Under the pieces are notes generated by a model. The model did not search any database and had not been told where the DNA came from. It saw only the letters and a list, made by a program, of their open reading frames with translations. Positions 1 to 64,000 of a DNA stretch of 64,000 nucleotides are shown one piece after another. The stretch lies in NCBI GenBank assembly GCA_934096605.1, contig CAKOMI010000001.1, positions 11,776 through 75,775 of the forward strand, written 5' to 3'. Position numbers and translations under genes: made by a program. Positions within the stretch are counted from its first letter, which is position 1, and each line of letters begins with the position of its first letter. The DNA is from an uncultured Bacilli bacterium. GTDB taxonomy: Bacteria > Bacillota_I > Bacilli_A > RF39 > UBA660.

Positions 1-1011
1 ACAATTCATAGGTATCTAAAATGGAATAAAGACACTAATGATTTTGCTATTAATGAGAATAATAAAAATAGACATAAACTTATTATTGTTGATGAAACTA
101 GTATGATTGATGAATATTTATTTGTGTCGTTACTTAAAGGAATCGAAGAAAAGGCTCAGATTGTTTTTGTAGGGGATACATTTCAATTACCAAGTGTAGG
201 GGCAGGGTTAGTTTTAAATGATTTAGTTAGTTCTAAGTTATTTCCATTTACTTCTTTAGAAACTATTTATAGACAAAGTGATAATTCTTATATACCAATA
301 CTTGCTAAGGAAATAAAAGAACATGAAATAGGGGCAGATTTTGATTTAAAGAAAGATGATTATAATTTTATTCCTTGTGAATCAAGAAATTTAAAAGAAA
401 TGTTAAAACAGATTATTCATAAGAGTATTGATAAGGGACTTAAAGCTGATGATGTGCAAATACTTGCCCCAATGTATAAAGGGGAAAATGGGATAGATAA
501 TTTAAATGTTTTATTACAAGATATATTTAATCCTCATGATGAAGAAAAAAAAGAATTTGTTTATTATGATGTTATATATAGAGAAAATGATAAAGTATTA
601 CAGTTAGTTAATAATCCGGATTGTAATGTTTATAATGGCGATATTGGGTATATTGAAAGTATAGAAGAAAAGAATTTTCCTAAGAAGCATTTAGAAATGA
701 CTATTAATTTTGATGGTAATAGAGTTATCTATGGTAAAGAAGATTTAGTTAGTATTAAACATGCTTATGCAATTACAATACATAAAAGTCAGGGTAGTGA
801 GTTTTTACATGTAATATTACCAATAAGTAAAAATTATTATAAAATGCTTTATAATAAACTTATATATACTGGTGTTTCGAGAGCTAAAAAGTCACTCATT
901 ATAATAGGTGAAGAACAAGCTTTTAGAATGGCTATTTTAAATGATTATTCAACTAATAGAAAAACTTCTTTAAAAGAAAGTCTTATGTATACTTTTACTA
1001 AAAAAAGATAA
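1..1011 (+). CDS. recD2: RecD2-like ATP-dependent DNA helicase, C-terminal part (5' partial)
   Basis: The frame is open from base 1. Helicase motif II (KLIIVDETSMID) and the following RecD/UvrD-like C-terminal domain are present. It ends KKR-TAA. Confidence 0.75.
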   Translation, partial: TIHRYLKWNKDTNDFAINENNKNRHKLIIVDETSMIDEYLFVSLLKGIEEKAQIVFVGDTFQLPSVGAGLVLNDLVSSKLFPFTSLETIYRQSDNSYIPILAKEIKEHEIGADFDLKKDDYNFIPCESRNLKEMLKQIIHKSIDKGLKADDVQILAPMYKGENGIDNLNVLLQDIFNPHDEEKKEFVYYDVIYRENDKVLQLVNNPDCNVYNGDIGYIESIEEKNFPKKHLEMTINFDGNRVIYGKEDLVSIKHAYAITIHKSQGSEFLHVILPISKNYYKMLYNKLIYTGVSRAKKSLIIIGEEQAFRMAILNDYSTNRKTSLKESLMYTFTKKR

Positions 1012-1031
1012 ACTAAACATGAGGTGATAAA

Positions 1032-1199
1032 ATGAAAAACATGATGATTGGAGCTTGTGTTGGCGTGTCTTGTGGCATGGGTGTTATGGCTTATTGCTTA
1101 ACAAATCCTAAAACTAAACAAACTGCTGATAAGATGCTTAATAAAGCCATGGATGGTGCAAGTGACATGATGGATAACATGAAAAGAAAGATGAAATAA
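1032..1199 (+). CDS. small glycine-zipper membrane protein (55 aa), hypothetical
   Basis: An ATG lies 6 nt after a GAGGTG RBS. The product has one hydrophobic segment, GACVGVSCGMGVMAY. It is below the ORF-track length cutoff. Confidence 0.4.
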   Translation: MKNMMIGACVGVSCGMGVMAYCLTNPKTKQTADKMLNKAMDGASDMMDNMKRKMK

Positions 1200-1340
1200 G
1201 CTTTCTTTTTTACATAAAAGATAAATTTAAGTCAATACAAAAAAGTTCTAAATTACATAAGTTTTTGTACTAGACTACAAAAACTTTACTTTTACGTTAA
1301 TATCAATTATAATATATAAGAACTAGTAGGAGGCGATTAT

Positions 1341-2546
1341 GTGATAGCTAGAGATGAATATTTGAATGTGTTAAAAAGATTCAAAGATAAGCAATTAATA
1401 AAAGTTGTTACTGGAATAAGAAGATGCGGTAAATCTACTTTACTTGAAATGTTTCAAGAATATTTAAAAGAAAATGGTGTAGAAGAAAGCCAAATAATAA
1501 GTATTAATTTAGAAGATTTAGAGTATAATTTTGTTGTTGACTATATGACATTATATAAATATATAAATGAGCAATTAAAGAATAATAAAAAATATTATAT
1601 ATTTATAGATGAGGTGCAAAAAGTGGATATGTTTCAAAAAGCAGTTGATAGTTTATATATAAAGAAAAATGTTGATTTGTATATAACTGGTTCGAATGCG
1701 AATCTTTTATCAAGTGAGCTTGCAACACTTTTATCGGGTAGATATATAGAAATAAAAATGTTACCATTATCTTTTAAAGAATATAAAGAAGCTTATAAGG
1801 AACTAAATAATGATGATTTATATCAAAAATATATTTCTGTGGGATCGTTACCTTACACTACTGCATTAGATACTGAAGATGATGTAAGTATGTATTTAGG
1901 CAGTATATATAATGACATAATAATAAAAGATGTTATGTCAAGAAAAAAGATACAAGATGAAACATTACTTAGAAATGTTGCCAATTTTGCTATGGATAAT
2001 ATTGGTAATCTTTTATCAACAAATAATATAGCAAATACGATGGTGAGTGATGGTAAAGATATAAATGTAAGAACAGTTGAAAGATACTTAGAAGGATTTG
2101 TAGAAAGTTTCTTTTTGTATAAGGCTTCAAGGTATGATATAAAAGGAAAAGAATATTTAAAGACACAAGGGAAATATTATGTTTCAGATTTAGGCTTTAG
2201 ATATTTTATGCTTGGGAGAAAAATTGGGGATTTTGGTCATATACTAGAAAATGTTGTATATTTTGAACTTTTAAGAAGAAATTTTGAGGTATATATAGGA
2301 AAAATTGATGAATACGAGGTAGACTTTGTTGCTATAAATAAAAATGGAAAAATGTATGTTCAAGTAGCTGAAACTTTAAAAGGAACAGATACAAACGATA
2401 CAAGAATATTAGATCGAGAATTACGACCATTAAAGAAAATAAGTGATAATTATGAAAAAATAATATTAACTTTAGATAAGATACCTGTTTCTAATGAAGA
2501 TGGCATAAAAATTAGGAATGTCTTAGAGTGGTTACTTGATAAATAA
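1341..2546 (+). CDS. AAA+ ATPase of the DUF4143 family
   Basis: A Walker A motif GIRRCGKST sits in the N-terminal P-loop domain. The long C-terminal domain is typical of DUF4143 ATPases. Confidence 0.7.
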   Translation: MIARDEYLNVLKRFKDKQLIKVVTGIRRCGKSTLLEMFQEYLKENGVEESQIISINLEDLEYNFVVDYMTLYKYINEQLKNNKKYYIFIDEVQKVDMFQKAVDSLYIKKNVDLYITGSNANLLSSELATLLSGRYIEIKMLPLSFKEYKEAYKELNNDDLYQKYISVGSLPYTTALDTEDDVSMYLGSIYNDIIIKDVMSRKKIQDETLLRNVANFAMDNIGNLLSTNNIANTMVSDGKDINVRTVERYLEGFVESFFLYKASRYDIKGKEYLKTQGKYYVSDLGFRYFMLGRKIGDFGHILENVVYFELLRRNFEVYIGKIDEYEVDFVAINKNGKMYVQVAETLKGTDTNDTRILDRELRPLKKISDNYEKIILTLDKIPVSNEDGIKIRNVLEWLLDK

Positions 2547-2680
2547 TTTATAAGAAAATACGCTGTTTGTGTAGATATAAAATAATACAATTACTATTCT
2601 TCTTTTATAGAGAAAGATTGATTAGTCTTTCTTTTTTCGTAGTTTCATGGTACTATTTTATAGTAGGAAAGAGGCTAAAT

Positions 2681-5600
2681 ATGAATAGGAAAAGGACATT
2701 GTTGATAGTAATAGTATTTTTATTGGCTGTTAGTGTAATAGGTGCTTCATATGCCTATTTTGCAGCGACCACAAGTAATAAAGGTAATGATGAAATAACA
2801 GAAATAACTACGGAAGAATTAGGAAGTATTAAGTGGGAAGGTACTAAGGTTTATGAAAGTGGTGATTCCTTACCTGGTGAAATAGGAATTCAGACTTTTA
2901 AAGTATCTAAAAATAGTGATAATGGAAAAGGCATTTATGAAATAGACTTAGAAGGAATTATTGATGAAGCATTTAATGAAGACGTTTTGATAAGTTTATA
3001 TAAGACTACTGAACCTGATAAAAATTATGTTAAAGTAACAGAAGGTGAAAGTACAATTACAGGTGATGATGATACCAAAATGTATTATAAAGAGGATAAG
3101 TTACAAGCAGTAGGAACACCAGAGTTAGTCTATGGACCAAGAGCTTTAGAAACAAAAGATCCAATCATTTTGTATCAAGCTGACTTTGATAATACTAATT
3201 TTCCCGAAACAACATTTTATTTAGTATATGAGTATTTAAATAAAGATAATCAAGATGCAGAGCAAGGTAAAAGTTTTAGTGGTACTATAAATGTAAGATT
3301 AATACTTGAAAAAATAATAGGCGAAGAAAGTGATATCGATATTACATATACCTCTAATAGAAATGATTATGTAAATACAGATGAAACACTTACTATAACA
3401 GCTACAAGTGAAAAATATAATATAGCACGTTATAGTTTTGATAATATTATCTATACACCAGTAGATAATCCAAGTAAAACAGTAACAATAACTAAAACAT
3501 ATACTGAAGAAAAAGATAATATCATTTATTTTAAAGATGACGTTGGTAATACTAAAAGTAAAACACTAGATTTATTCTTAGATAAAACTGGACCTAGTAT
3601 TACTGCTAAAACAACTTTGGAATGGGATAAAACTAATACGATAAGTATTACTTTAGAAGATGAGAAATCTGGGTTAGCTGGATATGCTTTAACAGAGACT
3701 GAAACAGACCCTAGCGAATGGACAAGCATTACTGGAAAAAGTACAACTATAGCAAAAGACGTTACAAGTAATAAAAAATATTATGTATATGCTAAAGATG
3801 TTTTAGGTAATATTAGTCATAAAGACGTTGAGGTAAGTCATGTTGATGAAACTGCACCAGTAATTAATGAGATAAATGAGCAGGAAAATTATGGTGCCAC
3901 TAGTGTGATTTCTGTTAGTGTTAAAGATAATGAAACTGGTATAGTAGGTTATGCCTTTACAACTACAAATGAAGAACCGACTGAGTGGACAAGTGTTGAT
4001 AATGTTATAACTGAAGAAAAATATACGTATGAAGCTTCTAGTAATGGAACAATTTATTTTTGGGTTAAGGATAGAGTTGGTAATATTACTAGTAAACCAA
4101 TAAATGTTACAAAGGTTGATACAACAGCTCCAACTATTACATTGAGTTTAAGTGATGAATTAACTTGGACCTCTTCTAAAACATTAACAATGAATTTTAG
4201 CGATGATGAATCGGGACTTTTGGGATATAAAGTGACTCGTGATGATTCTGAGCCAACTGAATGGTTGAGTATAACTGGTTTTAAGATAACTAAGACTGAA
4301 ACAATTATCGGAAATGGCTTATATTATATATGGGTAAAAGATAAGGCGGGATTAGTTACTTGTGTAACTAAATTTGTGTCATACGCTGATTCAGAAAAGC
4401 CAGTTGCTAGTATGAAATTAACGTCAACTAGTGACTCTATAACTATTGATGCTAGTTCTTCTATTGATACTGAAAGTGGAATAGTGTCATATGAATATAG
4501 TTTAGATGACATTCATTATTATTATTCTATGAATCCAATATACACTTTTACAGATTTAGCAATAGGTGAATATACAGTTTATTTGAAAGTTCGTGATAAA
4601 ACTGGTAATGAAGGTTTTAGTAAAATGAATGTTGGTGTTTATCAAACATTTACAAATGAGCTTAAAACTCTTGCAAGTACAGATACAACAAATTTAATGG
4701 CTGATGATTATGAAAATTTAAGATATGTTGGTGATAACCCTAGCAATTACGTAAAAATAGGGGATAGTACGCTTGGTTTTGATTTGTATGAATTTTATTA
4801 TAATGGTGAAAAACAAGGAAATGAATTAATGTATTCGGAGGAATGTAACCAATTACTTAGTGGGTACATGGACATGATGGATTATAATGCTACATGTGAA
4901 CTAGCACATTCTTATAATGAACCAATTTTGTGGCGGGTTATTGGAGTTATAAAAGACGTAGATGATGGTAATGGTAATAAAAGTGATCGTGTTAAATTGA
5001 TTAGACAATTTCCAATTGGCAATTATTCATGGGATACTAGTTTGAGTGCCGTAAATGGTGGCTATGGTGTTAATGAATGGAGTTTAGCTGATATAATGAA
5101 ACTATTAAATCCTGGCTATGAAAATAATAAAGATAAAGAGCGATACAATACTGAAGTTACCGTTAATAATAGCTTGTTTTGGAATAAAGAAAGTGGATTA
5201 TGTTTTACCTATTCTAATAATACTGTTGGTACTAGTTCTGATGGTGGTAGTATGTGCGATTTTAAACAAAATGGGTTGTCTGATGAATTAAAAAGTATGA
5301 TTGATGCTGCTGTATGGAATACAGGTGCTATTACAAATTTGAGTAGTTTGACAAGCAGTTTTTATGAACAAGAAAGAAGCACAAGTAATGGTAAAATTTG
5401 TACTAGTGGTAACTATTGTAATGATACAATCGGAAGAACTTCTAGCTGGACTGGTAAAGTTGGTTTAATGTATCCAAGTGACTATGGCTATGCCATAGGA
5501 GGAAGTAGTAGAGATAAATGCTTAAAATCAGTTACATTAGATAAATGGAAATCAAATAATGATTGTAGTAATGGTAACTGGCTGCTTAATGTTAGTGAAG

Positions 5601-5794
5601 AAGGAGCAACCATGACACCTGGTGCCGCGTCTAATTATGCTACAAATGTTTATTCTATTAGTACTAGTGGTTATGCATATTCAGGCTATGCTTATTATAA
5701 ACACGCTATAAGTCCAGTAGTCTATTTAAAGACTAATGTTAAAGTTACTGGGGGAGATGGTTCAATAGACAATCCCTTTACTTTAGAAAATTGA
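2681..5794 (+). CDS. large secreted/surface protein, paralog A: N-terminal signal anchor, Ig-like repeats, conserved Cys-containing C-terminal domain
   Basis: An ATG with a GGAAAGAGG RBS is followed by K/R-rich residues and a hydrophobic segment. That segment ends SYAYFAA. Four to five repeats of about 95 aa carry D-x-T-A/G-P-x-I, SGL/I-x-GY and EWTS motifs. The last 380 aa or so are homologous to the C-termini of the ORFs at 27968, 29507 and 57095. The stop is TGA. Confidence 0.8.
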   Translation: MNRKRTLLIVIVFLLAVSVIGASYAYFAATTSNKGNDEITEITTEELGSIKWEGTKVYESGDSLPGEIGIQTFKVSKNSDNGKGIYEIDLEGIIDEAFNEDVLISLYKTTEPDKNYVKVTEGESTITGDDDTKMYYKEDKLQAVGTPELVYGPRALETKDPIILYQADFDNTNFPETTFYLVYEYLNKDNQDAEQGKSFSGTINVRLILEKIIGEESDIDITYTSNRNDYVNTDETLTITATSEKYNIARYSFDNIIYTPVDNPSKTVTITKTYTEEKDNIIYFKDDVGNTKSKTLDLFLDKTGPSITAKTTLEWDKTNTISITLEDEKSGLAGYALTETETDPSEWTSITGKSTTIAKDVTSNKKYYVYAKDVLGNISHKDVEVSHVDETAPVINEINEQENYGATSVISVSVKDNETGIVGYAFTTTNEEPTEWTSVDNVITEEKYTYEASSNGTIYFWVKDRVGNITSKPINVTKVDTTAPTITLSLSDELTWTSSKTLTMNFSDDESGLLGYKVTRDDSEPTEWLSITGFKITKTETIIGNGLYYIWVKDKAGLVTCVTKFVSYADSEKPVASMKLTSTSDSITIDASSSIDTESGIVSYEYSLDDIHYYYSMNPIYTFTDLAIGEYTVYLKVRDKTGNEGFSKMNVGVYQTFTNELKTLASTDTTNLMADDYENLRYVGDNPSNYVKIGDSTLGFDLYEFYYNGEKQGNELMYSEECNQLLSGYMDMMDYNATCELAHSYNEPILWRVIGVIKDVDDGNGNKSDRVKLIRQFPIGNYSWDTSLSAVNGGYGVNEWSLADIMKLLNPGYENNKDKERYNTEVTVNNSLFWNKESGLCFTYSNNTVGTSSDGGSMCDFKQNGLSDELKSMIDAAVWNTGAITNLSSLTSSFYEQERSTSNGKICTSGNYCNDTIGRTSSWTGKVGLMYPSDYGYAIGGSSRDKCLKSVTLDKWKSNNDCSNGNWLLNVSEEGATMTPGAASNYATNVYSISTSGYAYSGYAYYKHAISPVVYLKTNVKVTGGDGSIDNPFTLEN

Positions 5795-5850
5795 TATGTA
5801 ATAAGCATATCTTTTTTTGTATATTTTAAATATTTAATACCATTATATAA

Positions 5851-6300
5851 ATGGGTGATACGATGAATAAAGATGAATATCAAAAAATGGTTAAAGAATT
5901 TACACCTAAAGAAAATAAGATTAAAAAAGCTTTTATTTCTTTTTTAGTGGGTGGTTCTTTAGGTTTTGCAAGTGAGGTTGTAGTGAATATTTTAGTTAAC
6001 TCGTTTGGGATGGAAATTAGTGAAGCATATGTTTATTTATGTGTTTTATTGATCTTAATAGCTAGCTTTTTAACAGCTTTAGGTTTTTTTGATAACTTAG
6101 TTAGTAAAGTTGGGGCGGGGTTATTTTTGCCTACTACAGGTTTTGCCCATTCAATAACCTCTTCGGCATTGGATTATAAAAAAGATGGCATGATTACTGG
6201 TCTTGGATCTAGCTTTTTTAAATTAGCTGGAAGTGTTTTATTGTATGGTATTTTAGGTGGATTTTTCTTTGCGATATTAGGGGTGATCATTTATGGCTAG
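5851..6300 (+). CDS. spoVAC: stage V sporulation protein AC (SpoVAC/SpoVAEB family)
   Basis: There is strong similarity to the SpoVAC pattern (FLVGG...GAGxxxPxTGFAxxxxSxAL, a 4-TM protein of about 150 aa). An alternative start at ATG 5863 follows a GGGTGA RBS. Confidence 0.85.
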   Translation: MGDTMNKDEYQKMVKEFTPKENKIKKAFISFLVGGSLGFASEVVVNILVNSFGMEISEAYVYLCVLLILIASFLTALGFFDNLVSKVGAGLFLPTTGFAHSITSSALDYKKDGMITGLGSSFFKLAGSVLLYGILGGFFFAILGVIIYG

Positions 6301-7273
6301 TAAAAAATTAAATAATATTTTTATAAAAGATGCGTTTTCAGTAGCAGGTCCTGTTGAAAGAAAAGGTTCGATTAAGAACTATGACTTGGAGATGGATGAT
6401 TATTATTATAAAGAAAAAACTTTTGAACAAGCAGAAATTAAAATGCAAAGAGTTGTTATTGATAATGTTTTACAAAAGAATCATTTATTAAATAAGGATA
6501 TTGATGTTTTAGTAAGTGGTGATTTATCAAATCAAATAAGTGTTTCTTGTTATGCAGCAAGTCATTATAAAATACCTTTTTTTGGCGTTTATTCAGCTTG
6601 TGCATCGTTTGTAGAATCTTTAATTGTAGCTAGTGAGTTAATTGAAAATAAACGAAATGCTTATGCTATATGTGTTACTAGTTCTCATAATTTAAATGCA
6701 GAAAAGCAGTTTAGGTATCCAATAGAATATGGGGCTCCTAAACCACTTACGACAACTTTTACAGCAACGGGAGCAGTGGCAACATGCTTATCTAAAGAAA
6801 AAACAAATGTTAAAGTTGAGAGTTACACTATGGGTGAGGTCATAGATAAGGGTATTAAAGATGCTTCTTTTATGGGAGCGGTTATGGCCCCTGCAGCGGC
6901 CCATGTACTTGTTAAACACTTAGAAGAAATGAAAAGAAATGTTGATTATTATGACTTGATTTTATCAGGTGATTTGGGTTGTGTAGGAGCATCTATATTA
7001 AAGGAATATTTAAAAAGAGCTTATAATATAAAAATGAAAAAGTATTTAGATAGTGGATGTGAATTATATTTAAAAAGCCAGGAAGAAACTTTTTCAGGAG
7101 CAAGTGGACCTGTCGCTTTACCGCTTTACTTATTTAATAAAATTTTAAAAGAAAAAAAATATAGTAAGATATTAATTATTGGTACGGGTTCTTTACATAA
7201 CCCGACGATCGTTAATCAAAAGATGAGTATACCAGCGGTTGCACATGCTATTTCTTTGGAGGTGACAAAATGA
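6293..7273 (+). CDS. spoVAD: stage V sporulation protein AD (thiolase-like fold)
   Basis: SpoVAD signature blocks are present: SSHNxNAEKQFRYPxEYG, MAPAAA and DYYDLILSGDLG. It overlaps the upstream gene, consistent with operon structure. Confidence 0.9.
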   Translation: MASKKLNNIFIKDAFSVAGPVERKGSIKNYDLEMDDYYYKEKTFEQAEIKMQRVVIDNVLQKNHLLNKDIDVLVSGDLSNQISVSCYAASHYKIPFFGVYSACASFVESLIVASELIENKRNAYAICVTSSHNLNAEKQFRYPIEYGAPKPLTTTFTATGAVATCLSKEKTNVKVESYTMGEVIDKGIKDASFMGAVMAPAAAHVLVKHLEEMKRNVDYYDLILSGDLGCVGASILKEYLKRAYNIKMKKYLDSGCELYLKSQEETFSGASGPVALPLYLFNKILKEKKYSKILIIGTGSLHNPTIVNQKMSIPAVAHAISLEVTK

Positions 7274-7620
7274 TATTTTTATATGCGTTTTTAATTGCAG
7301 GGCTTTTTTGTATGAGTGCACAGATTTTGCTTGATAATACTAAGCTTACACCAGGACATATTACTAGTATTTATACTGTTTTGGGAGCTTGTTTATCATT
7401 CCTAGGAATTTATCAAAAATTAATTGATTTAGGTGGAGCTGGGGCAACAATTTTAATATCTAACTTTGGTCACTTATTATATCAAGGGGGTTATAGTGGT
7501 TTTCATGAGTTTGGTTTTATTGGCTTTTTTAGTGGACTTTTAGTAAAATCAAGTGCGGCTATTGTAGCGGCGGTGGTGTTTTCTTTCATATTTGCTTTGA
7601 TATTTAAACCTAAAAATTAG
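7270..7620 (+). CDS. spoVAEB: stage V sporulation protein AEB
   Basis: It is a 116-aa polytopic membrane protein with SpoVAE-like sequence. It overlaps spoVAD by 4 nt. Confidence 0.8.
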   Translation: MIFLYAFLIAGLFCMSAQILLDNTKLTPGHITSIYTVLGACLSFLGIYQKLIDLGGAGATILISNFGHLLYQGGYSGFHEFGFIGFFSGLLVKSSAAIVAAVVFSFIFALIFKPKN

Positions 7621-7682
7621 AGAAAAGTTCTTTTTCTTTTTCTTATCATTTGTTATAATATTGTTAGGAAAATGGTGATTAA

Positions 7683-8627
7683 ATGAAAAAGAATAAAAAG
7701 AATAAAAATGAGAAAGTTATTTTAAATCATGAAGAATTAATGCCTACAACAATTGGAGTGCTTGATGAAAAAGATAATGGTGTTTTAGGAGTTGTTTTAA
7801 TAATTGGCTTATTTCTAGCTTGTATTTTCTTATTACCATATATAACGGAATGGTATAAAGATTTTACTAGTAAGCCAGATGTAACAGTAGCACCTAATAA
7901 TAATAAAACTAATTCAACAGATAATGATGAACAAAATACAGAAGTAACATATTCTAAGATTGATAACAATTTAAATATAACAGTTGATGACTATAAATTT
8001 ACTGGCTTTACTGTAAGTAATAATAAAATATCATTTAAAGTAACACCTAATAGTAAGGATAGTAATTACTTTATAAATCATAATTACTATTTTGAACTTT
8101 TTGATGAATCTAAGAAAATGTTACAAAGAATTAAATTTTCAAATACGGCTATTACAAAAGATATGACTTATACTTATGATATAAATGCTAGTTATAGTAA
8201 GGACGTTTATTATTTAACTTTTAGAGAAATAACTGATGATATGATACCTAATGTAACTTTAAGTAATAATACTTTAATTTGTACTAAGGGTAATGATGAA
8301 ATAGCTTATACTTTTATTAATAAAGATAAACAGAATATATTAAATAAAATAAAGATTACAACTAAAGTATTAGATACGGTAAGTGATTATGAAAGTATAT
8401 TAAATAAATATACAAAATTAGTTGATAGTACTAAAAGTGTAGAAGGAATTAGTACAACTTTAACACCAACTTTAAATGGCTTTAATTATGAAGCAAATAT
8501 TAATCTAGATGAAGCAAGTACAAGTGATATTATAAGACTATTTAATGGGGACTACATTTATTCTAAAGATAGTGTAGCTAAAGTTATTTCTTTTGAACTT
8601 AGCTCTCTTAATTATAATTGCAAATAG
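7683..8627 (+). CDS. hypothetical membrane-anchored extracellular protein
   Basis: It has a basic N-terminus and one TM helix, followed by an Asn/Thr-rich region. No motif was recognised. Confidence 0.4.
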   Translation: MKKNKKNKNEKVILNHEELMPTTIGVLDEKDNGVLGVVLIIGLFLACIFLLPYITEWYKDFTSKPDVTVAPNNNKTNSTDNDEQNTEVTYSKIDNNLNITVDDYKFTGFTVSNNKISFKVTPNSKDSNYFINHNYYFELFDESKKMLQRIKFSNTAITKDMTYTYDINASYSKDVYYLTFREITDDMIPNVTLSNNTLICTKGNDEIAYTFINKDKQNILNKIKITTKVLDTVSDYESILNKYTKLVDSTKSVEGISTTLTPTLNGFNYEANINLDEASTSDIIRLFNGDYIYSKDSVAKVISFELSSLNYNCK

Positions 8628-8695
8628 ATGCTTAAAAAAGTGTCTTTTTCTTTAATATTTTAATGTTTTTTGATACAATTAGGTAGGTGATTTAG

Positions 8696-9424
8696 ATGGA
8701 TTTAGTAGTTCATTTAGAAAATTTTGATGGACCAATGGATTTGCTTTTACATTTGGTAAAAGAGACTAAGCTAGATATATATGAAATTGAAATGACTAAG
8801 ATAATAGAAAGTTATTTAGAGACAATAAGAAATTTACAAGATTTAAATATTGATATTGGTAGTGAATTTCTTTTGATGGCATCTAGTTTATTACATTTAA
8901 AGAGTAAAATGTTAATAGGAAAGACTAGTGAAAATGAAGAAGCTAGTGATGAATACGATATTACTAGTGAAGATGATTTAAAAAGAAGAATACTAGAATA
9001 TGAACAAATTAAAAATGTTACTAGTGATTTAAAAACTTTAGAAGAAAAAAGAAAAGATATTTATACTAAGTATCCTGAAAATTTAAAAGAGTATGGGGTA
9101 GAAAGTGAATTGTTTAATGAACTAGGTCTTAATGGAATTGATTTAAAGGGGGCTTTAGATAATGTTTTGAAAAGACTACATTATAAAGAACCTACAGAAA
9201 CAAAGATTACTAGTAAAGAGGTTAGTGTTAAAGATAGAACTGATTATATAAAGGATGTACTTAGTAGGAAAAGAAAAGTATGTTTTACTGATTTATTTGA
9301 ATATAGTACAAAAAAGTATATAATTGCTACGTTTTTGGCAGTTTTAGAAATGTGTAAAAGACATGAGATATTATTAGAACAAAAAAGTATTAATGATGAA
9401 ATATATGTGGAGGCGATAGAATGA
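8696..9424 (+). CDS. scpA: segregation and condensation protein A
   Basis: The N-terminus (LENFDGPMDLLLHLVKETKLDIYEIEM) is typical of ScpA. It is followed by scpB. Confidence 0.85.
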   Translation: MDLVVHLENFDGPMDLLLHLVKETKLDIYEIEMTKIIESYLETIRNLQDLNIDIGSEFLLMASSLLHLKSKMLIGKTSENEEASDEYDITSEDDLKRRILEYEQIKNVTSDLKTLEEKRKDIYTKYPENLKEYGVESELFNELGLNGIDLKGALDNVLKRLHYKEPTETKITSKEVSVKDRTDYIKDVLSRKRKVCFTDLFEYSTKKYIIATFLAVLEMCKRHEILLEQKSINDEIYVEAIE

Positions 9425-9993
9425 ATTTGTTAGGCGCTTTAGAAGGACTTTTGTTTGTAGTTGGTGATGAGGGAATAACGCTTGATAGTATATGTGATAT
9501 TTTAGAGTTAGATATGGATGAAGCTAAAAAGTTATTACTTGAATTAAAGCAAAGTTATGAAGATGAAAAAAGAGGGCTTAGAATTAGATTTTTGGGGAAT
9601 GCTTTTAAACTTACAACAAAAGAAGAACATAAACCATATTATCAAAAGTTGGTTACAGTGCATGATGATAATACCCTTAGTAATGCGGCTTTAGAGGTTT
9701 TAGCTATTGTCGCTTATAATGAACCAATTACAAGAGCCGAGATAGATGAGTTAAGAGGGGTATCTTCTGATTATACTTTAAGAAAGTTATTAGCAAAAGG
9801 ACTATTAAAAGAAGCGGGTAAAAGTACGATGCCTGGTCGGCCTAATTTGTACGCGACAACCCATGAGTTTTTAGATTACTTTGGTCTTGCAACATTAGAA
9901 GATTTGCCACCTTTAGAACAAATGGAATTTAGTGGTGATGAAACAGAATTATTTACCTCAATATATAAAGAAGAAGAATCGGTTAATGAGTAA
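9421..9993 (+). CDS. scpB: segregation and condensation protein B
   Basis: ScpB-like winged-helix sequence is present (LEGLLFVxGDEGITL, ALEVLAIVAYNEPITRAEI). It overlaps scpA by 4 nt. Confidence 0.85.
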   Translation: MNLLGALEGLLFVVGDEGITLDSICDILELDMDEAKKLLLELKQSYEDEKRGLRIRFLGNAFKLTTKEEHKPYYQKLVTVHDDNTLSNAALEVLAIVAYNEPITRAEIDELRGVSSDYTLRKLLAKGLLKEAGKSTMPGRPNLYATTHEFLDYFGLATLEDLPPLEQMEFSGDETELFTSIYKEEESVNE

Positions 9994-10042
9994 TTTAAAA
10001 AGAACTAAATATTAATAGTTCTTTAGATAGACTTTAAAGGCT

Positions 10043-10074
10043 AAAAAAAACATCCTTGAATAAAGGATTTTTTT
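10043..10074. terminator. bidirectional rho-independent terminator between scpB and rpmB
   Basis: An A-run is followed by the hairpin ATCCTT-gaata-AAGGAT and a T7 run. Confidence 0.6.
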
Positions 10075-10231
10075 AACTTAATTTTTTTGCTTCACGTGCA
10101 CTAATGATTACTTTTTCTCCATTAATTGTTTTCTTTTGTAAATTAGGTTTTTGAACTCTTTTTGTAGCATTACATGCTTTACTTCTTGAATTAACACTTA
10201 AAGGTTTTTTCGTTGATACTTTTTTAGCCAT
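10073..10231 (-). CDS. rpmB: 50S ribosomal protein L28 (52 aa)
   Basis: The reverse-strand translation is MAKKVSTKKPLSVNSRSKACNATKRVQKPNLQKKTINGEKVIISAREAKKLS. This matches the L28 pattern (SHA-N-TKR...PNLQ). It is not in the ORF track. Confidence 0.8.
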   Translation of the reverse strand: MAKKVSTKKPLSVNSRSKACNATKRVQKPNLQKKTINGEKVIISAREAKKLS

Positions 10232-10329
10232 TGTTTTCACCTCCACGTTTTCTTTTTCTTTAAAGATTTTAACAAAATATTACTTTAAAGTCAAATATTT
10301 CTTAGTCAAAATATTTATTTTAGCAAATT

Positions 10330-10360
10330 TATAGTAATAATTCTTTTACTTTGGTATAAT
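10330..10360 (+). promoter_or_regulatory. putative sigma-A promoter with extended -10 (TGGTATAAT) for dnaE
   Basis: TGnTATAAT lies at 10352-10360, 25 nt before the ATG at 10386. Confidence 0.35.
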
Positions 10361-10385
10361 AAATTTGGAAATGAGGGATAAAGTT

Positions 10386-13295
10386 ATGCGAAATCCATTA
10401 AATGTTTGTACTGATTATTCTTTAATGCAAAGCTTAATAACTATCCCTAGACTTATGGATGCTCTATCTAAAACAAATTCCTATGTATGTGGGATATGCG
10501 ATGATAATTTATATGGGGCGATGGAATTTTTTTTAGCGTGTAAAAGTCATAATATCAAACCACTTATAGGCTTAAAGATAAAACTTAATGATACATACTT
10601 ATATTTATATCCTAAAAATAATATAGGGTATAAAAGACTCTTAAAAATTAATACTTTAAAAGAAGAAAACAATTTAGTATTAAGTGATATATTAAAGGAT
10701 TCTCATGAACTATTAATTGTTGTACCAGTACTTTTTATGAATGCTTATGAAGAGTTTGTTAATCTTGCTAATACATATGTTGCTTATACAAGTGAAATAG
10801 AAAAATACAAAGCTTTAGAGTTTACAAGTAGAGTTATATTTATGCCAGAAATTAATCTTTTTAATAGTAGTGATTCTAGTTATTTAAGACTTTTAAAAGC
10901 AATAGATAATAATACTTTATTTAAAAGTGTATTAGAAGAAGATAATAAGCATCATGCTTGGGATTTTTATACAACCAACACTGAGATAGAAGAAGAAATA
11001 AAGAGTTTTGCTTCCTTAATTGAACTTGATTTAAGTAGTAAAAAAAGATATATTCCAAGGTATGATGAAAGTATAGATTCTAATAAGTTTTTACAAACGT
11101 TAGCGCTTAAAGGACTTCAAAAAAGACTTAATGGTAAAGAAGTAAGTGCATATCAACAAAGACTTACATATGAACTTAATGTTATTGAAAGTATGGGCTT
11201 TAGTGACTACTTTTTAATCGTATATGACTATGTTTTATTTGCAAAGAAAAATGGCATTTTAGTAGGCCCAGGCCGTGGTAGTGCGGTTGGTAGTTTAGTT
11301 AGTTATTCCATTGGTATTACGGATGTTGACCCTTTAGAGTATAATTTGATTTTTGAAAGATTTTTAAATCCTTCTAGAGTAACGATGCCGGATATTGATA
11401 TAGATTTTGAAGAAACAAGAAGAGGCGAGGTTGTAGAGTACGTAAAAAAAAAATATGGTGAAAAAAATGTTTCTGGTATTATTACCTTTGGAACATTAAA
11501 AAGCAAACTTGTTTTAAGATGTGTATCTAAAGCCTTAGGCCTTGATACTGAGATGGATAAATTCATCAATATGTTTTCACCTAACTTATCTTTAAAGGAT
11601 AATTTAAAAGATGAAAGTATTAGAAATACCCTTAAAGAAAATGAATCATTTTTAGAAGTAGTTAAGTTATCCCTTAAATTAGAAGGTTTAAAAAAGCATA
11701 CATCTAGTCATGCTGCCGGTATTGTTATAGCAAGTGTACCATTAGATGAACTAATACCAGTCCATGTTGATGGAAGTGATTTACTTGCTGGTTTTACAAT
11801 GAATTATTTAGAAGATTTAGGCCTTTTAAAAATGGACTTTTTATCACTTCGTAATTTAACAACTGTAAAAAATATTCTTAGTCTTATAAAAAAAGACTTA
11901 GGCATAACTATTAATTTAAATAAAATACCTTTAGATGATAAAGATACTTATAAGGCTTTTTCACTTGGTAAAACAATGGGTGTTTTTCAATTTGAAAGTG
12001 AAGGCATGAAAAACTTTTTAAAAAAGTTAAAACCAGATAGATTTTCTCTTTTAGTCGCAGCTATTGCTCTATATAGACCAGGACCAATGGAAAATATTGA
12101 TGAATTTATTAGAAGAAAAGAAGGTAAAGTAAGTGTTACATATATCCATAAATCATTAGAGCCAATCTTAAAAGAAACATATGGTATTATTATCTATCAA
12201 GAACAAGTTATGCAAATACTTGTAAGTGTTGGGGGATTTTCTAATGCCGAATCAGATACCATAAGAAGAGCTATGAGTAAAAAGAAAAAAGAAATTATTA
12301 CTAGTTATGCAGAAAAATTTGTGTGTGGGGCTATAAACCAAGGGATAAGTGAAAATATTGCCAAAGAAATATACGCTTTAATACTAAAATTTGCCGGTTA
12401 TGGCTTTAATAAATCACACTCAGTATCTTATTCTTTACTAGGATATCAAATGGCTTATTTAAAAGTACATTACTTTTTATACTTTATTACAAATGCTTTG
12501 AATAACGTTTCTACTAATCCTTTAAAAACTAAAGAATATTTAGCTATGGCTAAACAAAATAAAATTAAAATATATCCGCCAGATATTAATTCAAGTACTG
12601 ATACTTATCAAATAGAAAATGGGGCTATTAGATTACCTCTTTCAGTAATAAAAGGCCTAGGAGCTATGGCAATTAAAGAAATAACAGAAGAAAGAAAGAA
12701 AAAACTTTTTACGGACTTTTTTGATTTTACTAGCAGGGTATATGGCAAAAGCGTTAATAGTAATACTTTAAAACTTTTAATTATATCTTCTGCATTTGAT
12801 ACATTTAAGGTTAATCATAAAACTCTACTTCAAGCTATTCCTGAGGCTATAAACTATGCCACTTTATCTAGTGGGATAGCTGAATCATTACTAGAAAAAC
12901 CAGATTTAATATATCAAGAGGATAGTACTGATAATGAGAAAAGAAATGAAGAAATGGAAGCATTTGGCTTTTATTTAAGTAATCATCCTGCTAGTAAGTA
13001 TATTAGTAAAGATATTTTGAAATTAGAAAATGTAAGTAACTATTTTCTTAAAAATGTGATATGTGTAGTTTTAATAGAAAATATAAGAGTTATTAAAACA
13101 AAAGACAATAAGGATATGGCTTTTCTTCGTGCCAGTGATGAGACTGGTGAATTAGAATTTGTTGTTTTTCCAAATACCATTAAGGAGTTAGAAAATATAA
13201 GTGTATCTTCACTAGCCTTAATAAGAGGTAAAGTATCAAAGCGATTTGATGCTTATCAAATAACAGTTAATAAAATAGAAAAAATACAAAATTAA
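10386..13295 (+). CDS. dnaE: DNA polymerase III alpha subunit, DnaE-type
   Basis: It has a PHP domain and the polymerase core (GRGSAVGSLVSYSIGITDVDPL, PDIDIDF). An ATG at 10386 with a GAGGG RBS is the preferred start. The ORF track instead opens at TTG 10365. Confidence 0.9.
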   Translation: MRNPLNVCTDYSLMQSLITIPRLMDALSKTNSYVCGICDDNLYGAMEFFLACKSHNIKPLIGLKIKLNDTYLYLYPKNNIGYKRLLKINTLKEENNLVLSDILKDSHELLIVVPVLFMNAYEEFVNLANTYVAYTSEIEKYKALEFTSRVIFMPEINLFNSSDSSYLRLLKAIDNNTLFKSVLEEDNKHHAWDFYTTNTEIEEEIKSFASLIELDLSSKKRYIPRYDESIDSNKFLQTLALKGLQKRLNGKEVSAYQQRLTYELNVIESMGFSDYFLIVYDYVLFAKKNGILVGPGRGSAVGSLVSYSIGITDVDPLEYNLIFERFLNPSRVTMPDIDIDFEETRRGEVVEYVKKKYGEKNVSGIITFGTLKSKLVLRCVSKALGLDTEMDKFINMFSPNLSLKDNLKDESIRNTLKENESFLEVVKLSLKLEGLKKHTSSHAAGIVIASVPLDELIPVHVDGSDLLAGFTMNYLEDLGLLKMDFLSLRNLTTVKNILSLIKKDLGITINLNKIPLDDKDTYKAFSLGKTMGVFQFESEGMKNFLKKLKPDRFSLLVAAIALYRPGPMENIDEFIRRKEGKVSVTYIHKSLEPILKETYGIIIYQEQVMQILVSVGGFSNAESDTIRRAMSKKKKEIITSYAEKFVCGAINQGISENIAKEIYALILKFAGYGFNKSHSVSYSLLGYQMAYLKVHYFLYFITNALNNVSTNPLKTKEYLAMAKQNKIKIYPPDINSSTDTYQIENGAIRLPLSVIKGLGAMAIKEITEERKKKLFTDFFDFTSRVYGKSVNSNTLKLLIISSAFDTFKVNHKTLLQAIPEAINYATLSSGIAESLLEKPDLIYQEDSTDNEKRNEEMEAFGFYLSNHPASKYISKDILKLENVSNYFLKNVICVVLIENIRVIKTKDNKDMAFLRASDETGELEFVVFPNTIKELENISVSSLALIRGKVSKRFDAYQITVNKIEKIQN

Positions 13296-13343
13296 AAAAT
13301 TTACTAGACAAATAAAGCTATACATGTTATAAAACAAAAGGAA

Positions 13344-16300
13344 GTGATTAAAGTGCAAAATGATGTGACAAGATTTTTAGATAGTATAAGTTATCCAAGT
13401 GAGCGTGAAGAACTTAAAAATATAGAAATAGAAAAAGTTTTATTGCACCGAAAAGATAGTTATTTTGAGGTTTACTTAAAAGGGGATGTACCACTGCCAT
13501 ATAATAAAGCCCGCGAATTACTTGCGTGTGCTAGTAATGGTATTCATGGAACAGAGAAGTGTTATGTTGTTTTTCATTATCAAGCTGTTCTTGATAGTGA
13601 TATCTCTTTATATATAGAAGGACTATTGAAAGATTTAATTATTAAAAAGCCATCTTTAAGTAGTGTTTTAGAAGTACCAGTCATAGTAAATGATGATATT
13701 ATAACGATTAATTGTTTTAATAAGATGATTTTAAATGAACTAAAAAAAGAAACGAAAGAATTACAAAAAAGTATGCTTATGTATGGTTTAAAAGAAGTGG
13801 AATTTAACTTAGTATTAAATGAAGAAATGATGGCCAGCATAAAAGAAGAAATAAAAAGTGCTAAAGAAGAGGTTAAAAAGATAGAAGAGCCCAAAAAAGT
13901 AGTCGGTGACATTATCCTTGGCAAAGAAATAACTGGTGAAGTAAGTGCCATTGCAAGTACTACTGGGGAACAAAAAGGTGTTGTCTTTGAGGCCTATATA
14001 TTTGGTATTGATACTTTAGAAAGAGATAATATAAATATTATTACATTAAAGATTAGTGATAAAACTAATTCTATTATTGCAAAGATCTTTAAAAAGGATA
14101 AAGCTGAATATAAAGCTGTTTTAACTAGTTTAAAGGTTGGTAATTGGTATAAGTTTTATGGTAATGTTGAATTTGATAATTTTTCTAAAGATTTTGTAAT
14201 GTCAGTTCGTTCTTTAATGAAAACTACTAGTAAAGATGAGGCTGTAGTAGATGAGGCAGAAACCCCAAGAGTTGAGCTTCACATGCATACGATGATGAGT
14301 GCGATGGACGGAGTAATACCAGCGGCTTCTTTAGTTAAAAAAGTAAGTGATATGGGAATGCATGCTTTGTGCGTTACAGATCATAACTGTGTTCAAGCAT
14401 TTCCTGAGTTATTTCATGCCGTAGAAGATTATAACAAGAAAAAAGAAGGGGCCGATCGCTTTAAAGTTTTATATGGGGCAGAGATGAACATTGTTAATGA
14501 TGACGTTGATATTGTTTTTAATCCCAAAACTTATAACTTACTAGAAGACACATTTGTTGTATTTGATACAGAGACAACTGGTTTTTATGCAGGTTCTGAT
14601 CAAATGATTGAAATTGGTGCGGTAAAGATTCAAAATGGTAAAATTTTGGATCGCTTTGATGAGTTAATTGACCCACATAGACCAATTCCTAAGAAGATTA
14701 CCGAACTTACTTTTATTACTGATGAAATGGTAAGGGGTTGTGATACCGAAGAAAATGTAACCAAAAGATTTTTAGAATGGGCTAGTGATAACCCAATGGT
14801 GGCCCATAACGCTAAGTTTGATATATCTTTTATGAAAGCTGCTTGTCAAAAATATGATTTAGGTGAATTTAACTATACAGTATTAGATACAATGAGTATT
14901 GCAAGAATGCTTCATCCTGAATGGCCTAATCATAAACTACAAACACTTACTAAAAAACTAGATGTCCCTTGGGATGAAGATAAACATCACCGGGCTGATT
15001 ATGATGCGGAAGGAACAGCTATTGCTTTTTATAAGATGAGTACATCTTTATCTAATCAAAGTATTAATACAACTGATGAACTTTTAGATAATATTGATAT
15101 GGAATCATTAGTTAGGTTTGCTTTTCCTTTTCACGCGACGATGATTGCCCAAAATAGAGAAGGCTTAAAAAATCTCTTTAAAATTGTGTCAATTGCTAAT
15201 ACGAAATATTTATATAAAAATGAACAGCCCAAAATACCAAGAAGAGACGTTTTAAAATTAAGGAGTGGTCTTTTAATTGGTTCTGGTTGTATTCATGGAG
15301 AAATTTTTGATAAAGCTGCGGGTAAAGAAGATGAAGAACTAGTTAATATGATGAGTTTTTATGATTATATTGAAGTTCAACCTATTAGTTCATTTGCCCA
15401 TTTGATAGGACCTGAGGCTAAGTTTTCTAATGTCTATGAAGCAGAAGAATATATAAAAAGAATTGTAAGAGTTGCTAAAGAAGCAGGAAAGCCCGTAGTG
15501 GCAACAGGAGACGTGCATAATTTTAGTAAAGATGATTTGATTTACCGAGAAATAATTATTAATCAAAAATTCAATGGTAAGTTACATCCTTTAAATAGAA
15601 GAGGCTTAAAAGTGCCTAATCAGTATTTTAAAACAACAAAAGAAATGCTTGATGATTTTAAATTCTTAGGTGAAGATGTGGCCTACGAAATTGTCGTTAC
15701 GAATACTAATAAAATTGCTAGTATGGTCGAAGAAATTGAGGTTATTATTGATACGGGTGGTATTCCTTTTGCACCAAAGATTGAAAATTCCCAAATGATT
15801 GTAACGGATATGGTTTATAAAAAAGCCCGTGAGTGGTATGGCGAACCGTTGCCATTCCACATTGAAGAGCGAATTGCCCTTGAGTTATACGGGGCACCTT
15901 TCATTGAAGCCGTTAAGAAAAATGCCGGTGAGGAAGATGCGGTGATTTATAAAAGACTACATGACGTAGTAACAAAAGGACCAGATGCGGTCCAAGAAGA
16001 AATTGCCCAAGCAATTTTGGTAGATGAACCGGAGAAAGATAAAGAAGAGGCTTTAAAAGAAGCTAAGGATAAAATGACTGCGATTATCGGAGCTAATTTC
16101 GACGTTATTTATCTTATTGCCCAAAAGTTAGTTAAACACTCTAATGATGAAGGGTTCTTAGTTGGTAGTCGTGGTTCGGTTGGTTCTTCTTTTGTAGCTA
16201 ACTTAATGGGTATCACTGAGGTTAATAGCCTAGCTCCACATTATCGTTGTCCTAAGTGTCAATTTAGTATTTTTGAGGGTGATGATGGCGAACCACTTGG

Positions 16301-17867
16301 TAATAACTATAAATGTGGTTTTGATTTGCCAGATAAAAAATGTCCTAAATGTGATACGCTTATGCATAAAGATGGTCATGATATACCATTTCAAACTTTC
16401 TTAGGTTTTAATGCTGATAAAGTACCAGATATTGATTTAAATTTTAGTGATTTAAACCAAGCAAGTGCGCATGAATATACCAAGGTATTGTTCGGTGTTG
16501 ATAATGTTTACCGGGCAGGAACAATCGGAACAGTTGCTGAGAAAACGGCTTATGGTTATGTTAAAGGCTATTGTGAAAATAAAAATATTATTATGCGTAG
16601 TATTGAGATTGAACGTCTTGCTATTGGTTGTACGGGTGTTAAAAGAACAACTGGTCAACATCCAGGTGGTATTGTTGTAATACCGGGCTATATGGAAGTC
16701 TATGATTTTACGCCATTTCAGTATCCCGCTGAAGACCCAACTAGTGCTTGGCGAACAACCCATTTTGATTACCATGCCATCGATCAAGACGTTTTGAAAC
16801 TAGATATTTTAGGTCATACCGATCCGACTCAGTTAAGAATGATTCAAGACTTAACGGGTGATGATATAACTAAAGTGCCACTTGACGATAAAGAAACAAT
16901 GAGTATTTTTACGAGTACTAAAGCTCTTGGTGTCACCAAAGAACAAATTATGTGTGATACAGGAACACTTGGCGTACCAGAGTTTGGAACACCATTCACC
17001 ATTCAACTTGTTAAAGATACAAAACCAACAACGTTTGCCGAGTTAGTAAAAATATCTGGTCTTGCCCATGGAACTGACGTATGGCTTGGTAATGCCCAAG
17101 AGTTAATTCAAAAGAATGTTGTCCCTTTTTCCAAAGTAATTGGTTGTCGTGATGACATTATGGTTGAGCTTATGTATGGTGGACTTGAACCTTTTAAGGC
17201 CTTCAAAATTATGGAATTTGTTCGTAAAGGAAAGGCTAGTAAAGACCCAGCTACTTGGGAAGGCTATGTCGAAACAATGAAAAAAGCAAATATTCCTGAT
17301 TGGTTTATTACATCTTGTCATAAAATAAAGTACATGTTCCCAAAAGCCCATGCTGCTGCCTATGTTACAAGTGCCTTTAGAATTGCTTGGTATAAAGTAC
17401 ATAAACCACTTGTTTATTATTGTACGTATTTTTCCACACGTTTCCAAGATTTTGATATTGATGCCATGTGTAGTGGTTATGATGCTATAAAGAAAAAAAT
17501 GATTGAATTACAAAGTAAAGGTTATGATATGACTAATAAAGAATCGTCTTTACTTGAAACTTTGAAATTAGCCTTAGAAGCTACTGCAAGAGGTGTATCA
17601 TTTAAAACAATCGATATTGAAAAAAGTGATGGTAATAATTTTGTGATGGATGAAAGTTCTAATAGTTTAATAATGCCATTTCGTAGTCTAGATGGTCTAG
17701 GGGATTCAGTTGCTACAAAGATTATTGAAGAACGTAACCAAAAGGCTTTTTATAGTATTGAAGATTTTGCTAGCCGTGGTAAAGTTAATCAAACAACTGT
17801 TGATAAAATGCGAACAATGGGTATTTTTGGTAGTATGCCAGAGACAAGTCAATTAAGTTTATTTTAA
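13344..17867 (+). CDS. polC: DNA polymerase III PolC-type
   Basis: The product is 1507 aa. It has the PHP motif (ELHMHTMMSAMDG), a 3'-5' exonuclease insertion (VVFDTETTGF) and a Zn-finger (CPKCQ...CPKCD). The start is ambiguous between GTG 13344, GTG 13353 and ATG 13359. Confidence 0.95.
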   Translation: MIKVQNDVTRFLDSISYPSEREELKNIEIEKVLLHRKDSYFEVYLKGDVPLPYNKARELLACASNGIHGTEKCYVVFHYQAVLDSDISLYIEGLLKDLIIKKPSLSSVLEVPVIVNDDIITINCFNKMILNELKKETKELQKSMLMYGLKEVEFNLVLNEEMMASIKEEIKSAKEEVKKIEEPKKVVGDIILGKEITGEVSAIASTTGEQKGVVFEAYIFGIDTLERDNINIITLKISDKTNSIIAKIFKKDKAEYKAVLTSLKVGNWYKFYGNVEFDNFSKDFVMSVRSLMKTTSKDEAVVDEAETPRVELHMHTMMSAMDGVIPAASLVKKVSDMGMHALCVTDHNCVQAFPELFHAVEDYNKKKEGADRFKVLYGAEMNIVNDDVDIVFNPKTYNLLEDTFVVFDTETTGFYAGSDQMIEIGAVKIQNGKILDRFDELIDPHRPIPKKITELTFITDEMVRGCDTEENVTKRFLEWASDNPMVAHNAKFDISFMKAACQKYDLGEFNYTVLDTMSIARMLHPEWPNHKLQTLTKKLDVPWDEDKHHRADYDAEGTAIAFYKMSTSLSNQSINTTDELLDNIDMESLVRFAFPFHATMIAQNREGLKNLFKIVSIANTKYLYKNEQPKIPRRDVLKLRSGLLIGSGCIHGEIFDKAAGKEDEELVNMMSFYDYIEVQPISSFAHLIGPEAKFSNVYEAEEYIKRIVRVAKEAGKPVVATGDVHNFSKDDLIYREIIINQKFNGKLHPLNRRGLKVPNQYFKTTKEMLDDFKFLGEDVAYEIVVTNTNKIASMVEEIEVIIDTGGIPFAPKIENSQMIVTDMVYKKAREWYGEPLPFHIEERIALELYGAPFIEAVKKNAGEEDAVIYKRLHDVVTKGPDAVQEEIAQAILVDEPEKDKEEALKEAKDKMTAIIGANFDVIYLIAQKLVKHSNDEGFLVGSRGSVGSSFVANLMGITEVNSLAPHYRCPKCQFSIFEGDDGEPLGNNYKCGFDLPDKKCPKCDTLMHKDGHDIPFQTFLGFNADKVPDIDLNFSDLNQASAHEYTKVLFGVDNVYRAGTIGTVAEKTAYGYVKGYCENKNIIMRSIEIERLAIGCTGVKRTTGQHPGGIVVIPGYMEVYDFTPFQYPAEDPTSAWRTTHFDYHAIDQDVLKLDILGHTDPTQLRMIQDLTGDDITKVPLDDKETMSIFTSTKALGVTKEQIMCDTGTLGVPEFGTPFTIQLVKDTKPTTFAELVKISGLAHGTDVWLGNAQELIQKNVVPFSKVIGCRDDIMVELMYGGLEPFKAFKIMEFVRKGKASKDPATWEGYVETMKKANIPDWFITSCHKIKYMFPKAHAAAYVTSAFRIAWYKVHKPLVYYCTYFSTRFQDFDIDAMCSGYDAIKKKMIELQSKGYDMTNKESSLLETLKLALEATARGVSFKTIDIEKSDGNNFVMDESSNSLIMPFRSLDGLGDSVATKIIEERNQKAFYSIEDFASRGKVNQTTVDKMRTMGIFGSMPETSQLSLF

Positions 17868-17937
17868 GAGTAGTGTAATAAGCATTGCTCTTTTAATTAA
17901 CTAAAAAATGACACTTGATGATAAATAGTTTATAATA

Positions 17938-19197
17938 ATGATAAGGATGATGATTATGAAAGAATATATACCAAGAATTATAGATAAGACTTTGCAAGGA
18001 AAAATGAAAAATTATGGTGTTGTTATAATTGAAGGATGCCGATGGTGTGGTAAATCCTTTACTGCTAAACAACTAGCGGCTAGTTATATTGATTTAAAAG
18101 AGCTAGATATAAATTTAAGATATGAAAAACCAACATTATTATTAAAGGGAGATAAACCAAGGCTATTAGATAGCTTAGAAGTAAATTTTGATATTTGGGA
18201 GAATATTAAAAGAAATATTAATAGAACAGATAGTAAGGGACAATATATTTTAACGAGATCCATTAAGGAAAGTAATGATGATATTACAAGTAATGGTAGG
18301 GTTGTAAAACTTTTGATGCGACCAATGTCTTTGTATGAATCAAAAGAATCAAGTGGGACTGTTTCATTGCAAGATATTATTGATGGCAAGGAAATAAAAG
18401 GTGTTTCTACACTTAGTTTTGATGGATTAACAAATGCGATGATGCGTGGTGGCTGGCCAAAAACTTTAGATTGTTCTTTTGATAATGCATATGGGTTAGC
18501 TAAAGAATATGTTAATAGTGTTTTAAAGGAAGGTATTAAATATGTAGATAATACGGATGATTGTCAATTTTTAATGCAAGTAGTTTTAGAAAATATAGCT
18601 AAAAATAGTTTTAAAATGGTTAGTGAACCAGAACTTCTGGAAGAGGTAAACAATAAATATTTTAAAAATATAACCAGAAAAACTTTGGATAGTTATTTAA
18701 AAGTTTTAGAAAGACTTTATATTTTAGAGTATGTACCAGCAACAAGTATAAGTATGCGAACTAAAACACCTCTTTATATACTTCCTAAATTAGTGTTAGT
18801 AGATCCATCTATTGGGGTAGCTTTATTAGATTTAAAAAAAGAGGATTTAGTAAGGAATGCAAAATTTACCAAGGCTATGTTTGAAAATCTTTGTATAAGA
18901 GATTTAAAAATATATGCTGAATCTTTAGGGGTAAAACTAGCGTATTACTTAGATACAAAAGCCAAGGAGACTGCCTTTATTTTGACAATGCCTGATGGTA
19001 AGTGGGGGTTAGTTACAATAGAACTTGACCCTTTAAAGCTTTCTAGAACTATAGAAAGATTACTTCTATTTAAAGAAAATGTTGATAGTTACAAGTATGG
19101 AAACCCCGCGTTTTTAATGGCTTTAACTGGTGATAATAAATCTTACAAGCGTGATGATGGCGTTTATGTAGTGGCAATTAGTGCTTTAAAAAATTAA
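17938..19197 (+). CDS. AAA+ ATPase of the DUF4143 family (second copy)
   Basis: It has a Walker A motif EGCRWCGKSF and the same architecture as the gene at 1341. Confidence 0.65.
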   Translation: MIRMMIMKEYIPRIIDKTLQGKMKNYGVVIIEGCRWCGKSFTAKQLAASYIDLKELDINLRYEKPTLLLKGDKPRLLDSLEVNFDIWENIKRNINRTDSKGQYILTRSIKESNDDITSNGRVVKLLMRPMSLYESKESSGTVSLQDIIDGKEIKGVSTLSFDGLTNAMMRGGWPKTLDCSFDNAYGLAKEYVNSVLKEGIKYVDNTDDCQFLMQVVLENIAKNSFKMVSEPELLEEVNNKYFKNITRKTLDSYLKVLERLYILEYVPATSISMRTKTPLYILPKLVLVDPSIGVALLDLKKEDLVRNAKFTKAMFENLCIRDLKIYAESLGVKLAYYLDTKAKETAFILTMPDGKWGLVTIELDPLKLSRTIERLLLFKENVDSYKYGNPAFLMALTGDNKSYKRDDGVYVVAISALKN

Positions 19198-19217
19198 AAT
19201 TATAATGCAGAAAAATA

Positions 19218-19247
19218 TTGACATACATTTGTTTTTGCAAGTATAAT
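19218..19247 (+). promoter_or_regulatory. putative sigma-A promoter (TTGACA-18-TATAAT) for the liaF-like operon
   Basis: TTGACA lies at 19218-23 and TATAAT at 19242-47. A small hairpin CATCTTgaaaaaaGAAGATG follows. Confidence 0.45.
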
Positions 19248-19383
19248 AATAACCATCTTGAAAAAAGAAGATGATTTAATATTGTGGTAATATTATTTTA
19301 GGTATAAATTGCTAACAAGTTAAAATTTAGTTTTAAAATTAGATTAGACATGTTAGAATGGTGTTAAGAAAGTGAGTGGGAAT

Positions 19384-20052
19384 ATGAGAAAAATTGAAAG
19401 TATTTTATGGGGGTTAGTTTTAATAATAGTAGGGGTTATTATTGGGTTAAATACGACTGGTATTACGAATATTAATATTTTCTTTGATGGCTGGTGGACA
19501 TTATTTATTATTGTGCCTTCTTTTATAGGTATGTTTAATGATAATGATAAGACTGGTAATATTATTGGGTTAGTAGTAGGTTGCTCTTTACTTTTAGCTT
19601 GTCAAAACTTGATTGATTTTGAAATTTTATGGAAATTGTTATTACCAATGATTTTAATAGTGATAGGTGTATCTATTATAGTTAAAAATGTTTTTGGCGA
19701 TAGAGAAAGTTTTAGAAAAAGTATTGTTACTGATGATAATACTTATTATGCAACTTTTGCGGAACAAAATTTAAAATTTGACAATGAAATGGTAAAAGAC
19801 ATGAGTTTAAACGCTACATTTGGTGGAGTTAAATGTGATTTAAGAGAAGCTATTATTAATGAAGACATTGTTATTAATGCTAGTGCAATTTTTGGGGGAA
19901 TTGAAATACTTGTTCCTGAAAATGTCCAAATCAAGGTTAAATCTGTACCTATTTTTGGGGGTGTAGACAACAAAGTACAAAATAATGAAGCAGATGAACA
20001 CACTATATATGTTAAGGCTACTTGTATGTTTGGTGGGGTTGATATTAAATGA
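19384..20052 (+). CDS. LiaF-like membrane protein (cell wall-active antibiotic response, DUF2154 C-terminal domain)
   Basis: It has four N-terminal TM helices. The C-terminal beta-rich domain carries FGGxxxDL and FGGIEILVP repeats. The preferred start is ATG 19384; the ORF track starts at GTG 19372. Confidence 0.6.
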   Translation: MRKIESILWGLVLIIVGVIIGLNTTGITNINIFFDGWWTLFIIVPSFIGMFNDNDKTGNIIGLVVGCSLLLACQNLIDFEILWKLLLPMILIVIGVSIIVKNVFGDRESFRKSIVTDDNTYYATFAEQNLKFDNEMVKDMSLNATFGGVKCDLREAIINEDIVINASAIFGGIEILVPENVQIKVKSVPIFGGVDNKVQNNEADEHTIYVKATCMFGGVDIK

Positions 20053-20864
20053 TGCAATTACAAAAATGTATAAAATATTTAGCTATGGCATTAGCAATCC
20101 TAATTATAGTTAGTATGGTTAATTTAGTTATTGGGTGCTTTTATTTAGTTAGTCAGGTGTTTAGTTTAAAGAATGTTAGTGATGAATATGCTATAACAGA
20201 AAATTTTACAACTAAAAATATTGATATAGAACTTAAATATGCTGATTTAGTAATTCAACAAGGACAAACATTAAAACTAACTACTAATAAAACGTATGTT
20301 AGTAGTGAAGAAAAAGATGGGACATTAATAGTTAAAGAAAATAAACGAGGTTGGGCTTTAAGAAAAAATAAGAGTGAGGTTTTATTAGAAATTCCTAGTG
20401 ATATAGAATACGAAAATATTAAAATTGAAGCTGGAGCTGGGACAATTATAATTAAATCTTTAAATACTAAAGAACTTTCGTTAGAATTAGGTGCTGGAGT
20501 AACGACGATTGAAGACATTAATGTTAAAGATAAATGTTCTATTGAAAGTGGAGCTGGTAAATTAACGCTTAGTGGTGGCATTATTAATAATTTATCACTT
20601 GATATGGGTATTGGTGAAGCAAATATTGAAGCTTTACTTACTGGTGATAGTAATATTGATTCAGGAATTGGTAAATTAGGCCTTCAAGTTCTAGGCAAAG
20701 AAAATGATTATAAACTTAATATAAGTAAGGGTATTGGTGATATTACGCTTAATGGTAAAGGTGTAAACGGTGACTATAAGACCGAAAGTGGTAAACATAG
20801 TATTGTAGTAAATGGCGATATTGGGTTAGTTGATATTTCTTTTCTACAAGATAAGGAAATTTAA
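20049..20864 (+). CDS. DUF4097 beta-helix repeat protein (LiaG-like putative adhesin)
   Basis: It has an N-terminal TM helix and repeated G-x-G-x-(I/L) beta-strand motifs (AGAGTIIIKS, GAGVTTIED, SGAGKLTLSG). It overlaps the liaF-like gene. Confidence 0.6.
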   Translation: MMQLQKCIKYLAMALAILIIVSMVNLVIGCFYLVSQVFSLKNVSDEYAITENFTTKNIDIELKYADLVIQQGQTLKLTTNKTYVSSEEKDGTLIVKENKRGWALRKNKSEVLLEIPSDIEYENIKIEAGAGTIIIKSLNTKELSLELGAGVTTIEDINVKDKCSIESGAGKLTLSGGIINNLSLDMGIGEANIEALLTGDSNIDSGIGKLGLQVLGKENDYKLNISKGIGDITLNGKGVNGDYKTESGKHSIVVNGDIGLVDISFLQDKEI

Positions 20865-20890
20865 GAAAAATATAGTATTATAAATAAATA

Positions 20891-20940
20891 GAGAGAAAAA
20901 GTAGGTTGATTTTAAAGTTGCACAGCTTTTTCTCTTTTTC
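20891..20940 (+). terminator. rho-independent terminator
   Basis: The stems GAGAGAAAAAG and CTTTTTCTCTC are followed by a T-run. Confidence 0.55.
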
Positions 20941-21018
20941 TAAAACACAATTTTTGCTTGAACTTAGGTTTTAACTATGCTAAAATACTAATAGTTTTGA
21001 TGTAAGGAGGTTATATTT

Positions 21019-21192
21019 ATGGCTAAAAATGAAAACAGACAATTTTTTGGATTAAAGTGTTCTCGTTGTGGTAAACAAATTCGCCCAACTATTAAAAATA
21101 AAAAGAATACTCCAGATAAAATGGAAATGAAAAAATATTGTCCTACTTGTCATCAAGTAACAGTATTTAAAGAAACAAAACTTGGAAAATAA
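21019..21192 (+). CDS. rpmG: 50S ribosomal protein L33 (Zn-ribbon form, 57 aa)
   Basis: The translation is MAKNENRQFFGLKCSRCGKQIRPTIKNKKNTPDKMEMKKYCPTCHQVTVFKETKLGK. It has a GGAGG RBS. It is not in the ORF track. Confidence 0.85.
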   Translation: MAKNENRQFFGLKCSRCGKQIRPTIKNKKNTPDKMEMKKYCPTCHQVTVFKETKLGK

Positions 21193-21204
21193 TGAGGTGA
21201 AACA

Positions 21205-21765
21205 ATGAATATTAATATTAATGATATTAAAAATGGTATGACAATTATTATTGATGGTAATTTATGTCAAATCGTTGAGTTTCAACATGTAAAACCTGGT
21301 AAAGGTAGTGCATTTGTTAGAATGAAACTTAAAAATTTAAGAACAGGCGCTATTGTTGAAAATTCTTATAATACAAATATTAAGATTGAAAGAGCTAGAG
21401 TTGAACATAATCCAATGCAATTTTTATATGCAGATGACGATAATTATGTGTTTATGAACACAGAGACATATGATCAAGTTGAGGTTCCAGTTAGTAAGTT
21501 AGAATATGAAAAGAAATTTATTAAAGAGGGAATGGAAATTAAACTAGATTATTATGAAGGTGAATTATTAGGGGTTACTTTACCTGAAAAAGTTGAATAT
21601 GAAATTATTGAAACTGAACCAGCTGTTAAAGGAAATACTACTAATAATGCAATGAAAGATGCGACTATCGAAACTGGTTATGTTGTAAAAGTACCTTTAT
21701 TTATTGGTCAAGGAGAAAGAATTATTATTTCCACTGGTGATGGAAAATATTCTAGTAGAGCTTAA
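21205..21765 (+). CDS. efp: elongation factor P
   Basis: It is 186 aa and carries the KPGKG motif with the conserved Lys loop (VKPGKGSAFVRMKLKN). Confidence 0.9.
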   Translation: MNININDIKNGMTIIIDGNLCQIVEFQHVKPGKGSAFVRMKLKNLRTGAIVENSYNTNIKIERARVEHNPMQFLYADDDNYVFMNTETYDQVEVPVSKLEYEKKFIKEGMEIKLDYYEGELLGVTLPEKVEYEIIETEPAVKGNTTNNAMKDATIETGYVVKVPLFIGQGERIIISTGDGKYSSRA

Positions 21766-21778
21766 GCTCTTTTTTTTC
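21757..21778 (+). terminator. rho-independent terminator after efp
   Basis: The palindrome AGAGCTTAAGCTCT is followed by a T8 run. Confidence 0.6.
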
Positions 21779-21807
21779 TATATAATTTAATGGGTTAGGT
21801 GGTTTTG

Positions 21808-23445
21808 ATGAAAGAAAAATTAAATAAACATTATGTAATGGTGATAGGGATATTATTAGTGTCATTGTTATTTTGTATACCATTATTTATTAATCCTTAT
21901 CATGTTAATAACGATACACTTTTTCATGTTAGTAATGTAAGTGTTATAGTAGAGGCTATAAAAACTAATTTTTTAAATGGTATTATTATGCGAATTATGC
22001 CTAATATAGCTAATAACTTTGGTTATGGGACAAGGCTTTTTTATCCGCCTTTAACACATACATTGACGGCGTATTTAGCATATGGATTAAGCTTTTTTAA
22101 TGTATCAGTAATAGACACGATGAAAGTTATGCATTTGTTAGTTTTATTTTTAAGCGGTTTAAGTATGTATTTTTGTGCGTATAGATTTTCACATAATAAA
22201 TTACTTAGTTTTATATCTTCTTTGATTTATATGGGTAGTAGTTATCATATTGATGAAATATATGTAAGAGATAGTGAAGCAGAAGCTTTATTGTTTGTAT
22301 TCTTGCCACTTATAATCACGGCGGTTAAAGAACTACTAGAAGGCAATAAAAAACTATTTTATCCTTTATTTATAATTGGGTATGTTGGTGGTATACTATC
22401 ACATTTTACAATGATGATATATTTTACTTTAATACTAGGCGCTTGTATGTTGTTCTTTTATAAAAAAGTGTTTAGAAAAGAATTTTTAATACCATTTATT
22501 AAAGCATCGATTTTAGTTTTATTGTTAACTTTATTTTTCTTTGAACCTTTATTTGAACATAAGCTATTTGGTAATTACCGAGTTTATCAAAAATGGGTTA
22601 TGTCTTTAGGGATTCAACATACGGCTCTTTGGGGATTTGAATATTTCATTCCTTTTGATAAAAGTGAAATATATTTTTATTTAAGTATAATAACAATTGT
22701 TTTGTTAGTAGCATTCTTTAAATATTATCGTAAGGATTTGAAAGATGAAAAAGTTAAATTAGTATTCATTTTTACATGCTTTAGTTTATGGCTTTCAACG
22801 GTATATTTTCCCTGGATTATTATGCCTTATACAATGTTTATGATTCAATTTGGGTGGCGTCTTGTGGCCTTAGTTATTTTAGGGGTATCTTTTATAGCAC
22901 CTATGGCTTTAAAGGAATCTAAAAGTAAGATTATTTACGGAGTAGTTATTTTAGGTCTTATTATATCTGGTTTTACGGCAATTCATTTTGCTAGTGATGA
23001 TATAGTGGATATTAATTCTTTAAATTATGTTTACGGTATGGGCTGGCAAAGAGAGTATTTGCCTGTTGATATGGAAACTAATTTAGATTATTACAATAAT
23101 AGAGGACAAGACGTAGTGGTAACAGAAGGAAAAGGTAGCGTTGAAACTACTTTAAATAATGTACCTGATTTAGAGTTTAAAGTTACTAGTGATGATAGTG
23201 TAACGATTGAAATGCCAAGAATATTTTACTTTGGTTATGAGTTAACTCGTGAAGATGGAGAAGTAATACCTTTGTTTTCCAATGGCAATGGCTTTTTAGC
23301 TAGTCACGTTACAAGTGGTAGTTATAAATTAAAATATAAGGGTACCATTACATACAGAATATGTATATATATTTCACTTACAACATTAGGGGTATTACTT
23401 CTTTATGTATTAGTTAAAGTAATTAAGATAAAAATTTTAAAATAA
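21808..23445 (+). CDS. large polytopic membrane protein, possible glycosyltransferase or YfhO-like
   Basis: It has at least 10 TM helices and a C-terminal extracytoplasmic domain. An ATG at 21808 follows a GGTGG RBS. Function is not resolved. Confidence 0.4.
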   Translation: MKEKLNKHYVMVIGILLVSLLFCIPLFINPYHVNNDTLFHVSNVSVIVEAIKTNFLNGIIMRIMPNIANNFGYGTRLFYPPLTHTLTAYLAYGLSFFNVSVIDTMKVMHLLVLFLSGLSMYFCAYRFSHNKLLSFISSLIYMGSSYHIDEIYVRDSEAEALLFVFLPLIITAVKELLEGNKKLFYPLFIIGYVGGILSHFTMMIYFTLILGACMLFFYKKVFRKEFLIPFIKASILVLLLTLFFFEPLFEHKLFGNYRVYQKWVMSLGIQHTALWGFEYFIPFDKSEIYFYLSIITIVLLVAFFKYYRKDLKDEKVKLVFIFTCFSLWLSTVYFPWIIMPYTMFMIQFGWRLVALVILGVSFIAPMALKESKSKIIYGVVILGLIISGFTAIHFASDDIVDINSLNYVYGMGWQREYLPVDMETNLDYYNNRGQDVVVTEGKGSVETTLNNVPDLEFKVTSDDSVTIEMPRIFYFGYELTREDGEVIPLFSNGNGFLASHVTSGSYKLKYKGTITYRICIYISLTTLGVLLLYVLVKVIKIKILK

Positions 23446-23447
23446 TG

Positions 23448-23475
23448 TCAACTTTCATGTAAAGTTGATTTTTTT
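23448..23475 (+). terminator. rho-independent terminator
   Basis: The hairpin TCAACTTTcatgtAAAGTTGA is followed by T7. Confidence 0.55.
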
Positions 23476-23568
23476 ATGTTTATATATTGGACTAAAACTT
23501 TACAAAAAGGGAAAAAAAAGATAAGATAATTATGGAAAGTGGTAGATTGTGGGAGAAAGTGGTGATTT

Positions 23569-24031
23569 TATGTTCATGGGGGAATATCATCATAATCTTG
23601 ATGAAAAGGGTCGTGTTGTTATACCTTCTAAGTTTAGGGGTCTATTAGGTACAGACTTTATTATTACAAAGGGTATTGAAAAGTGCTTGTATGTTTATAG
23701 TGCAGAGGCTTGGCAAGAAATTGTTAATAAGTTAAAGACACTCCCATTTACTAAGAAAGATGCAAGGGCTATTATGCGAAGCTTTTTTGCTAGTGCCACT
23801 TTAGGTGTAACGGACAAACAAGGCAGAGTTATGCTTAGTAGTCCACTTATTAGTTATGCTAATTTATCTTTGGCATGTGTTGTTATAGGTGTTAATGATC
23901 ACGTAGAAATATGGAACTTAGAAGATTACACTAAAATGATGAACGAAACAGAAGAACATTTAGAGGATATCGCTGAAAATATGCTAGAAATAGGAGGGTC
24001 TTATGAAACATTACACAGTTTTGAAGAATGA
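23569..24031 (+). CDS. mraZ: transcriptional regulator MraZ
   Basis: The N-terminus MFMGEYHHNLDEKGRVVIPSKFR is the MraZ signature. It heads the dcw cluster. The ORF track starts at 23549. Confidence 0.9.
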
Positions 24032-24923
24032 GTCAATTGAAGGGCTTAATATACATGCTGATAGCGTTATTGTGGATGGGACACTTGGTTATGCGGGTGA
24101 TTCTAGTGCGATATTAAAAAGAATAAATGAGGGGTTCTTATTCGCCTTTGATCGTGATAATGATGCAATTCTTTATTCTAAAGAAGTATTAGAAAAAATA
24201 GGCTCTAACTTTGAAATAATTCATTCATCTTTTTCTAAAATACCAGAGGTTTTAAAAGAAAAAGGAATAACACATGTTGATGGATTTTTGTTTGACTTAG
24301 GTGTTAGTTCACCCCAGTTAGATGAAAATAGAGGCTTTTCTTTTATGCGTGATGAAAGACTTGATATGCGCATGGATAAAGATGCACTACTAAGTGCTTA
24401 TGAGGTAGTAAATAACTATTCTTATGAAAAATTAAAAAATATATTTTATCGTTATGGGGAAGAAAAGAAAAGTGCTTTTATTGCTAAAGAAATAGTAAAG
24501 ACAAGAGATAATGAAAGTATTAAAACAACGATGGAGTTATGTGAAATTATTAAAAAAGCTGTTGGGGCTAATTACTATTATAAGAATCACCCAGAAAGAC
24601 AAATATTTCAAGCTATTAGAATAGAGGTAAATGCTGAATTAAAAGAAATAGAAACAGTTTTACCAGAATGTATTAAGATGCTTGATAAAGGGGGAAGAAT
24701 AGTTGTTGTTACTTTTCATTCTTTAGAAGATAGGATTGTTAAACAAATATTTAAAAAATATAGTGAAGTTGATGAAATGGTTAAGGGAATCCCAGAAATA
24801 CCTCTTGAGTATAAACCACTTATTAAACTTGTGAATAGAAAACCAATTTTGCCAAGTGAAGAAGAATTAAAGGAAAATTCGCGTAGCGCTAGTGCTAAAT
24901 TAAGAATTGTAGAAAGGATATAA
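24003..24923 (+). CDS. rsmH: 16S rRNA (cytosine1402-N4)-methyltransferase RsmH
   Basis: It has the SAM-binding motif DGTLGYAGDS and the typical length and position after mraZ. Confidence 0.9.
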   Translation: MKHYTVLKNESIEGLNIHADSVIVDGTLGYAGDSSAILKRINEGFLFAFDRDNDAILYSKEVLEKIGSNFEIIHSSFSKIPEVLKEKGITHVDGFLFDLGVSSPQLDENRGFSFMRDERLDMRMDKDALLSAYEVVNNYSYEKLKNIFYRYGEEKKSAFIAKEIVKTRDNESIKTTMELCEIIKKAVGANYYYKNHPERQIFQAIRIEVNAELKEIETVLPECIKMLDKGGRIVVVTFHSLEDRIVKQIFKKYSEVDEMVKGIPEIPLEYKPLIKLVNRKPILPSEEELKENSRSASAKLRIVERI

Positions 24924-24926
24924 CAT

Positions 24927-25220
24927 ATGAAAAAAAGAAATAAAAGAGTAAAAATATTAAAAGGTGAAAAGATGATCTATACATTAATATTACTTGCTGT
25001 TATATCTTTTCCAATGGCAACAGTTTTTACGAAAGCTAAGTTATCAGAAACTAATATTGCTCTAGAACAAATTAAAAGTAAAGTAAGTACCCAAGAAGGT
25101 ATTAATGAATCATTAAGTATGCAAGTAGATGAACTTGCTAGTCTTGATAAAATTGAATCAGTTGCAACAGAGAAAGGATTGTCTTATAATAATAACAATA
25201 TTAAAAATATAAACGAATAA
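24927..25220 (+). CDS. ftsL: cell division protein FtsL-like
   Basis: It is a 97-aa bitopic protein with a coiled-coil, sitting between rsmH and the PBP gene. Confidence 0.65.
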   Translation: MKKRNKRVKILKGEKMIYTLILLAVISFPMATVFTKAKLSETNIALEQIKSKVSTQEGINESLSMQVDELASLDKIESVATEKGLSYNNNNIKNINE

Positions 25221-25233
25221 TTTAGGAGAGAGT

Positions 25234-27375
25234 ATGAAAAAAATGAACCCAAAAAACAGGAAAATTAAACTTAATGTAAAACTTACAATGCTTGTTGTTG
25301 GGTTCTTTTTCTGTCTAATAATAATTAAACTATGTTATGTTGTGCTATCACCAAGTGTGGATGGTATTGATTTAACAAGTTTTGCAAATAATAGGAATAC
25401 GACACATGAAACGCTTTATGCTTCAAGAGGTATTATCTATGATAAAGATGGAAAACCACTGGCTAAGAATGCTAATTCATATAAAGTGGTGGCTATTTTA
25501 TCACCTTCTAGGACAACGGATATGGCAAATCCCCAGCATGTCGTTGATAAGGATAAAACAGCAACTAGCTTATGTGGAGTCCTTGCAAGTGATGAGAATA
25601 AAGCAAAATGTATAGAAGATATAACTAAATATTTAAATCAGAATTTATATCAAGTTGAACTTGGTAATTGGGGTAAGATAAGTGAAGATGAAAGACAAGC
25701 GATTTTGGCGTTAGATTTGCCGGGAATTATATTTGAAACGTTAGCTAAGAAAAGACAATATATTAATTCTTCTTGGGCGTCATATATTTTGGGTTATGCA
25801 AGAGTAAATGATGAAGACGAAATAAAAGGGGAGATGGGAATCGAATCTTATTTTGATGAACAACTTTCTGGTAGTAATGGTTATGTAGAGTATCAAAAAG
25901 ATGCATATGGCTATAAAATGGCTACTTCTAGTGAAATTAGGGAAGATGCGGTAAGCGGTAGTGACATTTATTTATCTATTAATAGTGATGTACAAAACAT
26001 TTTAGAAAATGCCGTGACTAATTTTACAAAGGATGAGAGTCAAGCTTGGACTATTTTTACAGTAATGGATGCGAAAACTGGGGCCATAGTGGGGAGCGCT
26101 ACAAACCCTAATTTTAATCCAAATACATTAGATAATTTAACAAGTTATTTAAATCCACTAGTAGCTTATCAATATGAACCTGGTAGTACAATGAAGATAT
26201 TCTCTTGGCTAGCAGCGATGGAAAATGGTGTTTATAATGGCAAAGAAGATTATTTATCTGGTACTATAACGCTTCAAGATGGACAAACCAAAATAAAAGA
26301 CTTCAACAATGTTGGATGGGGTAACATTTCTTATGATACTGGTTTTGCATATTCATCTAATGTCGCGGCTACTAATTTGGCTTTAAAACTTGGATCGGCA
26401 AAACTAAGCGATTTTTATGATTTATGTGGCTTTGGTAAGAAAACAGGTATAACTTTACCAGGTGAAGCAAGTGGTAGTATTGATTTTACTTATGAATCAG
26501 AACTTGCTAATGCTTCTTTTGGACAAGGTATAAGTGTTACACCAATTCAACTTTTACAAGCAATGAGTGCTTTTGCTAATGATGGGGTGATGGTAAAACC
26601 TTATATAGTTTCTAAAATGGTTGATGCTAGTGGTAAAGTAGTGATGGAAGGCAAAAGAACTGAGGTAGGAACAATTGGCTCGAAAGAAAATATTGAAGCA
26701 ATGAAAAGTCTTATGTATAACGTAGTATATAATAGTTTTCTTTATAACAAAAATTATGCTCCTAGTAATGTTACTATTGCTGGAAAAACTGGAACAGCCC
26801 AAATAGCAAGTCCTAGTGGTGGTTATTTAACTGGGTCTACTGATTATATTAAATCTTTTTTAGGTTTATTTCCTTATGAAAATCCTCAATATGTATTTTA
26901 TTTTGCTACTAAACAATTTAAAGGTAATTCTAATAAAATATATAGTGTAGTAAGTAACACGATTAAGGACGTGGCTAATATAGTCGAGGTTACTAATGAA
27001 GAGAGTTCAGTTGATAAAACAATGATTATTGATTTAGCACAGTATATTTCTAAAGAAACAACTGTGACGGTAGAAGAACTAAAAAAAATAGGTTTAACAC
27101 CAATAGTAATAGGAAATGGTAAATATGTTACAAATCAATATCCTTTAAATAAGGCTAGGGTAATAAAGGGTTCAAAAGTATTTATTAAGACAAATGATGA
27201 CGTGGTAACAATGCCTAATATGACTGGTTGGAGTGAAAATGAAGTTATAAGATATTGTAATTTTGTAGGTCTTAGTTATAAATTAGAAGGCTATGGCAAA
27301 GTAGTGAGTCAAAGTATAAAAGTAAATACAATAGTAGATAAAAGCATGACTTTAGAAATTAATTTGACTGTTTAA
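25234..27375 (+). CDS. pbpB: penicillin-binding protein 2B (FtsI-type transpeptidase with two C-terminal PASTA domains)
   Basis: It has an N-terminal TM helix and the transpeptidase motifs STMK, SSN and KTGTA. Two PASTA repeats are present. Confidence 0.9.
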   Translation: MKKMNPKNRKIKLNVKLTMLVVGFFFCLIIIKLCYVVLSPSVDGIDLTSFANNRNTTHETLYASRGIIYDKDGKPLAKNANSYKVVAILSPSRTTDMANPQHVVDKDKTATSLCGVLASDENKAKCIEDITKYLNQNLYQVELGNWGKISEDERQAILALDLPGIIFETLAKKRQYINSSWASYILGYARVNDEDEIKGEMGIESYFDEQLSGSNGYVEYQKDAYGYKMATSSEIREDAVSGSDIYLSINSDVQNILENAVTNFTKDESQAWTIFTVMDAKTGAIVGSATNPNFNPNTLDNLTSYLNPLVAYQYEPGSTMKIFSWLAAMENGVYNGKEDYLSGTITLQDGQTKIKDFNNVGWGNISYDTGFAYSSNVAATNLALKLGSAKLSDFYDLCGFGKKTGITLPGEASGSIDFTYESELANASFGQGISVTPIQLLQAMSAFANDGVMVKPYIVSKMVDASGKVVMEGKRTEVGTIGSKENIEAMKSLMYNVVYNSFLYNKNYAPSNVTIAGKTGTAQIASPSGGYLTGSTDYIKSFLGLFPYENPQYVFYFATKQFKGNSNKIYSVVSNTIKDVANIVEVTNEESSVDKTMIIDLAQYISKETTVTVEELKKIGLTPIVIGNGKYVTNQYPLNKARVIKGSKVFIKTNDDVVTMPNMTGWSENEVIRYCNFVGLSYKLEGYGKVVSQSIKVNTIVDKSMTLEINLTV

Positions 27376-27413
27376 AAAACAAACATTTTAGATATAGTAT
27401 GTTTGTTTTTTTC
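27375..27413 (+). terminator. rho-independent terminator after the PBP gene
   Basis: AAAAAACAAACAT pairs with ATGTTTGTTTTTT and a T-run follows. Confidence 0.6.
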
Positions 27414-27416
27414 TTA

Positions 27417-27731
27417 TTATACTAAATTAAAATAGTAAACGTCCTGGATATTGTCATTTTCTTTATTACAAGTAGTAAGGATTAATCTTTTTTCATTACG
27501 ACTTATGATACTTAAATTTCCATTTTTAGTTATATGATCTATTTTTATTAACTTATAATTATAGATATTTTTATTATAGTAAATAGTAGCTTTATCTTTT
27601 AAATATAGCTTATCTAAATTTTTAAAAAAGAAAACATTACTAGTACCAGAATGACTGGCTAAGATAAAGCCATAGTTATTATTTGGAGTACATTCTTTAG
27701 AAATAACGGTGACTAGGCGATTTTCTTTTTT
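27417..27731 (-). pseudogene. sortase-like C-terminal remnant (about 104 codons, no start codon)
   Basis: The minus-strand frame is open from a TAA stop. It encodes ...ILASHSG...YNYKLIKIDHITKNGNLSIISRNEKRLILTTCNKEND..., matching the sortase His and TLxTC active-site region. It has no N-terminal TM or His region and no ATG/GTG/TTG start. A T8 tract sits at its 5' edge. Confidence 0.35.
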
Positions 27732-27858
27732 TTAAGATAAATTTTTTAAAAAAATGTATATAGTAAGTATTTTATTTGTTTTTTGTTTATGCTAAAATTA
27801 AAGTATATTAAAGTAGAAAAGGAGGATGGTTAGCACAAGAATGTGTTAATTAAAGATT

Positions 27859-27897
27859 ATGAGATTAATTAAAAATAGGTTGGGGGGGGGGTTCTAG
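27859..27897 (+). CDS. upstream uORF MRLIKNRLGGGF* terminating just after the G10 tract
   Basis: The ATG at 27859 reads through the G-run as GGG x3 and stops at TAG 27895-97. With G9 it would fuse to the main ORF. Confidence 0.4.
   Translation: MRLIKNRLGGGF
27882..27891 (+). repeat. G10 homopolymer, a putative slipped-strand phase-variation tract
   Basis: Ten consecutive G residues in a genome of roughly 28% GC. They lie between the upstream ATG and the paralog B ORF. Confidence 0.85.
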
Positions 27898-27967
27898 TAA
27901 TAAGGATAAGATAGAACTTCAGGTATTTAGAGAACCTAATAAAAAAAGAAAAATTATATTAATAACT

Positions 27968-29287
27968 GTGTTATTTAGTATGTTAGCATTATCTTGTATG
28001 TACTTATATAAAACATATGCGGTGTTTACAGAAGAGAAACACTTTAATGTAATCAATGGAACTGTTCAAGATCCAGGAGATATTTATTTTGCATATTATG
28101 TAGATAATACAATAACAAGGGAAATGCCTAAGAAAGGAACAGGCTATACATTAGATATCGAAAAAAGCAATTGTACAAATGGAGTAACAGTAGGTTGGAA
28201 TCAAGATAAGTGGACAGCTCTAGTTAACTATGAAAACTATAATGCCACTGATTATACAAGAACAAAATGTAATTTGTATTTTAAACAAGTAACATATTGC
28301 GATTTGCATTCCGAGACAATGGCTTGTCAAATAACAAAGTTGGCAACAACAGAAACTACAAGCTTAGCCATAGATGACTATGGCAATACAAGATATATAG
28401 GAGCAGATCCAAACAACTATGTAAGCGTAGATGGTGATATATGGCGTATCATCGGTGTTATGAAGGACATAGATGATGGTACAGGTAATAAAAGTGACAG
28501 GGTAAAATTAATAAGAGCTGATTCAATAGGTGATTATTCATGGGACACAAGTGAAAGTTCTGTAAACGAAGGATATGGAGTAAACGAATGGAGCCAAGCA
28601 GATTTAATGAAATTATTAAATCCTGGCTATGAAAGCGTGACAGTAGGTGGCTCATTATACTGGAATAATGGAACAGGCACATGCTATAATAACAGAGCTA
28701 ATGTAGCTGCTAGTTGTAATTTCACAAGTATGGGTATCAGAGAAAAATTAAAAACACTAATAAGTGATGTCGTATGGAACACAGGCAGTCAAGGAACAAA
28801 TAATTATCAAAGCACTGGTGGAGGATTAGTAAAACATTTCTATACCTATGAAAGAGGTAATAATACTGGCAAAATTTGTTCAAGCGGCAACTATTGCAAT
28901 GACTTTGTGACAAGAACAACGACATGGACAGGAAAAGTTGGCTTAATGTATCCAAGCGACTATGGCTATGCCACAAGTGGAGAAAGTATAACAAACCGAG
29001 CAACATGTCTGAATACATATTTAAATAACTGGGGTAGCAGTAGTGTAAGTGACTGCAAAAATGGTGATTGGCTATTTAATAGTAGCAGTTCCCAATGGAC
29101 ATTATCGTCAGGTGCTTACTCTTCTGTTGCTGACTTTGTGTTCTTTGTGCATAGTAGTGGAATTATCAATTTTGATTATGCATATGACACTAATGCAGTT
29201 CGTCCTGTTGTTTACCTTTTGTCATCAGTAAAAATAGTATCGGGTGATGGTTCTTCTTCAAATCCATATGTCTTATCTGGCAGCTAG
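27968..29287 (+). CDS. surface protein paralog B with the conserved C-terminal domain; the 5' end may extend to ATG 27859 after a -1 G slip
   Basis: The ORF-track ORF opens at GTG 27968. Upstream in frame, and free of stops back to TAA 27866, lies ...GGSSNKDKIELQVFREPNKKRKIILITV. The C-terminal 320 aa are homologous to the other three paralogs (WRIIGVMKDIDDGTGNKSDRVKLIR, GVNEWSQADLMKLLNPGYE, ICSSGNYCND, TWTGKVGLMYPSDYGYA, VRPVVYL...SGDGSSSNPY). Confidence 0.8.
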   Translation: MLFSMLALSCMYLYKTYAVFTEEKHFNVINGTVQDPGDIYFAYYVDNTITREMPKKGTGYTLDIEKSNCTNGVTVGWNQDKWTALVNYENYNATDYTRTKCNLYFKQVTYCDLHSETMACQITKLATTETTSLAIDDYGNTRYIGADPNNYVSVDGDIWRIIGVMKDIDDGTGNKSDRVKLIRADSIGDYSWDTSESSVNEGYGVNEWSQADLMKLLNPGYESVTVGGSLYWNNGTGTCYNNRANVAASCNFTSMGIREKLKTLISDVVWNTGSQGTNNYQSTGGGLVKHFYTYERGNNTGKICSSGNYCNDFVTRTTTWTGKVGLMYPSDYGYATSGESITNRATCLNTYLNNWGSSSVSDCKNGDWLFNSSSSQWTLSSGAYSSVADFVFFVHSSGIINFDYAYDTNAVRPVVYLLSSVKIVSGDGSSSNPYVLSGS

Positions 29288-29397
29288 TTAAAAAAATAAA
29301 TACATATTTTATTGTTTTAAAAGTTATGTTAAAATACGAAATATAAATAAAGTAGAAAAGGAGGATAGTTAGCACGTGAATGTGTTAATTAAAGATT

Positions 29398-29436
29398 ATG
29401 AGATTAATTAAAAATAGGTTGGGGGGGGGGTTCTAA
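29398..29436 (+). CDS. upstream uORF MRLIKNRLGGGF* (second copy)
   Basis: The ATG at 29398 reads through the G10 tract and stops at TAA 29434-36. Confidence 0.4.
   Translation: MRLIKNRLGGGF
29421..29430 (+). repeat. G10 homopolymer, second putative phase-variation tract
   Basis: Ten consecutive G residues, in the same context as 27882-27891. Confidence 0.85.
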
Positions 29437-29506
29437 TAATAGAGGCGAGATAGAACTTCAGGCTTTTAGAGAACCTAATAAAAAAAGAAAAATTATATTA
29501 GCAACT

Positions 29507-30805
29507 ATGTTGTTTAGTATGTTAGTATTATCTTGTATGTACTTATATAAAACATATGCCGTGTTTACAGAAGAAAAACACTTTAATGTGATAAATGGTG
29601 AGGTGCAAGATCCAGGAGATATCTATTTTGCTTATTATGCAGATAATACAATAACAAGGAGTATGCCTAAGAAAGGAACAGGCTATACTTTAGATACCGA
29701 AAAAAGTAATTGTACTAATGGAGTCATACCAAAATGGGATAATGGCGGTTGGCAATTTATAGGTGATTATAGTGATTATAATGCAACAGATTACACCAGA
29801 ACCAGATGCAATTTGTATTTTAAAAAAATAGATATAACGGCTGTTGATTATATTAAAGAGTTGGCTAAATACGATACAGAAACACTTGCTACAGATGAAG
29901 CTGGAGGTAATGTTAGGTATATAGGAAAATCTCCTGATAATTATGTAAATATTGATGGCGATATATGGCGTATCATTGGCGTTATGAAAGATATAGATGA
30001 TGGTACAGGAAAAAAGAGTGACAGAGTAAAATTAATAAGATCTTCTTCAATAGGAAAATATTCATGGGATAGTAGTGATTCAAAAGTTAATTATGGCAAG
30101 GGTGTTAATGAATGGAGTCAGGCCGATTTAATGAAACTTTTAAATCCTGGGTATGAAAGTGAGTCAGTAGGAGGCTCATTATATTGGAATGGCAAGTCGG
30201 GTACATGTTATAGTGATCAAAAAAATATTACAACAAGTTGTGATTTTACAAGTACAGGCATAAAAGATAAGTTGAAAAGATTAATAGGTAATGTTAATTG
30301 GGGGCTTGGGTCTGTTGATGGAGTAACTTATACATTTGCTAATATTTCTACCATTAAGTCATATGAATTTGAACAAAGTACTAATACGGGTAAAATTTGC
30401 GATGGGACGTATCAAGGAGGTATATACTGTACAGACACAGTAATAAGAACAACAACCTGGACCGGAAAAGTAGGCTTAATGTATCCTTCTGATTATGGTT
30501 ATGCGACAAGTGGTGGTAGTACAATTGATAGAGCAAAATGTTTAAAAGCTGCGATGCATTCTTGGAACAACGATTTGAATTTTTGCTATGAAAATAACTG
30601 GTTATCATGTGGCATTGATGAATTTACTTTAACTCCATCTCCTAGACCTGAATTTGATTATGATATTTTTTCTATTCATAATAAGGTTATTGATAGTTAT
30701 AGTGCGAATGCCTACATAAATGTTCGCCCTGTAGTATATTTAAAACCATCTGTATCTATTCAAAGCGGAGATGGCTCAGAAAATAGTCCTTTTATACTAG
30801 AATAA
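29507..30805 (+). CDS. surface protein paralog C with the conserved C-terminal domain; the 5' end may extend to ATG 29398 after a -1 G slip
   Basis: It has the same architecture as paralog B. The first 70 or so aa are nearly identical to B. The middle region is divergent. The C-terminal domain is conserved. Confidence 0.8.
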   Translation: MLFSMLVLSCMYLYKTYAVFTEEKHFNVINGEVQDPGDIYFAYYADNTITRSMPKKGTGYTLDTEKSNCTNGVIPKWDNGGWQFIGDYSDYNATDYTRTRCNLYFKKIDITAVDYIKELAKYDTETLATDEAGGNVRYIGKSPDNYVNIDGDIWRIIGVMKDIDDGTGKKSDRVKLIRSSSIGKYSWDSSDSKVNYGKGVNEWSQADLMKLLNPGYESESVGGSLYWNGKSGTCYSDQKNITTSCDFTSTGIKDKLKRLIGNVNWGLGSVDGVTYTFANISTIKSYEFEQSTNTGKICDGTYQGGIYCTDTVIRTTTWTGKVGLMYPSDYGYATSGGSTIDRAKCLKAAMHSWNNDLNFCYENNWLSCGIDEFTLTPSPRPEFDYDIFSIHNKVIDSYSANAYINVRPVVYLKPSVSIQSGDGSENSPFILE

Positions 30806-30845
30806 TTCTTTTGAAAAGAAAATAATACTTATTTCTTTTTCTAGT

Positions 30846-30885
30846 AAAGCCTAATAAATACTGCAGCTTATTAGGCTTTATTAAA
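30846..30885 (+). terminator. rho-independent terminator after the paralog pair
   Basis: AAAGCCTAATAA pairs with TTATTAGGCTTT and a weak T/A run follows. Confidence 0.5.
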
Positions 30886-30906
30886 AATATAGAAAGGTTT
30901 TTGTAT

Positions 30907-31455
30907 ATGAATAAAAAAGGTTTTGTGTTTATTGAAACTATAATAGTTATATCAATACTTTTAGCATCTTTGATGATTGTGTATTCTTTATATGTTTCAT
31001 CTATTAATAAAGAAAATAAAAGATTAAGATATGATGATCCAGTTAAATTATATCAAACGTTTTATATGAAACAATATTTAAATAGTTTTCGTCTTAATGA
31101 ATTAGAGAAAAATATTACTAATGAAAATCCATATATTAATATATATGGACAAAGTGATTTATTTGGTGGATCTTTTAGTAATGAAAAAAAGTTTTTTGAA
31201 AGAATTACAGATGAACTTAATATTGAAACAATTTTACTTACTACTTACGATGTGTCTTTATTAACTGATTGCAAAGAAAATAGAAATATGCTTTGTACTA
31301 ATAATAATTTAATCGAGTACTTAAATACTTTAGATAATGATGGAAAAAGTGGCTATAGGTTAATTATTGAGTATAAAGAACAGTTGAATGGTAAGAAATG
31401 TGAAAATAAAAAAGATTGTTATTCTTTCTATTCAAATGTATGGGTAGGTGATTAA
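30907..31455 (+). CDS. type IV prepilin-like protein (pilin or pseudopilin)
   Basis: The N-terminus MNKKG|FVFIETIIVISILLASLMIVY is a class III signal with G|F and Glu at +5. The C-terminal part has paired cysteines. Confidence 0.75.
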   Translation: MNKKGFVFIETIIVISILLASLMIVYSLYVSSINKENKRLRYDDPVKLYQTFYMKQYLNSFRLNELEKNITNENPYINIYGQSDLFGGSFSNEKKFFERITDELNIETILLTTYDVSLLTDCKENRNMLCTNNNLIEYLNTLDNDGKSGYRLIIEYKEQLNGKKCENKKDCYSFYSNVWVGD

Positions 31456-32060
31456 TGATGAAAAGTAAGGGATTTACATTAGTAGAAATTATTGTAAGTG
31501 TAGCACTTATTTCTATTGTGTTACTTTTATTATTCCAATTAATGACTGATATGGAGTATGATTCTTTAACTTCTATGTTTGCTAGTGATAATCAGGTGAA
31601 TAGAGCGACTATCATAAAAAGAATTGACAAGGATTTAATGGATTATGGTCTTAAAAGTATACCTAGTATTAACAATATTACTAATGGTAAACAAATTAAG
31701 CTTAGTTTTAGTAATGGTAGTAGTAAAGATATTATTGTAACTTCTAGTACACTTACATATGATGGGGAAAGTTATACAGTTTCTTCTGGTGGTTCTTATG
31801 ATATTAATAATATAAAGATTGTATCTATACCTAGTAATTCAGAGAAACTTTGTTCTTATATGTTAAATATTGATACAAATAACGATGGTGTATGTGATGC
31901 GAACTGTGGAACTAATGAGAGTAATATGACGAAGAAAAATGATAATTATGTATATTGTCCTATTTATCAAGCTATAAAAATAGTTATACCTGTTTTGTTT
32001 AGTGAAGATGATGTGGCACTTGATGATATAGAAATATTTTATATTGGAAAATTAAGTTAG
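31455..32060 (+). CDS. type IV prepilin-like protein (pilin or pseudopilin)
   Basis: The N-terminus MMKSKG|FTLVEIIVSVALISIVLLLLFQLM is a canonical prepilin signal. Cysteines are present in the C-terminal region. Confidence 0.75.
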   Translation: MMKSKGFTLVEIIVSVALISIVLLLLFQLMTDMEYDSLTSMFASDNQVNRATIIKRIDKDLMDYGLKSIPSINNITNGKQIKLSFSNGSSKDIIVTSSTLTYDGESYTVSSGGSYDINNIKIVSIPSNSEKLCSYMLNIDTNNDGVCDANCGTNESNMTKKNDNYVYCPIYQAIKIVIPVLFSEDDVALDDIEIFYIGKLS

Positions 32061-32128
32061 ATTATAGCTTAATTTTTTTCTTTTACTTTTAAACAAATGT
32101 ATGTTATTATGTTGGTGGTGATTTAAAA

Positions 32129-32683
32129 ATGTATAATTATATAGTTGGAAAAATAACAGATATAGAAGCTAGTTATATAGTACTAGAGTGTAGTGGGATA
32201 GGATATCAAATTTATGTTTCTAATCCTTATCAATTTGAAATTAATAGTGAAACTAAGGTATATGTATATACACAGATAAAGGAAGATGAACATAATTTAT
32301 ATGGTTTTAAAACTAAAGAAGAAAAGGAATTGTTTTTGAGACTTATTAATGTTAAAGGGGTTGGGCCAAAGCTTGTGATGCCAATGCTTGCAACTGGTAG
32401 TGTTAATGGGATTATTGACGCGATAGATAGAGAAAATATTTTATATTTAAAGAAATTTCCTAAAGTAGGAGAGAAAGTGGCAAGACAAATTATTCTTGAT
32501 TTAAAAGGTAAACTTGCTAAAACAGGTGATACGCCTAGTATTGGTGGTTTTGAAGAGTTAGTAAGTGTCTTAGAAGGACTTGGGTATAAAACGGCTGATA
32601 TTAAGAAAATACTACCTAATTTAAATATAAATGATGAGATAGAGGTGCAAGTAAAAGAAGCATTAAAATTATTACTTAAATAG
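32129..32683 (+). CDS. ruvA: Holliday junction DNA helicase RuvA
   Basis: It is 184 aa with an OB-fold N-terminus and HhH motifs ([12 protein letters not shown]). Confidence 0.9.
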
Positions 32684-32691
32684 GAGGATAT

Positions 32692-33699
32692 ATGGAAGAT
32701 GAAAAAATATTAGAAGCTGAAGAACAAGAGATAGATAACAGCTTACAAAATATTAGACCACAAAGTTTAGATGAATATGTTGGACAAAAAGAAATTACTG
32801 ATAATTTAAGAGTATTTATTCAAGCAAGTAAAATAAGAAATGAATCGCTTGATCACGTGCTTTTATATGGACCACCCGGTTTAGGTAAAACAACGCTTGC
32901 CCACATTATAGCTAATGAACTTGGCGTTGGTATTAAGACAGCATCAGGTCCTTCAATTGAAAAAAGCGGGGACTTGGCTGCGGTTTTATCAACACTTGAG
33001 CAAGGTGACGTATTGTTTATTGATGAGATTCATCGGATGCCTAAATTTATTGAAGAAATACTTTATCCTGCTATGGAAGACTTTGAAATGGATTTAGTTT
33101 TAAATAATGATGGTAAAAGTAGAAATATAAAAATTGATTTACCACCATTTACTTTAGTTGGGGCAACTACTAGGGCTGGTGATATTTCATCACCACTAAG
33201 AGATAGATTTGGTATTATTTCTAAATTACAATATTATACAGAGGATGAATTATTACAGATAGTTACAAGAACAAGTAAAGTACTTAATATGCCAATTGAT
33301 GAAGATGCTGCGAGATTAATTGCTAAACGTTGTCGTAAAACGCCAAGAATTGCCAATCGTTTGTTTAAACGTGTACGTGATTTTGCTTTAGTAAGTGGGG
33401 CAGATAAAATAGAATATGATATGGCTAACGAATCTTTAAAACGCTTAAAAGTAGATGAATATGGTCTTGATTCCATTGATATTGAATACTTAAAAAGTTT
33501 AATTACTAAGTTTAATGGCGGCCCTGTTGGTGTTGAAACAATCGCTACTAGTATAGGTGAAGAGGTTTCAACAATAGAAGATGTTGTAGAACCATTTTTA
33601 TTGCAAGAAGGCTTTATTAAAAGAACACCAAGAGGACGTATGGCCGAAGAAAAAGCATATGATCATTTAAAGATTGATCACATGACTTCACTATTTTAA
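32692..33699 (+). CDS. ruvB: Holliday junction DNA helicase RuvB
   Basis: It has the Walker A motif [11 protein letters not shown] and the RuvB sensor motifs. Length is 335 aa. Confidence 0.95.
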
Positions 33700-33716
33700 A
33701 AGTAATACCTATATAG

Positions 33717-33830
33717 AAAAATAAACCAGTTATTGATGAAAGATTTTGTGGGAGTGGACGCAAATATAAAATATGTTGTGGCAAATAAGCTCACAAAGCC
33801 TTATAAATAAAAGGTTTGTGGGCTTTTTGC
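33717..33830 (+). repeat. SEC-C-motif relic (…RFCGSGRKYKICCGK*) followed by a terminator hairpin; repeat family member 1
   Basis: An open frame without a start codon encodes a CGSG-KYK-CCG tail. It contains a 14-mer, TGTGGGAGTGGACG, that also occurs at 36967. A hairpin GCTCACAAAGCCTT...AAGGTTTGTGGGC is followed by T5. Confidence 0.5.
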
Positions 33831-33910
33831 TACTTACAATTTAGGTAATTTTACCTCAAAAAAACGTTTAGAATGGAAACAAAGAGATAAAAAATTTAAG
33901 GAGGCATATT

Positions 33911-34717
33911 ATGATAATTGATAATAAGCTTTTAGAAAATGATATTATTAAATCTTTTATGAAAAAATATAAAATTCCAAAAGAATTAAGTATTAAAATC
34001 ATAATTACTGATGATATGGAAAAAGAGTATAAGCATCAATTGAATAAATTTAATAAAAGGTATGATTACATTAGCCCGATTGATTATAATGGTATTACTT
34101 GTGTTCCAAATAGTATCGATGAAGAAACTATAATTTTAATAAATTATGATAGAGTTAAAGATATAAAGTCTAATAATGCTGAAGTAATTTGTACAATTTT
34201 TCATGAATTGATTCATGCAAAGGATTATTATTTTTATTATAAAAATTATTGCAACGGATTATATGATTCTTCAAAGAATAGAGATAGTCAATATGGATTT
34301 ATGAATTGGTCAGAATTTAATGCTAAAAAAATATCTTATCTTGAGTATTGTAAATTATTGCATAGTGAAAAGCTTTATAAAGACGAAGAATTAGAAAATA
34401 TAAAGAGAAATGAATGGCCAATTAAAAACAAAGAAATAGTAGACATTTTAAATAATAAAGATTCAGATATGGAATATATTATATATAATTTAATGCTTTA
34501 TTTAGGGCGTTATTCCATATGGGAAGAATTATTTTTTGGAGAATTTAATAATGGTAATAAATTTCCAGAAGAACTAAATATGTATAAACCAGTAATAGAT
34601 GAATTATATAAAGTTTTAAAAAATAATGCTGGTAAAATAGAAGATTATATAGAAATTAAAAAATTAATAAATTATTTTAAAGGTGCGTGGGTAAACATAA
34701 TGCGTGATAGAAGTTAA
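33911..34717 (+). CDS. hypothetical protein with an HExxH motif (HELIH)
   Basis: It is 268 aa with no signal peptide. FHELIHAKDYYFYY suggests a Zn-metallopeptidase or ImmA-like fold. No further assignment is possible. Confidence 0.4.
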   Translation: MIIDNKLLENDIIKSFMKKYKIPKELSIKIIITDDMEKEYKHQLNKFNKRYDYISPIDYNGITCVPNSIDEETIILINYDRVKDIKSNNAEVICTIFHELIHAKDYYFYYKNYCNGLYDSSKNRDSQYGFMNWSEFNAKKISYLEYCKLLHSEKLYKDEELENIKRNEWPIKNKEIVDILNNKDSDMEYIIYNLMLYLGRYSIWEELFFGEFNNGNKFPEELNMYKPVIDELYKVLKNNAGKIEDYIEIKKLINYFKGAWVNIMRDRS

Positions 34718-34835
34718 AATAAATCTTTTATTTTAGATAAGTTTTAGATAAGTATTTCAAAGTATTGAAAGTGCTTCAATCCCTTATAAAATAAGGTTAA
34801 AATGCTTATAAAATTAGATAAGCTTTTTGTGGGAT

Positions 34836-34864
34836 TTGCCAAATTACAAGAAAAGTGCTATAAT
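34836..34864 (+). promoter_or_regulatory. sigma-A promoter TTGCCA-17-TATAAT
   Basis: It has 17-bp spacing and lies upstream of the T-box leader of metG. Confidence 0.5.
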
Positions 34865-34894
34865 TTACTCATTCACAAAGCCATTGCGAGGAAG

Positions 34895-35165
34895 AGTAAA
34901 AAAATATAAAGCATTTTAGAGAACTCTGTTAGGTGAAAAAGAGGATGTAAGTATTTTTTGAACATGGCCCTCAAGGCGAATGACTGAAATACTCTTAGTA
35001 GGTCATTACGGGGATGCCCGTTATAGCAGATACCTATAACTATGCAAAAGACATAAGTAGGTTAGTGAGTTTAATACAGTAATGTATTAATAAATAAGAG
35101 TGGTAACGTGAATATATTCACCTCTTAGAGACTTAGTGTTTCTAAGAGGTTTTTTGTTTAAAGAA
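34895..35165 (+). promoter_or_regulatory. T-box riboswitch leader (probable Met specifier) controlling metG
   Basis: The T-box-like sequence AATAAGAGTGGTAACGTG overlaps an antiterminator. The terminator CCTCTTAGAGA...TCTAAGAGG plus T6 lies just before the RBS. Confidence 0.55.
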
Positions 35166-35178
35166 AGAGGGAGATAAT

Positions 35179-36810
35179 ATGAATATTATAATTGGAATTA
35201 GTTGGCCTTTTGCAAATGGGGAACTCCATATAGGTCATGCAGCAAGTAGTTTACCAGGAGATGTTATAGCTAGATACCATAGACTTAAAGGAGATAAAGT
35301 TATATTAGTATCTGGTACTGATTGTCATGGTACACCGACTGAAGTAAAAGCATTGCAAGAAAATAAAAGTCCAAAAGAAATAGTAGATGATTGCCATGTT
35401 TCATTTTCTAAAGATTTTAAAGACTTTGGTATAAGTTTTGACTTATACAATAGAACAGATGATCCTTATCATAAAGAGTTTGTTCGGGAACAATTTGTTA
35501 AATACTACAACAATGGTTATTTAGAAGAAAAGGAGGAAGAACAATTATATTGTGATCACTGCAAATTATTTTTAACAGATCGTTACATTATTGGTATTTG
35601 TCCTAAATGTGGATCTGAAATAAAAGGTGATGAATGTGAAAAATGTGGAAGTTTACTTACAATCGATGAAGTAAAAGAAACTAAATGTGCTATATGTGGT
35701 AATAAGGCATCATATAAGAAAAATAGAAATTTATATTTTAAACTTTCAATCTTTCAAGACAATATAAAAGAATTATTAGACTCTAAAAGAAATGATTGGA
35801 GAGAAAATGCTGTTAATTTTACTGAAAGATATCTTAAAGAAGGAATACCAGATAGATGTGCATCTCGTACTTTAAACTATGGTATTGATATTCCAATAGA
35901 TGGATTTAAAGATAAAAAGCTATATGGTTGGTTTGAAAATGTATGGGGATATGTAACTGCTAGTAAAAAATATGCTGAAGAAAATAAATTAAATTGGGAA
36001 GATTTTTGGAAAGGGAATAATAGCAAAATATATTTAGTTCATGCAAAAGATAATATTCCATTTCATACAGTTATATTTCCATCATTATTACTAGCAACCA
36101 ATGATAATTATAGATTGCCTGATAAAATAGTGTCAGATGAATATATAACTATTGAAGGAGAAAAATTATCCAAGAGCAAAGGTAACTATATTACATTAAG
36201 ACATTTATTAGATAATTATCCAGTAGATGCTATTAGATATTATTTTAGTATTTATAATCCTGAAACAAGAGATTTCAATTTCACTTATGAAGGTTTTATC
36301 AATTCTATTAATGGAGAATTACTTGGTAAATGGGGTAACTTTGTTAATAGAACATTGCAATTTATTAATAAATCATTTTATGGTAATTTAAGCAGTAGTA
36401 ATATTGATTCAACAATTGAAGCAAAGTTAAAAGATTTATATATTAATATTGGTAATGATATTGATAATGGAGATACAAAAGAAGGCTTATCAAAAATATT
36501 TGATTTTATAAACTATTCAAATAAGTATTTTGATGAAAATGAACCATGGAAATTAGCTAAAGAAGATGTAATCAAATGTGAAGATATTTTATATAATTGT
36601 TGTAATATTATATTTAATATAAATAATTTACTTAAACCATACTTTGTAGAAACAACAAAAAAGGTAGAAGAATATTTAAATAGCAATATTAGCAGCTGGA
36701 ATTATCAAAAATTAGAAAAGGTTGAATTATCAGAAGAAATAAAACCATTATTTATCAGATATGATAAAAAAGTAATTGTTCAAGAAAGAGAATTTCTAAA
36801 TAAAAATTAA
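35179..36810 (+). CDS. metG: methionyl-tRNA synthetase, short form without the C-terminal tRNA-binding extension
   Basis: It has the class I HIGH motif (ELHIGHAAS), GTDCHG, a CPKC...CEKC zinc knuckle and KLSKSKG (the KMSKS motif). Length is 543 aa. Confidence 0.75.
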   Translation: MNIIIGISWPFANGELHIGHAASSLPGDVIARYHRLKGDKVILVSGTDCHGTPTEVKALQENKSPKEIVDDCHVSFSKDFKDFGISFDLYNRTDDPYHKEFVREQFVKYYNNGYLEEKEEEQLYCDHCKLFLTDRYIIGICPKCGSEIKGDECEKCGSLLTIDEVKETKCAICGNKASYKKNRNLYFKLSIFQDNIKELLDSKRNDWRENAVNFTERYLKEGIPDRCASRTLNYGIDIPIDGFKDKKLYGWFENVWGYVTASKKYAEENKLNWEDFWKGNNSKIYLVHAKDNIPFHTVIFPSLLLATNDNYRLPDKIVSDEYITIEGEKLSKSKGNYITLRHLLDNYPVDAIRYYFSIYNPETRDFNFTYEGFINSINGELLGKWGNFVNRTLQFINKSFYGNLSSSNIDSTIEAKLKDLYINIGNDIDNGDTKEGLSKIFDFINYSNKYFDENEPWKLAKEDVIKCEDILYNCCNIIFNINNLLKPYFVETTKKVEEYLNSNISSWNYQKLEKVELSEEIKPLFIRYDKKVIVQEREFLNKN

Positions 36811-36955
36811 GATTATTTAAAAATTGTAAAAAATTAAAATCAATTTATTTTAGATAAGTTATGCTAGGTTTGCCTGGTGCTCCGGAGTGCTCTGGGGTGC
36901 AACCAAGTGCCGAATTAACGAGCCAAGTGCTCCAAAAAGCTCCCAAAATTCCTAA

Positions 36956-37055
36956 TGCCAAAAGCTGTGTGGGAGTGGACGATGGTATGAACAATGTTGT
37001 GGTAAATAACTCGCACACCCCAATAAAATAAGGGGAAAAGCGAGTTTTTCTTTTT
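36956..37055 (+). repeat. SEC-C-motif relic (…KLCGSGRWYEQCCGK*) plus terminator hairpin; repeat family member 2
   Basis: It has the same 14-mer and the same ATGTTGTGGyAAATAA core as 33741-33788. The terminator is CTCGC...GCGAG plus a T-run. Confidence 0.5.
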
Positions 37056-37170
37056 TACTAAAAATACCTCCAAAATAAGGGTTGGAGCCACTTTGGAGCC
37101 ATTTTGATTTAAATATTGGACTATACAAGTAAAATTTATTAGGGTTTCATGGTATAATTATGTATGAAAG

Positions 37171-37659
37171 TTGGTGATTAAATTGAATTATGAAATAATT
37201 GATGTAAAACAAGAGGAAAAAGAAAAGTTATATAAATTATTACAGTATGCTTTATATGATGGTTCGCAATATATTGATAATGACATAAATGAAGATTGTA
37301 TATTTGAATATAGATGGTTTGATAATTATTTTACCGATAATGATCGAGATGCATATTTTATTAAAAGTGGAAATGCCTATGTAGGAATGGTTATGGTAAA
37401 CGAGAATTTGAAATTTAATAAAGACGGTAAATGCATTGCCGAGTTCCTAATAATGCCAAGATTCAGAAGAAATCATATTGGTAAAAAGGTTGCATATGAA
37501 ATATTTGAAAAATTTAAGGGCAATTGGGAAGTTCAATCGATGGAGAATAATCCTATTGCGCATTCATTTTGGAAGAATATTATATCAGAATATACAAATG
37601 GTAATTATATAACTAAAAATGATGGAATAGGGGATGTATTCATTTTTAATAATAAATAG
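37171..37659 (+). CDS. GNAT family N-acetyltransferase
   Basis: It has the acetyl-CoA binding motif RRNHIGKKVA. Length is 162 aa. Confidence 0.65.
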   Translation: MVIKLNYEIIDVKQEEKEKLYKLLQYALYDGSQYIDNDINEDCIFEYRWFDNYFTDNDRDAYFIKSGNAYVGMVMVNENLKFNKDGKCIAEFLIMPRFRRNHIGKKVAYEIFEKFKGNWEVQSMENNPIAHSFWKNIISEYTNGNYITKNDGIGDVFIFNNK

Positions 37660-37671
37660 AGGTGTTAATTT

Positions 37672-38154
37672 ATGCAAATAGTAGAATATGAAAATAAGTA
37701 TTTAGAAGATGTCAAAGACTTATTAGTAGAACTTGAAGAGTATATTGTATCAATAGATAAAGATCATTTGGATCAAGTTCATCCTGAATATAGGGAAAAA
37801 ATGGCAGTTTTAGATTTAGAAAAAGTTAATAAGAACAAGGGTAAATGTTATTTGGCATTAGAAAATAATAAAGCAATTGGCTTAATCATGGGTTGCATAT
37901 TCCCATATGATGAATATGATTATCTAGACTATAAATGTCCAAAAAGAGGAGAAATTACAGAATTAATCGTTACAAATAAAATTAGAAGTAAAGGCATAGG
38001 TCAAGAACTAATAAATAAAATGGAAGAATACTTTAAATCCGTTGGATGTGAATATGTAATAGTTGATGTATTCGCCTACAATGATATTGGTAAAAATTTT
38101 TATACTAAAAAAGATTATCATGCAAGAATGGAAACAATGATAAAGAAAATATAG
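37672..38154 (+). CDS. GNAT family N-acetyltransferase
   Basis: It has the motif IRSKGIGQELINKME. Length is 160 aa. Confidence 0.7.
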   Translation: MQIVEYENKYLEDVKDLLVELEEYIVSIDKDHLDQVHPEYREKMAVLDLEKVNKNKGKCYLALENNKAIGLIMGCIFPYDEYDYLDYKCPKRGEITELIVTNKIRSKGIGQELINKMEEYFKSVGCEYVIVDVFAYNDIGKNFYTKKDYHARMETMIKKI

Positions 38155-38171
38155 TAAGGGAAGTAAACAAT

Positions 38172-38507
38172 ATGAAACATGAAATGAAATTAAACAATGG
38201 ATCATTTGAACGAATAAAAAATGGAACAAAGACTATAGAATTAAGATTAAATGATGAAAAAAGACAATTGCTAAAAATTAAGGATTTAATAGAATTTACT
38301 AATAGAACTAACAGCGAAAAAATGTTAGTTGAAATCGCAAACTTATATCATTATCCATCATTCGAAGAATTATATAAACATTTTGATAAGGTAGCAATGG
38401 GATATGATGAAGATGATATAGCTGATCCGAAAGATATGGAAGAATATTATTTGCCAGAAGAACAATCTAAATATGGTGTACTAGGTATTAAAATTAAAAA
38501 AATGTAA
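38172..38507 (+). CDS. ASCH domain protein
   Basis: It is 111 aa. The PUA-like ASCH pattern includes the sequence SFERIKNGTKTIELRL. Confidence 0.55.
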   Translation: MKHEMKLNNGSFERIKNGTKTIELRLNDEKRQLLKIKDLIEFTNRTNSEKMLVEIANLYHYPSFEELYKHFDKVAMGYDEDDIADPKDMEEYYLPEEQSKYGVLGIKIKKM

Positions 38508-38666
38508 TTTTATTATTAAAATATGCCAAGTTGGGTGTAGGCAAAAATATAATAAGAAATTAAAAAAGGCTTAGTAAAATAAGGGAAAACTAAGTCTTTT
38601 CGTTTTATTAAAAACAATGATTTTATATTCTGGAGCCACTTGTAGAGTCATATTAACAAAAAAGAG

Positions 38667-38855
38667 CTAGTGTTCCACAGTGCTTCTAGCTCGATTGATC
38701 ATATTAATTACTTCAGAAGATGTTATATTAAATAAGTGAAAATAAGTGTTTAATGTTTCACTTGAATTAGAATGCCCAAGATATTTAGAAACCATAGTAT
38801 CAGGAGCTTCATTATTAAATAAGAAAGAAGCACAGCTATGTCTAAAATCACTATG
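38667..38855 (-). pseudogene. tyrosine recombinase/phage integrase C-terminal remnant (62 codons)
   Basis: The minus-strand frame encodes HSDFRHSCASFLFNNEAPDTMVSKYLGHSNSSETLNTYFHLF. This matches the integrase R-H...LGH...Y catalytic tail. It has no start and lies immediately after the stop of the CYTH gene. Confidence 0.6.
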
Positions 38856-38858
38856 TTA

Positions 38859-39428
38859 CTAAATACAGTTATTTTTTTCCATTACAAGTTGTGGATATCC
38901 TGCAAATATTTGATTTCCAACTTTAATGCCTAATTCTTCTATAGTATCCATAATATATTTCATACTCTCATCTTCGTTATCATATAAATTTGTTTTGAAT
39001 TCTAATTCTATGAAGTCTCCTAAGTTTTCTATGGAATCAATTGATATAATAATATTATTATATTCAAATGAATTTCTTGTTTTTTCAACAACTATTATTT
39101 GCTTAAAATCTAAGGCATTTAACATTTCAAGCATTCCGTTATAGTCATCAATTCCAACTTCAATTTCTTTACAGGAAATTTTATTATTACCATCATGATT
39201 ACCCCAGTTTTTGTAATTAATGGTTTTTTCTTCCTTTGTATCTCTTACTCTAAGCCATTCTGAAATAGGTTTTTTTTCAAGGAAATTTTCGTGTGCTGGT
39301 GTATAGTATATATCTTTTTGATAATTGTTTTCTTCGGTTGTTTGACCTAATTTTTTTAATTTTGATAATGTTTCTTTTTTATTATACAAAGGAAATTTTG
39401 CTTCAATTTCAATTCTTTTTCTTTCCAT
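38859..39428 (-). CDS. CYTH domain protein (CyaB-like class IV adenylyl cyclase/triphosphatase family)
   Basis: It begins M-E-R-K-R-IEIEAKF, the typical EIEXKF start of CYTH. Length is 189 aa. Confidence 0.6.
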   Translation of the reverse strand: MERKRIEIEAKFPLYNKKETLSKLKKLGQTTEENNYQKDIYYTPAHENFLEKKPISEWLRVRDTKEEKTINYKNWGNHDGNNKISCKEIEVGIDDYNGMLEMLNALDFKQIIVVEKTRNSFEYNNIIISIDSIENLGDFIELEFKTNLYDNEDESMKYIMDTIEELGIKVGNQIFAGYPQLVMEKNNCI

Positions 39429-39559
39429 CTCATACCTCCATAAGAATTATATAATATATTAATTTTTTATGTCAATTAACTAATTTAGTTGATTTTCTAA
39501 ATTTCTTGTATTATTCATACAATGTGTTATAATAATTGATACAAGGAAAGAGGAAAATT

Positions 39560-40144
39560 ATGGCTTTAATGGAAAAAAATAAGTATTATAAAATGAGTTT
39601 GTGTTTAATTCCTGATGATGAGGTAGCAATACAAGGCGATAAGTTTCATAAATATTATTCATCTGTTGATGGCATTTTTACACCAAATGAAAAGTTTTTT
39701 GTGCAAGATAGTATTATTGTTAAAAGAGAAGGGGCTAAGCATCATGTTACTGCAGTAGGAACGGATATTGATATTCCGTGTGTTATTTTAGAGATTGAAA
39801 ATGTTTTGAATAGAAATGAATATGATAGTAATGCTAATATCGTTAAGTATTCATCTTTAGTTGAGGGTAAAACAGATAGAATGCTAGTTGCTTTTGCTGT
39901 TAGTAAAATAGGAGATGTGCCATTGATGGAACATGAAGAAGAATTTATTCTTAGAGAAGCTAGTGAAGAAGAGGTAGATAATCAAATTAAAAGTGTTCTT
40001 TATTATAATTTTGGGGAAGAATTGCAAACATTAATTGATGGCTCTAGAGCTAAAGAGGTTAGAGCTTTAAGAACTTATAAAAATAATTTGAAAAATGAGA
40101 AAAGAAATAGAATGACAAGAACAATTAAAAAAATCTTGCCTTAA
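39560..40144 (+). CDS. hypothetical protein
   Basis: An ATG at 39560 follows an AGGAAAGAGGAAA RBS. The product has no recognised motifs and a basic C-terminus. Confidence 0.4.
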   Translation: MALMEKNKYYKMSLCLIPDDEVAIQGDKFHKYYSSVDGIFTPNEKFFVQDSIIVKREGAKHHVTAVGTDIDIPCVILEIENVLNRNEYDSNANIVKYSSLVEGKTDRMLVAFAVSKIGDVPLMEHEEEFILREASEEEVDNQIKSVLYYNFGEELQTLIDGSRAKEVRALRTYKNNLKNEKRNRMTRTIKKILP

Positions 40145-40149
40145 TAATA

Positions 40150-40306
40150 AATTTTTTGATACAATGATTATGTTGATGATGATGCTGCCTTACAACCAGT
40201 GGAGTCAAAGCGTAAGATATACGTTACATTCAAAATAAAGATAGTTAGATTCTATGAATTAGGGTGGTACCACGGCATATTCGTCCCTACTGATGGAATC
40301 TTTTTT
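40150..40306 (+). promoter_or_regulatory. T-box riboswitch leader (probable Tyr specifier) for the aminopeptidase-tyrS operon
   Basis: It contains the canonical T-box AATTAGGGTGGTACCACGG at 40256-40274. A terminator with a T7 run lies immediately before the RBS. Confidence 0.75.
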
Positions 40307-40318
40307 TGTTAGGAGGAA

Positions 40319-41518
40319 ATGATGGATAATTTAAAAAGAAAATATGCTCGCTTTTTACTAGAATATTGTTTACAATTAAAAAATGATGATAAAGTATTTA
40401 TTATTGGTTCTAAAGAGATTATAGATTTTATTGATATTTTAATAGATGAAGCAAGTAATATGCATTTAATCGTAAAAACTTATATTAATGATTATCAAAG
40501 GCAAAGAGAACTATTAATGAGTAAAGATTATGAGTATTTAATTAAAGATGAAAATTTTGATAAAACAATTTATAATGAATTAGCAAAATCTGGTTATGCT
40601 TTTTTAAGTCTTTCTTCGCCAATGCCTGATTATTTTTCTGGGATTGATGATGCCTTATTAAGTTGTGTTAATGCGTATCAACAAAGCAGTATTAGTTTGT
40701 ACAGGCGTATGCAACTTGATGGTTCTTTAAAGTGGAATATTAGTGCGGTTCCAAATCCTTATTGGGCAAAAAGTCTTAATATTACAGTAGATGAGTTATG
40801 GAATATGCTATTTTCTATATGTGGCATAACAAGAGAAAGTGATTCAGCATCTATCTGGAATGATAAATTGAAAAAACTTAATCAAAGAAAAGATTACTTA
40901 AATAGTTTAGATATTTCACACTTACATTATACGAATAGTTTAGGAACTGATTTATTCATATATTTACCAGAAGATTATTTGTTTTGTGCAGCTGATGAAG
41001 GCAATTTAGTTAACTTGCCAACTGAAGAGGTTTTTTCAAGTCCACTTGCTTTTTTAACAAAGGGAATTGTGTATGCTTCTAAGCCGCTTATTTATAACGG
41101 GATTACGATTAGTGATTTTTATTTAGAGTTTTCTGAAGGCCAAGTTATTAATTACGGGGCAAAAGAAGGACTTGCTACTTTAAAAGGTATTTTAGATACT
41201 GATGAAGGTAGTAAATATTTAGGTGAGGTAGCCTTAGTTGATAATACGTCTTCTATTGCTAAAATGAACTTTTTATTTAAGAATACTCTTCTAGATGAAA
41301 ACTCAAGTTGCCACTTAGCTTTAGGGGATGGATTCATGGAATGCCGTAAAAATGGGTATTCTATGAGTGAAGAAGAATTACATAAAAGTGTTAATCATTC
41401 TATAAATCATGTTGACTTTTTTATCGGGACTAATGATTTAAATATTACAGCAACCTTAAGAAATAAAAAAGAAATTGTTATAATGGAAAATGGATTATTT
41501 AAAGGAGAGATGAGATAA
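40319..41518 (+). CDS. aminopeptidase of the M29 family (AmpS/PepS-like)
   Basis: Conserved M29 blocks are present: LPTEEVFSSP, LDTDEGSKYLGEVALV, LLDENSSCHLALG and VNHVDFFIG. Confidence 0.7.
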   Translation: MMDNLKRKYARFLLEYCLQLKNDDKVFIIGSKEIIDFIDILIDEASNMHLIVKTYINDYQRQRELLMSKDYEYLIKDENFDKTIYNELAKSGYAFLSLSSPMPDYFSGIDDALLSCVNAYQQSSISLYRRMQLDGSLKWNISAVPNPYWAKSLNITVDELWNMLFSICGITRESDSASIWNDKLKKLNQRKDYLNSLDISHLHYTNSLGTDLFIYLPEDYLFCAADEGNLVNLPTEEVFSSPLAFLTKGIVYASKPLIYNGITISDFYLEFSEGQVINYGAKEGLATLKGILDTDEGSKYLGEVALVDNTSSIAKMNFLFKNTLLDENSSCHLALGDGFMECRKNGYSMSEEELHKSVNHSINHVDFFIGTNDLNITATLRNKKEIVIMENGLFKGEMR

Positions 41519-42735
41519 TGACAAATTTTGAAGAATTACAAAAAAGAGGTTTAATTAAAGATGTAGCAGGTGAAGGCATTGAAGAACTTATTAATAAAGG
41601 TGGAGTTACATTTTACTGGGGAACAGATCCAACGGCTGATTCCTTGCACCTAGGCCATTATAGTTCTTTAGTAACGGCTAAAAGATTAATGAAAATGGGC
41701 CATCACCCAATTTTACTTTGTGGGGGCGCAACGGGAAGAATAGGCGACCCTAGACCTACTAGTGAAAGAGAAATTATTGATATAGATGTTTTAAATCATA
41801 ATATTGAATGTATTAGAAAACAAATTGATGAAATATTTGATGGTTCGGCTCGTCTTGTAAATAACTATGAATGGTTTAAAGACTACAACTACTTAGATTT
41901 CTTAAGAGATATTGGTAAATATATTAATGTTAACTATATGTTAAGTAAAGATATTATTAATAGAAGACTAGAAACAGGTATTACTTATGCTGAATTTAGT
42001 TATATGTTAATTCAAGGGTATGACTTTTTACATATGTATCAAGATTTAGGCTGTACTATGCAAGTTGAAGGAAGTGATCAGTGGGGTAATATTACGACTG
42101 GTATTGAACTAATTAGAAAAATATTAGGCCGTGAAGCTTATGGATTTACGATGCCATTAATACTTGATAGCAATGGCAAAAAATTTGGTAAAAGTGAAGG
42201 CAATGCGTTATGGCTTGATAAAAATAAAACTAGTAGTTATGAATTATACCAATACTTAATTAATACTGATGATAGTAAAGTAGAAGAATATCTAAAAGTG
42301 TTTACTTTCCTAAGCTTAGATGAAATAGATGCCATTATGGCTCGTCATAAAGAGACCCCAGAACAAAGGATGGCTCAAAAAGAACTGGCTAAACAAATTA
42401 TTACTGATTTAAGAGGAGAAAGCGAATTTCTACATGCTAAAGAAGTAAGTGAATCCTTATTTACGGGTAACATAAAAAACTTAACAGATAATGAGATTAA
42501 AGAAGTCTTTAAAGGCGTGCCTACTATCACTTATGAAGATAAAGATTTAATTGACATTTTAGTTAGTGGTGGTATTACTGCATCTAAAAGAGAAGCAAGA
42601 GAGTTTTTATCTAGTGGCGCAATACTTGTAAATGGCCTTGTTGTTCATGAAGAAAATTATCATTTAGAAAATAAAACATATAATATTATTCGTCGTGGGA
42701 AAAAGAAATATTATTTAGTAGTAAAAGAGGGATAA
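41518..42735 (+). CDS. tyrS: tyrosyl-tRNA synthetase
   Basis: It has the HIGH-type motif (SLHLGHY), KFGKSEG (the KMSKS motif) and a C-terminal S4 domain. Length is 405 aa. Confidence 0.9.
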   Translation: MTNFEELQKRGLIKDVAGEGIEELINKGGVTFYWGTDPTADSLHLGHYSSLVTAKRLMKMGHHPILLCGGATGRIGDPRPTSEREIIDIDVLNHNIECIRKQIDEIFDGSARLVNNYEWFKDYNYLDFLRDIGKYINVNYMLSKDIINRRLETGITYAEFSYMLIQGYDFLHMYQDLGCTMQVEGSDQWGNITTGIELIRKILGREAYGFTMPLILDSNGKKFGKSEGNALWLDKNKTSSYELYQYLINTDDSKVEEYLKVFTFLSLDEIDAIMARHKETPEQRMAQKELAKQIITDLRGESEFLHAKEVSESLFTGNIKNLTDNEIKEVFKGVPTITYEDKDLIDILVSGGITASKREAREFLSSGAILVNGLVVHEENYHLENKTYNIIRRGKKKYYLVVKEG

Positions 42736-42736
42736 T

Positions 42737-43330
42737 ATGTTAGAAACTGTATTAGTAAGTATTAAAAAGAGCGTTTGGGAGTCGTTTATTGCAAGTTTAC
42801 TTTTAATAGTTTTTGCTTTAGTTCTTTTATATAATCCAGAGAACTTTTTAGAATCTTCTATTACTATGTTTGGTTATATTGGTTTCTTTTTAGGAATTAT
42901 GGATATGCTAATTTATTTTAAGACGCCAGAAGAAAAAAGAATATATAAAAACAATTTACAAGCCGGTTTAATATTAATAAGTGCGAGTGTTATAGCTTTC
43001 TTTAAAACAAGTGTAATTAAAGAGTTTATTGCCTTTATTTTAGGAGGCTACTTAATTTACCGAGGTAGTATAAGAGCAAATATTGGTTTTAATTTAAAGG
43101 AATATCATAATAAAACATGGATAGTAATTTTTATACTTGCTTTAATTAATATGGTACTTGGTGTTGTAATGATTTTAAACCCTTTTGCTAGTTTAATAAA
43201 AATAAATGAACTAATGGCTATTTTAATTATTGTTAATGAGACAATCTATATAATAGAAAATATTGTAATATTAATAATTTTAAAAAAGATAAATAAGTTG
43301 ACAGTGAGTGAAAAAGAAATTCAAGAATAA
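42737..43330 (+). CDS. hypothetical polytopic membrane protein
   Basis: It is 197 aa with 5-6 TM helices. Confidence 0.4.
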   Translation: MLETVLVSIKKSVWESFIASLLLIVFALVLLYNPENFLESSITMFGYIGFFLGIMDMLIYFKTPEEKRIYKNNLQAGLILISASVIAFFKTSVIKEFIAFILGGYLIYRGSIRANIGFNLKEYHNKTWIVIFILALINMVLGVVMILNPFASLIKINELMAILIIVNETIYIIENIVILIILKKINKLTVSEKEIQE

Positions 43331-43372
43331 GAAAAAATTATAGTATAATAGTTATATAAGGATGTTGATAGA

Positions 43373-44449
43373 ATGAATATTATTATTTCAGCTGGGGGAA
43401 CAATGGGACACATAAATCCAGCGTTAGCTATTATTGATGAATTTAAAAAAAGAGAAAAGAATTTAAATGTCTTATATATTGGTACACATAATAGAATGGA
43501 AAAAGATATTGTTCCAAAGAAGAATATTAAGTATGAAGAAATTGAAATATATGGTTTAAGTAAGGATATAAAAAGAGATATTAAAAATATTTTTTGTATA
43601 AGAGAATCTTATCATAAGTGTTTGAAAATTATGAGAGATTTTAAACCAGATGTTGTAATAGGTGTTGGTGGATACGTTACTTATCCAGTTTTGAAAGCAG
43701 CCCATAAACTTCATGTTAAAACAGTCATTCATGAACAAAATAGTATACCTGGTAAAAGTAATATGTTTATTAGTAAATATGCAGATTTAGTTTTACTTAC
43801 TTTTGATTCTTCTAAAAAATATTTTAAAAACAATAAAAGAGTTATTACTTCTGGTAACCCTTGTGCTTCTAATGCTCTAACATCTTTACGGATAAAAAAA
43901 GAGAGCCTAGGATTTAACAAGGATTTACCACTTCTTGTAATCGTGGCTGGTTCTTTAGGGAGTACGTCTTTGAACAATAAATTTAAAGAATTTTTTAAAC
44001 AAGAAAAAATTGAAAATTATCAAGTTTGTTTTATAACTGGTAAGAGTTATTATGATGAGTTTATTCAGGATTGTAAGCAAATAGAAAATGTAAAAGTATT
44101 TCCTTTTATGGATAATTTACCTGGTTTGTTAAAGGATAGTCAAGCTGTAATATCAAGAGCTGGAGCGGGTAGTTTAACAGAAATTATGGCTATTCATGTA
44201 CCATCTATCATTGTACCTAGTCCATATGTTGCTAATAATCATCAATACTATAATGCTTTAGAATTAAAAGAAAAAAATTGTATTTTGTTATTAGAAGAAA
44301 AAGATGTTAATAATGATAGTTTAAAGAAAATGATTAATTTAGTATTATTTGATAAGAAAAAAAGAGAAGAATTAGAAAGCAATATGAATCTTTTAAAGAC
44401 TAGCGATAGTGCTAATATTATATATAAGGAAATTAAAAAGATATTGTAA
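43373..44449 (+). CDS. murG: UDP-N-acetylglucosamine--N-acetylmuramyl-(pentapeptide) pyrophosphoryl-undecaprenol N-acetylglucosamine transferase
   Basis: It has an N-terminal GGTMGHINPAL motif. Length is 358 aa. It is followed by ftsQ/divIB. Confidence 0.9.
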   Translation: MNIIISAGGTMGHINPALAIIDEFKKREKNLNVLYIGTHNRMEKDIVPKKNIKYEEIEIYGLSKDIKRDIKNIFCIRESYHKCLKIMRDFKPDVVIGVGGYVTYPVLKAAHKLHVKTVIHEQNSIPGKSNMFISKYADLVLLTFDSSKKYFKNNKRVITSGNPCASNALTSLRIKKESLGFNKDLPLLVIVAGSLGSTSLNNKFKEFFKQEKIENYQVCFITGKSYYDEFIQDCKQIENVKVFPFMDNLPGLLKDSQAVISRAGAGSLTEIMAIHVPSIIVPSPYVANNHQYYNALELKEKNCILLLEEKDVNNDSLKKMINLVLFDKKKREELESNMNLLKTSDSANIIYKEIKKIL

Positions 44450-44468
44450 GAGAAATTAAGGGGCTATT

Positions 44469-45176
44469 ATGATAAGAAAAAAGAAAGTGATAAAAAGAAG
44501 GTTTAAATGGAAAACATTTTTTAAGTTTTTAATCTTTTTAAGTGTTTGCTCTTTATTAGTTAGTGGTATTCTAAATATTCCAACAAAACAGATTATTATT
44601 ACAGGAAATGAAGTCGTAAGTGATAATGAGATTATTATGGCTAGTCAGTATCAATTTTATCCTAAGCTTTTTAGTAAAAGATATGATGATATAAAAAAAG
44701 ATATTTTAAATTTAGATTATGTTAGTAATGTAAAAATACATCGTAGTTTATTTGGGGTGTTAAAATTAGAAATAACAGAAGATAAACCTTTGTTTTATAA
44801 TAAAGCATCAGGAAAATTAGTTTTGATGAGTGGTAAGGAGATAGATTCTAGTAATTATAATGGTGTACCTATTTTAATTAATAATGTACCAGAGCCTTAC
44901 TATGAAAGGTTTATTAGTAAGTTATCACAAATAAAAAGAGATGTTTTAATGCTTATTAGTGAAATACAATATGATCCTTGGAAAAGTAATGATATTACAA
45001 TTGATGAAACACGATTTGTGCTTAGAATGAATGATGGTAATATTGTTTATGTAAATTTAATTCATATGGATAAGTTAGATAATTATATTGAAATATTTGC
45101 TTCATTAGAAAATCAGAAGGGAACATTATATTTAGATTCTTCAAGTGATAAGATATCGTTTAGTTTAAATAAGTAG
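44469..45176 (+). CDS. divIB: cell division protein FtsQ/DivIB
   Basis: It is a bitopic protein with a POTRA-like region. It follows murG, as in dcw clusters. Confidence 0.6.
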   Translation: MIRKKKVIKRRFKWKTFFKFLIFLSVCSLLVSGILNIPTKQIIITGNEVVSDNEIIMASQYQFYPKLFSKRYDDIKKDILNLDYVSNVKIHRSLFGVLKLEITEDKPLFYNKASGKLVLMSGKEIDSSNYNGVPILINNVPEPYYERFISKLSQIKRDVLMLISEIQYDPWKSNDITIDETRFVLRMNDGNIVYVNLIHMDKLDNYIEIFASLENQKGTLYLDSSSDKISFSLNK

Positions 45177-45187
45177 GAGGTGATAGT

Positions 45188-45652
45188 ATGTTATTAAGAA
45201 AAGCAAACTTGCAAGACGTTCATAATAACCTTGCTAATATTTTTATTGATGCTTTTAATTTACATTTGAGGTGTAGACCAGATATTTTTGGCAGTTCTAA
45301 AAGTGACGAAGAACTAAAAAATGAATTAATTAACATTATTGAAAACGATAATAACATTATCGTTTGTGAATATGATGGAATTGTGGTTGGCTATATAATG
45401 TATAAAATTAATGCGAAAAAAAGTAAGGTTTTGTGGATAGATCAACTTGCTGTAGATGAGGATCAAAGAGGTAAAGGAATAGCAAAATTACTAATTAATA
45501 AAGTAAGAAATTTAGCTAATGAAGAAAATTGCGATAGAGTTGAACTTTGTTGTTGGGACTTTAACGATAATGCGATGGAAATGTATAAACATTTAGGATT
45601 TAAAACTCAAAGAGTTATTTTTGAAGAATGGTGCAATAAAGACATCATATAA
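45188..45652 (+). CDS. GNAT family N-acetyltransferase
   Basis: It has the motif QLAVDEDQRGKGIAKLL. Confidence 0.7.
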   Translation: MLLRKANLQDVHNNLANIFIDAFNLHLRCRPDIFGSSKSDEELKNELINIIENDNNIIVCEYDGIVVGYIMYKINAKKSKVLWIDQLAVDEDQRGKGIAKLLINKVRNLANEENCDRVELCCWDFNDNAMEMYKHLGFKTQRVIFEEWCNKDII

Positions 45653-45776
45653 AGATATGGATGAAAATGATATATATAAATATACTTATTTCTTAACAAA
45701 AGAAATGCTTTTAGAAAGACTATTTGAATTAGAAAAAGATAATCAAAACAAATTAAAATAATTGTAGTTGAGATAG

Positions 45777-46199
45777 ATGGAATATAAATTATTAGAAGAA
45801 CAAGATTTAGAACTTATGCCAGATTTTATTGATGATGAAAATACTAAATATAGTATAGATGTCTTAAAAAAGTTTATGGATGAAAATAATAATTTTGGAT
45901 TTATTGCAAAAACAAATAATAAAGTGGTAGGGTTTGCTTTTGTGTCTATATATCTATACTAACACCAGGTATTCTATCTTGACGCCATTGATGTTATGTC
46001 AGAGTATCAAGGAAAAGGTTATGGAACAGGTTTAATATCATTTGCTCGTGATTATGCTAAAACTATTAACTGTTATAAAATGTATTTGATAACGAATAGA
46101 AGTAATGTATCTGCTTGTAAATGCTATGAAAAGGCAGGAGGCATAAATAAAGCAGATGATGAAATTATTTATGTTTATGATTTTAAGGAGAAAAAATAA
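45777..46199 (+). pseudogene. GNAT acetyltransferase interrupted by an in-frame TAA at 45960-45962
   Basis: The ORF-track ORFs 45777-45962 and 45996-46199 are in the same frame. The GNAT motif A (VMSEYQGKGYGTGL) lies downstream of the stop. Confidence 0.6.
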
Positions 46200-47095
46200 T
46201 GGATATAAAAAAGATTATAGAAGAAAAATGTAATATAAATATTGATAGTATAAAGTTAATAGGCGAAGGATATGACAGTAAAGCATACATTGTAAATAAT
46301 GAATATATTTTTAAAATAAAGTTTAGTGCTAATAAGAAAAAAGGATATGAAAAAGAAAAAGCAATATATGATTTTTTAAATAAAAAATTGAATACAACAA
46401 TAAATATTCCTAATATTGAATATTCGTATATAAGTGATGATATTTCTATATTAGGGTATAAAGAAATTAGAGGAACATTTTTAACACCAGAGATATATTT
46501 TTCTCTACCACAAGATAAACAAGAATTGTTAAAAAAAGATATTGCTATGTTTTTAAGACAAATGCACGATTTAGATTATAGTGAAATAAGTTCTTATACA
46601 ATAGATAACAAACAAAATGTTTTAGAAGAATATCAATTATTAAGAGATACTATTTATGATAGTCTAACTGATATTGAAAAGAAATATGCAGAAGATTTTA
46701 TGCAAAGATTACATAGTACAACAATATTTGATGGAAGAAAATGTTTATGCCATAATGATTTTAGTTGTAATCATTTATTACTTGATGATGATAATAAATT
46801 ATGTGGTGTAATTGATTTTGGAGATTCTGGAATTATAGATGAATATTGTGATTTTATATATTTACTAGAAGATAGTGAAGAAGAAATTGGTGTTTCTTTT
46901 GGAGAAGATATATTAAGATTATATGGAAATATAGATATTTCAAAAGCTAAAGAATATCAAGATGTTGTAGAACAATATTATCCAATAGAAACTATTGTAT
47001 ATGGAATTAAAAATAATAGACCTGATTTTATAGAAAAAGGCAGAAAAGAAATTTATATAAGAACTCATAAAGCTGAAAAATTAAGGAAGAGATGA
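46199..47095 (+). CDS. aminoglycoside/macrolide phosphotransferase (APH) family protein
   Basis: It has the catalytic loop [10 protein letters not shown] and the metal-binding DFGDSG, both typical of the APH/Mph kinase fold. Its ATG overlaps the upstream stop. Confidence 0.7.
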
Positions 47096-47096
47096 T

Positions 47097-47183
47097 ATGG
47101 GAAAAGTAATATTAGTTTGTGGAAAAATATGTAGTGGTAAAAGCTATTATTCAAAATATGTAAATAAAAAAAACAAAAATTAA
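47097..47183 (+). pseudogene. truncated P-loop kinase/NTPase fragment (28 codons)
   Basis: It encodes MGKVILVCGKICSGKSYYSKYVNKKNKN*. A Walker A motif is present and the frame ends in an A-rich tract. Confidence 0.45.
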
Positions 47184-47298
47184 ATATGTAAGTAATAAGT
47201 ATCTTAATGTAAAATAATATATTCTTAAAGAAAAAGTTTCTGACTTTTAAGTAGTGGTATAGAGATTTATCATTACTTTTTTTGACTTTGGGTAGTTT

Positions 47299-47982
47299 GT
47301 GTGTTATTCTAATAACAAGAAAGCGAGGGTTTACATTCTGAAAAAGTTAATTTTAGGTGTAGAGATAATATATAACGAAGAACGTTATAATGTTAGTAGT
47401 GATCGCAGTATTGATTTTACTGATTTAAAAAGTAAAAATCATTTTAGTTTTAGTTCGAATCATAAGTTTATTTATCAAGTTGCTAGTCATGAGTTTTTAG
47501 CACTTGAATATTATGAAGATACCTTATGGCTTAAACATTATTATGTTAGTAAAGGTGGTATGAAACTAATAGAAGGTTTCAAGGTAAGGGGGTGCCAGGT
47601 GTTAGACCGATATCATTTGGTGCTAAATGTTGATGATAGAATAACGGTTCTTTATTCAACTAAAGAAAGAAGCAAGTTTATTTATGCTAATTTGACAGGT
47701 GTTGAAAGACTTCTTAATGTTTTTGTAGGTAGGACACAAGTTTTAGATGATGAGGTAACAATTACCTTTAATAGTGCATTTAGACCAATAAGTCTTTATT
47801 CTACAACACTTAACCGAGAAATACCGGTTCTTACTTATGAAGAATATGAAAATATTTTTGGTAAGCGTAATGTTAGTGAGGAAGATTTATTTTTGTATAC
47901 AATTTATGAGTTACAACAAGAACTTATGAATAATAAAGAGATAAGTAAAAGGGTGAGAAAAGTAAAAGATGGAAAAAGTTAA
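47299..47982 (+). CDS. hypothetical protein
   Basis: It is a 227-aa ORF. The start is uncertain (GTG) and no motifs were recognised. Confidence 0.35.
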   Translation: MCYSNNKKARVYILKKLILGVEIIYNEERYNVSSDRSIDFTDLKSKNHFSFSSNHKFIYQVASHEFLALEYYEDTLWLKHYYVSKGGMKLIEGFKVRGCQVLDRYHLVLNVDDRITVLYSTKERSKFIYANLTGVERLLNVFVGRTQVLDDEVTITFNSAFRPISLYSTTLNREIPVLTYEEYENIFGKRNVSEEDLFLYTIYELQQELMNNKEISKRVRKVKDGKS

Positions 47983-48601
47983 TTATGATAAAAAAATGAT
48001 GGAGATTATTAATTCTTTTGGTGGGCAAAGGCCCACTTTACTTTTGCATACTTGTTGTGCACCTTGTTCAACCGCGGTTATTGAAAGATTAAGTGAGTAT
48101 TTTGATATAACAGTGTTTTACTATAATCCTAATATTGAGCCTTATGAAGAATATTTAAAAAGAAAAGAAGAACAAAAGAGATTACTTAGAGAATATAAAA
48201 GTATAAGACCTATTAAATTTTTGGATTGCGATTATGAAAATGAAGAGTTTTCTAAGTTCGCGTGTGACCTAGCAGAGTCTCATGAAGGCGGGAAAAGATG
48301 CATGTTATGCTTTCATTTAAGACTTGCCAAAACGGCTATGACTGCTAAGAAAAAACATTTTGATTATTTTGGCACTAGTTTAACAGTCAGTCCTTATAAA
48401 AGTGCTTATCATGTTAATAGTATTGGTCTTGCTTTAGAGAAAAAGCAAGGTGTTAAATATTTAGTTAGTGATTTTAAAAAACATGATGGGTATAAACGAA
48501 GTATTATTTTAGCAAAAGAATATCATTTATATAGACAGGATTATTGTGGTTGTAAGTATTCAAAAGAGGAAAGAGAGGAATATAAGAAAAGTAAAATTTA
48601 A
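47969..48601 (+). CDS. queH: epoxyqueuosine reductase QueH
   Basis: It has the LLLHTCCAPCS motif and the C-terminal DYCGCKYS of the DUF208/QueH family. Confidence 0.8.
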   Translation: MEKVNYDKKMMEIINSFGGQRPTLLLHTCCAPCSTAVIERLSEYFDITVFYYNPNIEPYEEYLKRKEEQKRLLREYKSIRPIKFLDCDYENEEFSKFACDLAESHEGGKRCMLCFHLRLAKTAMTAKKKHFDYFGTSLTVSPYKSAYHVNSIGLALEKKQGVKYLVSDFKKHDGYKRSIILAKEYHLYRQDYCGCKYSKEEREEYKKSKI

Positions 48602-48623
48602 CTGTATTTAGGGGGTATTTATT

Positions 48624-49334
48624 TTGGATATAGAAAAAGAATTAGAAAAAGAAAAACAAAGACTTTTGTTTATTAAGAAACATTATAAGTTTTTTAATGT
48701 AAGAAATATATGTATATGTAAGATTGTAAATAAGTTATATGGTTTTAAAAATTACTATCCTTTTGTTTTAAGTTTAATCATGTCTTCTATGACTTTAAAA
48801 GGAGTTATCAGTTATGATTATGAAAAAAATGTTATAACAAAAGAAGGCTTAGAAAAGAGTAGTGCAACAGAGTATGGTGATGATGAGATGCTCTTTACTG
48901 AACCATATTACGTATTAGATGATAAACAATTTTATAAGCAAACAATTTATCAGGATTTTAATAAAGAAAAAATAAATTATTATTTTACTTTAAGTAAGGA
49001 AGAATTGGATAGTTTATTAGAAATAAAAGAAATATGTGTTACAGGAGATACGAAATTTTCGGGACTTAGTTATACAACGTATCAAAAACGTATGTATATA
49101 AATGAAAAGAAAGTATTATTAGCCTCTTTAGAATTCTTACTTATGACTTTGTTTAATTTCTTTATGCTTGGGCTTGGAGATGCGTTATTTATAGCTGATT
49201 TTGTAAAAAAAATTGATGAACAATATGATGAGTTAGATGAGAATGATTTTGAAATGATTGATTATTATCTTCAGATGATTGAAGAAAATATTAATGCTTT
49301 AGGGGTATATGATGATGCAGTTAAAAAAAGATGA
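48624..49334 (+). CDS. hypothetical protein, translationally coupled to the downstream ligase
   Basis: It is 236 aa and overlaps the next gene by 26 nt. Confidence 0.4.
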   Translation: MDIEKELEKEKQRLLFIKKHYKFFNVRNICICKIVNKLYGFKNYYPFVLSLIMSSMTLKGVISYDYEKNVITKEGLEKSSATEYGDDEMLFTEPYYVLDDKQFYKQTIYQDFNKEKINYYFTLSKEELDSLLEIKEICVTGDTKFSGLSYTTYQKRMYINEKKVLLASLEFLLMTLFNFFMLGLGDALFIADFVKKIDEQYDELDENDFEMIDYYLQMIEENINALGVYDDAVKKR

Positions 49335-50247
49335 GTTAAATAGAATTCTTAATACCAAACTTGTGTATCGAGAGACTTTGAATTTGCCAAGTAATGTTTT
49401 ATTTGGAATAGAAATTGAAAGCGAACGAATTAATTGTAGTAAAATTAAAGAGAGTCTTATGGAAAATGGTTTAGAATGGCTTGCTGGCATTGATTTAAGT
49501 GTTTATTCGGGGGCTGAAGTGGTAAGTCCTGTTTTAAAAGATGAAGAAAAAACTTGGGAAGAACTAAAAATAGTTTGTGAATTGATGCGAAAAAACCACG
49601 CTAAAATAACACCATGTTCTGGTTGGCATGTCCACGTAGGAGCTCATGTCTTGGATGGGGATATTGATGCTTTTAAAATTTTTTTGAAAACTTACATGAT
49701 CTATGAACCTATAATATTAAGATTTTGGTATGGAGAATATTTAACTGGCCGATCTGGCATGAGAAATTATGCCAATCAAATACAACATTTTTTATATGAT
49801 AATATGGAGTTCATTATGAAATGTGATAATTTAAAAGAAATACTTAGTTTACTTAAATTTTCTAATAAGTATTGTGCGGTTAATTTTCTTAATATGATTG
49901 ATATTAAAACTTATTCTTTTAGAAATACAATTGAATTTAGAGGCGGTAATGGTACACTTGAACCAGTTATTTGGCAAAATTATGTTAATCTGGCAACAAA
50001 ACTATTATTGTTTGTTAAAAGAAAAGATATTGATATTGATTTTTTAGATTGGAAAGTTAGAAATTTAGTCTTAAGCAATTCTCTTTATATGCTTTATGAG
50101 GGAATAGATTTAAAAGAGATGATTGAATTTGTTAATTTGATATTTACTAGGGAAATAGATAAGTTATATTTTGCCAGACAATATTTAAAAGATATGCGTT
50201 TCGGGTATGGGAATGAGGCTAAATTAAGTCGTAAATTTATTAAATAA
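49309..50247 (+). CDS. carboxylate-amine ligase of the GCS2/YbdK-like amidoligase family
   Basis: An N-terminal FGIEIESERI is followed by SGWHVHVGAHV, matching the GCS2 pattern. Confidence 0.55.
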   Translation: MMMQLKKDELNRILNTKLVYRETLNLPSNVLFGIEIESERINCSKIKESLMENGLEWLAGIDLSVYSGAEVVSPVLKDEEKTWEELKIVCELMRKNHAKITPCSGWHVHVGAHVLDGDIDAFKIFLKTYMIYEPIILRFWYGEYLTGRSGMRNYANQIQHFLYDNMEFIMKCDNLKEILSLLKFSNKYCAVNFLNMIDIKTYSFRNTIEFRGGNGTLEPVIWQNYVNLATKLLLFVKRKDIDIDFLDWKVRNLVLSNSLYMLYEGIDLKEMIEFVNLIFTREIDKLYFARQYLKDMRFGYGNEAKLSRKFIK

Positions 50248-50267
50248 AAAAGACATATAGATGGTGT

Positions 50268-50993
50268 TTATATGTCTTCATTTAATAAATTTTTTTTATA
50301 TTCATTATAAGCTTTGATTTCATTTTTATCATGATATTCTTGATATTCTATTTTTTTCTCTTTTAATATTTGTTTTACTAAGTATTCAGTAAAATAAGGA
50401 TTTCTAATTAGAATGGGACCAAGTATATATGTACCATAGAAATTGTTTTTATGAATGCCTTCAGAAGGAGATTTTGGCTGGTAGCCTGTACCAGATTTGA
50501 TATCAAATAGATGGGGGTCTTTAACGAATTTCAAAACGGAACTACGATTTTGGAAACCAATAATTTCTTCTTGAAAGTTTTTCATTGTGGCCACGGTTTC
50601 GCCGACAATTCGAAAATCAGTTTCATGGGCTTCATAATTAAATAATCCGAGGGTTTCTTTTTTGATATCATCTTTAGTGTAGTAGGCTTTACCAAAGAAA
50701 TCTAAAGCGTTACCAGTAATAATAAAGAATTTGTTTTCTTTGTAAGATTTTATAAATTCACTTTTATGCTTCAACATGTTATCTAAAACAAATAAGAAAT
50801 TTTCTTTATTACCACTGCCAATGTAGAAAATATCATATTTAGAAAAATCAATGTTATCTTCTACCGATAAGTAATGAGTAATAACTCTTACTTTATGGTT
50901 TTCTAAGTGGTGTGCAAGGGCAAGTATATTTCCATGTTCGCCATAAAGATTCATTAAGTCATAGTATAAATGGGCTATTTTAATCGTTTCCAT
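50268..50993 (-). CDS. gatD: lipid II isoglutaminyl synthase glutaminase subunit GatD (CobQ-type glutamine amidotransferase)
   Basis: It is 241 aa and begins IAHLYYDLMNLYGEHGN. It overlaps the upstream murT. Confidence 0.75.
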   Translation of the reverse strand: METIKIAHLYYDLMNLYGEHGNILALAHHLENHKVRVITHYLSVEDNIDFSKYDIFYIGSGNKENFLFVLDNMLKHKSEFIKSYKENKFFIITGNALDFFGKAYYTKDDIKKETLGLFNYEAHETDFRIVGETVATMKNFQEEIIGFQNRSSVLKFVKDPHLFDIKSGTGYQPKSPSEGIHKNNFYGTYILGPILIRNPYFTEYLVKQILKEKKIEYQEYHDKNEIKAYNEYKKNLLNEDI

Positions 50994-52329
50994 TTGCGGC
51001 CTCCTTAAATTTTGTTTTTAAAACAGACGTCATATCAAAGCAAACCATTGTATAAATATCACCTTTAGTTTCATTTAAAAGGATTTTATTTATGTCATTT
51101 AGATCATCGACCATGATAATTTTATCTTCTTTTATTTTAGCATAGTTTAATCTGACTAAAATGTCCCATTTGAAACGGCCAATTAAAACAATATGCTTGA
51201 TAGATTCTTCATTTAATAATTCAAAGTCAACGTCCCATAACCAAGATAAATCATTATATTTGTATCTTCTTGAAACATTATCAAAACCTAAGATAACGGT
51301 TTTTTCGCCATCAGCTTCGGCAATATATTTAAGACTTTGATAGTAACTTAAAGCATTTTCATTTTTACTTTCAAGCATCGTAATATCACGATCTAAAAGT
51401 TTTAATTCTTTACCTCGTTTAGTACTAACTTTATCTTTATTTAGAGCATATAAGATTTTGTTTTTCTTAATGCCAATAGAGTTACATAAAGCGTAGGCGG
51501 CAACCTCAGCATAAACAGTGAATAAAAAGTTTTTATTTAAAGAAATGGTTTCATTATCAATAGTAAATGTTTTATTTTTAAAATCAACGTTTTTAGCTAA
51601 ATAATCAGGATTACCTCTTTTAAAGTCACAGCCTGGGCAATAATATGAACCAATATGACCATAATGATAATAATAATAAATTAGTTTTCTATGGCATACT
51701 GGACAATAAGCGTTATCTAAACTAAAGTTATCTTTTTTGTTATAAGAAAGACTAGTTTTGGCAACACCATAGGTAATAACTTTACCTTTGAACATTTCTT
51801 TAGATTTCATAAGACCTGGGTCATCAGCATTTAAAATAAGCGTGGTTGATTCATCAATTGCATTAAATATTGCGTCATATACTATATCAGGAGAACCATT
51901 ACGGGCTGGTTGATCTCTTGTAATATTTGTTACAACCAAGTGAGTCATCTTATTTTTGCCAAACGCTAAATGCAAGTGTTTTTCATCTAATTCAAGTAGT
52001 AAAACGTCATGTTTAAAACGACCAAAGATAGTACAATTATTTAAAATAAGAGTTGTAATACCGCGAATACCATTACTACCACTTTCATTATAAACAACGT
52101 CTAAACCAGCATCTTTTAAAATATGATAAATAAAGTTAGTAGTTGTTCCTTTACCACTAGAACCAGTAACACCAATAACATATTTAGGATATTTTATTTT
52201 TTCTAGGACACGCTGATTCATATTGTAACTAATAGAACCAGGAAATTGGGTACCATTTTTTTTAAATAGTTTACATATATATGTTAAAATTTTATTGACT
52301 ATAATTTGTAAAGTCATCATGTTAATCAC
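50980..52329 (-). CDS. murT: lipid II isoglutaminyl synthase ligase subunit MurT
   Basis: It has the Mur ligase P-loop VIGVTGSSGKGTTT. A Cys4 zinc ribbon (CPVCH...CPGCD) and a DUF1727-like C-terminus are also present. Confidence 0.8.
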   Translation of the reverse strand: MINMMTLQIIVNKILTYICKLFKKNGTQFPGSISYNMNQRVLEKIKYPKYVIGVTGSSGKGTTTNFIYHILKDAGLDVVYNESGSNGIRGITTLILNNCTIFGRFKHDVLLLELDEKHLHLAFGKNKMTHLVVTNITRDQPARNGSPDIVYDAIFNAIDESTTLILNADDPGLMKSKEMFKGKVITYGVAKTSLSYNKKDNFSLDNAYCPVCHRKLIYYYYHYGHIGSYYCPGCDFKRGNPDYLAKNVDFKNKTFTIDNETISLNKNFLFTVYAEVAAYALCNSIGIKKNKILYALNKDKVSTKRGKELKLLDRDITMLESKNENALSYYQSLKYIAEADGEKTVILGFDNVSRRYKYNDLSWLWDVDFELLNEESIKHIVLIGRFKWDILVRLNYAKIKEDKIIMVDDLNDINKILLNETKGDIYTMVCFDMTSVLKTKFKEAANGND

Positions 52330-52438
52330 TCCTTAAACCTTATTATAGCACGGGGTTATAGTCTTTTTATAAAAAAATACTAAAAAAACTCTTATTTGAC
52401 GACTTTTTTTATATTTGGTATATTTATTAAGAGGTCAT

Positions 52439-53317
52439 ATGGAAAAATTAGTTAAAGAATATTTAGATTATTTAAAATATATAAGAGGGTATCAAGAAAA
52501 CACTATTAATTCTTATTTAATAGAACTTACTAAGTACTCATCTTATTTAAAAGAAAAAAAGATTAATTATCTTATAATTAGTAAAGATGAAATATATGCT
52601 TATTTAAAATATTTAGATGATTTAGGTTATAAAAAAGTTTCTGTTGCAAGGCATTTAAGTGCTTTAAGAGGCTTTTATGATTATTTGAAAAGAGAAGGGC
52701 TTATAAAGACTAATATATATAAGTTAATTAAGAATCCTAAATTAGAGAAGAAGTTACCTAATGTTTTAAATGATGAAGAAATAGATAAGATTTTTGCTTT
52801 TCCAAAAGATGAAAAACCAAAGAATGCGATAACTCGTGTTTTATTTGAGGTTATATACGCAACTGGTATTAGAATATCCGAATTTATCAATATTAAAGAA
52901 AATGATATTGATTTTAATGATGGTAGTATTAGAATACTTGGAAAAGGCAAAAAGGAACGAATTGTGTATTTTGGGGAGTATGCTCGGGAGGCCCTTAAAG
53001 ATTACTTAATAGTAAGAGAAAAGATTAAGAAGGAAGATACGGATTATTTATTTTTGAATGTTAGCGGTTATAGATTAAAAAGAAGAAGTGCAGAACAAAT
53101 TGTTTATGATTGGATTGATAGGGTTTCAATAAATCATCATATTTCACCGCATACCCTAAGGCATACTTTCGCGACCAGTCTTCTTACACACGGAGCAGAT
53201 ATTAGAACAGTGCAAGAGCTATTAGGGCACGAAAAACTAGGAACAACGCAGATATATACGCATCTTACTAGTGATTACTTAAAAGAAGAGTATTTTAAAA
53301 AAATGAAACGAGAATAA
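52439..53317 (+). CDS. site-specific tyrosine recombinase XerC/XerD family
   Basis: It has the catalytic tail RHTFATSLLTHGADIRTVQELLGHEKLGTTQIYTH and a core-binding N-terminal domain. Confidence 0.85.
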   Translation: MEKLVKEYLDYLKYIRGYQENTINSYLIELTKYSSYLKEKKINYLIISKDEIYAYLKYLDDLGYKKVSVARHLSALRGFYDYLKREGLIKTNIYKLIKNPKLEKKLPNVLNDEEIDKIFAFPKDEKPKNAITRVLFEVIYATGIRISEFINIKENDIDFNDGSIRILGKGKKERIVYFGEYAREALKDYLIVREKIKKEDTDYLFLNVSGYRLKRRSAEQIVYDWIDRVSINHHISPHTLRHTFATSLLTHGADIRTVQELLGHEKLGTTQIYTHLTSDYLKEEYFKKMKRE

Positions 53318-53323
53318 ACTCTT

Positions 53324-53941
53324 TTGGTTTCAATTGACTTTTCTAAGTATTATGCTAAAATAAATGGCGTATTGAAAGGGAATTTAAAAATGAGTGAAGA
53401 AGAAAGATTAAAAAAATTAGAGACAATGTTAAAAGAATTAAAAGAAACCGTTCGATTATATAACGAGTTAAATCCACAAGGAAAGATTGAAATTGTACCT
53501 AGTTTAGAAGATGTAAGTCAGGTAGTTATTTGTACGCATGACGATGGACATATTGGCCTATTTAAGAAAATTAATTGCTTTGAAAAAGTTATTGGCAATA
53601 ATAAGTATAAGATAGGTACTATTTATAAGGGAATGGATTCTAGTTGTGTAGCTCTAAAAACATTTCATAAAAAATCGGCGTTTCTTGATTATTTTATGGC
53701 TAGTGGAACAGGTGTTTGTTTAGAAAATGGCTCATATGTGGCTAATTGTGTTATAGATAATGAAATGAGTTTTGATGATATGCGGCAAATTATGCGTGAT
53801 AATGGTGAAATTGAAAGTTTTCAATATGGTAAAGCTTCAAAAGAAGAAATGGTCTTTGTTTTAGCATATGCTACTAAGTACTATAATTTATCTTCTGAAA
53901 AATTAAAAAGAGAAAAAAATGATGCAATAAGTAGGAAATAA
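53324..53941 (+). CDS. hypothetical protein
   Basis: It is 205 aa. A likelier start is the ATG at 53390 (MSEEERLKK). Confidence 0.35.
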   Translation: MVSIDFSKYYAKINGVLKGNLKMSEEERLKKLETMLKELKETVRLYNELNPQGKIEIVPSLEDVSQVVICTHDDGHIGLFKKINCFEKVIGNNKYKIGTIYKGMDSSCVALKTFHKKSAFLDYFMASGTGVCLENGSYVANCVIDNEMSFDDMRQIMRDNGEIESFQYGKASKEEMVFVLAYATKYYNLSSEKLKREKNDAISRK

Positions 53942-54027
53942 CCTACTTTTTATATTGGAGTAAATAAAAGTATTGAATGTTTTTTAAAACTCAAGTAAAA
54001 TAATAGAAACAAAAGGAGGCGGCTAAA

Positions 54028-55302
54028 ATGTTTGTTGATGAAGTAAAAATGGAACTTTATGCTGGTCGTGGTGGCGATGGCTGTACGTCTTTTAGACGAG
54101 AAAAATATATTCCGATGGGGGGGCCTGATGGTGGTTCTGGTGGTAAAGGGGGCGACATTATTTTTGTAGCATCTAAAGATTTAAAGACCTTAGTTGATTT
54201 AAAGTATCACCGAATTATGAAAGCCGATAAAGGAATGAATGGTAAAGGAAAAAATAGAAAAGGAAAAGATGCTGATAATATTGTAGTTAAAGTACCACTT
54301 GGCACAACTGTTATAGATGATGATACAGGACTTGTGATGGCTGATTTGACGCATGATAAAGAAGAGTTAGTTGTGGCAGAAGGTGGACGCGGAGGCCGTG
54401 GTAACGTAGCTTTTGCAACACATGAAAAACCAGCACCAGAGTTTTCAGAGCTTGGTGAACCTGGAGAGGTTAGATATATTAAATGTGAATTAAAAGTGTT
54501 AGCAGATGTGGGATTAGTCGGAATGCCAAGTGTTGGCAAAAGTTCTATTTTGGCGGCTGTTTCTAGTGCGACGCCTAAAATTGCGGCCTATCATTTTACA
54601 ACTTTAACGCCTAACTTAGGGGTAGTAAATCTTAAAAATGGTCAAAAATTTGTTCTAGCTGATTTACCAGGAATGATTGAAGGAGCTAGTGAAGGTGTTG
54701 GTCTTGGTGATCGCTTTTTAAAACATGCCAAAAGAACAAGAATTTTAGCTCATGTTCTTGATATGGCTGGTAGTGAGGGAAGAGATCCGATAGATGACTA
54801 TGAAATTATTAGAAAAGAAATAGTTAATTATAATGATGATTTAGCTAATAAGTTAGAAATAGTTGTAGCCAATAAAATGGATATGCCAGACTTTAAAGAA
54901 AATTTAGAAAGATTTAAAGCTAAATATCCGGATAAACAAGTATATGCTGTAAGTGCAATAAATAATGAAGGCTTAGATGAATTAATGAATGGGCTTAGTG
55001 CTTCTTTAGAAAAAATTGAAAGTACAGATTTATATACAGAAGAAGATTATGAAAGTACCATTGTTTATAAATTTAAAAATGAAAAACCATATACAATTAC
55101 AAAAGAGAATGGTATATGGGTATTAAGAGGAAAAGAAATTGAAAAATTATTTGCTATGACAAGATTTACAGAACAAGAAGGAGTTATGCGTTTTGCAAGA
55201 AAATTAAAAGGTATGGGCGTTGAGGATGAGTTAGAACGACTTGGAGCAAAACGAGGCGATGAGGTCCAAATTTTAGATTATATTTTTGAATTTAAAGATT
55301 AG
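54028..55302 (+). CDS. obg: GTPase Obg
   Basis: It has the Gly-rich N-terminal domain (GGPDGGSGGKGGD) and the G1 motif GMPSVGKSS. A C-terminal OCT domain is present. Confidence 0.95.
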   Translation: MFVDEVKMELYAGRGGDGCTSFRREKYIPMGGPDGGSGGKGGDIIFVASKDLKTLVDLKYHRIMKADKGMNGKGKNRKGKDADNIVVKVPLGTTVIDDDTGLVMADLTHDKEELVVAEGGRGGRGNVAFATHEKPAPEFSELGEPGEVRYIKCELKVLADVGLVGMPSVGKSSILAAVSSATPKIAAYHFTTLTPNLGVVNLKNGQKFVLADLPGMIEGASEGVGLGDRFLKHAKRTRILAHVLDMAGSEGRDPIDDYEIIRKEIVNYNDDLANKLEIVVANKMDMPDFKENLERFKAKYPDKQVYAVSAINNEGLDELMNGLSASLEKIESTDLYTEEDYESTIVYKFKNEKPYTITKENGIWVLRGKEIEKLFAMTRFTEQEGVMRFARKLKGMGVEDELERLGAKRGDEVQILDYIFEFKD

Positions 55303-55625
55303 TCTTTAAACTTTAAAACTGAACCAACATGTAAAGAGGTACCAACATTTTTAGGTAACTCTAGAATGCTGGTTTTTTTTGAGTCATCACTTACTTTGAC
55401 AATTTTGTTTTTAGGAACGTCTAAATAAATAAAGATAACTTGATTGTCTTTATTTAGACCAAATACATTAATATTTTCTTTCATAAAAAAGGTATGAATC
55501 GCGTTACAATTGGGAAAAAGAATTCCTTTTTGAATATTTTTTTGGCCCATAAGGCCTAGTAGTCTTGTTTTAAAATCTTTGGCAATAGTAATTTCAATAT
55601 TTTTATTATTTAATTTTAATGTCAT
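55299..55625 (-). CDS. DUF192 domain protein
   Basis: It has the DUF192 signature LLGLMG...HTFFM. Length is 108 aa. Confidence 0.55.
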   Translation of the reverse strand: MTLKLNNKNIEITIAKDFKTRLLGLMGQKNIQKGILFPNCNAIHTFFMKENINVFGLNKDNQVIFIYLDVPKNKIVKVSDDSKKTSILELPKNVGTSLHVGSVLKFKD

Positions 55626-55707
55626 GGTTATCTCCTTTTTAATTAATTTTATGTGTAAATATAATATATATTCTAAAAAAAGAAAGATTTAAATTTTTTC
55701 TTTCTTT

Positions 55708-56994
55708 TTAAATATCTAGAGTTTCAATAGATTTATTTTCATCAAGTTTTTTGCCATAGATGGCATTTTTAAGTTCTTTTTGTTCTTCACCTAAATCATC
55801 TTCGACGTCAATTACTCTTAAAACTTCCTCAAAACTGGTTAAGCCATTGATAACTTTGATTAAACCATCATCAAGTAAGCTAGTAGTATTGCCACTTTTG
55901 TAGATCAATTCTCTTATTTGTTCTTTTGGAGTGTTATTTACAATAGCGTCTCTGATATCTTGGTTAAGTAGTAAAACCTCATGAAGAGCAATACGTCCTT
56001 TATAACCTTTGTAACATGAATCACAACCAACAGGTTTATATATTTTTTCAATATCCATGCCAAGCGCTTCTTTAAAAACTCTTTTTTCATAAGGAGTTGT
56101 TTCTCTTTCGGAACGACATTTAGGACATAGTTTTTTACATAGCCTTTGGGAGATTATAGCTTCTAGAGCTGAACCTAGTAAGTATCTTTCTACATCCATA
56201 TCAGTAAGTCTTTCAATAGTGGTAAGCGAGTTATTAGTGTGGATTGTTGATAATACTAAGTGACCAGTGATAGAGGCACGAACAGCAATTTTGGCTGTTT
56301 CACTGTCTCTTATCTCACCAATCATGATGATATCAGGGTCTTGTCTTAAGATTGAACGAAGTGCACTAGCAAAAGTAAGACCAATTTCACTCATAACTTG
56401 TACTTGGTTAATACCAGATAGTTTCATTTCAACTGGGTCTTCAACAGTAATAATATTTCTTTCAATTGTATTTAGAGCTTGGAGCATAGCGTAAACAGTA
56501 GTTGATTTACCAGTACCGGTAGCACCAGTAACTAAGATAATACCATTTGGTTTAGCCATTGTTTTTTTGACTTTTTCTAAGTTTTTATCAGAGAAACCCA
56601 AGGATTCTAGTGTACTTAGTGTTGAACTATAATCTAAAAGACGAATAACGACCTTTTCACCATAGACAATTGGTAGGGTAGAAACACGAAGATCTAAGTC
56701 TTTGCCATCAACTTGCATTTTAATCGCGCCGTCTTGCGGAATACGTGATTCAGTGATATTCATACCAGAAATAATTTTAACTCTGGTTACTAAGTTTTTC
56801 TTAACAGCCTCTGGAACAGTTGCATAAAGTATCAATTCACCATCAACTCTAATACGAACATTTAAAATTGTTGGCGTAGGATCAAAGTGAATATCACTTG
56901 CTCTTTTTCTAGCAGCATCAATAAGCATATTATTAACTATATCTACTATAGGTTGATTTTGATAATCATATTCTGTAAACATACTAGTCACCAA
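55708..56994 (-). CDS. type II/IV secretion ATPase (PilB/GspE/ComGA-like)
   Basis: It has the Walker A motif VTGATGTGKSTT, Asp/His boxes and the tetracysteine motif CPKC...CDSC. Confidence 0.85.
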   Translation of the reverse strand: MVTSMFTEYDYQNQPIVDIVNNMLIDAARKRASDIHFDPTPTILNVRIRVDGELILYATVPEAVKKNLVTRVKIISGMNITESRIPQDGAIKMQVDGKDLDLRVSTLPIVYGEKVVIRLLDYSSTLSTLESLGFSDKNLEKVKKTMAKPNGIILVTGATGTGKSTTVYAMLQALNTIERNIITVEDPVEMKLSGINQVQVMSEIGLTFASALRSILRQDPDIIMIGEIRDSETAKIAVRASITGHLVLSTIHTNNSLTTIERLTDMDVERYLLGSALEAIISQRLCKKLCPKCRSERETTPYEKRVFKEALGMDIEKIYKPVGCDSCYKGYKGRIALHEVLLLNQDIRDAIVNNTPKEQIRELIYKSGNTTSLLDDGLIKVINGLTSFEEVLRVIDVEDDLGEEQKELKNAIYGKKLDENKSIETLDI

Positions 56995-57094
56995 TCCTTT
57001 TATTCTTTAATAATTTTATCATGAATTGATAAGGAATACAATTCTATTAATGATAAAAGTTTTTTCTTGACAATTCTTTTGGGAGGAGGGTACA

Positions 57095-58912
57095 ATGATG
57101 ACATATATTAGAATAGAGGTATTGGTTATGAATAGTAAGAAAAGTTGGTCAAAAAAAATATTATTAGCTCTTGGCATATTAATAGGGTTAGTAGGCGTAA
57201 GTTATGCTTTATGGCATATAACACTTAGTGGTACAAATAATAATACAATTACAGCCACATGCTTTAATGTGTCTTTTACAGATCAAAATAATATTAGTAT
57301 TGAAAAAGCCTATCCTTTATTAGATGAAGAAGGAAAGAAATTAACACCTTATGAATTTACAATAACTAACAACTGTGATACATACGTTAAATATGATATT
57401 AACTTAGAAATATTAAATAATTCAACATTAACAAATATGGATTACATAAAATTAATGTTAGATGATGAGACACCTGCCTTAGTATCAAGTTATGATGTAA
57501 CAACAAAAACACTTAGTAATGCAAGTACAGCCTATAAAATTAAAATGAGTTATTTAAATGCTAAAGAAAGTAAAACCTATTATTTAAGATTATGGTTAGA
57601 TGAAAATGTTACTGGTGAAACAGAAGGAGTCCAAAATAATACCTTTATTTCTAAGATAACAGTAAACGCAAGTTATGCTGAAAGTGCTCCTGAATATTGT
57701 GAATTAAATCCAAATACAGCTGCATGTCAAATTGAAACATTAGCTGAAACTGACACAACTAATTTAGCAGTAGATGACTATGGCAATACAAGATATATCG
57801 GAGCGAATCCAAATAATTATGTCAGAGTAGAAGGAGAAGAATATACAAGTGATGTTTATTATGGTTATAACGGTTCTGATACTTCTTCTTATAGGGAGTA
57901 TTCTAGTTTAGATAAATGCACTCATTCCAGTACTTATTCTGCTAATTGTACATTAGTACCTAAAGGTACACCAATTTTATGGCGTATTATCGGTACAATG
58001 AAAGATATAGATGATGGTACCGGCAACAAGAGTGACAGATTAAAATTGATAAGAAATGATTCAATAGGCGAGTATTCATGGGACACAAGTGACTCAAGTG
58101 TTAATAGTGGCAATGGTGTCAATGAATGGAGCCAAGCAGATTTAATGAAGCTCTTAAATCCAGGTTATGAAAATGAAGAAATTGGTGGTTCATTATATTG
58201 GAATAATAAAAATGGTACATGCTATTACTCTTCCAATAATAAAACAACAAGTTGTGATTTCACAAATAGAGGCATAAATGGTAAATTGAAGTCATTAATA
58301 GGTAATGCCGTATGGAATACTGGTGCAAATGATGGAACAACGTATACGTATAAAAATATGAATGCTTCAGAATTTTATCAGTTAGAGAGAAGCAAGAATA
58401 TTGGTAAAATTTGCACAAGTGGCGATTATTGCAATGACTCAGTAGAAAGAACAACGACATGGACCGGTTTAGTTGGACTTATGTATTCGAGTGACTATGG
58501 ATATGCGACAAGTGGCGGCAGTACTACAGACAGAGCAACGTGTTTAAATGGTAATCTTAGTCATTGGAGTAAAAATTTTGAGTCTAACACTAATCAACAA
58601 ATTGTTACTGGATTTGAAGATTGTGTAATAAATAATTGGATATTTGATTCGTTTCTGCCACCACAGTGGACTATTTCATCAGCAAATGAGGTGTATAGTA
58701 AGGCAACTCAAGTATTTCTTGTTTGGCAATGTGTTTCCCCAAGTCCTGCAAGTAATGCTAGGCGTAAATATAACATAGATAATGATGGCCTTTCGGAAGA
58801 GACCACTTCTGGTATTGGCGCTGATGTTTTTCCAACTGTATATTTAAAATCATCTGTAAAAATTGCGTCTGGAAGTGGTTCAAAAGAGGACCCATTTGTT
58901 TTAGGAAATTGA
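57095..58912 (+). CDS. surface protein paralog D with the conserved C-terminal domain
   Basis: It has a strong GGAGGAGGG RBS. A basic-TM N-terminus ends VSYALW. A unique N-terminal module of about 190 aa is followed by the C-terminal domain. That domain is near-identical to B at DNA level over DDYGNTRYIG. The stop is TGA. Confidence 0.8.
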   Translation: MMTYIRIEVLVMNSKKSWSKKILLALGILIGLVGVSYALWHITLSGTNNNTITATCFNVSFTDQNNISIEKAYPLLDEEGKKLTPYEFTITNNCDTYVKYDINLEILNNSTLTNMDYIKLMLDDETPALVSSYDVTTKTLSNASTAYKIKMSYLNAKESKTYYLRLWLDENVTGETEGVQNNTFISKITVNASYAESAPEYCELNPNTAACQIETLAETDTTNLAVDDYGNTRYIGANPNNYVRVEGEEYTSDVYYGYNGSDTSSYREYSSLDKCTHSSTYSANCTLVPKGTPILWRIIGTMKDIDDGTGNKSDRLKLIRNDSIGEYSWDTSDSSVNSGNGVNEWSQADLMKLLNPGYENEEIGGSLYWNNKNGTCYYSSNNKTTSCDFTNRGINGKLKSLIGNAVWNTGANDGTTYTYKNMNASEFYQLERSKNIGKICTSGDYCNDSVERTTTWTGLVGLMYSSDYGYATSGGSTTDRATCLNGNLSHWSKNFESNTNQQIVTGFEDCVINNWIFDSFLPPQWTISSANEVYSKATQVFLVWQCVSPSPASNARRKYNIDNDGLSEETTSGIGADVFPTVYLKSSVKIASGSGSKEDPFVLGN

Positions 58913-59048
58913 TATGTTAGGGGCATATCTTTTTTTCTTTGATAGTATAATTAAATATGATAAAAAAATATAAAAATATTGCCGTTTTCATCTTTTTCTT
59001 TTGGAGATATTTTGTTATAATACGTTTTGTATGGAGGGCGGTGTTAAG

Positions 59049-59546
59049 ATGACAAAAAAAATGACTAAAAAAGTAAGAGAATTGTTTGTTTTGTTTTTTA
59101 TTATTTTGTCTTTTGCCCTTATTCTTACATCTCTTGCAATGCAAAAATACTTATATGATATTCAAGTTAATGAAAGACTTTCTAAAGTAGAAGATTATGA
59201 AGATTATTCTGTTATGTTAAAGTTACAAAAAAGAGACAAGAGACATAAATATTTAACTTTAGATAATGATACATATTATTTAGATGGTGTAGAAGAGGTT
59301 TATATAAAGTATGGTTCTACTGTTGCTTTTTTAAGTGATGTTTTAGAAAAGAAATATTTAAGTATTGATGACTTAATTAAGAATATGAAAGAGGTTAATA
59401 CTACAAGTGATGATGATACCTTTTATTTTCATAAACCAAATAAAAATAATGAAGGGTATATAATTGAAATAATAAATAATAATGATAAACGAGATATTAT
59501 TGTTTATCCTTATGAAAATAAAATATTACCAGGACTTTTAGATTAA
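59049..59546 (+). CDS. hypothetical membrane-anchored protein
   Basis: An ATG at 59049 follows a GGAGGG RBS. The product has MTKKMTKK and then a TM helix. Confidence 0.4.
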   Translation: MTKKMTKKVRELFVLFFIILSFALILTSLAMQKYLYDIQVNERLSKVEDYEDYSVMLKLQKRDKRHKYLTLDNDTYYLDGVEEVYIKYGSTVAFLSDVLEKKYLSIDDLIKNMKEVNTTSDDDTFYFHKPNKNNEGYIIEIINNNDKRDIIVYPYENKILPGLLD

Positions 59547-60832
59547 AGTTCTTTTTTTAATGTTTTAGCACTTTTTATAACAACATAGAAGATATTTACT
59601 ATTTCACTAATTAAAAGAGAATACATACCTATTTTTAAAAGAGAGGTTAAGGCCATAGTACTTAGTTTTATTGTGCTACCTATAAGAGTTATTTTAGCAC
59701 TTTCTTTAGCGTGACCCATAGCTTGCAAGGTACTTGTTAATGGTGCTTCTAAGTAAAAAAGGGTAAATACTGGCGCAAGTAGCAATATATAATTAGAACC
59801 ACTAGTTGTTTTATATAAAATATTTAAGAGATTATCTCTAAATATAAGAATTAAAAAAGAAGATATAAAACCAATTATAAATGAGTATTTTAAAGACTGA
59901 GATATTCTTCTTTTTAACATAAATTTATTATTTAGACTACTGTATTTACTTACTTCAGGTATTAGTATTTGACATATGGCTGCAATAAAGAAAGAAGGCA
60001 TCGTAAGAATACCTATGACATAGGCATTAAAAATGGCATATTCACTTTGAATATAAGAAGTTGTATAACCCATTAATAGTAAGATATTAGTTAAAATAAT
60101 TGGTTCTAGGAAGAAAGAGATGTTACCTATTAAACGACTAGATAAAGCAGGAATACTAGTATTTAGAACCTCTTTAATAATAGATGGTTCAAAGTTTCTT
60201 TCTTTTAAATTAATACTAGTTTTTTTAGGGAGGAAAAGAAGAAAAACAATAGTGCTTACTGTTTCAGTTATGATACTTATTAAAATGAAAGATAATAGAC
60301 CTAAGTAGTTATTTATAAGTAGTATTTTAGGGAAGAGATAAAGTAAAAAAAGAATTCTAATTGTTTGTTCTATTATATTAGATAGAGTATTAGGTAGGAC
60401 TTTTAATTTACCTAGAAAGTAGCCTTTTAAAATAGAAGAAATACTTATAAATGGTAAGGTACTAAGCATGGCAATAAGAATTAATTTGATATTTGGTTCG
60501 TGAAGGAGATATTCACTTATAAAAGGAATTAGAAATAAGAAGATAATGATAAATATTAAGTTAAATAGTAAGATAAATAAGGTAGTAGAAAGAATTATGT
60601 CACTAGATCTTCTTCCACCTTCACTCACTAGTTTGGAAATAGATATGGGAAGAGCAAAAATAGCTATACTTATCATAAGGGAATAAGTAGGCATAGCAAG
60701 AGTGTAAAGGGAAAGACCCTCACTGCCAATCATTCTAGTAAATAATATTTTGATAACAAAACCCATGATTTTGGTAATAAAACCACCTATTAATAAAATT
60801 AGTATGGATATTTTAAATGTGTCTTTTTGCAA
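59543..60832 (-). CDS. MOP-superfamily flippase (SpoVB/MurJ-like polysaccharide or lipid II exporter)
   Basis: It is a 12-TM protein with the N-terminal pattern KILFTRMIGSEGLSLYTLAMPTY...PISISKLV, seen in SpoVB and MurJ. Confidence 0.6.
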   Translation of the reverse strand: MQKDTFKISILILLIGGFITKIMGFVIKILFTRMIGSEGLSLYTLAMPTYSLMISIAIFALPISISKLVSEGGRRSSDIILSTTLFILLFNLIFIIIFLFLIPFISEYLLHEPNIKLILIAMLSTLPFISISSILKGYFLGKLKVLPNTLSNIIEQTIRILFLLYLFPKILLINNYLGLLSFILISIITETVSTIVFLLFLPKKTSINLKERNFEPSIIKEVLNTSIPALSSRLIGNISFFLEPIILTNILLLMGYTTSYIQSEYAIFNAYVIGILTMPSFFIAAICQILIPEVSKYSSLNNKFMLKRRISQSLKYSFIIGFISSFLILIFRDNLLNILYKTTSGSNYILLLAPVFTLFYLEAPLTSTLQAMGHAKESAKITLIGSTIKLSTMALTSLLKIGMYSLLISEIVNIFYVVIKSAKTLKKEL

Positions 60833-60911
60833 ATAATCACTTTCCTAATCTAAATCTTTATTATATAATAATTTATGTAAGAAGAAAAAAATTAGAAGGG
60901 ATTACAATCTT

Positions 60912-61157
60912 ATGAATGATGAAAAGTTTTCTAGTTTAAGTGAATTATATCAAAGACTAACACCAGCTTTAAAATGTAAATGTAATGAGATGGGAAGAGC
61001 CCATATGATAATAAGTGAGGCAGAACTTTGGAACTATTTATGTACGAATGTTTGGAAAGATAAAAATGGTCTTACATTGGGTGAGATGGTTGATAATATT
61101 TTGAATACTGATAGTTTTACTATTTTTAGTGAGGTGAAAAATAATGGAACCAATTAG
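60912..61157 (+). CDS. post-transcriptional regulator ComN/YrzD-like
   Basis: It is 81 aa. The pattern L-x-x-LYQRLTPAL...E-x-x-W-x-x-L...W...L...V-x-x-IL matches the ComN family. Confidence 0.45.
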   Translation: MNDEKFSSLSELYQRLTPALKCKCNEMGRAHMIISEAELWNYLCTNVWKDKNGLTLGEMVDNILNTDSFTIFSEVKNNGTN

Positions 61158-61788
61158 TGTTAATATGCAAAGTAGTATTAGGATAAGTGGTAGTAAGGTT
61201 TTATATTTTGACCCCCTAGAAAGAAGTGAGAAACATGATGCTGATTATATATTTATTACACATCCGCATTATGATCATTTTTCACTTTTATCTATTTTAG
61301 AACTAAAAAAAGATAATACGGTTTTTATAACACCTAAAGACATTGTAGAAGAGTTATTATCAATTGGTATTAGTGAAGAATATATATGTGTTGTAAAACC
61401 TTGTATGACTTATAGTTTTAAAAATTTAGAAATTAAAACAATTCCAGCTTATAACTTACATAAGAGTTTTCATCCTAAGGCTAATGATTGGGTAGGTTAT
61501 GTCGTTGATTTTGATGGCCTTACTTATTGTGTTTCAGGAGATACTGATGTAACAAGTTATTTAAAAAGTGTTAAATGTGATGTTTTATTTTTAGCTATAG
61601 GGGGGACCTATACTATGGATTGTTTGGAAGGAGCAAGTCTTTGTAATATTATTAATCCTAAACTTGTAATACCTACACATTATGGGTATGCAGCAGGGAC
61701 TTACAAAGATGCTTTAGTATTTAAAAAAAAATTAAACCATGGTATTCATTGTAAACTTTTAATACCAAAGAAAGCAGAAAAGGAGTAA
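61144..61788 (+). CDS. MBL-fold metallo-hydrolase
   Basis: It has the motif ITHPHYDHF. Confidence 0.7.
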   Translation: MEPISVNMQSSIRISGSKVLYFDPLERSEKHDADYIFITHPHYDHFSLLSILELKKDNTVFITPKDIVEELLSIGISEEYICVVKPCMTYSFKNLEIKTIPAYNLHKSFHPKANDWVGYVVDFDGLTYCVSGDTDVTSYLKSVKCDVLFLAIGGTYTMDCLEGASLCNIINPKLVIPTHYGYAAGTYKDALVFKKKLNHGIHCKLLIPKKAEKE

Positions 61789-61795
61789 TTTTTTT

Positions 61796-63928
61796 ATGTT
61801 AGATTTAGATAGGGAATATCACCAGTTTATTGATGCTTGTGCGAGTGTTTTTACAGGTGAAGAAATGCATGAGATAGAAAAATCTTATAAATTTGGAATA
61901 GAGAAGCATGGCGATCGAATCCGCCTTAATGGGACACCTTATATGTCACATCCTTTGGGAGTAGCTCTAATATTACTTGATCTAAATGTTGATGCAGTTA
62001 CTATAACGGCTAGTTTAATTCATGAGACAATTAATCATGCAGGGGCTACTAAAGAAGAAATAGAAAGTCTTTTTGGTAGTGAGGTGGCTAATATTGTAAG
62101 TGTAATTTCTAAATTAAACAGATTGGAGTTACAAGATGATTCGGAATATCAAGCGATGAATTTAAGAAAAATTTTAGTTGGTATGAGTGAAGATGTAAGA
62201 GTACTTTTCTTGAAACTTGCTGATCGCTTACATAACCTAAGAACAGCTGATGCGTTAGATGCCGAAGACCGTAAAAGAAAAGTAAATGAGACTATGACAG
62301 TTTTAATACCGATAGCCCATCGTCTTGGTTTATATAAAATAAAGGGTGAGATGGAAGACTTGTGTTTAAAATATAGTAAACCAGATGTTTATGCGGATAT
62401 TTTAGAAAGACTTAATGCGACTGAAAGTGAACTAAAAGATAGTTTAACGGAAATGGAAGAAAGTATTAGTGAGATTTTAATGGAACAAAATATTCCTTTT
62501 AAAATTAAAAGTCGAGTAAAAAGTGTTTATAGTATTTATAATAAACTTAATAATGGCAAGAAATGGGAAAATATTTATGATATATTAGCCCTTAGAGTAA
62601 TTGTGGAAAAGGTAAGTGAATGCTATTTAAGTATCGGTCTTATTCATGCTAAATATAGACCGATTCCAGGACGTTTTAAAGATTATATTGCTAATCCTAA
62701 GGCTAATATGTATCAGAGTTTACATACAGGGGTTTTTGGTAGTGATGGCAATCGTTATGAAATTCAAATCAGAACAGAAGAAATGGATGAATTTGCAGAA
62801 AAAGGGGTAGCTAGTCACTTTGCTTATAAAGAAAAACATTACATGAAAAATATCATGGAACAAAAACTAGAAATATTAAGAAATTTAATTGAAGCAAATG
62901 ATAATTTATCTGATATTGAATTTGAAAATAGTTTAAAAGAAGAAGCTTTAAATGATAGTATTTATGTATTTACACCTAAGGGGGATGTTTTAGAACTACC
63001 TAAAGGGTCAACACCACTTGATTTTGCTTACCGGATCCATAGTGACGTTGGTAATAAAACTGTACAAGCTTTAGTAAACGATATAAGTGTACCATTAAAC
63101 TATGAATTACATAATGATGATATTGTAAGAGTTAGAACAAGTCCTACGGGAACGCCTTCTAAAGAATGGCTAAATTTTGTAAAGAGTAGTCATGCTAAAA
63201 ATAAAATAAAGGCTTATTTTAGTAAACAAGATAAAGAAATATATACAGAAAAAGGTAAAACTATTTTACAAAATGAACTTAGAAAGAAGAAACTTTCTTT
63301 TGATGAAATTTTAAGTAATGAAAATGTTAAAAATATTTGTAAAGAACTTAAATTAGAGACTTTGGATGATATATATTTTTCAATTGGTAGTTTAAGATTT
63401 ACGGCTACATATATAATAAGTTTAGTGACTGAAGATAAAAAGGACGTCAGAGACGTTTACTTAGAAAAGGTAGAAAATAGAAAGAGTAAAAATACACCAG
63501 TTAATTCTGATATTTTAGTAGGTGGAGAAACAAATATATTAACAAGCCTTGCTAAGTGTTGTAGACCAGTATTTGGTGATGATATAAAGGGCTTTATTAC
63601 CAAAGGGGAAGGCGTCAGTGTTCATAGAAGTGATTGTGTAAATATCAAGGGACGGGAGAGTAGATTTGTTGACGTTGCTTGGAATAGCAAAGATAGTGTT
63701 TATTATACTGGTGTTGCTGTTGAAACAGATAAAAATAAGAATTATTTATTAGATATTATAAGTAAGGCAACAGCTAAGAATATTTATGTTGATTCTTTTA
63801 AAACAAAGAATGGTAATGATAAAACAACTTATGAAATAATTGTTAAAGTAAAAGATAAAAATACTTTAGATGATTTTATTGCTAGTTTGTATAGTTACAC
63901 ATTTGTAATTGAGGCAAGAAGAATATGA
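61796..63928 (+). CDS. relA: bifunctional (p)ppGpp synthetase/hydrolase RelA/SpoT
   Basis: It has the HD hydrolase domain, the synthetase domain (RVKSVYSIYNKL), and TGS and ACT domains. Length is 710 aa. Confidence 0.95.
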   Translation: MLDLDREYHQFIDACASVFTGEEMHEIEKSYKFGIEKHGDRIRLNGTPYMSHPLGVALILLDLNVDAVTITASLIHETINHAGATKEEIESLFGSEVANIVSVISKLNRLELQDDSEYQAMNLRKILVGMSEDVRVLFLKLADRLHNLRTADALDAEDRKRKVNETMTVLIPIAHRLGLYKIKGEMEDLCLKYSKPDVYADILERLNATESELKDSLTEMEESISEILMEQNIPFKIKSRVKSVYSIYNKLNNGKKWENIYDILALRVIVEKVSECYLSIGLIHAKYRPIPGRFKDYIANPKANMYQSLHTGVFGSDGNRYEIQIRTEEMDEFAEKGVASHFAYKEKHYMKNIMEQKLEILRNLIEANDNLSDIEFENSLKEEALNDSIYVFTPKGDVLELPKGSTPLDFAYRIHSDVGNKTVQALVNDISVPLNYELHNDDIVRVRTSPTGTPSKEWLNFVKSSHAKNKIKAYFSKQDKEIYTEKGKTILQNELRKKKLSFDEILSNENVKNICKELKLETLDDIYFSIGSLRFTATYIISLVTEDKKDVRDVYLEKVENRKSKNTPVNSDILVGGETNILTSLAKCCRPVFGDDIKGFITKGEGVSVHRSDCVNIKGRESRFVDVAWNSKDSVYYTGVAVETDKNKNYLLDIISKATAKNIYVDSFKTKNGNDKTTYEIIVKVKDKNTLDDFIASLYSYTFVIEARRI

Positions 63929-64000
63929 AAGTAGTAGTGCAAAGAGTAAGTAAGGCTAGTGTTTCGGTAGATAACCAGGTAGTTGGTAGTATAGATGAAG
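63925..64000 (+). CDS. dtd: D-aminoacyl-tRNA deacylase (5' end only)
   Basis: It begins MKVVVQRVSKASVSVDNQVVGSIDE, matching the Dtd N-terminus. It overlaps the relA stop. Confidence 0.7.
   Translation, partial: MKVVVQRVSKASVSVDNQVVGSIDE

Follow-up and report, generated by a model that had tools for sequence, protein, structure and literature searches.

We found that two tandem genes, A and B, in a 64 kb stretch of DNA from an uncultured Bacilli bacterium (hereafter the window, at its full length) are very probably independently phase-variable members of a large paralogous family, in which a poly-G switch acts together with slower recombination. In each gene a run of ten G residues starts seven codons after the ATG (27859 in gene A, 29398 in gene B), and these are the only G/C runs of at least 8 in the window, whose GC content is 28.9% (6 overlapping G8 matches observed vs 0.21 expected). 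The length of the run sets the reading frame: G9 or G12 leaves an uninterrupted ORF of 475 (A) or 468 (B) aa from these ATGs, while G8, G10 and G11 lead to a stop after 12-18 codons, which for the G10 of the window means 12 codons in both genes. The window genes show two features of contingency genes here, namely a homopolymeric tract of at least about 7 nt within the 5' part of an ORF and, as read from the frame, a tract length that decides between a full-length and a truncated product. Together, the G10 tract and the 12-codon "uORF" (29398-29436 in copy B) are, on this reading of the frame, a frameshift-type switch of what we take to be classical slipped-strand phase variation. A previous sequence-only reading of this DNA had correctly placed both elements in both copies; it listed the G10 tract without interpretation and missed the main switch. 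The coordinates of all features are collected in Table 1.

Table 1. Features of the gene A and gene B locus, in window coordinates.
Feature	Coordinates	Strand	Basis or remark
Putative gene A promoter, extended -10-like TGCTAAAAT	27790..27798	+	Sequence reading
Conserved 5' cassette, copy A	27809..28160	+	Leader, tract and first ~100 codons; 90.6% vs 29348-29699
Gene A Shine-Dalgarno (SD) AAAGGAGGA	27818..27826	+	Identical in copy B
11-bp leader hairpin between SD and start codon; holds mini-ORF 27841-27849	27827..27852	+	Folding
Gene A start; in the G10 (OFF) state a 12-codon stub, MRLIKNRLGGGF then stop (earlier "uORF")	27859..27897	+	ORF reading
Gene A, 475 aa when G9	27859..29287	+	ORF frame reading
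Gene A poly-G tract	27882..27891	+	G10 in window = OFF; G9 or G12 = ON
Variable module V1, aa 109-131, VTVGWNQDKWTALVNYENYNATD	28184..28252	+	Predicted beta-hairpin
Variable linker module, aa 142-175	28283..28384	+	Cys-type in gene A
Putative gene B promoter, extended -10-like TGTTAAAAT	29327..29335	+	Sequence reading
Conserved 5' cassette, copy B	29348..29699	+	90.6% identical to copy A block
Gene B SD AAAGGAGGA	29357..29365	+	Sequence reading
Gene B, 468 aa when G9	29398..30805	+	P0039 100% identical
Gene B poly-G tract	29421..29430	+	G10 in window = OFF; G9 = ON
Likely terminator downstream of gene B: hairpin followed by a T-run, AAAGCCTAATAA...TTATTAGGCTTT	30846..30880	+	Sequence reading
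Two prepilin-type (GF[TV]xxE) pseudopilin-like genes	30907..32060	+	Pfam N_methyl, NCBIfam ComGE/ComGF-like matches

Other metagenome assemblies of the same organism contain contigs that differ from the window by a single G across 3.5-11.5 kb, which adds another contingency-gene feature, length polymorphism on otherwise identical or near-identical genomes. Contig L083 matched window positions 25359-31787 with 0 mismatches over 6.4 kb, G9 in gene A being the sole difference; for L001, compared over 23398-34976 (11.5 kb), the sole difference was G9 in gene B, and the same is the only real difference in L002, where a second apparent gap was rejected as a variable repeat, being a scaffold N-run. 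Contigs L083, L084 and L085 carry G9 in gene A, and P0130, of 475 aa, is the protein called there; the gene B tract is G9 in L001, L002, L084, L086 and L087, with the 468-aa proteins P0039 and P0123 called there. Both genes are G9 in L084 and both are G10 in the window, L088 and L089, and across assemblies all four states (OFF/OFF, ON/OFF, OFF/ON and ON/ON) are found, with G9 and G10 as the only tract lengths in this organism. Counting contigs by protein length, gene A is ON on 7 and OFF on 34, and gene B is ON on 15 and OFF on 81; taken together the ON forms occur on 22 contigs and the OFF forms on 115 (OFF ~83%), where each assembly consensus represents the majority allele of one sample only and homopolymer length calls in short-read assemblies carry some error. 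The close relatives were all drawn from ENA and NCBI assemblies; JGI metagenome contigs, scanned for an exact match to the leader with its tract, gave 0 matches.

The tract is also a property of the family at large, which resides in gut Bacilli of low GC content that are uncultured ('Candidatus Ventrenecus', UMGS1217 and Hadza MAGs). A single genome can hold a dozen copies or more, and databases contain over 7,900 relatives. In 612 kb of related genomes, 43 of the 46 G/C runs of at least 8 lie just upstream of a family gene, and the remaining 3 look like the same promoter type. A G run of at least 6 stands at the homologous place in 49 of 85 gene copies of other species, mostly as G9-G12, so that the tract is conserved at a homologous site beyond what base composition predicts, again as in contingency genes; G10 is the commonest length in the family (30 of 51 tallied tracts). 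The runs in relatives occupy either the 5' coding region or the promoter spacer. In 33 relatives the tract is flanked by a -35 box of the form TTGAC(N) and a -10 box of the form TAnAAT, as in tp0126 and Neisseria meningitidis porA. The window genes do not have this placement, since no -35/-10 hexamers flank their tracts and both tracts lie downstream of SD and ATG. The tract may have been recruited in two ways, in the ORF and in an anomalously long promoter spacer (19-22 nt, not 17). The frame from ATG through tract to gene body is open in 10 of 10 genes with the in-ORF layout, compared with only 4 of 36 promoter-type genes that have such an ON length by chance, and the ON length varies by gene (7/10, 8/11 or 9/12).

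The signals around the start codon bear on whether the tract lies within the translated region. Elements of the form TGnTAnnAT stand at the matching place in both copies and in the relatives L003 and L005; a simple -35/-10 scan did not call the one of gene A. The RBS-like sequence that had been reported for both copies is indeed shared. The mini-ORF was said to be shared as well, which is true of copy A (ATG TGT TAA) but not of copy B, which reads GTG AAT GTG there. ATG 27859 has no SD at normal spacing, and use of the upstream SD would require either bypass of the leader hairpin or reinitiation after the mini-ORF. RNA folding gave this hairpin an MFE of -12.1 kcal/mol vs -6.8 +/- 1.8 in shuffles (z = -2.9), both A/B differences within the stem preserve pairing, and bypassing the stem would bring the gene A SD to ~7 nt from the ATG. 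The leader region is the product of an 18-nt tandem duplication that is absent in L003, where the SD lies 9 nt from the ATG. Rfam, scanned over 27300-31000 with a threshold of E <= 1, gave no RNA family, and the conserved leader is thus none of the known riboswitches or leaders. A proper SD precedes the upstream ATG by 7-9 nt in those relatives whose tract is in the ORF, and they have lost the ATG that promoter-tract relatives use as start; in the window this codon is ATA (27911), aligned with the relatives' start codon. The SD-like AAGGA/AGAGG lies 4 nt before this ATA and before its copy B counterpart, so weak tract-independent initiation is possible. A locked (interrupted) tract in L012 is in frame, and many database homologues of other species carry a GGG near the N-terminus.

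The near-identical 5' cassette that had been noted on the two tandem genes is borne out: 27811-28075 is 90.6% identical (240/265) to a copy 1539 nt downstream, and random pairs of 265-nt windows gave 29.8 +/- 3.3% identity (maximum 43%). The first of the two intervals claimed, 27811-28075, stands; the second, 29349-29614, is off by one base, position 27811 pairing with 29350. Self-comparison of the window for repeats gave 91% over 300 nt (27809-28108 vs 29348-29647), and the full block reaches 28160 (319/352 positions identical). The statement that the next 60 or so codons are unrelated was roughly right: residues 109-175 share 41% aa identity, but as two variable patches (residues 109-131 and an indel-bearing linker, 142-175) separated by the conserved motif ATDYTRT[KR]CNLYFK. 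The first patch, V1, is found across the family as discrete types T, P and K, and types of the linker module were set by motif typing, single-linkage typing having proved too coarse. Homology does resume downstream, where some islands have 82-87% nt identity; in the 3' third, identity is no more than 47-53%.

Comparison of the two genes and of their alleles in other strains supports a homogenised 5' block and reveals mosaic gene bodies. Between A and B, dS is 0.31 over codons 1-112 vs 1.66 from codon 145 to the end (~five-fold; Fisher p = 9e-9), and the signal region of gene B is closest to that of gene A (83%), relatives of B's gene body having only 24-61% there. Constraint accounts for part of this conservation, since the block keeps 85-89% identity between species too, and we therefore tempered the use of low 5' divergence as proof of within-genome gene conversion alone. 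Chimeric alleles, whose absence from comparative genomes had been named as counting against a recombinational layout, occupy the same places on the chromosome in other strains. L086 has another sequence in place of the gene A body over 28149-29249 (51-84% identity), and most of the flanking DNA on either side is 97-100% identical. P0029/L090 matches B at 100% as far as aa 265 and diverges from there on, and P0043/L091 diverges as far as aa 240 and matches B at 92-100% beyond it. All four combinations of V1 and linker types exist, and the chimeras may reflect segmental replacement bounded by conserved sequence.

These observations raise the possibility that recombinational antigenic variation is the primary process, with the 5' cassette and the C-terminus as homology arms for replacement of a hypervariable module and for copy deletion or duplication. 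The lower dS in the 5' block, the replaced gene A body, the reciprocal B chimeras at the same locus and the occurrence of all four module combinations speak for it, as do tandem arrays of 2-4 family copies in other genomes and a single copy at the syntenic UMGS1217 locus, and the recombination suggested by the sequence-only reading is partly supported. However, the locus does not have the arrangement of a classical gene-conversion antigenic-variation system: no silent promoterless donor cassettes were seen, the window copies and all relatives inspected each having a promoter-like element, an SD and a start codon; the chimeras distinguish strains from separate samples and are not within-clone variants; and the similarity of the 5' block between species applies here as well. 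The suggestion that the cassette mediates deletion or duplication found no support: the two genes are kept in 6 of 6 locus-spanning contigs of the organism, and no such alleles appeared. Recombination as the primary process would also leave the poly-G tract and the single-G ON/OFF variants unexplained, and we consider it possible but rather unlikely.

Three further explanations concern the tract itself, and we find each of them highly improbable. The least credible is that tract differences are homopolymer sequencing or assembly errors and that the genes are ordinary, starting at GTG 27968 and ATG 29507, or are pseudogenes; short-read homopolymer calls are error-prone, and gene callers gave 435- and 428-aa internal-start forms. 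Yet both tract lengths recur in many independent assemblies, in many species family genes carry tracts of 9-12 G at the homologous site and such tracts are nearly absent elsewhere, and the open upstream frame, the ATG start and a K-rich leader followed by GGG are kept in dozens of homologues, whereas no SD precedes the internal starts, and initiation there would give a hydrophobic segment that lacks a charged n-region. Only slightly less improbable is a tract in the 5' UTR that acts at the RNA or promoter level, with a start at ATA 27911 behind AAGGA/AGAGG and the frame irrelevant. The promoter-spacer tracts of the 33 relatives and the alignment of ATA with the relatives' ATG, SD-like motif retained, would fit; against it stand the strong SD and ATG upstream of the window tracts with no -35/-10 elements around them, and the frame that is open through the tract in every in-ORF gene. 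ATA is also a very poor initiator. It is marginally easier, but still very hard, to accept G10 as the working state, with constitutive full-length protein made by transcriptional slippage or programmed ribosomal frameshifting and the DNA polymorphism incidental. G10 is the majority length in this organism as well as the modal one in the family, but G9 alleles with an in-frame product are common on identical backgrounds, gene-specific ON lengths in relatives argue against one special decoded length, and neither a slippery heptamer, a downstream structure nor any other frameshift stimulator was seen, nor an Rfam match; known transcriptional slippage sites are A/T runs.

We therefore return to independent poly-G switches combined with slower recombination. 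Each gene would be expressed from its own promoter, SD and ATG, with the tract 7 codons downstream of the ATG, and tract length would change by slipped-strand mispairing at replication, presumably reversibly within a clone. With G9 (or G12) the ATG is in frame with the 475- or 468-aa ORF and the gene would be ON, with G10 translation would end after 12 codons and the gene would be OFF, and any product of an internal restart would be missing the charged n-region that belongs to the signal or anchor sequence. Independent switching of the two tracts would let a population hold all four combinations of expression. More slowly, homologous recombination would shuffle gene bodies among alleles and paralogs, with the 5' cassette and the NEWSQADLMKLLNPGYES block as the conserved sequences that anchor it, and it may also keep the 5' cassettes of neighbouring genes alike. 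Host IgA or phage is the probable selective agent. It seems to us unlikely that these tracts form a lineage-specific system, one that devotes nearly all long poly-G tracts of the genome to a single family related to the IgA protease N-terminal domain and in which recognition or maintenance acts on the 10-nt G element as such, for instance through a dedicated factor or a property of the polymerase; degenerate "locked" derivatives of the promoter tract are still ~10 nt. If true, it would mean combinatorial surface variation in a commensal, with block recombination, possibly against secretory IgA or phage.

The AF2 model of the gene A product (pLDDT 85) has a membrane helix at aa 28-54, a beta domain at aa 76-143 and a large lectin-like C-terminal domain, and the family has six invariant and two nearly invariant cysteines. 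The protein is predicted to be exported, with an N-terminal membrane helix and surface exposure. Foldseek gave one significant match, 9qa6 (T. ramosa IgAse; E = 3.8e-7, probability 1.00, 347 aligned columns), and a weak second one, the Legionella Lcl C-terminal lectin-like domain 8q4e (E = 0.53). The N-terminal domain of T. ramosa IgAse (PDB 9qa6) is a C-type-lectin-like domain of enlarged size, with 8q4e named as the structure closest to it (PMC12237041). The 9qa6 match can probably be assigned to this N-terminal domain, and the large domain of A and B is predicted to be C-type-lectin-like, resembling that of the Thomasclavelia ramosa IgA protease. The source of the matched fold, like that of the window, is a gut Bacilli bacterium; T. 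ramosa is placed in Erysipelotrichales. Unlike T. ramosa IgAse, A and B have no metallopeptidase domain and no HExxH motif (M64 / igalysin IgA metallopeptidase), and a PDB sequence-profile search with the family profile detected no chain at E <= 1. Membership of M64 / igalysin was rejected, there being no HExxHxxxGxxD and the protein being too short for the catalytic domain. Pfam and NCBIfam scans of A, of B and of the N-terminus alone found no family. The motif KTYAVFTEE, which we took to resemble a SipW-dependent (TasA-type) signal peptide, was dropped as such, the N-terminal 85 aa having no NCBIfam match even at E <= 10.

Repeat-driven phase variation is textbook knowledge in pathogens, among them Neisseria, Campylobacter, Treponema and Mycoplasma, and most described gut-commensal switches work by inversion of DNA. 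Nothing on topic came from searching the literature for phase variation by homopolymers in gut MAGs. Contingency genes with poly-G in the 5' ORF include hmbR/hpuAB of Neisseria meningitidis (PMC3786947) and genes of Campylobacter jejuni (PMC6321876). As in these, a run of 9-10 G lies a few codons after the start, and gain or loss of one G is predicted to toggle between a full-length exported protein and a stub. As in SSR contingency genes, neighbours would switch independently, and the tract is upheld against a strongly AT-rich genome; unlike them, the window genes belong not to a classical pathogen but to a spore-forming, low-GC lineage of gut Bacilli that is uncultured, and essentially all long G tracts seen serve one family, whose lectin-like product has no Pfam family. 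The vaa gene of Mycoplasma hominis is a poly-A 5'-ORF contingency gene, and vlp, vsa and vlhA are variable surface protein families of Mycoplasma, the vlp repeat being a promoter poly-A and its products lipoproteins with internal tandem repeats. The window family shares with them tandem or dispersed paralogs, a conserved 5' leader and signal region, variable bodies and a simple-repeat switch, but differs from vlp in its poly-G and globular lectin-like domains. In Treponema pallidum, promoter poly-G modulates transcription of tpr genes and tp0126, and tprK in the same family varies by recombination (PMC7864442). The likeness lies in a multigene surface-protein family in which poly-G length controls expression and recombination diversifies the proteins. 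In contrast to tp0126, the window tract is inside the ORF, the relatives' spacers are longer and the proteins are unrelated. Unlike pilE/pilS, vlsE, tprK and MgPa, the window genes do not show a single expression site with silent promoterless donors.

The locus points to a whole family of uncharacterised surface proteins under poly-G tracts. The uncultured Bacilli that carry the family are common in gut metagenomes of humans, the Hadza included, and of animals. ON and OFF alleles can be seen directly across public assemblies, and metagenome studies gain in the locus a ready marker of population dynamics within the host. Annotations of the family are wrong because gene callers truncate or split its genes. 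No function has so far been assigned to the N-terminal domain of the T. ramosa IgA protease, and the modelled link to it suggests that the proteins may bind a ligand at the mucosal surface.

Downstream of gene B, the likely terminator was not called by a terminator scan, which missed it because its stem is AT-rich. The pseudopilin-like genes that follow are context only for the switch. A family-wide linkage to pilins was rejected, pilin-like ORFs within 4 kb of family genes occurring only in the window organism, L005, L015 and L019; the two genes do stand behind the family gene in all contigs of the organism and in UMGS1217.

Genes A (ATG at 27859) and B (ATG at 29398), tandem paralogs predicted to encode lectin-like exported proteins, lie between a division-cluster block and a pseudopilin/ruvAB block in a window of 28.9% GC, and each carries a G10 tract; these two tracts are the only G/C runs of at least 8 in the 64 kb. 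With one G fewer or two more, the frame of each ATG continues past the tract and joins the long ORF (ON), giving products of 475 aa (A) and 468 aa (B) with the N-terminus MRLIKNRLGGGS... At G10 either frame runs for only 12 codons before a stop (OFF), and what the sequence-only reading had called a uORF is thus the gene's own N-terminus, cut off from the rest. The same locus in other metagenome assemblies was found with different tract lengths. Both genes are OFF in the window, as they are in L088 and L089 (G10 in each). A Hadza contig, L083, is identical to window 25359-31787 save one G, which leaves gene A at G9 (ON) and gene B at G10 (OFF), and in L001 one G is the sole difference over 23398-34976, here with gene A at G10 (OFF) and gene B at G9 (ON). 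L002, which does not cover gene A, differs by the same gene B G (G9, ON) plus a scaffold N-run, and L084 has both genes at G9 (ON). Tract lengths in the window, L083, L001, L084, L088 and L089 thus represent all four expression states on essentially one genetic background. Counted by the gene callers' protein forms, gene B is ON on 15 contigs and OFF on 81, and gene A ON on 7 and OFF on 34; the family protein P0039 is gene B in its G9 form (100% identity). We consider it highly probable that A and B each switch on their own, chiefly through frameshift phase variation at the poly-G tract, and that recombinational mosaicism adds a second, slower layer. This is the classical contingency-locus switch known from Neisseria and Campylobacter poly-G genes (PMC3786947, PMC6321876), a system of an already known kind in a new instance.

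Features of the window referred to in the text
Feature	Window positions	Strand	Remark
1075-aa paralog	2567-5794		
Division-cluster block (mraZ, rsmH, ftsL, a PBP)	23549-27375		upstream of genes A and B
G10 tract, gene A	27882-27891	+	
G10 tract, gene B	29421-29430	+	
Two pseudopilin-like genes, then ruvAB	30901-33699		downstream of genes A and B
Two prepilin-type pseudopilin genes	30907-32060		directly 3' of gene B
MurT-type ligase	50980-52329		Pfam MurT_C
Tyrosine recombinase	52415-53317		Phage_integrase and SAM-like N-terminal domain
T2SSE (PilB/ComGA-like) ATPase	55708-56994	-	divergent from 605-aa paralog
605-aa paralog	57095-58912		ORF also given as 57128-58912

The tract is a property of the wider family. 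A homologue search found more than 7,900 relatives, and no Pfam domain in any of them. Dozens of homologues from other organisms begin with a short stretch rich in lysine and have ...GGG... a few residues further on, as in MKLFKSVTHSGGGYNN..., MLNLKKKNLKSDSGGGLL... and MARGGGYNN... Scanning one genome per species gave 184 relatives, from which 80 loci were kept; all 80 belong to gut MAGs of uncultured Bacilli or 'Tenericutes', among them Candidatus Ventrenecus spp., UMGS1217 and MAGs from Hadza, rabbit and chicken sources. A dozen or more family copies are present in some genomes, and tandem arrays of 2-4 are frequent. Upstream sequence was long enough for scoring in 85 gene copies; 49 of these have a G run of at least 6 at 113-153 nt before the conserved KTYA motif, and the modal tract length across the family is G10. 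In most Ventrenecus-like genomes the tract has a promoter layout (seen in the relatives L015, L017, L023, L024, L027, L029, L031, L032, L036-L038, L043-L045, L048, L049, L053, L057-L059, L061, L064, L072, L073, L077 and L079-L082): it sits ~150 nt upstream of family genes, between a TTGAC(N) -35 box and an extended -10, in the order TTGAC(N), 0-4 nt, G9-G12, 6-10 nt, TGnTAnAAT, after which come GGTGA and ATG AAA CTA GAA... (MKLEKFKE...). With the tract lengths observed, spacers measure 19-22 nt (modal 20), well over the 17-nt optimum; six promoter tracts are interrupted ('locked'), GGGAGGGGGG being one, yet still have 9-11 nt, with 19-21 nt between the boxes. The ORF layout (window genes, L003, L005, L006, L008, L009, L035 and L042) runs from an extended -10 through SD, ATG, 5-13 codons and tract to the ORF, and the start ATG of the promoter layout is swapped for a non-start codon (ATA at 27911 in the window). 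ON lengths here vary by gene (7/10, 8/11 or 9/12), SD-ATG spacing is normal in the relatives, and in L012 an ORF-type tract is interrupted and locked in frame. Across 612 kb, 43 of the 46 G/C runs of at least 8 sit at the family-gene site, and the other three resemble the same promoter type. A G7 run in the window (54117-54123), inside an obg-like GTPase gene, encodes an ordinary glycine-rich motif, GGPDGG, and shows neither family association nor sign of a switch role.

The sequence-only reading had put recombination first, from a near-identical 5' cassette on both genes followed by a divergent middle and renewed homology. The repeat is real, and that interpretation finds partial support. Self-comparison of the window recovered it (27809-28108 against 29348-29647, 91%); at the true offset of 1539 nt, 27811-28075 matches its copy at 240/265 positions (90.6%), and the same 90.6% holds over the full 352-nt block, which ends at 28160, against 29.8 +/- 3.3% for random window pairs. 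Upstream of ~27800, A/B identity drops to 35%. The divergent middle is better described as two variable patches, V1 (aa 109-131) and a linker (aa 142-175, with an indel), separated by the conserved motif ATDYTRT[KR]CNLYFK, and the homology resumes only in part, since 3' of the linker conserved and divergent stretches alternate and the last third is ~50% identical.

A recombinational variation family is favoured by the low 5' dS between A and B, 0.31 at codons 1-112 against 1.66 at codons 145-end (Fisher p = 9e-9) and 1.28 even in the strongly conserved aa 190-259, and by chimeric alleles at both positions. The signal region of gene B is nearest to that of gene A (83%), while the proteins nearest to the gene B body have 24-61% identity there. 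Strain L086 carries a different allele at the gene A position, with 51-84% identity to the window exactly over 28149-29249 and flanks mostly at 97-100%, and two reciprocal chimeras occupy the gene B position: P0029 (L090) matches gene B at 100% over aa 41-265 and then at 20-70%, and P0043 (L091), whose gene has the same pilin genes on its 3' side, at 48-88% over aa 66-240 and then at 92-100%. Their junction falls within the conserved NEWSQADLMKLLNPGYES block, and all four combinations of V1 and linker module types are present. Different species, too, share the 5' block at 85-89% identity, and other tandem pairs show the same gradient, 5' more alike than 3', which indicates that constraint contributes to 5' conservation. 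Against the proposed family stands the finding that no promoterless donor cassettes were seen among both window copies and the relatives inspected, and the defining layout of pilE/pilS-type gene conversion is absent from genes A and B. Nor did the 5' cassette appear to mediate deletion or duplication of a copy, as two genes are kept in 6/6 contigs spanning the locus, with no copy-number variant among them; the syntenic UMGS1217 locus has one family copy, so copy number changed over evolutionary time. Mycoplasma variable surface protein families resemble this one. The family as a whole is likest to Treponema pallidum tpr and tp0126, where promoter poly-G length polymorphism is combined with recombinational diversity (PMC7864442). 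In the literature on Ventrenecus or on homopolymeric phase variation in gut MAGs we found no description of the family. It is of interest for the lineage that hosts it, for how large and exclusive the association of tract and family is, and for the anomalous promoter geometry of relatives.

Compared with L003, the window leaders carry an extra 18-nt tandem duplication (ATGTGTTAATTAAAGATT / ATGAGATTAATTAAAAAT), with the result that the SD stands 33 nt from ATG 27859 and that copy A gains the mini-ORF ATG TGT TAA. The inserted sequence (27827-27852) is predicted to form an 11-bp hairpin (z = -2.9), and both A/B differences inside the stem keep pairing. We infer that bypass of the stem would put the SD ~7 nt from the ATG, reinitiation after the mini-ORF being the alternative; an Rfam search of the leader region gave no family match.

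An AlphaFold2 model built from 114 sequences (pLDDT 85.4, pTM 0.75) starts with a charged stretch that is disordered, continues with a helix (aa 28-54) that would serve as signal or membrane anchor and a small domain of beta structure (aa 76-143) in which V1 forms a hairpin, and ends in a large, confident C-terminal domain. Six invariant and two nearly invariant cysteines fit with an extracytoplasmic protein. In the structure search only the IgA protease of Thomasclavelia ramosa (9qa6) scored as significant, with E = 3.8e-7; second came 8q4e, a lectin-like domain from the C-terminus of Legionella Lcl. At its N-terminus 9qa6 has a C-type-lectin-like domain of enlarged form, which is nearest to 8q4e and dispensable for catalysis (PMC12237041). 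A sequence-level search of the PDB gave no match and the HExxH motif is absent from the A and B sequences; the ectodomain would be ligand-binding and adhesin-like, with no sign of protease function.

The 1075- and 605-aa paralogs have the lectin-like C-terminal domain in common with A and B and differ in their N-terminal parts (PKD-like repeats in the former); neither has a G run of at least 8. Upstream of the 605-aa paralog, 57067-57096 reads TTGACA-N8-GGGAGGAGGG-TACAAT. The spacer of this putative promoter thus holds a 10-mer rich in G, which may be a degenerate relic of the family promoter tract or else may serve the ATG at 57095 as its SD; the 5' UTR that follows (attagaat...ggt...ATG) resembles that of promoter-layout relatives. 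Components of type IV filaments adjoin family genes at several places: besides the pseudopilin genes after gene B and the T2SSE ATPase divergent from the 605-aa paralog, the same ATPase occurs near family genes in L044 and L074, and the syntenic locus in UMGS1217 (L005 744-6553) has, in this order, a T2SSE ATPase, T2SSF platform protein(s), one family gene (G9) and the two pilin genes. Over all loci, pilin-like ORFs within 4 kb of family genes occur in four organisms only, so a functional link is unproven. Three small spoVAC/spoVAD/spoVAE-like genes (5851-7620) and a MurJ-like gene (59543-60832), all identified by eye, together with the PBP and the MurT-type ligase, point to a walled, probably spore-forming organism, and several related MAGs are nonetheless labelled 'Tenericutes'. 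The tyrosine recombinase, which does not adjoin genes A and B, is probably XerC/D-like from its context. Lastly, two different ORFs end in one shared peptide, CGSGRKYKICCGK*, encoded by a 42-nt repeat (33747-33788 and 36968-37009, 81% identity); we take this tail to resemble a SEC-C-type metal-binding tail.

Follow-up and report, generated by a model that had tools for sequence, protein, structure and literature searches.

A probable poly-G contingency switch in two tandem genes for lectin-like surface proteins of an uncultured gut Bacilli bacterium

Organization of the locus

The window, a 64-kb stretch of DNA (28.9% GC) to which all coordinates refer, comes from an uncultured Bacilli bacterium and contains two tandem paralogous genes, designated copy 1 and copy 2, each with an uninterrupted run of ten G near its 5′ end (Table 1). 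In copy 1, the frame opened at ATG 27859 reads ATG AGA TTA ATT AAA AAT AGG TTG GGG GGG GGG TTC TAG and terminates at 27895–27897. The large ORF lies in the +1 frame and is free of stop codons between TAA 27866–27868 and its own stop at 29285–29287; its first listed start, GTG 27968, falls within the hydrophobic segment. Loss of one G, or equally a G12 tract, brings ATG 27859 in frame with 464 codons and yields a product beginning MRLIKNRLGGGSSNKDKIELQVFREPNKKRKIILITVLFSMLALSC. On these points the initial annotation, which had described the G10 tract, the 12-codon upstream ORF, the fusion caused by loss of one G and the stop-free stretch ahead of a start within the hydrophobic segment, agrees with the letters of the window, and its reading of that stretch as coding is upheld by homologous coding sequence in many relatives. 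Two further statements do not stand. The switch had been confined to one paralog (‘paralog B’), but the neighbouring tandem paralog, listed as an ORF at 29507–30805, has an identical leader with the same G10 and the same frame offset. The large ORF had been credited with no ribosome-binding site or ATG of its own, but a strong Shine–Dalgarno (SD) sequence AAAGGAGG is present 33 nt upstream of ATG 27859. Two genes with a prepilin motif are found downstream of copy 2 (30901–31455 and 31455–32060).

The two leader tracts are the only G runs of at least 8 in the window. G8 occurs six times, counted with overlaps, whereas shuffled sequences give an expectation of 0.21 and none of 100 shuffles reached that number. 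GGG is moreover a minority choice, at 13% of the glycine codons of the window's genes. A shorter run, G7, lies in obg (54117–54123). In both copies, the tract is found 8 codons after the ATG, in the 5′ part of the frame where SSR contingency loci carry homopolymers of at least 7–8 units, and a change of a single unit toggles the product between a 12-codon peptide (G10) and proteins of 475 and 468 aa for copies 1 and 2, respectively (G9). Predicted tryptic peptides are IELQVFREPNK for copy 1 and GEIELQAFREPNK for copy 2.

Table 1. Features of the two tandem genes and their leaders (window coordinates)
Feature	Position	Strand	Remarks
Copy 1, putative extended −10 promoter element TGCTAAAAT	27790–27798	+	kept as TGTTAAAAT in the copy 2 alignment
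Copy 1, SD sequence AAAGGAGG	27818–27825	+	33 nt 5′ of the start codon; identical in copy 2
Copy 1, predicted 11-bp leader hairpin	27827–27852	+	between SD and ATG; −9.6 kcal/mol, z −5.4
Copy 1, ATG start codon	27859–27861	+	homologous to the starts of P0122, P0039, P0002 and L026 (MRL/MRF...GGG...)
Copy 1, 12-codon dead-end frame MRLIKNRLGGGF*	27859–27897	+	G10 (OFF) state
Copy 1, G10 tract (switch)	27882–27891	+	G9 in frame (ON), G10 out of frame (OFF)
Copy 1, body (464 codons + stop)	27892–29287	+	cytoplasmic tail, TM anchor, beta domain, C-type-lectin-like ectodomain
Copy 2, putative extended −10 element TGTTAAAAT	29327–29335	+	
Copy 2, SD sequence AAAGGAGG	29357–29364	+	
Copy 2, predicted leader hairpin	29366–29391	+	−9.3 kcal/mol, z −5.1
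Copy 2, ATG start codon	29398–29400	+	P0039, P0126, P0129 and P0131 (468 aa) begin here at G9
Copy 2, G10 tract (switch)	29421–29430	+	G9 ON, G10 OFF
Copy 2, body (457 codons + stop)	29431–30805	+	~60% protein identity to copy 1

Leader and initiation signals

The leader promoter was missed by a scan for −35/−10 consensus elements, and for that reason the extended −10 elements remain putative assignments, based on a reading of the letters and on conservation between the paralogs. The spacing of the SD sequence is unusual, as other genes of the window have GGAGG or GGTGAT placed 5–10 nt before their ATG. The predicted hairpin of copy 1, which encloses a mini-ORF (ATG TGT TAA, 27841–27849), would leave only 1 + 6 unpaired nucleotides and so form a ‘split’ ribosome-binding site. 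In the allele of contig L085, the same hairpin is predicted (z −4.4), with base changes that preserve pairing (A–U to G–U and G–U to A–U). Probably, the hairpin brings AAAGGAGG close to the ATG and initiation occurs there; in the relative L026, the SD sequence lies 8 nt 5′ of the homologous ATG, at normal spacing and with no hairpin. Hairpins that bridge a split ribosome-binding site are known from genes 38 and 25 of phage T4. The likeness consists of an SD sequence and a start codon 33 nt apart, a stable hairpin in the gap and a total of ~7 unpaired nucleotides, but the split site described here is a prediction and is restricted to close alleles and paralogs. No Rfam family was found in the leader. 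Across the window, Rfam matched a single element, a T-box (34875–35128).

Neither GTG 27968 nor ATG 27980 is preceded by an SD sequence, a signal that most genes of the window possess. This absence only suggests that the out-of-frame state of copy 1 would be truly OFF.

The encoded proteins

Both proteins are anchored in the membrane by their N-terminus and displayed at the surface, with an ectodomain predicted to be C-type-lectin-like. Neither has a family at E 0.01 or better in Pfam or NCBIfam (DUF6273 appears below threshold, with E 0.014, in one of 16 members), and a sequence-profile search of the PDB with the proteins gave no match. The fold assignment relies on an AF2 model built from a 97-sequence alignment; an alignment of 16 sequences had given too poor a model (pLDDT 54), which was discarded. 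The modelled ectodomain has the core fold of CTLDs of the IgAse NTD/Lcl_C/DUF1566–DUF6273 group. It was compared with the C-type-lectin-like fold, the C-terminal domain of Legionella Lcl (8q4e) and the N-terminal domain of the Thomasclavelia ramosa IgA peptidase, which it resembles (PDB 9qa6; PMC12237041), although sequence identity is 18% and the window proteins have no peptidase domain. This link suggests a host-facing, ligand-binding function. Identity as a type IV pilin or pseudopilin, or as a pilus-tip protein, was considered in view of the two prepilin genes downstream but rejected, because the prepilin motif is absent (the N-terminus, ...NKKRKIILITVLFSMLALSC..., has no G-F-x-x-x-E and no N_methyl match) and adjacency to pilins is rare in the family (a pilin-like gene within 3 kb in just 6 of 75 family genes). 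Genes for peptidoglycan synthesis and sporulation are present in the organism (PBP, MurG, MurT, FtsQ and SpoVAD).

Variation of tract length within the species

Ten more contigs of this species were read as DNA; they derive from human gut samples and studies that are independent of one another (Hadza, MERR22, ERZ2728...). Both tracts are either G9 or G10 in these contigs, with no G8 or G11, and all four combinations of copy 1 and copy 2 lengths occur: 10/10 (the window, L003, L084 and L085), 10/9 (L001 and L086), 9/10 (L081) and 9/9 (L082), with G9 as the entry for copy 1 alone in L083 and for copy 2 alone in L002 and L087. The two tracts thus vary independently. The 60 nt 5′ of each tract are identical in all contigs read, apart from 1–3 substitutions near the 5′ end and with L087 beginning 46 nt before its tract. 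Contig L081 aligns with the window over 7,429 bp with 0 mismatches and a single 1-nt gap, which is the tract of copy 1; L001 aligns over 13,408 bp with 6 mismatches and a single gap, which is the tract of copy 2. The tract is therefore the only indel in 7.4–13.4 kb of sequence with 0–6 mismatches, the kind of polymorphism that characterizes an SSR contingency locus. For copy 2, G9 and G10 are each present on two allele backgrounds that are ~93% identical to each other, which suggests recurrent switching.

The fused copy 1 protein predicted from the window exists in public data as P0122 (475 aa, MRLIKNRLGGGSSNKDKIELQVFREPNKKRK...), called on 7 contigs, versus 34 contigs with a truncated 435-aa call; for copy 2, the 468-aa protein is called on 15 contigs versus 81 with a 428-aa call, where the counts may contain redundant assemblies and a truncated call stands for any out-of-frame length. 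The OFF state accounts for ~83% of contigs, which leaves each gene ON in roughly one out of six assemblies. JGI metagenome contigs contained no match to the exact leader followed by G7; the species is present in ENA/NCBI assemblies. Scoring of ON and OFF from the N-termini of database homologs was abandoned as unreliable, because starts placed by gene callers at the tract are spurious (MLGGG..., MGGG...). The slipped-strand ON/OFF reading put forward at the outset gains from the existence of P0122, from the occurrence of both G9 and G10, and from the tract being the only indel between near-identical strains.

Poly-G tracts in the wider gene family

The tract is kept across a diverged gene family. 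Relatives at 35–70% identity carry pure G9–G11 runs at the 5′ coding end (L004, L005, L011 twice, L017, L026, L071 and L077 three times), and many full-length homologs encode ...GGG... at the corresponding place in the cytoplasmic tail. Other family genes have G7–G13, mostly G10, in their promoter, between TTGAC and TATAAT (L012, L025, L029, L032, L033, L050–52, L070, L072...). Spacers containing such tracts measure 19–22 nt, with a mode of 20, and are longer than the optimum promoter spacer of 17 nt; this may hint at a non-standard ON state or at an influence of DNA structure within the G tract. All 39 G runs of at least 7 in the 1.07 Mb made up by the window and L001–L080 are on the strand bearing family genes, among them 3 G7 runs that have no relation to these genes, and a tract lies within 420 nt upstream in 14 of the 24 family genes that bear the motif. 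The modal length is G10 in coding and promoter tracts alike. Among the coding tracts of other species, read in representative genomes, nine of ten are out of frame, six by one extra G and three by one G too few. The closest public genomes are labelled uncultured Tenericutes or Bacilli, the clade occurs in human, rabbit and mouse MAGs, and a homolog at 52% identity bears the UniRef label ‘Candidatus Ventrenecus’.

Alternative explanations

The G10 tract could itself be the functional resting state, with expression achieved mainly by recoding, either through a +1 ribosomal slip on GGG GGG GGG or through RNA-polymerase slippage to G9 transcripts, and with changes in DNA length being incidental. 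Frameshifting on G strings is known from the HSV thymidine kinase. Several features suit such a mechanism: the codon GGG is little used here, re-pairing on a G run is perfect, the run resembles an SD sequence, the modal length is G10, and most coding tracts (those of this species together with six of the ten read in others) have exactly one G too many to be in frame. Transcriptional slippage, on the other hand, is best documented for A/T runs, and the DNA length does vary, as the sole indel between near-identical strains. Moreover, G9 alleles are in frame unaided, L011 and L017 (+1 G) and L005 (−1 from G9) need other corrections, and tracts located in promoters cannot work by frameshifting. 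A programmed +1 frameshift of the prfB type would be an invariant out-of-frame site, whereas in-frame G9 alleles are common here. Recoding as the main mode of expression is thus unlikely, even though ribosomal shifting was raised by the authors who studied a G10 tract in Mycoplasma agalactiae (PMC2824730). The mostly OFF consensus and the out-of-frame tracts elsewhere could also fit a partial reliance on recoding.

A technical origin, in which one length is true (G9, with intact genes) and G10 is produced by short-read homopolymer error, has to be considered as all data are short-read metagenome assemblies, poly-G is error-prone and contig L019 ends within a G9 tract. It is very improbable. 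SPAdes contigs from the Hadza study, that is one pipeline and one study, give G9 as well as G10 at either tract and in every combination, with consensus from 6–32× coverage. Contig L084, from a different study, is 100% identical to the window over 6,287 bp, including G10/G10, which speaks against random error, and systematic bias is unlikely because the two tracts of L001 and of L081 differ within one contig despite identical context. Finally, inactivation of both copies in most strains by a frameshift in a fortuitous G run, as in decaying pseudogenes, agrees with the out-of-frame state of most assemblies but is hardly credible, since none of the strains shows a second lesion in 460 codons, an uninterrupted tract is retained in the same place in diverged paralogs and species, alleles that are in frame recur on different backgrounds, and dN/dS is 0.20–0.28 between alleles and between paralogs, even at dS 0.8–1.1 (for copy 2, 0.25 versus the L085 allele and 0.27 between paralogs), so that purifying selection marks these ORFs as not being pseudogenes.

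Proposed mechanism

Collectively, the evidence argues for control of both tandem genes (27859–29287 and 29398–30805) by a poly-G simple-sequence contingency switch, a reading to which a probability of about 0.85 is assigned. The tract would encode part of a short cytoplasmic tail, and strand slippage during replication would alter its length by one G. With G9, translation from the ATG would proceed through Gly-Gly-Gly into a positively charged n-region, the TM anchor and the ectodomain, giving the full-length proteins of the ON state. With G10, the state of the window, translation would stop after 12 codons, and the remaining gene would have no start codon with a ribosome-binding site. The two tracts would switch independently, and a population would therefore be a mix of cells with neither, either or both proteins, a classical form of bet-hedging in bacteria. 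Length changes probably arise by replication slippage at a high and reversible rate within clones, and the OFF state presumably means no protein. The benefit may lie in escape from IgA or phage, or in variable adhesion.

Relation to known systems

Contingency loci based on poly-G or poly-C are known from Campylobacter jejuni, Helicobacter pylori, Neisseria and Haemophilus. Those loci share with the present ones a G tract of 8–11 near the 5′ end of surface-related genes, one-G steps with translational ON/OFF switching and the presence of several independent loci; the difference is that the organism here belongs to the Bacillota (‘Tenericutes’), is a non-pathogenic, uncultured gut commensal and is far more AT-rich. 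Homopolymer switches in promoter spacers occur in the vlp genes of Mycoplasma hyorhinis and in porA and opc of Neisseria. Related family loci likewise carry poly-G between their −35 and −10 elements, but these tracts are G and not A, and those of the window copies lie in the coding region and not in a promoter.

The nearest precedents come from mycoplasmas (PMC2824730). In M. agalactiae 5632, a P48-like gene (MAGa1620) with a G10 tract regains its signal peptide when one G is lost, P68 of M. bovis has G8–10 with G9 ON, and the spma family carries poly-G of up to G13 in its 5′ regions. The P48-like and P68 genes match the window copies in their low-GC genome, a 5′-coding G10 in a surface-protein gene, an N-terminal export or anchor signal restored by loss of one G, and G9 as the ON length; spma offers a parallel as a gene family with poly-G in 5′ regions. 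Differences from P48-like and P68 are the peptidoglycan and sporulation genes of the present organism, proteins that are TM-anchored and lectin-like instead of lipoproteins, the placement of the tract in the TTGAC–TATAAT spacer in genes related to the window copies, and evidence drawn from polymorphism among metagenome assemblies instead of cultured strains. As the same geometry is known from low-GC Mollicutes (PMC2824730), this kind of switch is not new. The initial remark that poly-G switches are rarely reported in spore-forming low-GC Firmicutes has to be qualified accordingly, while its label of spore-former is plausible given the presence of SpoVAD (6293–7273), even though the closest public genomes bear Tenericutes or Bacilli labels. 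No paper on this lineage emerged from literature searches that linked poly-G phase variation to RF39, Mollicutes or gut MAGs.

Significance

SSR contingency loci are textbook matter for mycoplasmas and a small number of Gram-negative pathogens and, to our knowledge, have hardly been documented in the uncultured commensal Bacillota that are abundant in the gut. Gene callers truncate the two proteins to a start inside the TM helix, as in the 435- and 428-aa entries, and their database versions therefore look cytoplasmic or fragmentary; homopolymer-aware annotation would recover the full-length proteins.

With more than 15 family copies in some genomes, it is tempting to propose a lineage-wide ‘phasome’, in which a large family of lectin-like surface proteins, akin to the N-terminal domain of an IgA peptidase, has been diversified by poly-G in the manner of mycoplasmas. 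The tracts would have moved between 5′ coding sequence, TM-helix codons and promoter spacer, with G10 as the preferred resting length, and stochastic surface variation would be a core colonization strategy of a walled, apparently spore-forming commensal. This wider proposal is tentative and stands at slightly less than even odds. The switch itself can be read from public metagenomes, which opens a culture-free way to track surface ON/OFF states across hosts, diets and IgA status.

Poly-G tracts and reading frames

Two tandem surface-protein paralogs, copies 1 and 2, each carry a G10 tract at the 5′ end. That of copy 1 is read directly in the window, as the initial annotation had it, and ATG 27859 does open a frame of only 12 codons (ATG AGA TTA ATT AAA AAT AGG TTG GGG GGG GGG TTC TAG; MRLIKNRLGGGF*). 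The long frame, offset by +1 relative to this ATG, has no canonical ribosome-binding site of its own, since no Shine-Dalgarno (SD) sequence precedes GTG 27968 or ATG 27980; most window genes have GGAGG or GGTGAT 5-10 nt upstream. The arrangement proposed as a switch for copy 1 is present but is not restricted to it: copy 2, overlooked at first, has an identical leader, a second G10 and the same +1 offset. These are the only two runs of at least eight G in a window of 28.9% GC, where G8 matches number 6 against 0.21 expected from shuffles and GGG makes up 13% of glycine codons.

Table. Features of the window and tract positions in related public loci (L).
Feature	Position	Remarks
5′ cassettes	27768-28185; 29305-29724	copies 1 and 2
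AAAGGAGG	27818-27825	copy 1
Predicted RNA hairpin, copy 1	27827-27852	11 bp; -9.6 kcal/mol; z -5.4
Mini-ORF ATG TGT TAA	27841-27849	conserved, within predicted hairpin
Upstream ATG, copy 1	27859
Tract 1 (G10)	27882-27891
Long frame, copy 1	TAA 27866 to stop 29285-29287	no stops between
First mechanical start of long frame	GTG 27968	mid-hydrophobic segment
Leader, copy 2	from ~29327
Predicted RNA hairpin, copy 2	29366-29391	z about -5
Upstream ATG, copy 2	29398
Tract 2 (G10)	29421-29430	5′ of tandem paralog 29507-30805
Prepilin-type genes	30901-31455; 31455-32060	directly 3′ of paralogs
T2SSE/PilB-type ATPase	55708-56982 (-)
605-aa lectin-module gene	57095-58912	A8 run 57151-57158, 19 codons in
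1037-aa lectin-module gene	2681-5794	also a PKD domain
SpoVAD homolog	6293-7273	E 1e-101
T-box leader	34875-35128	precedes Met-tRNA synthetase gene 35179-36810
Contig end within G9	L019 11429-11437	preceded by TTGAC
Class A, in frame	L026
Class A, one extra G	L004; L005; L071 426; L077 230, 4124, 6161
Class A, one G short	L011 (two); L017
Class B	L012 7920, 14165; L016 3617; L025 7128, 9652; L029 7091; L032 7224; L033 7128; L037 7955; L050 7952; L051 7950; L052 3019; L055 7134; L070 6903; L072 1902; L074 13927	promoter spacer

The hypothetical G9-fused protein, used as a search query, recovered thousands of relatives; many align over 96-100% of its length, N-terminal extension included. Aligned at the N-terminus, these proteins begin with Met and a few residues, followed by Gly-Gly-Gly, a K/R-rich stretch, a TM helix and FNVINGxVxDPGDIYFAYY, as in the public entries P0002 (RRGGGSSNRDNLELQAFREPNKKRK), P0014, P0024 and P0060. 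In a 72% identical locus with an in-frame G9 (L026), an SD lies 8 nt 5′ of the homologous ATG. Together, these observations indicate that ATG 27859 is the ancestral start codon and that the stop-free stretch from the tract to GTG 27968 is real coding sequence, as first proposed. Gene callers have misplaced the starts of other entries (the protein clusters P0001, P0121, P0124 and P0125, and calls like MLGGGLLNK... and MGGGLLNK...). Out-of-phase members are systematically mis-started, with starts called either within the TM helix or at the tract, and the family's database entries are therefore often wrong at the N-terminus.

Tract length within the species

When proteins are clustered at 90% identity, each gene appears in fused and truncated forms: 475 aa (P0122; 7 contigs) and 435 aa (34 contigs) for copy 1, 468 aa (15 contigs) and 428 aa (81 contigs) for copy 2. 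P0122 is exactly the protein predicted from the loss of one G, which joins the ATG to the large frame. Tract lengths were also read at the DNA level in ten additional contigs of the species, drawn from various samples and studies. For copy 1/copy 2 they are 10/10 in the window, L003, L084 and L085, 10/9 in L001 and L086, 9/10 in L081 and 9/9 in L082; L083 covers only copy 1 (G9), and L002 and L087 only copy 2 (G9). The tract is thus not invariant: G9 (in frame, predicted ON) and G10 (out of frame, predicted OFF) are the only lengths found, and all four combinations are seen. L081 has no substitution relative to the window in 7,429 bp, the sole difference being a 1-nt gap at tract 1, and L001 has six over 13,408 bp, its single gap falling at tract 2. 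At this second tract, G9 and G10 are each seen on two allele backgrounds, ~93% identical to each other. Collectively, tract-only gaps between near-identical contigs, the four combinations and the two backgrounds point to the tracts as probable hypermutable sites of the region, switching independently and recurrently. L084, from another study, is identical to the window across 6,287 bp, G10/G10 included, and the G10 state is reproducible rather than a random error. The end of the L019 contig inside its tract would fit an assembly break at poly-G of heterogeneous length.

Proposed switching mechanism, selection and leader

The G9/G10 polymorphism, P0122 and low dN/dS all back the slipped-strand ON/OFF reading of the initial annotation, and a classical contingency switch operating at the translational level is given a probability of about 85%. 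Recoding, through a +1 ribosomal slip or RNA-polymerase slippage, is unlikely as the main expression route from G10, because it leaves unexplained the in-frame DNA alleles, the differing corrections required by other paralogs and the promoter tracts; it may add leakiness to the switch. A sequencing or assembly artefact is less probable still, both lengths being found inside single contigs and inside one pipeline, with tract lengths reproduced exactly across studies. Decay into pseudogenes, just as improbable, is contradicted by dN/dS of 0.20-0.27 and by tract conservation.

The dN/dS ratio is 0.20 for copy 1 (window versus L085, dS 0.82), 0.25 for copy 2 and 0.27 between the paralogs (dS 1.1), and no second lesion was found in either copy in any strain compared. 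The 5′ cassette, which runs from the promoter through leader, tract, tail and TM helix to the first ~60 ectodomain codons, is ~89% identical between paralogs that elsewhere have diverged past blastn detection (dS ~1.1), and the copy 1 leader is nearly identical between strains whose alleles differ at dS 0.82. This conservation suggests gene conversion or strong constraint and, with the diverged remainder, is a pattern typical of variable surface-protein families.

ATG 27859 has no adjacent SD. The predicted hairpin occupies the 33-nt gap between AAAGGAGG, a strong SD, and this start, leaving 1 + 6 nt unpaired, and is kept in copy 2 and in a diverged allele, where A-U pairs become G-U and G-U pairs become A-U; a search of the leader against Rfam matched no family. 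SD, predicted hairpin and ATG are read as a putative split ribosome-binding site, of which T4 gene 38 is an analog. Alternatively, the arrangement could be one of putative re-initiation after the mini-ORF.

Protein

The AlphaFold2 model, built from a 97-sequence alignment (pLDDT 85.9, confident), comprises a TM helix, a small beta domain and a ~280-residue C-terminal domain. The two proteins contain no peptidase domain and matched no curated sequence family; an N-in membrane-anchored, lectin-like surface protein is the well-supported prediction. They are not pilins: both lack the prepilin motif, and just 6 of the 75 family genes have a pilin gene nearby. The adjacent prepilin-type genes have a GFxxxE motif and weak ComGE/GF-like matches, with no terminator predicted between them and the paralogs. 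The 605-aa and 1037-aa window proteins share the C-terminal lectin-like module (~50% identity), and their genes have no G tract.

Poly-G across the gene family

When one genome was scanned for each species, 263 stretches matched; the 77 loci kept are all from gut MAGs (human, rabbit, mouse) titled uncultured Tenericutes, Bacilli, Firmicutes or Erysipelotrichaceae, with many paralogs per genome. Over 1.07 Mb (window plus L001-L080), all 39 runs of at least seven G lie on the strand of the family genes, a count that includes three G7 runs unrelated to them. A tract occurs within 420 nt upstream in 14 of 24 genes carrying the FNVING...YFAYY motif; it is lost or interrupted in some relatives (e.g. 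P0004, P0058, P0079 and P0096).

Class A tracts (G9-G11) are 5′ coding; one of ten is in frame, six have an extra G and three are one G short. In the rabbit-gut MAG loci L077 and L071, G10 falls within TM-helix codons (…MLLGGGYLI…) of tandem family genes, 27 codons past a start codon preceded by an ordinary SD, and all four have one extra G. Class B tracts (G7-G13, modal G10) occupy the spacer of TTGACx-N19-22-TGnTAtAAT promoters, in which TGnTAtAAT is an extended -10, 5′ of same-family genes or of a sister family with a common C-terminal domain. Their spacers of 19-22 nt (mode 20) clearly exceed the 17-nt optimum, which would mean that nearly every representative has its promoter OFF, or else that the ON state uses an unusual geometry. 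The promoter-spacer homopolymer of M. hyorhinis vlp is a parallel.

Relation to known systems

The closest precedents for the window tracts are mycoplasma poly-G switches. In M. agalactiae P48-like, one-G deletion from a G10 at the 5′ coding end restores signal peptide and lipobox; in M. bovis P68, the tract varies from G8 to G10 with G9 ON; and poly-G tracts of as many as 13 G occur in 5′ regions of the spma family (PMC2824730). Poly-G/C loci of Campylobacter, Helicobacter and Neisseria work in the same way. In the literature on the gut 'Tenericutes/Bacilli' MAG lineage, no paper describing poly-G switching was found. The host had been called a spore-forming low-GC Firmicute; because the window encodes SpoVAD, a PBP with PASTA domains, MurG, MurT and FtsQ, a walled, possibly spore-forming Bacillota is plausible, against which stands the Tenericutes label of related MAGs. 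That a pure G run is kept in a 29% GC genome across so much divergence and at varied functional positions supports selection in favour of mutability. The mechanism is already known; the novelty lies in the organism, the protein family and the use of the tracts throughout that family.

Follow-up and report, generated by a model that had tools for sequence, protein, structure and literature searches.

Exported lectin-like proteins of uncultured gut Bacilli with candidate poly-G switches and relatives targeted by DGRs

Introduction

Homopolymers of contingency genes lie in signal-peptide codons in Neisseria pilC, where the tract is poly-G, and in the promoter spacer in N. meningitidis porA and opc and in Mycoplasma vlp. 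In both layouts the family described here resembles these loci of mucosal bacteria: its homopolymers lie within the 5′ coding region in some genes and separate the -35 from the -10 box in others. Like them, the genes form multi-copy surface families. They differ in lineage (uncultured low-GC gut Bacilli) and in protein family, the same genes can be DGR targets, and the tracts are here read from sequence alone.

The closest known kind of protein is found among the C-type-lectin variable proteins of DGRs, namely Mtd of Bordetella phage, TvpA of Treponema denticola, the phage 'tentaclins' and other DUF6273 targets. Unlike Mtd, TvpA and the tentaclins, the genes of the window (the whole 64-kb stretch of DNA that was analysed) have no DGR parts nearby and their VR-equivalents are degenerate; the family is, moreover, cellular, membrane-anchored, present in many copies per genome and associated with putative poly-G switches. 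In size the window domain is roughly double the Pfam DUF6273 model, and its score falls below the threshold of that model.

The closest solved structure to the window domain is the N-terminal domain of the IgA peptidase IgAse/ThomasA of Thomasclavelia ramosa (residues 31-321, PDB 9qa6), although identity between the two is just 19% and their sequences do not match at HMM level. The IgAse domain has a structural zinc site (D78/H90/C126) and no tethering disulfides, and it is not needed for IgA cleavage (PMC12237041). In IgAse the domain stands at the N-terminus, ahead of the M64 peptidase to which it is fused, whereas in the window it is C-terminal and belongs to a multi-copy variable family; it has six conserved Cys and no conserved His, unlike the zinc-site domain of IgAse.

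Results

The four ORFs listed with starts at 2681 (A), 27968 (B), 29507 (C) and 57095 (D) were verified. An earlier note on this DNA had described a common C-terminal domain with conserved blocks, and this was borne out: every quoted motif was found in the alignment, the domains of A, C and D are 55–60% identical to that of B, and 100+ columns, six Cys among them, are invariant in the four. The housekeeping surroundings of the genes differ, with A amid spoVA, scpAB and dnaE genes, and the genes are therefore not assembly copies of a single one, an artefact that the note had raised. Its statement that each copy has a different N-terminal module needs correction, as B and C have the same one and the four genes have three types. 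The listed ORFs of B and C are truncated, an ATG and a G10 tract preceding each. The start of D is likely to be ATG 57128, since the listed start overlaps the gene's own -10 box; the homologue P0124 begins MNGKKKWSKILL. The features are collected in Table 1.

Table 1 Coordinates of the genes, domains and putative regulatory features in the window.
Feature	Coordinates	Strand	Description
Gene A	2681..5794	+	1037 aa; signal/anchor (..GASYAYF..), N-terminal beta module, PKD/Ig-like repeats, C-terminal lectin-like domain
Gene A lectin-like domain	about 4658-5791	+	carries ~50-aa Cys-containing insert
VR-equivalent of A	5615-5716	+	NNY at 11/15 template-Asn columns
Extended -10-like element upstream of B	27790..27798	+	TGCTAAAAT; putative promoter, read from the sequence
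Upstream ATG and G10 tract of B	27859..27891	+	ATG 27859-27861, tract 27882-27891; G10 frame leads to TAG at 27895
Gene B as listed	27968..29287	+	439 aa from GTG; partial membrane anchor, ~100-aa N-terminal module, lectin-like domain 28328-29284
VR-equivalent of B	29105..29206	+	SSGAYSSVADFVFFVHSSGIINFDYAYDTNAVRP; DGR scaffold residues kept; AT-drifted, GC 0.38
-10-like element upstream of C	29327-29335	+	TGTTAAAAT; equivalent to that of B; putative promoter, likewise read from the sequence
Upstream ATG and G10 tract of C	29398..29430	+	ATG 29398-29400, tract 29421-29430; G10 frame leads to TAA at 29434; G9 restores the frame
Gene C	29507..30805	+	432 aa as listed; tandem paralogue of B; lectin-like domain 29849-30802
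VR-equivalent of C	30629-30730	+	degenerate, GC 0.31
Two prepilin-like ORFs downstream of C	30901..32060	+	30901-31455 and 31455-32060; N_methyl E 2.7e-7 for the second
Promoter of D	57067..57096	+	TTGACA, 18-nt spacer, TACAAT; 11/12 consensus match
Interrupted G run	57081-57090	+	GGGAGGAGGG; 3′ end of the D promoter spacer
Gene D	57128..58912	+	594 aa from ATG 57128; signal/anchor (..GVSYALW..), beta-rich N-terminal module
Gene D lectin-like domain	57728-58909	+	with insert
VR-equivalent of D	58733-58834	+	degenerate

The domain could not be assigned to a sequence family, as had been noted: Pfam and NCBIfam scans of the four full proteins gave no match on it at E ≤ 1, the PDB yielded no relevant sequence match either to a single query or to a profile of 64 sequences, and PHROGs gave nothing at threshold. 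The B domain reached 14.2 bits against Pfam DUF6273 (PF19789; E 0.041, profile positions 126-170 of 172), below the gathering threshold of 23.5 bits, and DUF6273 matches at E < 0.1 were found in 6/64 diverse family members (best 2.4e-4). On B, the weak matches to DUF6273 and phrog_9958 are both located in the VR-equivalent.

The profile and structure searches that the note had proposed yielded a C-type-lectin-like fold and no sequence-profile assignment. The predicted model for gene B has a pLDDT of 96.7, and in structure comparison the domain has the same fold as proteins annotated DUF6273, with the strands and helix of the C-type-lectin-like core recognisable. According to the model, the head is a C-type-lectin-like domain of enlarged size within the DUF6273 superfamily. 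Three disulfides are predicted in it; none of the EPN/QPD and WND motifs for Ca2+ and carbohydrate is prominent among the conserved sequence columns. In its N-terminal half the domain is polar and very conserved, and a second, conserved function could reside there. Variability within the domain is greatest at residues 251-290, the stretch in which dN between B and C also peaks, dN being well under dS over most of the B-C alignment. In the model the ~34 residues before VRPVVYL form the last two beta-hairpins, which are predicted to be the variable binding face.

A family search gave 7265 matches among 8000 scored candidates, with a Pfam domain in none of the 120 listed, and 4819 family clusters at 50% identity (E ≤ 1e-3). 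The phyletic survey, also proposed earlier, found the family in 342 genomic stretches; the 76 loci fetched all belong to gut 'Tenericutes/Bacilli/Firmicutes' MAGs, and UMGS1217 alone contributed 17. By sequence comparison, A-D are paralogues; the family to which they belong is very large, lacks annotation and consists of exported proteins from uncultured gut Bacilli with small genomes.

The four proteins have one layout. A tail with positive charge leads into a hydrophobic segment that ends in (S/T)YA-x-(F/W), and this is followed by a stalk module, beta-rich and variable, and by the C-terminal head. The hydrophobic segment would be either an uncleaved anchor or a signal peptide of the TasA/camelysin type. 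The Pfam model PF12389 (TasA/camelysin, Peptidase_M73) did not match the N-terminus of either A or D at E ≤ 1, although it scored above threshold in two other members (P0220, 31.4 bits; P0147, 24.3 bits), and the common motif is therefore only suggestive. The repeats of A match Pfam PKD_4 (E 2e-6); elsewhere in the family P0253 has a lipoprotein signal, P0261 has a prepilin N-terminus fused to the domain, and the domain is also found fused to Listeria-Bacteroides repeats, PKD and DUF285. For A-D we infer surface exposure and a role as adhesins.

The tracts of B and C are the only runs of G ≥ 8 in the window (GC 28.9%), and across 826 kb 21 of the 23 such runs are found at the 5′ ends of family ORFs, on their coding strand. 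In the family the tract is found either in the 5′ coding region or in the spacer between the -35 and -10 boxes. With G9 or G12 in B, MRLIKNRLGGGSSNKDK..KKRKIILITVLFSML is joined in frame to the long ORF; the G9 reading gives 61% over 137 aa with the in-frame homologue P0127, aligned from 'LGGG' on, and in-frame homologues in the databases start M..GGG... None of the eight coding-type tracts found in assemblies is in frame with the closest ATG upstream. One homologous locus differs between two assemblies solely by G10 versus G9 and one SNP, and at L026 paralogues with identical flanks have G9 and G11; two scans of JGI metagenome contigs with the tract flanks, aimed at length variants, gave no match. 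B and C each have a homopolymer of at least 8 whose length sets the frame, as contingency genes do. They would be contingency genes in the OFF frame, with G9 as the ON form and switching between the two to be expected, the G10 lengths of both being taken from a single assembly, in which homopolymer lengths can be unreliable. Gene A has no switch, and D appears to have a fixed, near-consensus promoter.

The D promoter looks like a version, presumably fixed, of the poly-G spacer promoters of homologues (cf. L004, L030). Neither upstream ATG (27859 or 29398) has a Shine-Dalgarno sequence at normal spacing, the sole AGGAGG being 33 nt upstream. The leaders of B and C are 84% identical, and dS between the genes is 0.3-0.5 over the first 80 codons and saturated downstream. 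Homogenisation of the B and C 5′ ends is, on these values, much clearer than the B-D signal from which gene conversion had earlier been suggested. B and D do have an exact 26-mer in common, but gene conversion between them was rejected as weakly supported, identity being 81% over 90 nt compared with about 72% elsewhere.

In relatives, DGR cassettes lie next to family genes. L080 has bAvd, RVT_1 and a TR, with 16/27 TR/VR mismatches at A. In L009, tblastn revealed homologues of the L080 Avd and RT at 64% identity; in the TR/VR pair of L009 18/19 mismatches are at TR adenines and identity at non-A sites is 70/71, and remote paralogues on other contigs agree with the L009 TR at 57-68/71 non-A sites. 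In 36 in-register members, NNY codons make up 91.5% at template-Asn columns versus 57.7% elsewhere, and K/E/Q/M/W make up 3.7% versus a background of 20.4%. The stretch directly before VRPVVYL (the last ~34 codons) is, as read from these templates and codons, the DGR variable region of the family. The earlier note had overlooked the VR nature of this stretch.

In B, NNY codons occupy 15/15 template-Asn columns with 0 K/E/Q/M/W (p about 7e-5 versus a 52.8% background); A and D have NNY at 11/15 each, and C is out of register. The window VR-equivalents have a GC of 0.31-0.43, the value being ≥ 0.5 in 42/91 family members, and agree with known TRs at just 25-44 of 71 non-A sites. A search for a TR with the 3′ 800 nt of each gene gave no repeat in the window except the paralogues. 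A YxDD screen of window ORFs for an RT gave unrelated matches only, tblastn with the L080 RT and Avd, plus ORF121, gave no window match, and RVT_1 was absent from the Pfam scans of a subset of window ORFs. Given that RT, Avd and TR were not found in the window, that the VR-equivalents are AT-rich and that they match TRs poorly, DGR action on A-D is probably absent. The codon footprint of B would denote past targeting, and is not proof of present targeting; B is most simply a former DGR target. C and D have lost the DGR scaffold.

Discussion

Building on the observed homology, fold, tracts with their frame logic, DGR in relatives and codon footprint, we consider it probable that A-D belong to a lectin-fold exported family with poly-G switching, and with DGR action in relatives, in which B and C are OFF and B is a former target. 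Slippage of the poly-G tract, in codons of the cytoplasmic tail (read Gly-Gly-Gly in frame) or in the -35/-10 spacer, would switch genes ON and OFF or change their level, and adenine-directed DGR hypermutation would alter the binding face in many relatives. The likely role of the head would be to bind variable gut ligands, whether host or microbial glycans or proteins, and stochastic expression may lessen exposure to IgA or phage. The earlier proposal of a dispersed, diversifying, exported ligand-binding family with phase-variable members agrees with the fold, with the signal/anchor and the surface modules that accompany it, with the poly-G tracts and with DGR targeting among relatives.

The main alternative for the variable region is that a DGR cassette outside the window acts in trans and still diversifies B, and perhaps A. 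Such remote multi-target action does occur in relatives, as the paralogues on other contigs that match the L009 TR indicate; B has kept its scaffold residues and its complete NNY pattern, and the source contig represents no more than 66 kb of the genome. The VR-equivalent of B is, however, no GC island (0.38 versus 0.5-0.63 in TR-matching VRs) and agrees with two known TRs at just 44/71 and 44/69 non-A sites. A-D also have no common DNA scaffold over the VR stretch, so a single TR could serve at most one of them, and we regard present targeting as unlikely. That B and C are decaying, frameshifted pseudogenes and the family a relic in this genome would fit their out-of-frame state in the assembly, which the other coding-type tracts share, and the decay of the VR-equivalents towards genome composition. 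It is very improbable in view of the homopolymer being the sole lesion in each gene, with >430 intact codons downstream, and of a B-C dN well below dS over most of the alignment. Tract, leader and promoter are, in addition, kept between B and C, and the position of all three is kept across species; in-frame forms exist in databases, and the homologous locus shows a 1-nt length polymorphism.

The placing of the family beside pilins, as the earlier note had it, holds in the window, where C is followed by two prepilin-like ORFs and D has a divergent neighbour that encodes a T2SSE ATPase (55708-56994). It is not general: a prepilin-like neighbour was found at 7/77 family loci (76 from other genomes and the window), and pilin linkage as a family feature was rejected on this count. 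That A-D serve a type IV pilus or a competence pseudopilus as tip or accessory adhesins, for which this neighbourhood and the genuine prepilin N-terminus of P0261 speak, is quite improbable; the prepilin motif G-(F/M)-T-L-x-E, including its G-F-T-L-x-E form, is in none of the four, and the family is scattered in housekeeping regions such as that of A. Least probable by far is an origin of A-D as receptor-binding or tail-fibre proteins of a prophage, or an enzymatic domain, to which the best viral structural matches (DUF6273 proteins, receptor-binding or tail proteins of gut phages), the weak PHROG match and the conserved, polar N-terminal half of the domain could be referred.

Returning to the lectin-fold family with poly-G switching, a wider scheme has about an even chance of being correct. 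In it each genome would hold many lectin-fold receptors (up to 17 copies were fetched from one), poly-G tracts would choose among the copies and a multi-target DGR would rewrite their faces, with copies entering and leaving DGR control and B a recent escapee. The literature searched, on RF39 and phase variation and on DGRs and homopolymeric phase variation, held nothing on the family and no description of poly-G and DGR in combination.

The window by itself is more modest, with four members, two of them putatively switchable and none demonstrably hypermutated. Through the analysis, thousands of blank proteins of poorly known human and animal gut bacteria gain an annotation of structure and mechanism, and the family is tied to its only solved relative, the N-terminal domain of a gut IgA protease. 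As a compact hypermutable scaffold, the domain could supply engineered binders. If the two-tier scheme is true, stochastic copy choice and targeted hypermutation of binding sites would together make a combinatorial repertoire of surface receptors, and these bacteria would be a useful natural system in which to study host, phage or IgA pressure in the gut.

The four genes and their setting

The four ORFs A to D are real and intact. Over the C-terminal 320–390 residues the paralogues share 55–60% identity with B, confirming the common domain described in an earlier note; every motif quoted for it was recovered in the alignment, which contains more than 100 invariant columns, six cysteines among them. 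A different N-terminal module in each copy, as also claimed, does not hold, since the tandem paralogues B and C share a single N-terminal module, and the argument for B–D gene conversion is weak. The start given for A (ATG 2681) stands. The listed ATG of D (57095) overlaps its own -10 box, and translation likely starts at ATG 57128, in agreement with the homologue P0124. An insert of about 50 residues, present in A and D, is missing from B and C; both forms are frequent across the family.

The window (28.9% G+C) derives from a 66-kb contig of a Hadza gut metagenome. The neighbours of A–D are ordinary chromosomal genes (PBP, ruvAB, dnaE/polC, obg, relA and spoVA), which rules out a prophage or an assembly artefact as their origin; the latter had been raised earlier as a refuting option. 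Relatives of the source organism carry the INSDC label 'Tenericutes'. Despite this label, the SpoVAC/AD/AEb-like proteins, PASTA-domain PBP and MurT-like ligase encoded in the window point to a walled organism that may be able to sporulate.

Coordinates of features in the window and in homologous loci (L-numbers) from other genomes
Feature	Location	Remarks
G10 tract of B	27882-27891	23 nt downstream of ATG 27859
G10 tract of C	29421-29430	23 nt downstream of ATG 29398
Conserved leaders of B, C	27817-27861, 29356-29400	Strong AGGAGG about 33 nt 5' of the ATG preceding the G tract
D promoter	57067-57096	TTGACA-18-TACAAT, 11/12 consensus
Insert, ~50 residues with two Cys	4760-4930 (A), 57830-57990 (D)	Between first strand (DDYGNxRYIGxxPNNYV) and core
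Conserved N-terminal half	B domain residues 21-100, 195-220 (about 28388-28627, 28910-28987)	SWDxSxSxVNxGxGVNEWSxADLMKLLN, GLMYPSDYGYA
VR-equivalents	A 5615-5716, B 29105-29206, C 30629-30730, D 58733-58834	GC 0.31-0.43
SpoVAC/AD/AEb-like proteins; PBP with PASTA domain; MurT-like ligase	5851-7620; 25234-27375; 50980-52329	SpoVA-like: sequence reading
Two prepilin-like ORFs	30901-32060	Downstream of C, upstream of ruvAB
Lone T2SSE-type ATPase	55708-56994	Beside D
Coding-type tracts	B, C, L008, L026 (two), L030, L034	G9-G11
Promoter-type tracts	L004, L021, L022, L025, L029, L036, L037, L041, L065, L066, L072, L073	
G10 in TTGACA/TATAAT spacer	L030 7269-9455	Upstream of signal-peptide, NPQTG sortase-motif protein, then sortase gene
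In-frame starts annotated by callers for G10 and for G9	L078/L079 around 1500-1540	P0004/P0009 locus
P0004 locus repeat, 105 nt	TR 9016-9120, VR 8455-8559 (family gene 3' end)	Encodes SPNANSSNANNAFNVNSDGNVNNNNAYNNNAVLP
Conserved ~120-aa ORF	L080 9338-9703; L009 1673-2017, 6476-6820; L079 3856-4221	Between TR and avd

An enlarged C-type-lectin-like domain

No Pfam or NCBIfam model reached the domain in searches with the full A–D proteins, and PDB sequence searches, a 64-sequence profile included, gave no match to it. The AlphaFold2 model of the B domain, generated from a 64-sequence alignment, was very confident (pLDDT 96.7, pTM 0.94). The closest solved structure is the Thomasclavelia ramosa IgA peptidase (PDB 9qa6), in which the only lectin-like domain is N-terminal (residues 31–321) and has a C-type-lectin-like core 'double the size of a typical CTLD'; IgA cleavage does not need this domain, for which no function is known (PMC12237041), and which is annotated as DUF6273 (PMC12402451). 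Among predicted viral structures, the best matches were DUF6273 proteins and gut-phage receptor-binding or tail proteins (E down to 8e-9). Weak DUF6273 sequence matches occur in 6/64 members (best E 2.4e-4), all at the last ~50 residues, where a weak PHROG match of B is also located; B itself scores 14.2 bits against the DUF6273 model, below the 23.5-bit cutoff. Together, the structural matches and the sequence trace place the modelled domain in the DUF6273/C-type-lectin-like superfamily, of which it is a divergent, enlarged member, with a scaffold common to diversity-generating retroelement (DGR) target proteins and the IgA-peptidase N-terminal domain. The earlier note, which could not assign the domain to a family, was imprecise here: the fold is not new, yet lies outside the reach of current profile libraries. 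Conservation is much higher in the N-terminal half of the domain than at the binding face, and invariant polar residues (R, K, D, N, E) abound there. This pattern could reflect a metal site or an additional interaction that is conserved.

The search points to a very large family, with 7265 significant matches among 8000 scored candidates; a Pfam domain was present in none of the 120 candidates listed. At 50% identity, the clusters number 4819 for E≤1e-3 and 996 for E≤1e-30. Members were found on 342 stretches of a one-genome-per-species collection. In the phyletic survey, likewise suggested earlier, all 76 fetched loci came from gut MAGs (human, rabbit, mouse and roe deer hosts) labelled uncultured Tenericutes, Bacilli, Firmicutes or Erysipelotrichaceae. 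Genomes carry many copies, with UMGS1217 alone accounting for 17 of the best 80 matches.

Export and the pilin neighbourhood

All four N-termini consist of basic residues, a hydrophobic segment and then (S/T)YA-x-(F/W). Among other members, P0253 has a lipoprotein signal in this place and the pilin-fused P0261 a prepilin leader, a camelysin/TasA model matches the signal region of two, and large members join the domain to Listeria-Bacteroides repeats, PKD/Ig-like repeats and DUF285. Taken together, these features make export of the A–D proteins well supported. A itself contains PKD-like repeats. Several copies of the lectin-like domain are combined with Listeria-Bacteroides repeats and DUF285 in the giant members P0121 (2446 aa), P0230 (3538 aa) and P0144 (5708 aa).

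The family was said to sit beside pilins, which is true of the window and weak as a general link: a prepilin-like neighbour occurs in only 7/77 family loci, and none of A–D has a prepilin motif. The T2SSE-type ATPase lies 24 kb from the prepilin-like genes; the pilus or competence genes appear to be scattered and not gathered in a single operon. The juxtaposition is most likely incidental.

Poly-G tracts as a proposed switch

The only two runs of at least eight G in the window are the G10 tracts of B and C. At G10 the upstream ATG frame ends after the tract, at TAG/TAA; at G9 or G12 it runs on into the long ORF with extra residues MRLIKNRLGGGSSNKDKIELQVFREPNKKRKI... The G9-restored N-terminus is conserved, matching the in-frame homologue P0127 at 61% over 137 residues from 'LGGG' on, and several database members start M..GGG... 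Across 826 kb of related loci and the window, 21/23 such runs lie at the 5' ends of family ORFs on the coding strand, which marks the tracts as a family trait. Tract specificity and the restored frame support, at sequence level, the earlier prediction of phase-variable members.

Promoter-type tracts lie between a TTGACA -35 and a TATAAT-like -10, with spacers of about 17–21 nt. The 18-nt spacer of the D promoter holds an interrupted G run, GGGAGGAGGG, at the site of an uninterrupted G10 in homologues from other genomes, and looks like a fixed version of a phase-variable promoter. One of the two tracts away from family ORFs is followed by a protein with an NPQTG sortase anchor, suggesting that switching in these genomes extends beyond the lectin-fold family.

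Natural variation in tract length is directly evident at one homologous locus, which is neither B nor C: two independent assemblies are identical over ~220 nt but for one SNP and G10 versus G9. At the P0004/P0009 locus the G10 and G9 starts are two different ATGs in two frames, and protein may be made from two of three tract phases, with differing cytoplasmic tails.

In the B and C leaders, 9 nt separate the end of a conserved mini-ORF (ATG TGT TAA) from the ATG, and no Shine-Dalgarno at normal spacing precedes the pre-tract ATG; translational coupling or reinitiation is possible. The leader and first 80 codons of the two genes are 84% identical (dS 0.3–0.5), and dS is saturated farther downstream. 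This low 5' divergence means that the switch-bearing end was either homogenised or recently copied.

DGR hypermutation in relatives and its trace in the window

At the locus of P0004 (L080), a protein with 77% identity to B over the domain, the family gene is followed directly by a 121-aa ORF, bAvd and a reverse transcriptase (RT), and adenines of the template repeat (TR) account for 16/27 mismatches with the variable region (VR). L009, a locus from a Hadza MAG, is the cleaner case: Avd and RT homologues, 64% identical (tblastn) to those of L080, adjoin a family gene, and 18/19 mismatches fall at TR adenines (identity 70/71 at non-A and 13/31 at A sites). Paralogues on other contigs and from other genomes agree with this TR at 57–68 of 71 non-A sites, a sign of multi-target DGRs. 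The ~120-aa ORF, with a second copy 4.8 kb away in L009, is a candidate MutS-like accessory protein of the DGR; its resemblance to MutS domain I is weak and below threshold (E 0.0027).

A GC-rich island (≥0.5) occupies the VR position in 42/91 family ORFs, the genes being otherwise about 0.32 GC. Among the 36 members that align in register with the template, the share of NNY codons is 91.5% at the 15 template-Asn columns, 57.7% at the 19 other columns and 52.8% in the background; K/E/Q/M/W amount to 3.7% against a background of 20.4%. The VR coincides with the stretch of greatest variability in the domain (residues 251–290) and in the B model covers the last beta-hairpins ahead of the conserved VRPVVYL strand, as in phage DUF6273 targets (PMC10743442).

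A YxDD screen, a search for repeats of the 3' end of each gene and tblastn with RT, Avd and ORF121 revealed none of these components, nor a TR-like repeat, in the 64-kb window. The AT-rich VR-equivalents of A–D agree with the two known TRs at just 25–44 of 71 non-A sites and have no common DNA scaffold. B alone retains the scaffold residues, with NNY at 15/15 template-Asn columns and no K/E/Q/M/W (p about 7e-5); the footprint is partly eroded in A (11/15) and gone from C and D. It is improbable that a DGR at work in another part of the genome still acts on B, whose footprint is complete. The simplest reading is that A–D are members that a DGR no longer serves, B being the last to leave.

Poly-G tracts are also found in several DGR-type members (L008, L021, L026, L037, L072 and the P0004 locus), so in relatives both mechanisms would act on the same genes. 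The evidence supports the broad guess of a diversifying set of binding proteins with phase variation, with binding and the switching of B and C as predictions. Three things appear to be new: how large and how taxonomically focused this unannotated subfamily is, its use of two poly-G architectures as a dedicated switch, and, in relatives, the combination of this switch with DGR hypermutation.
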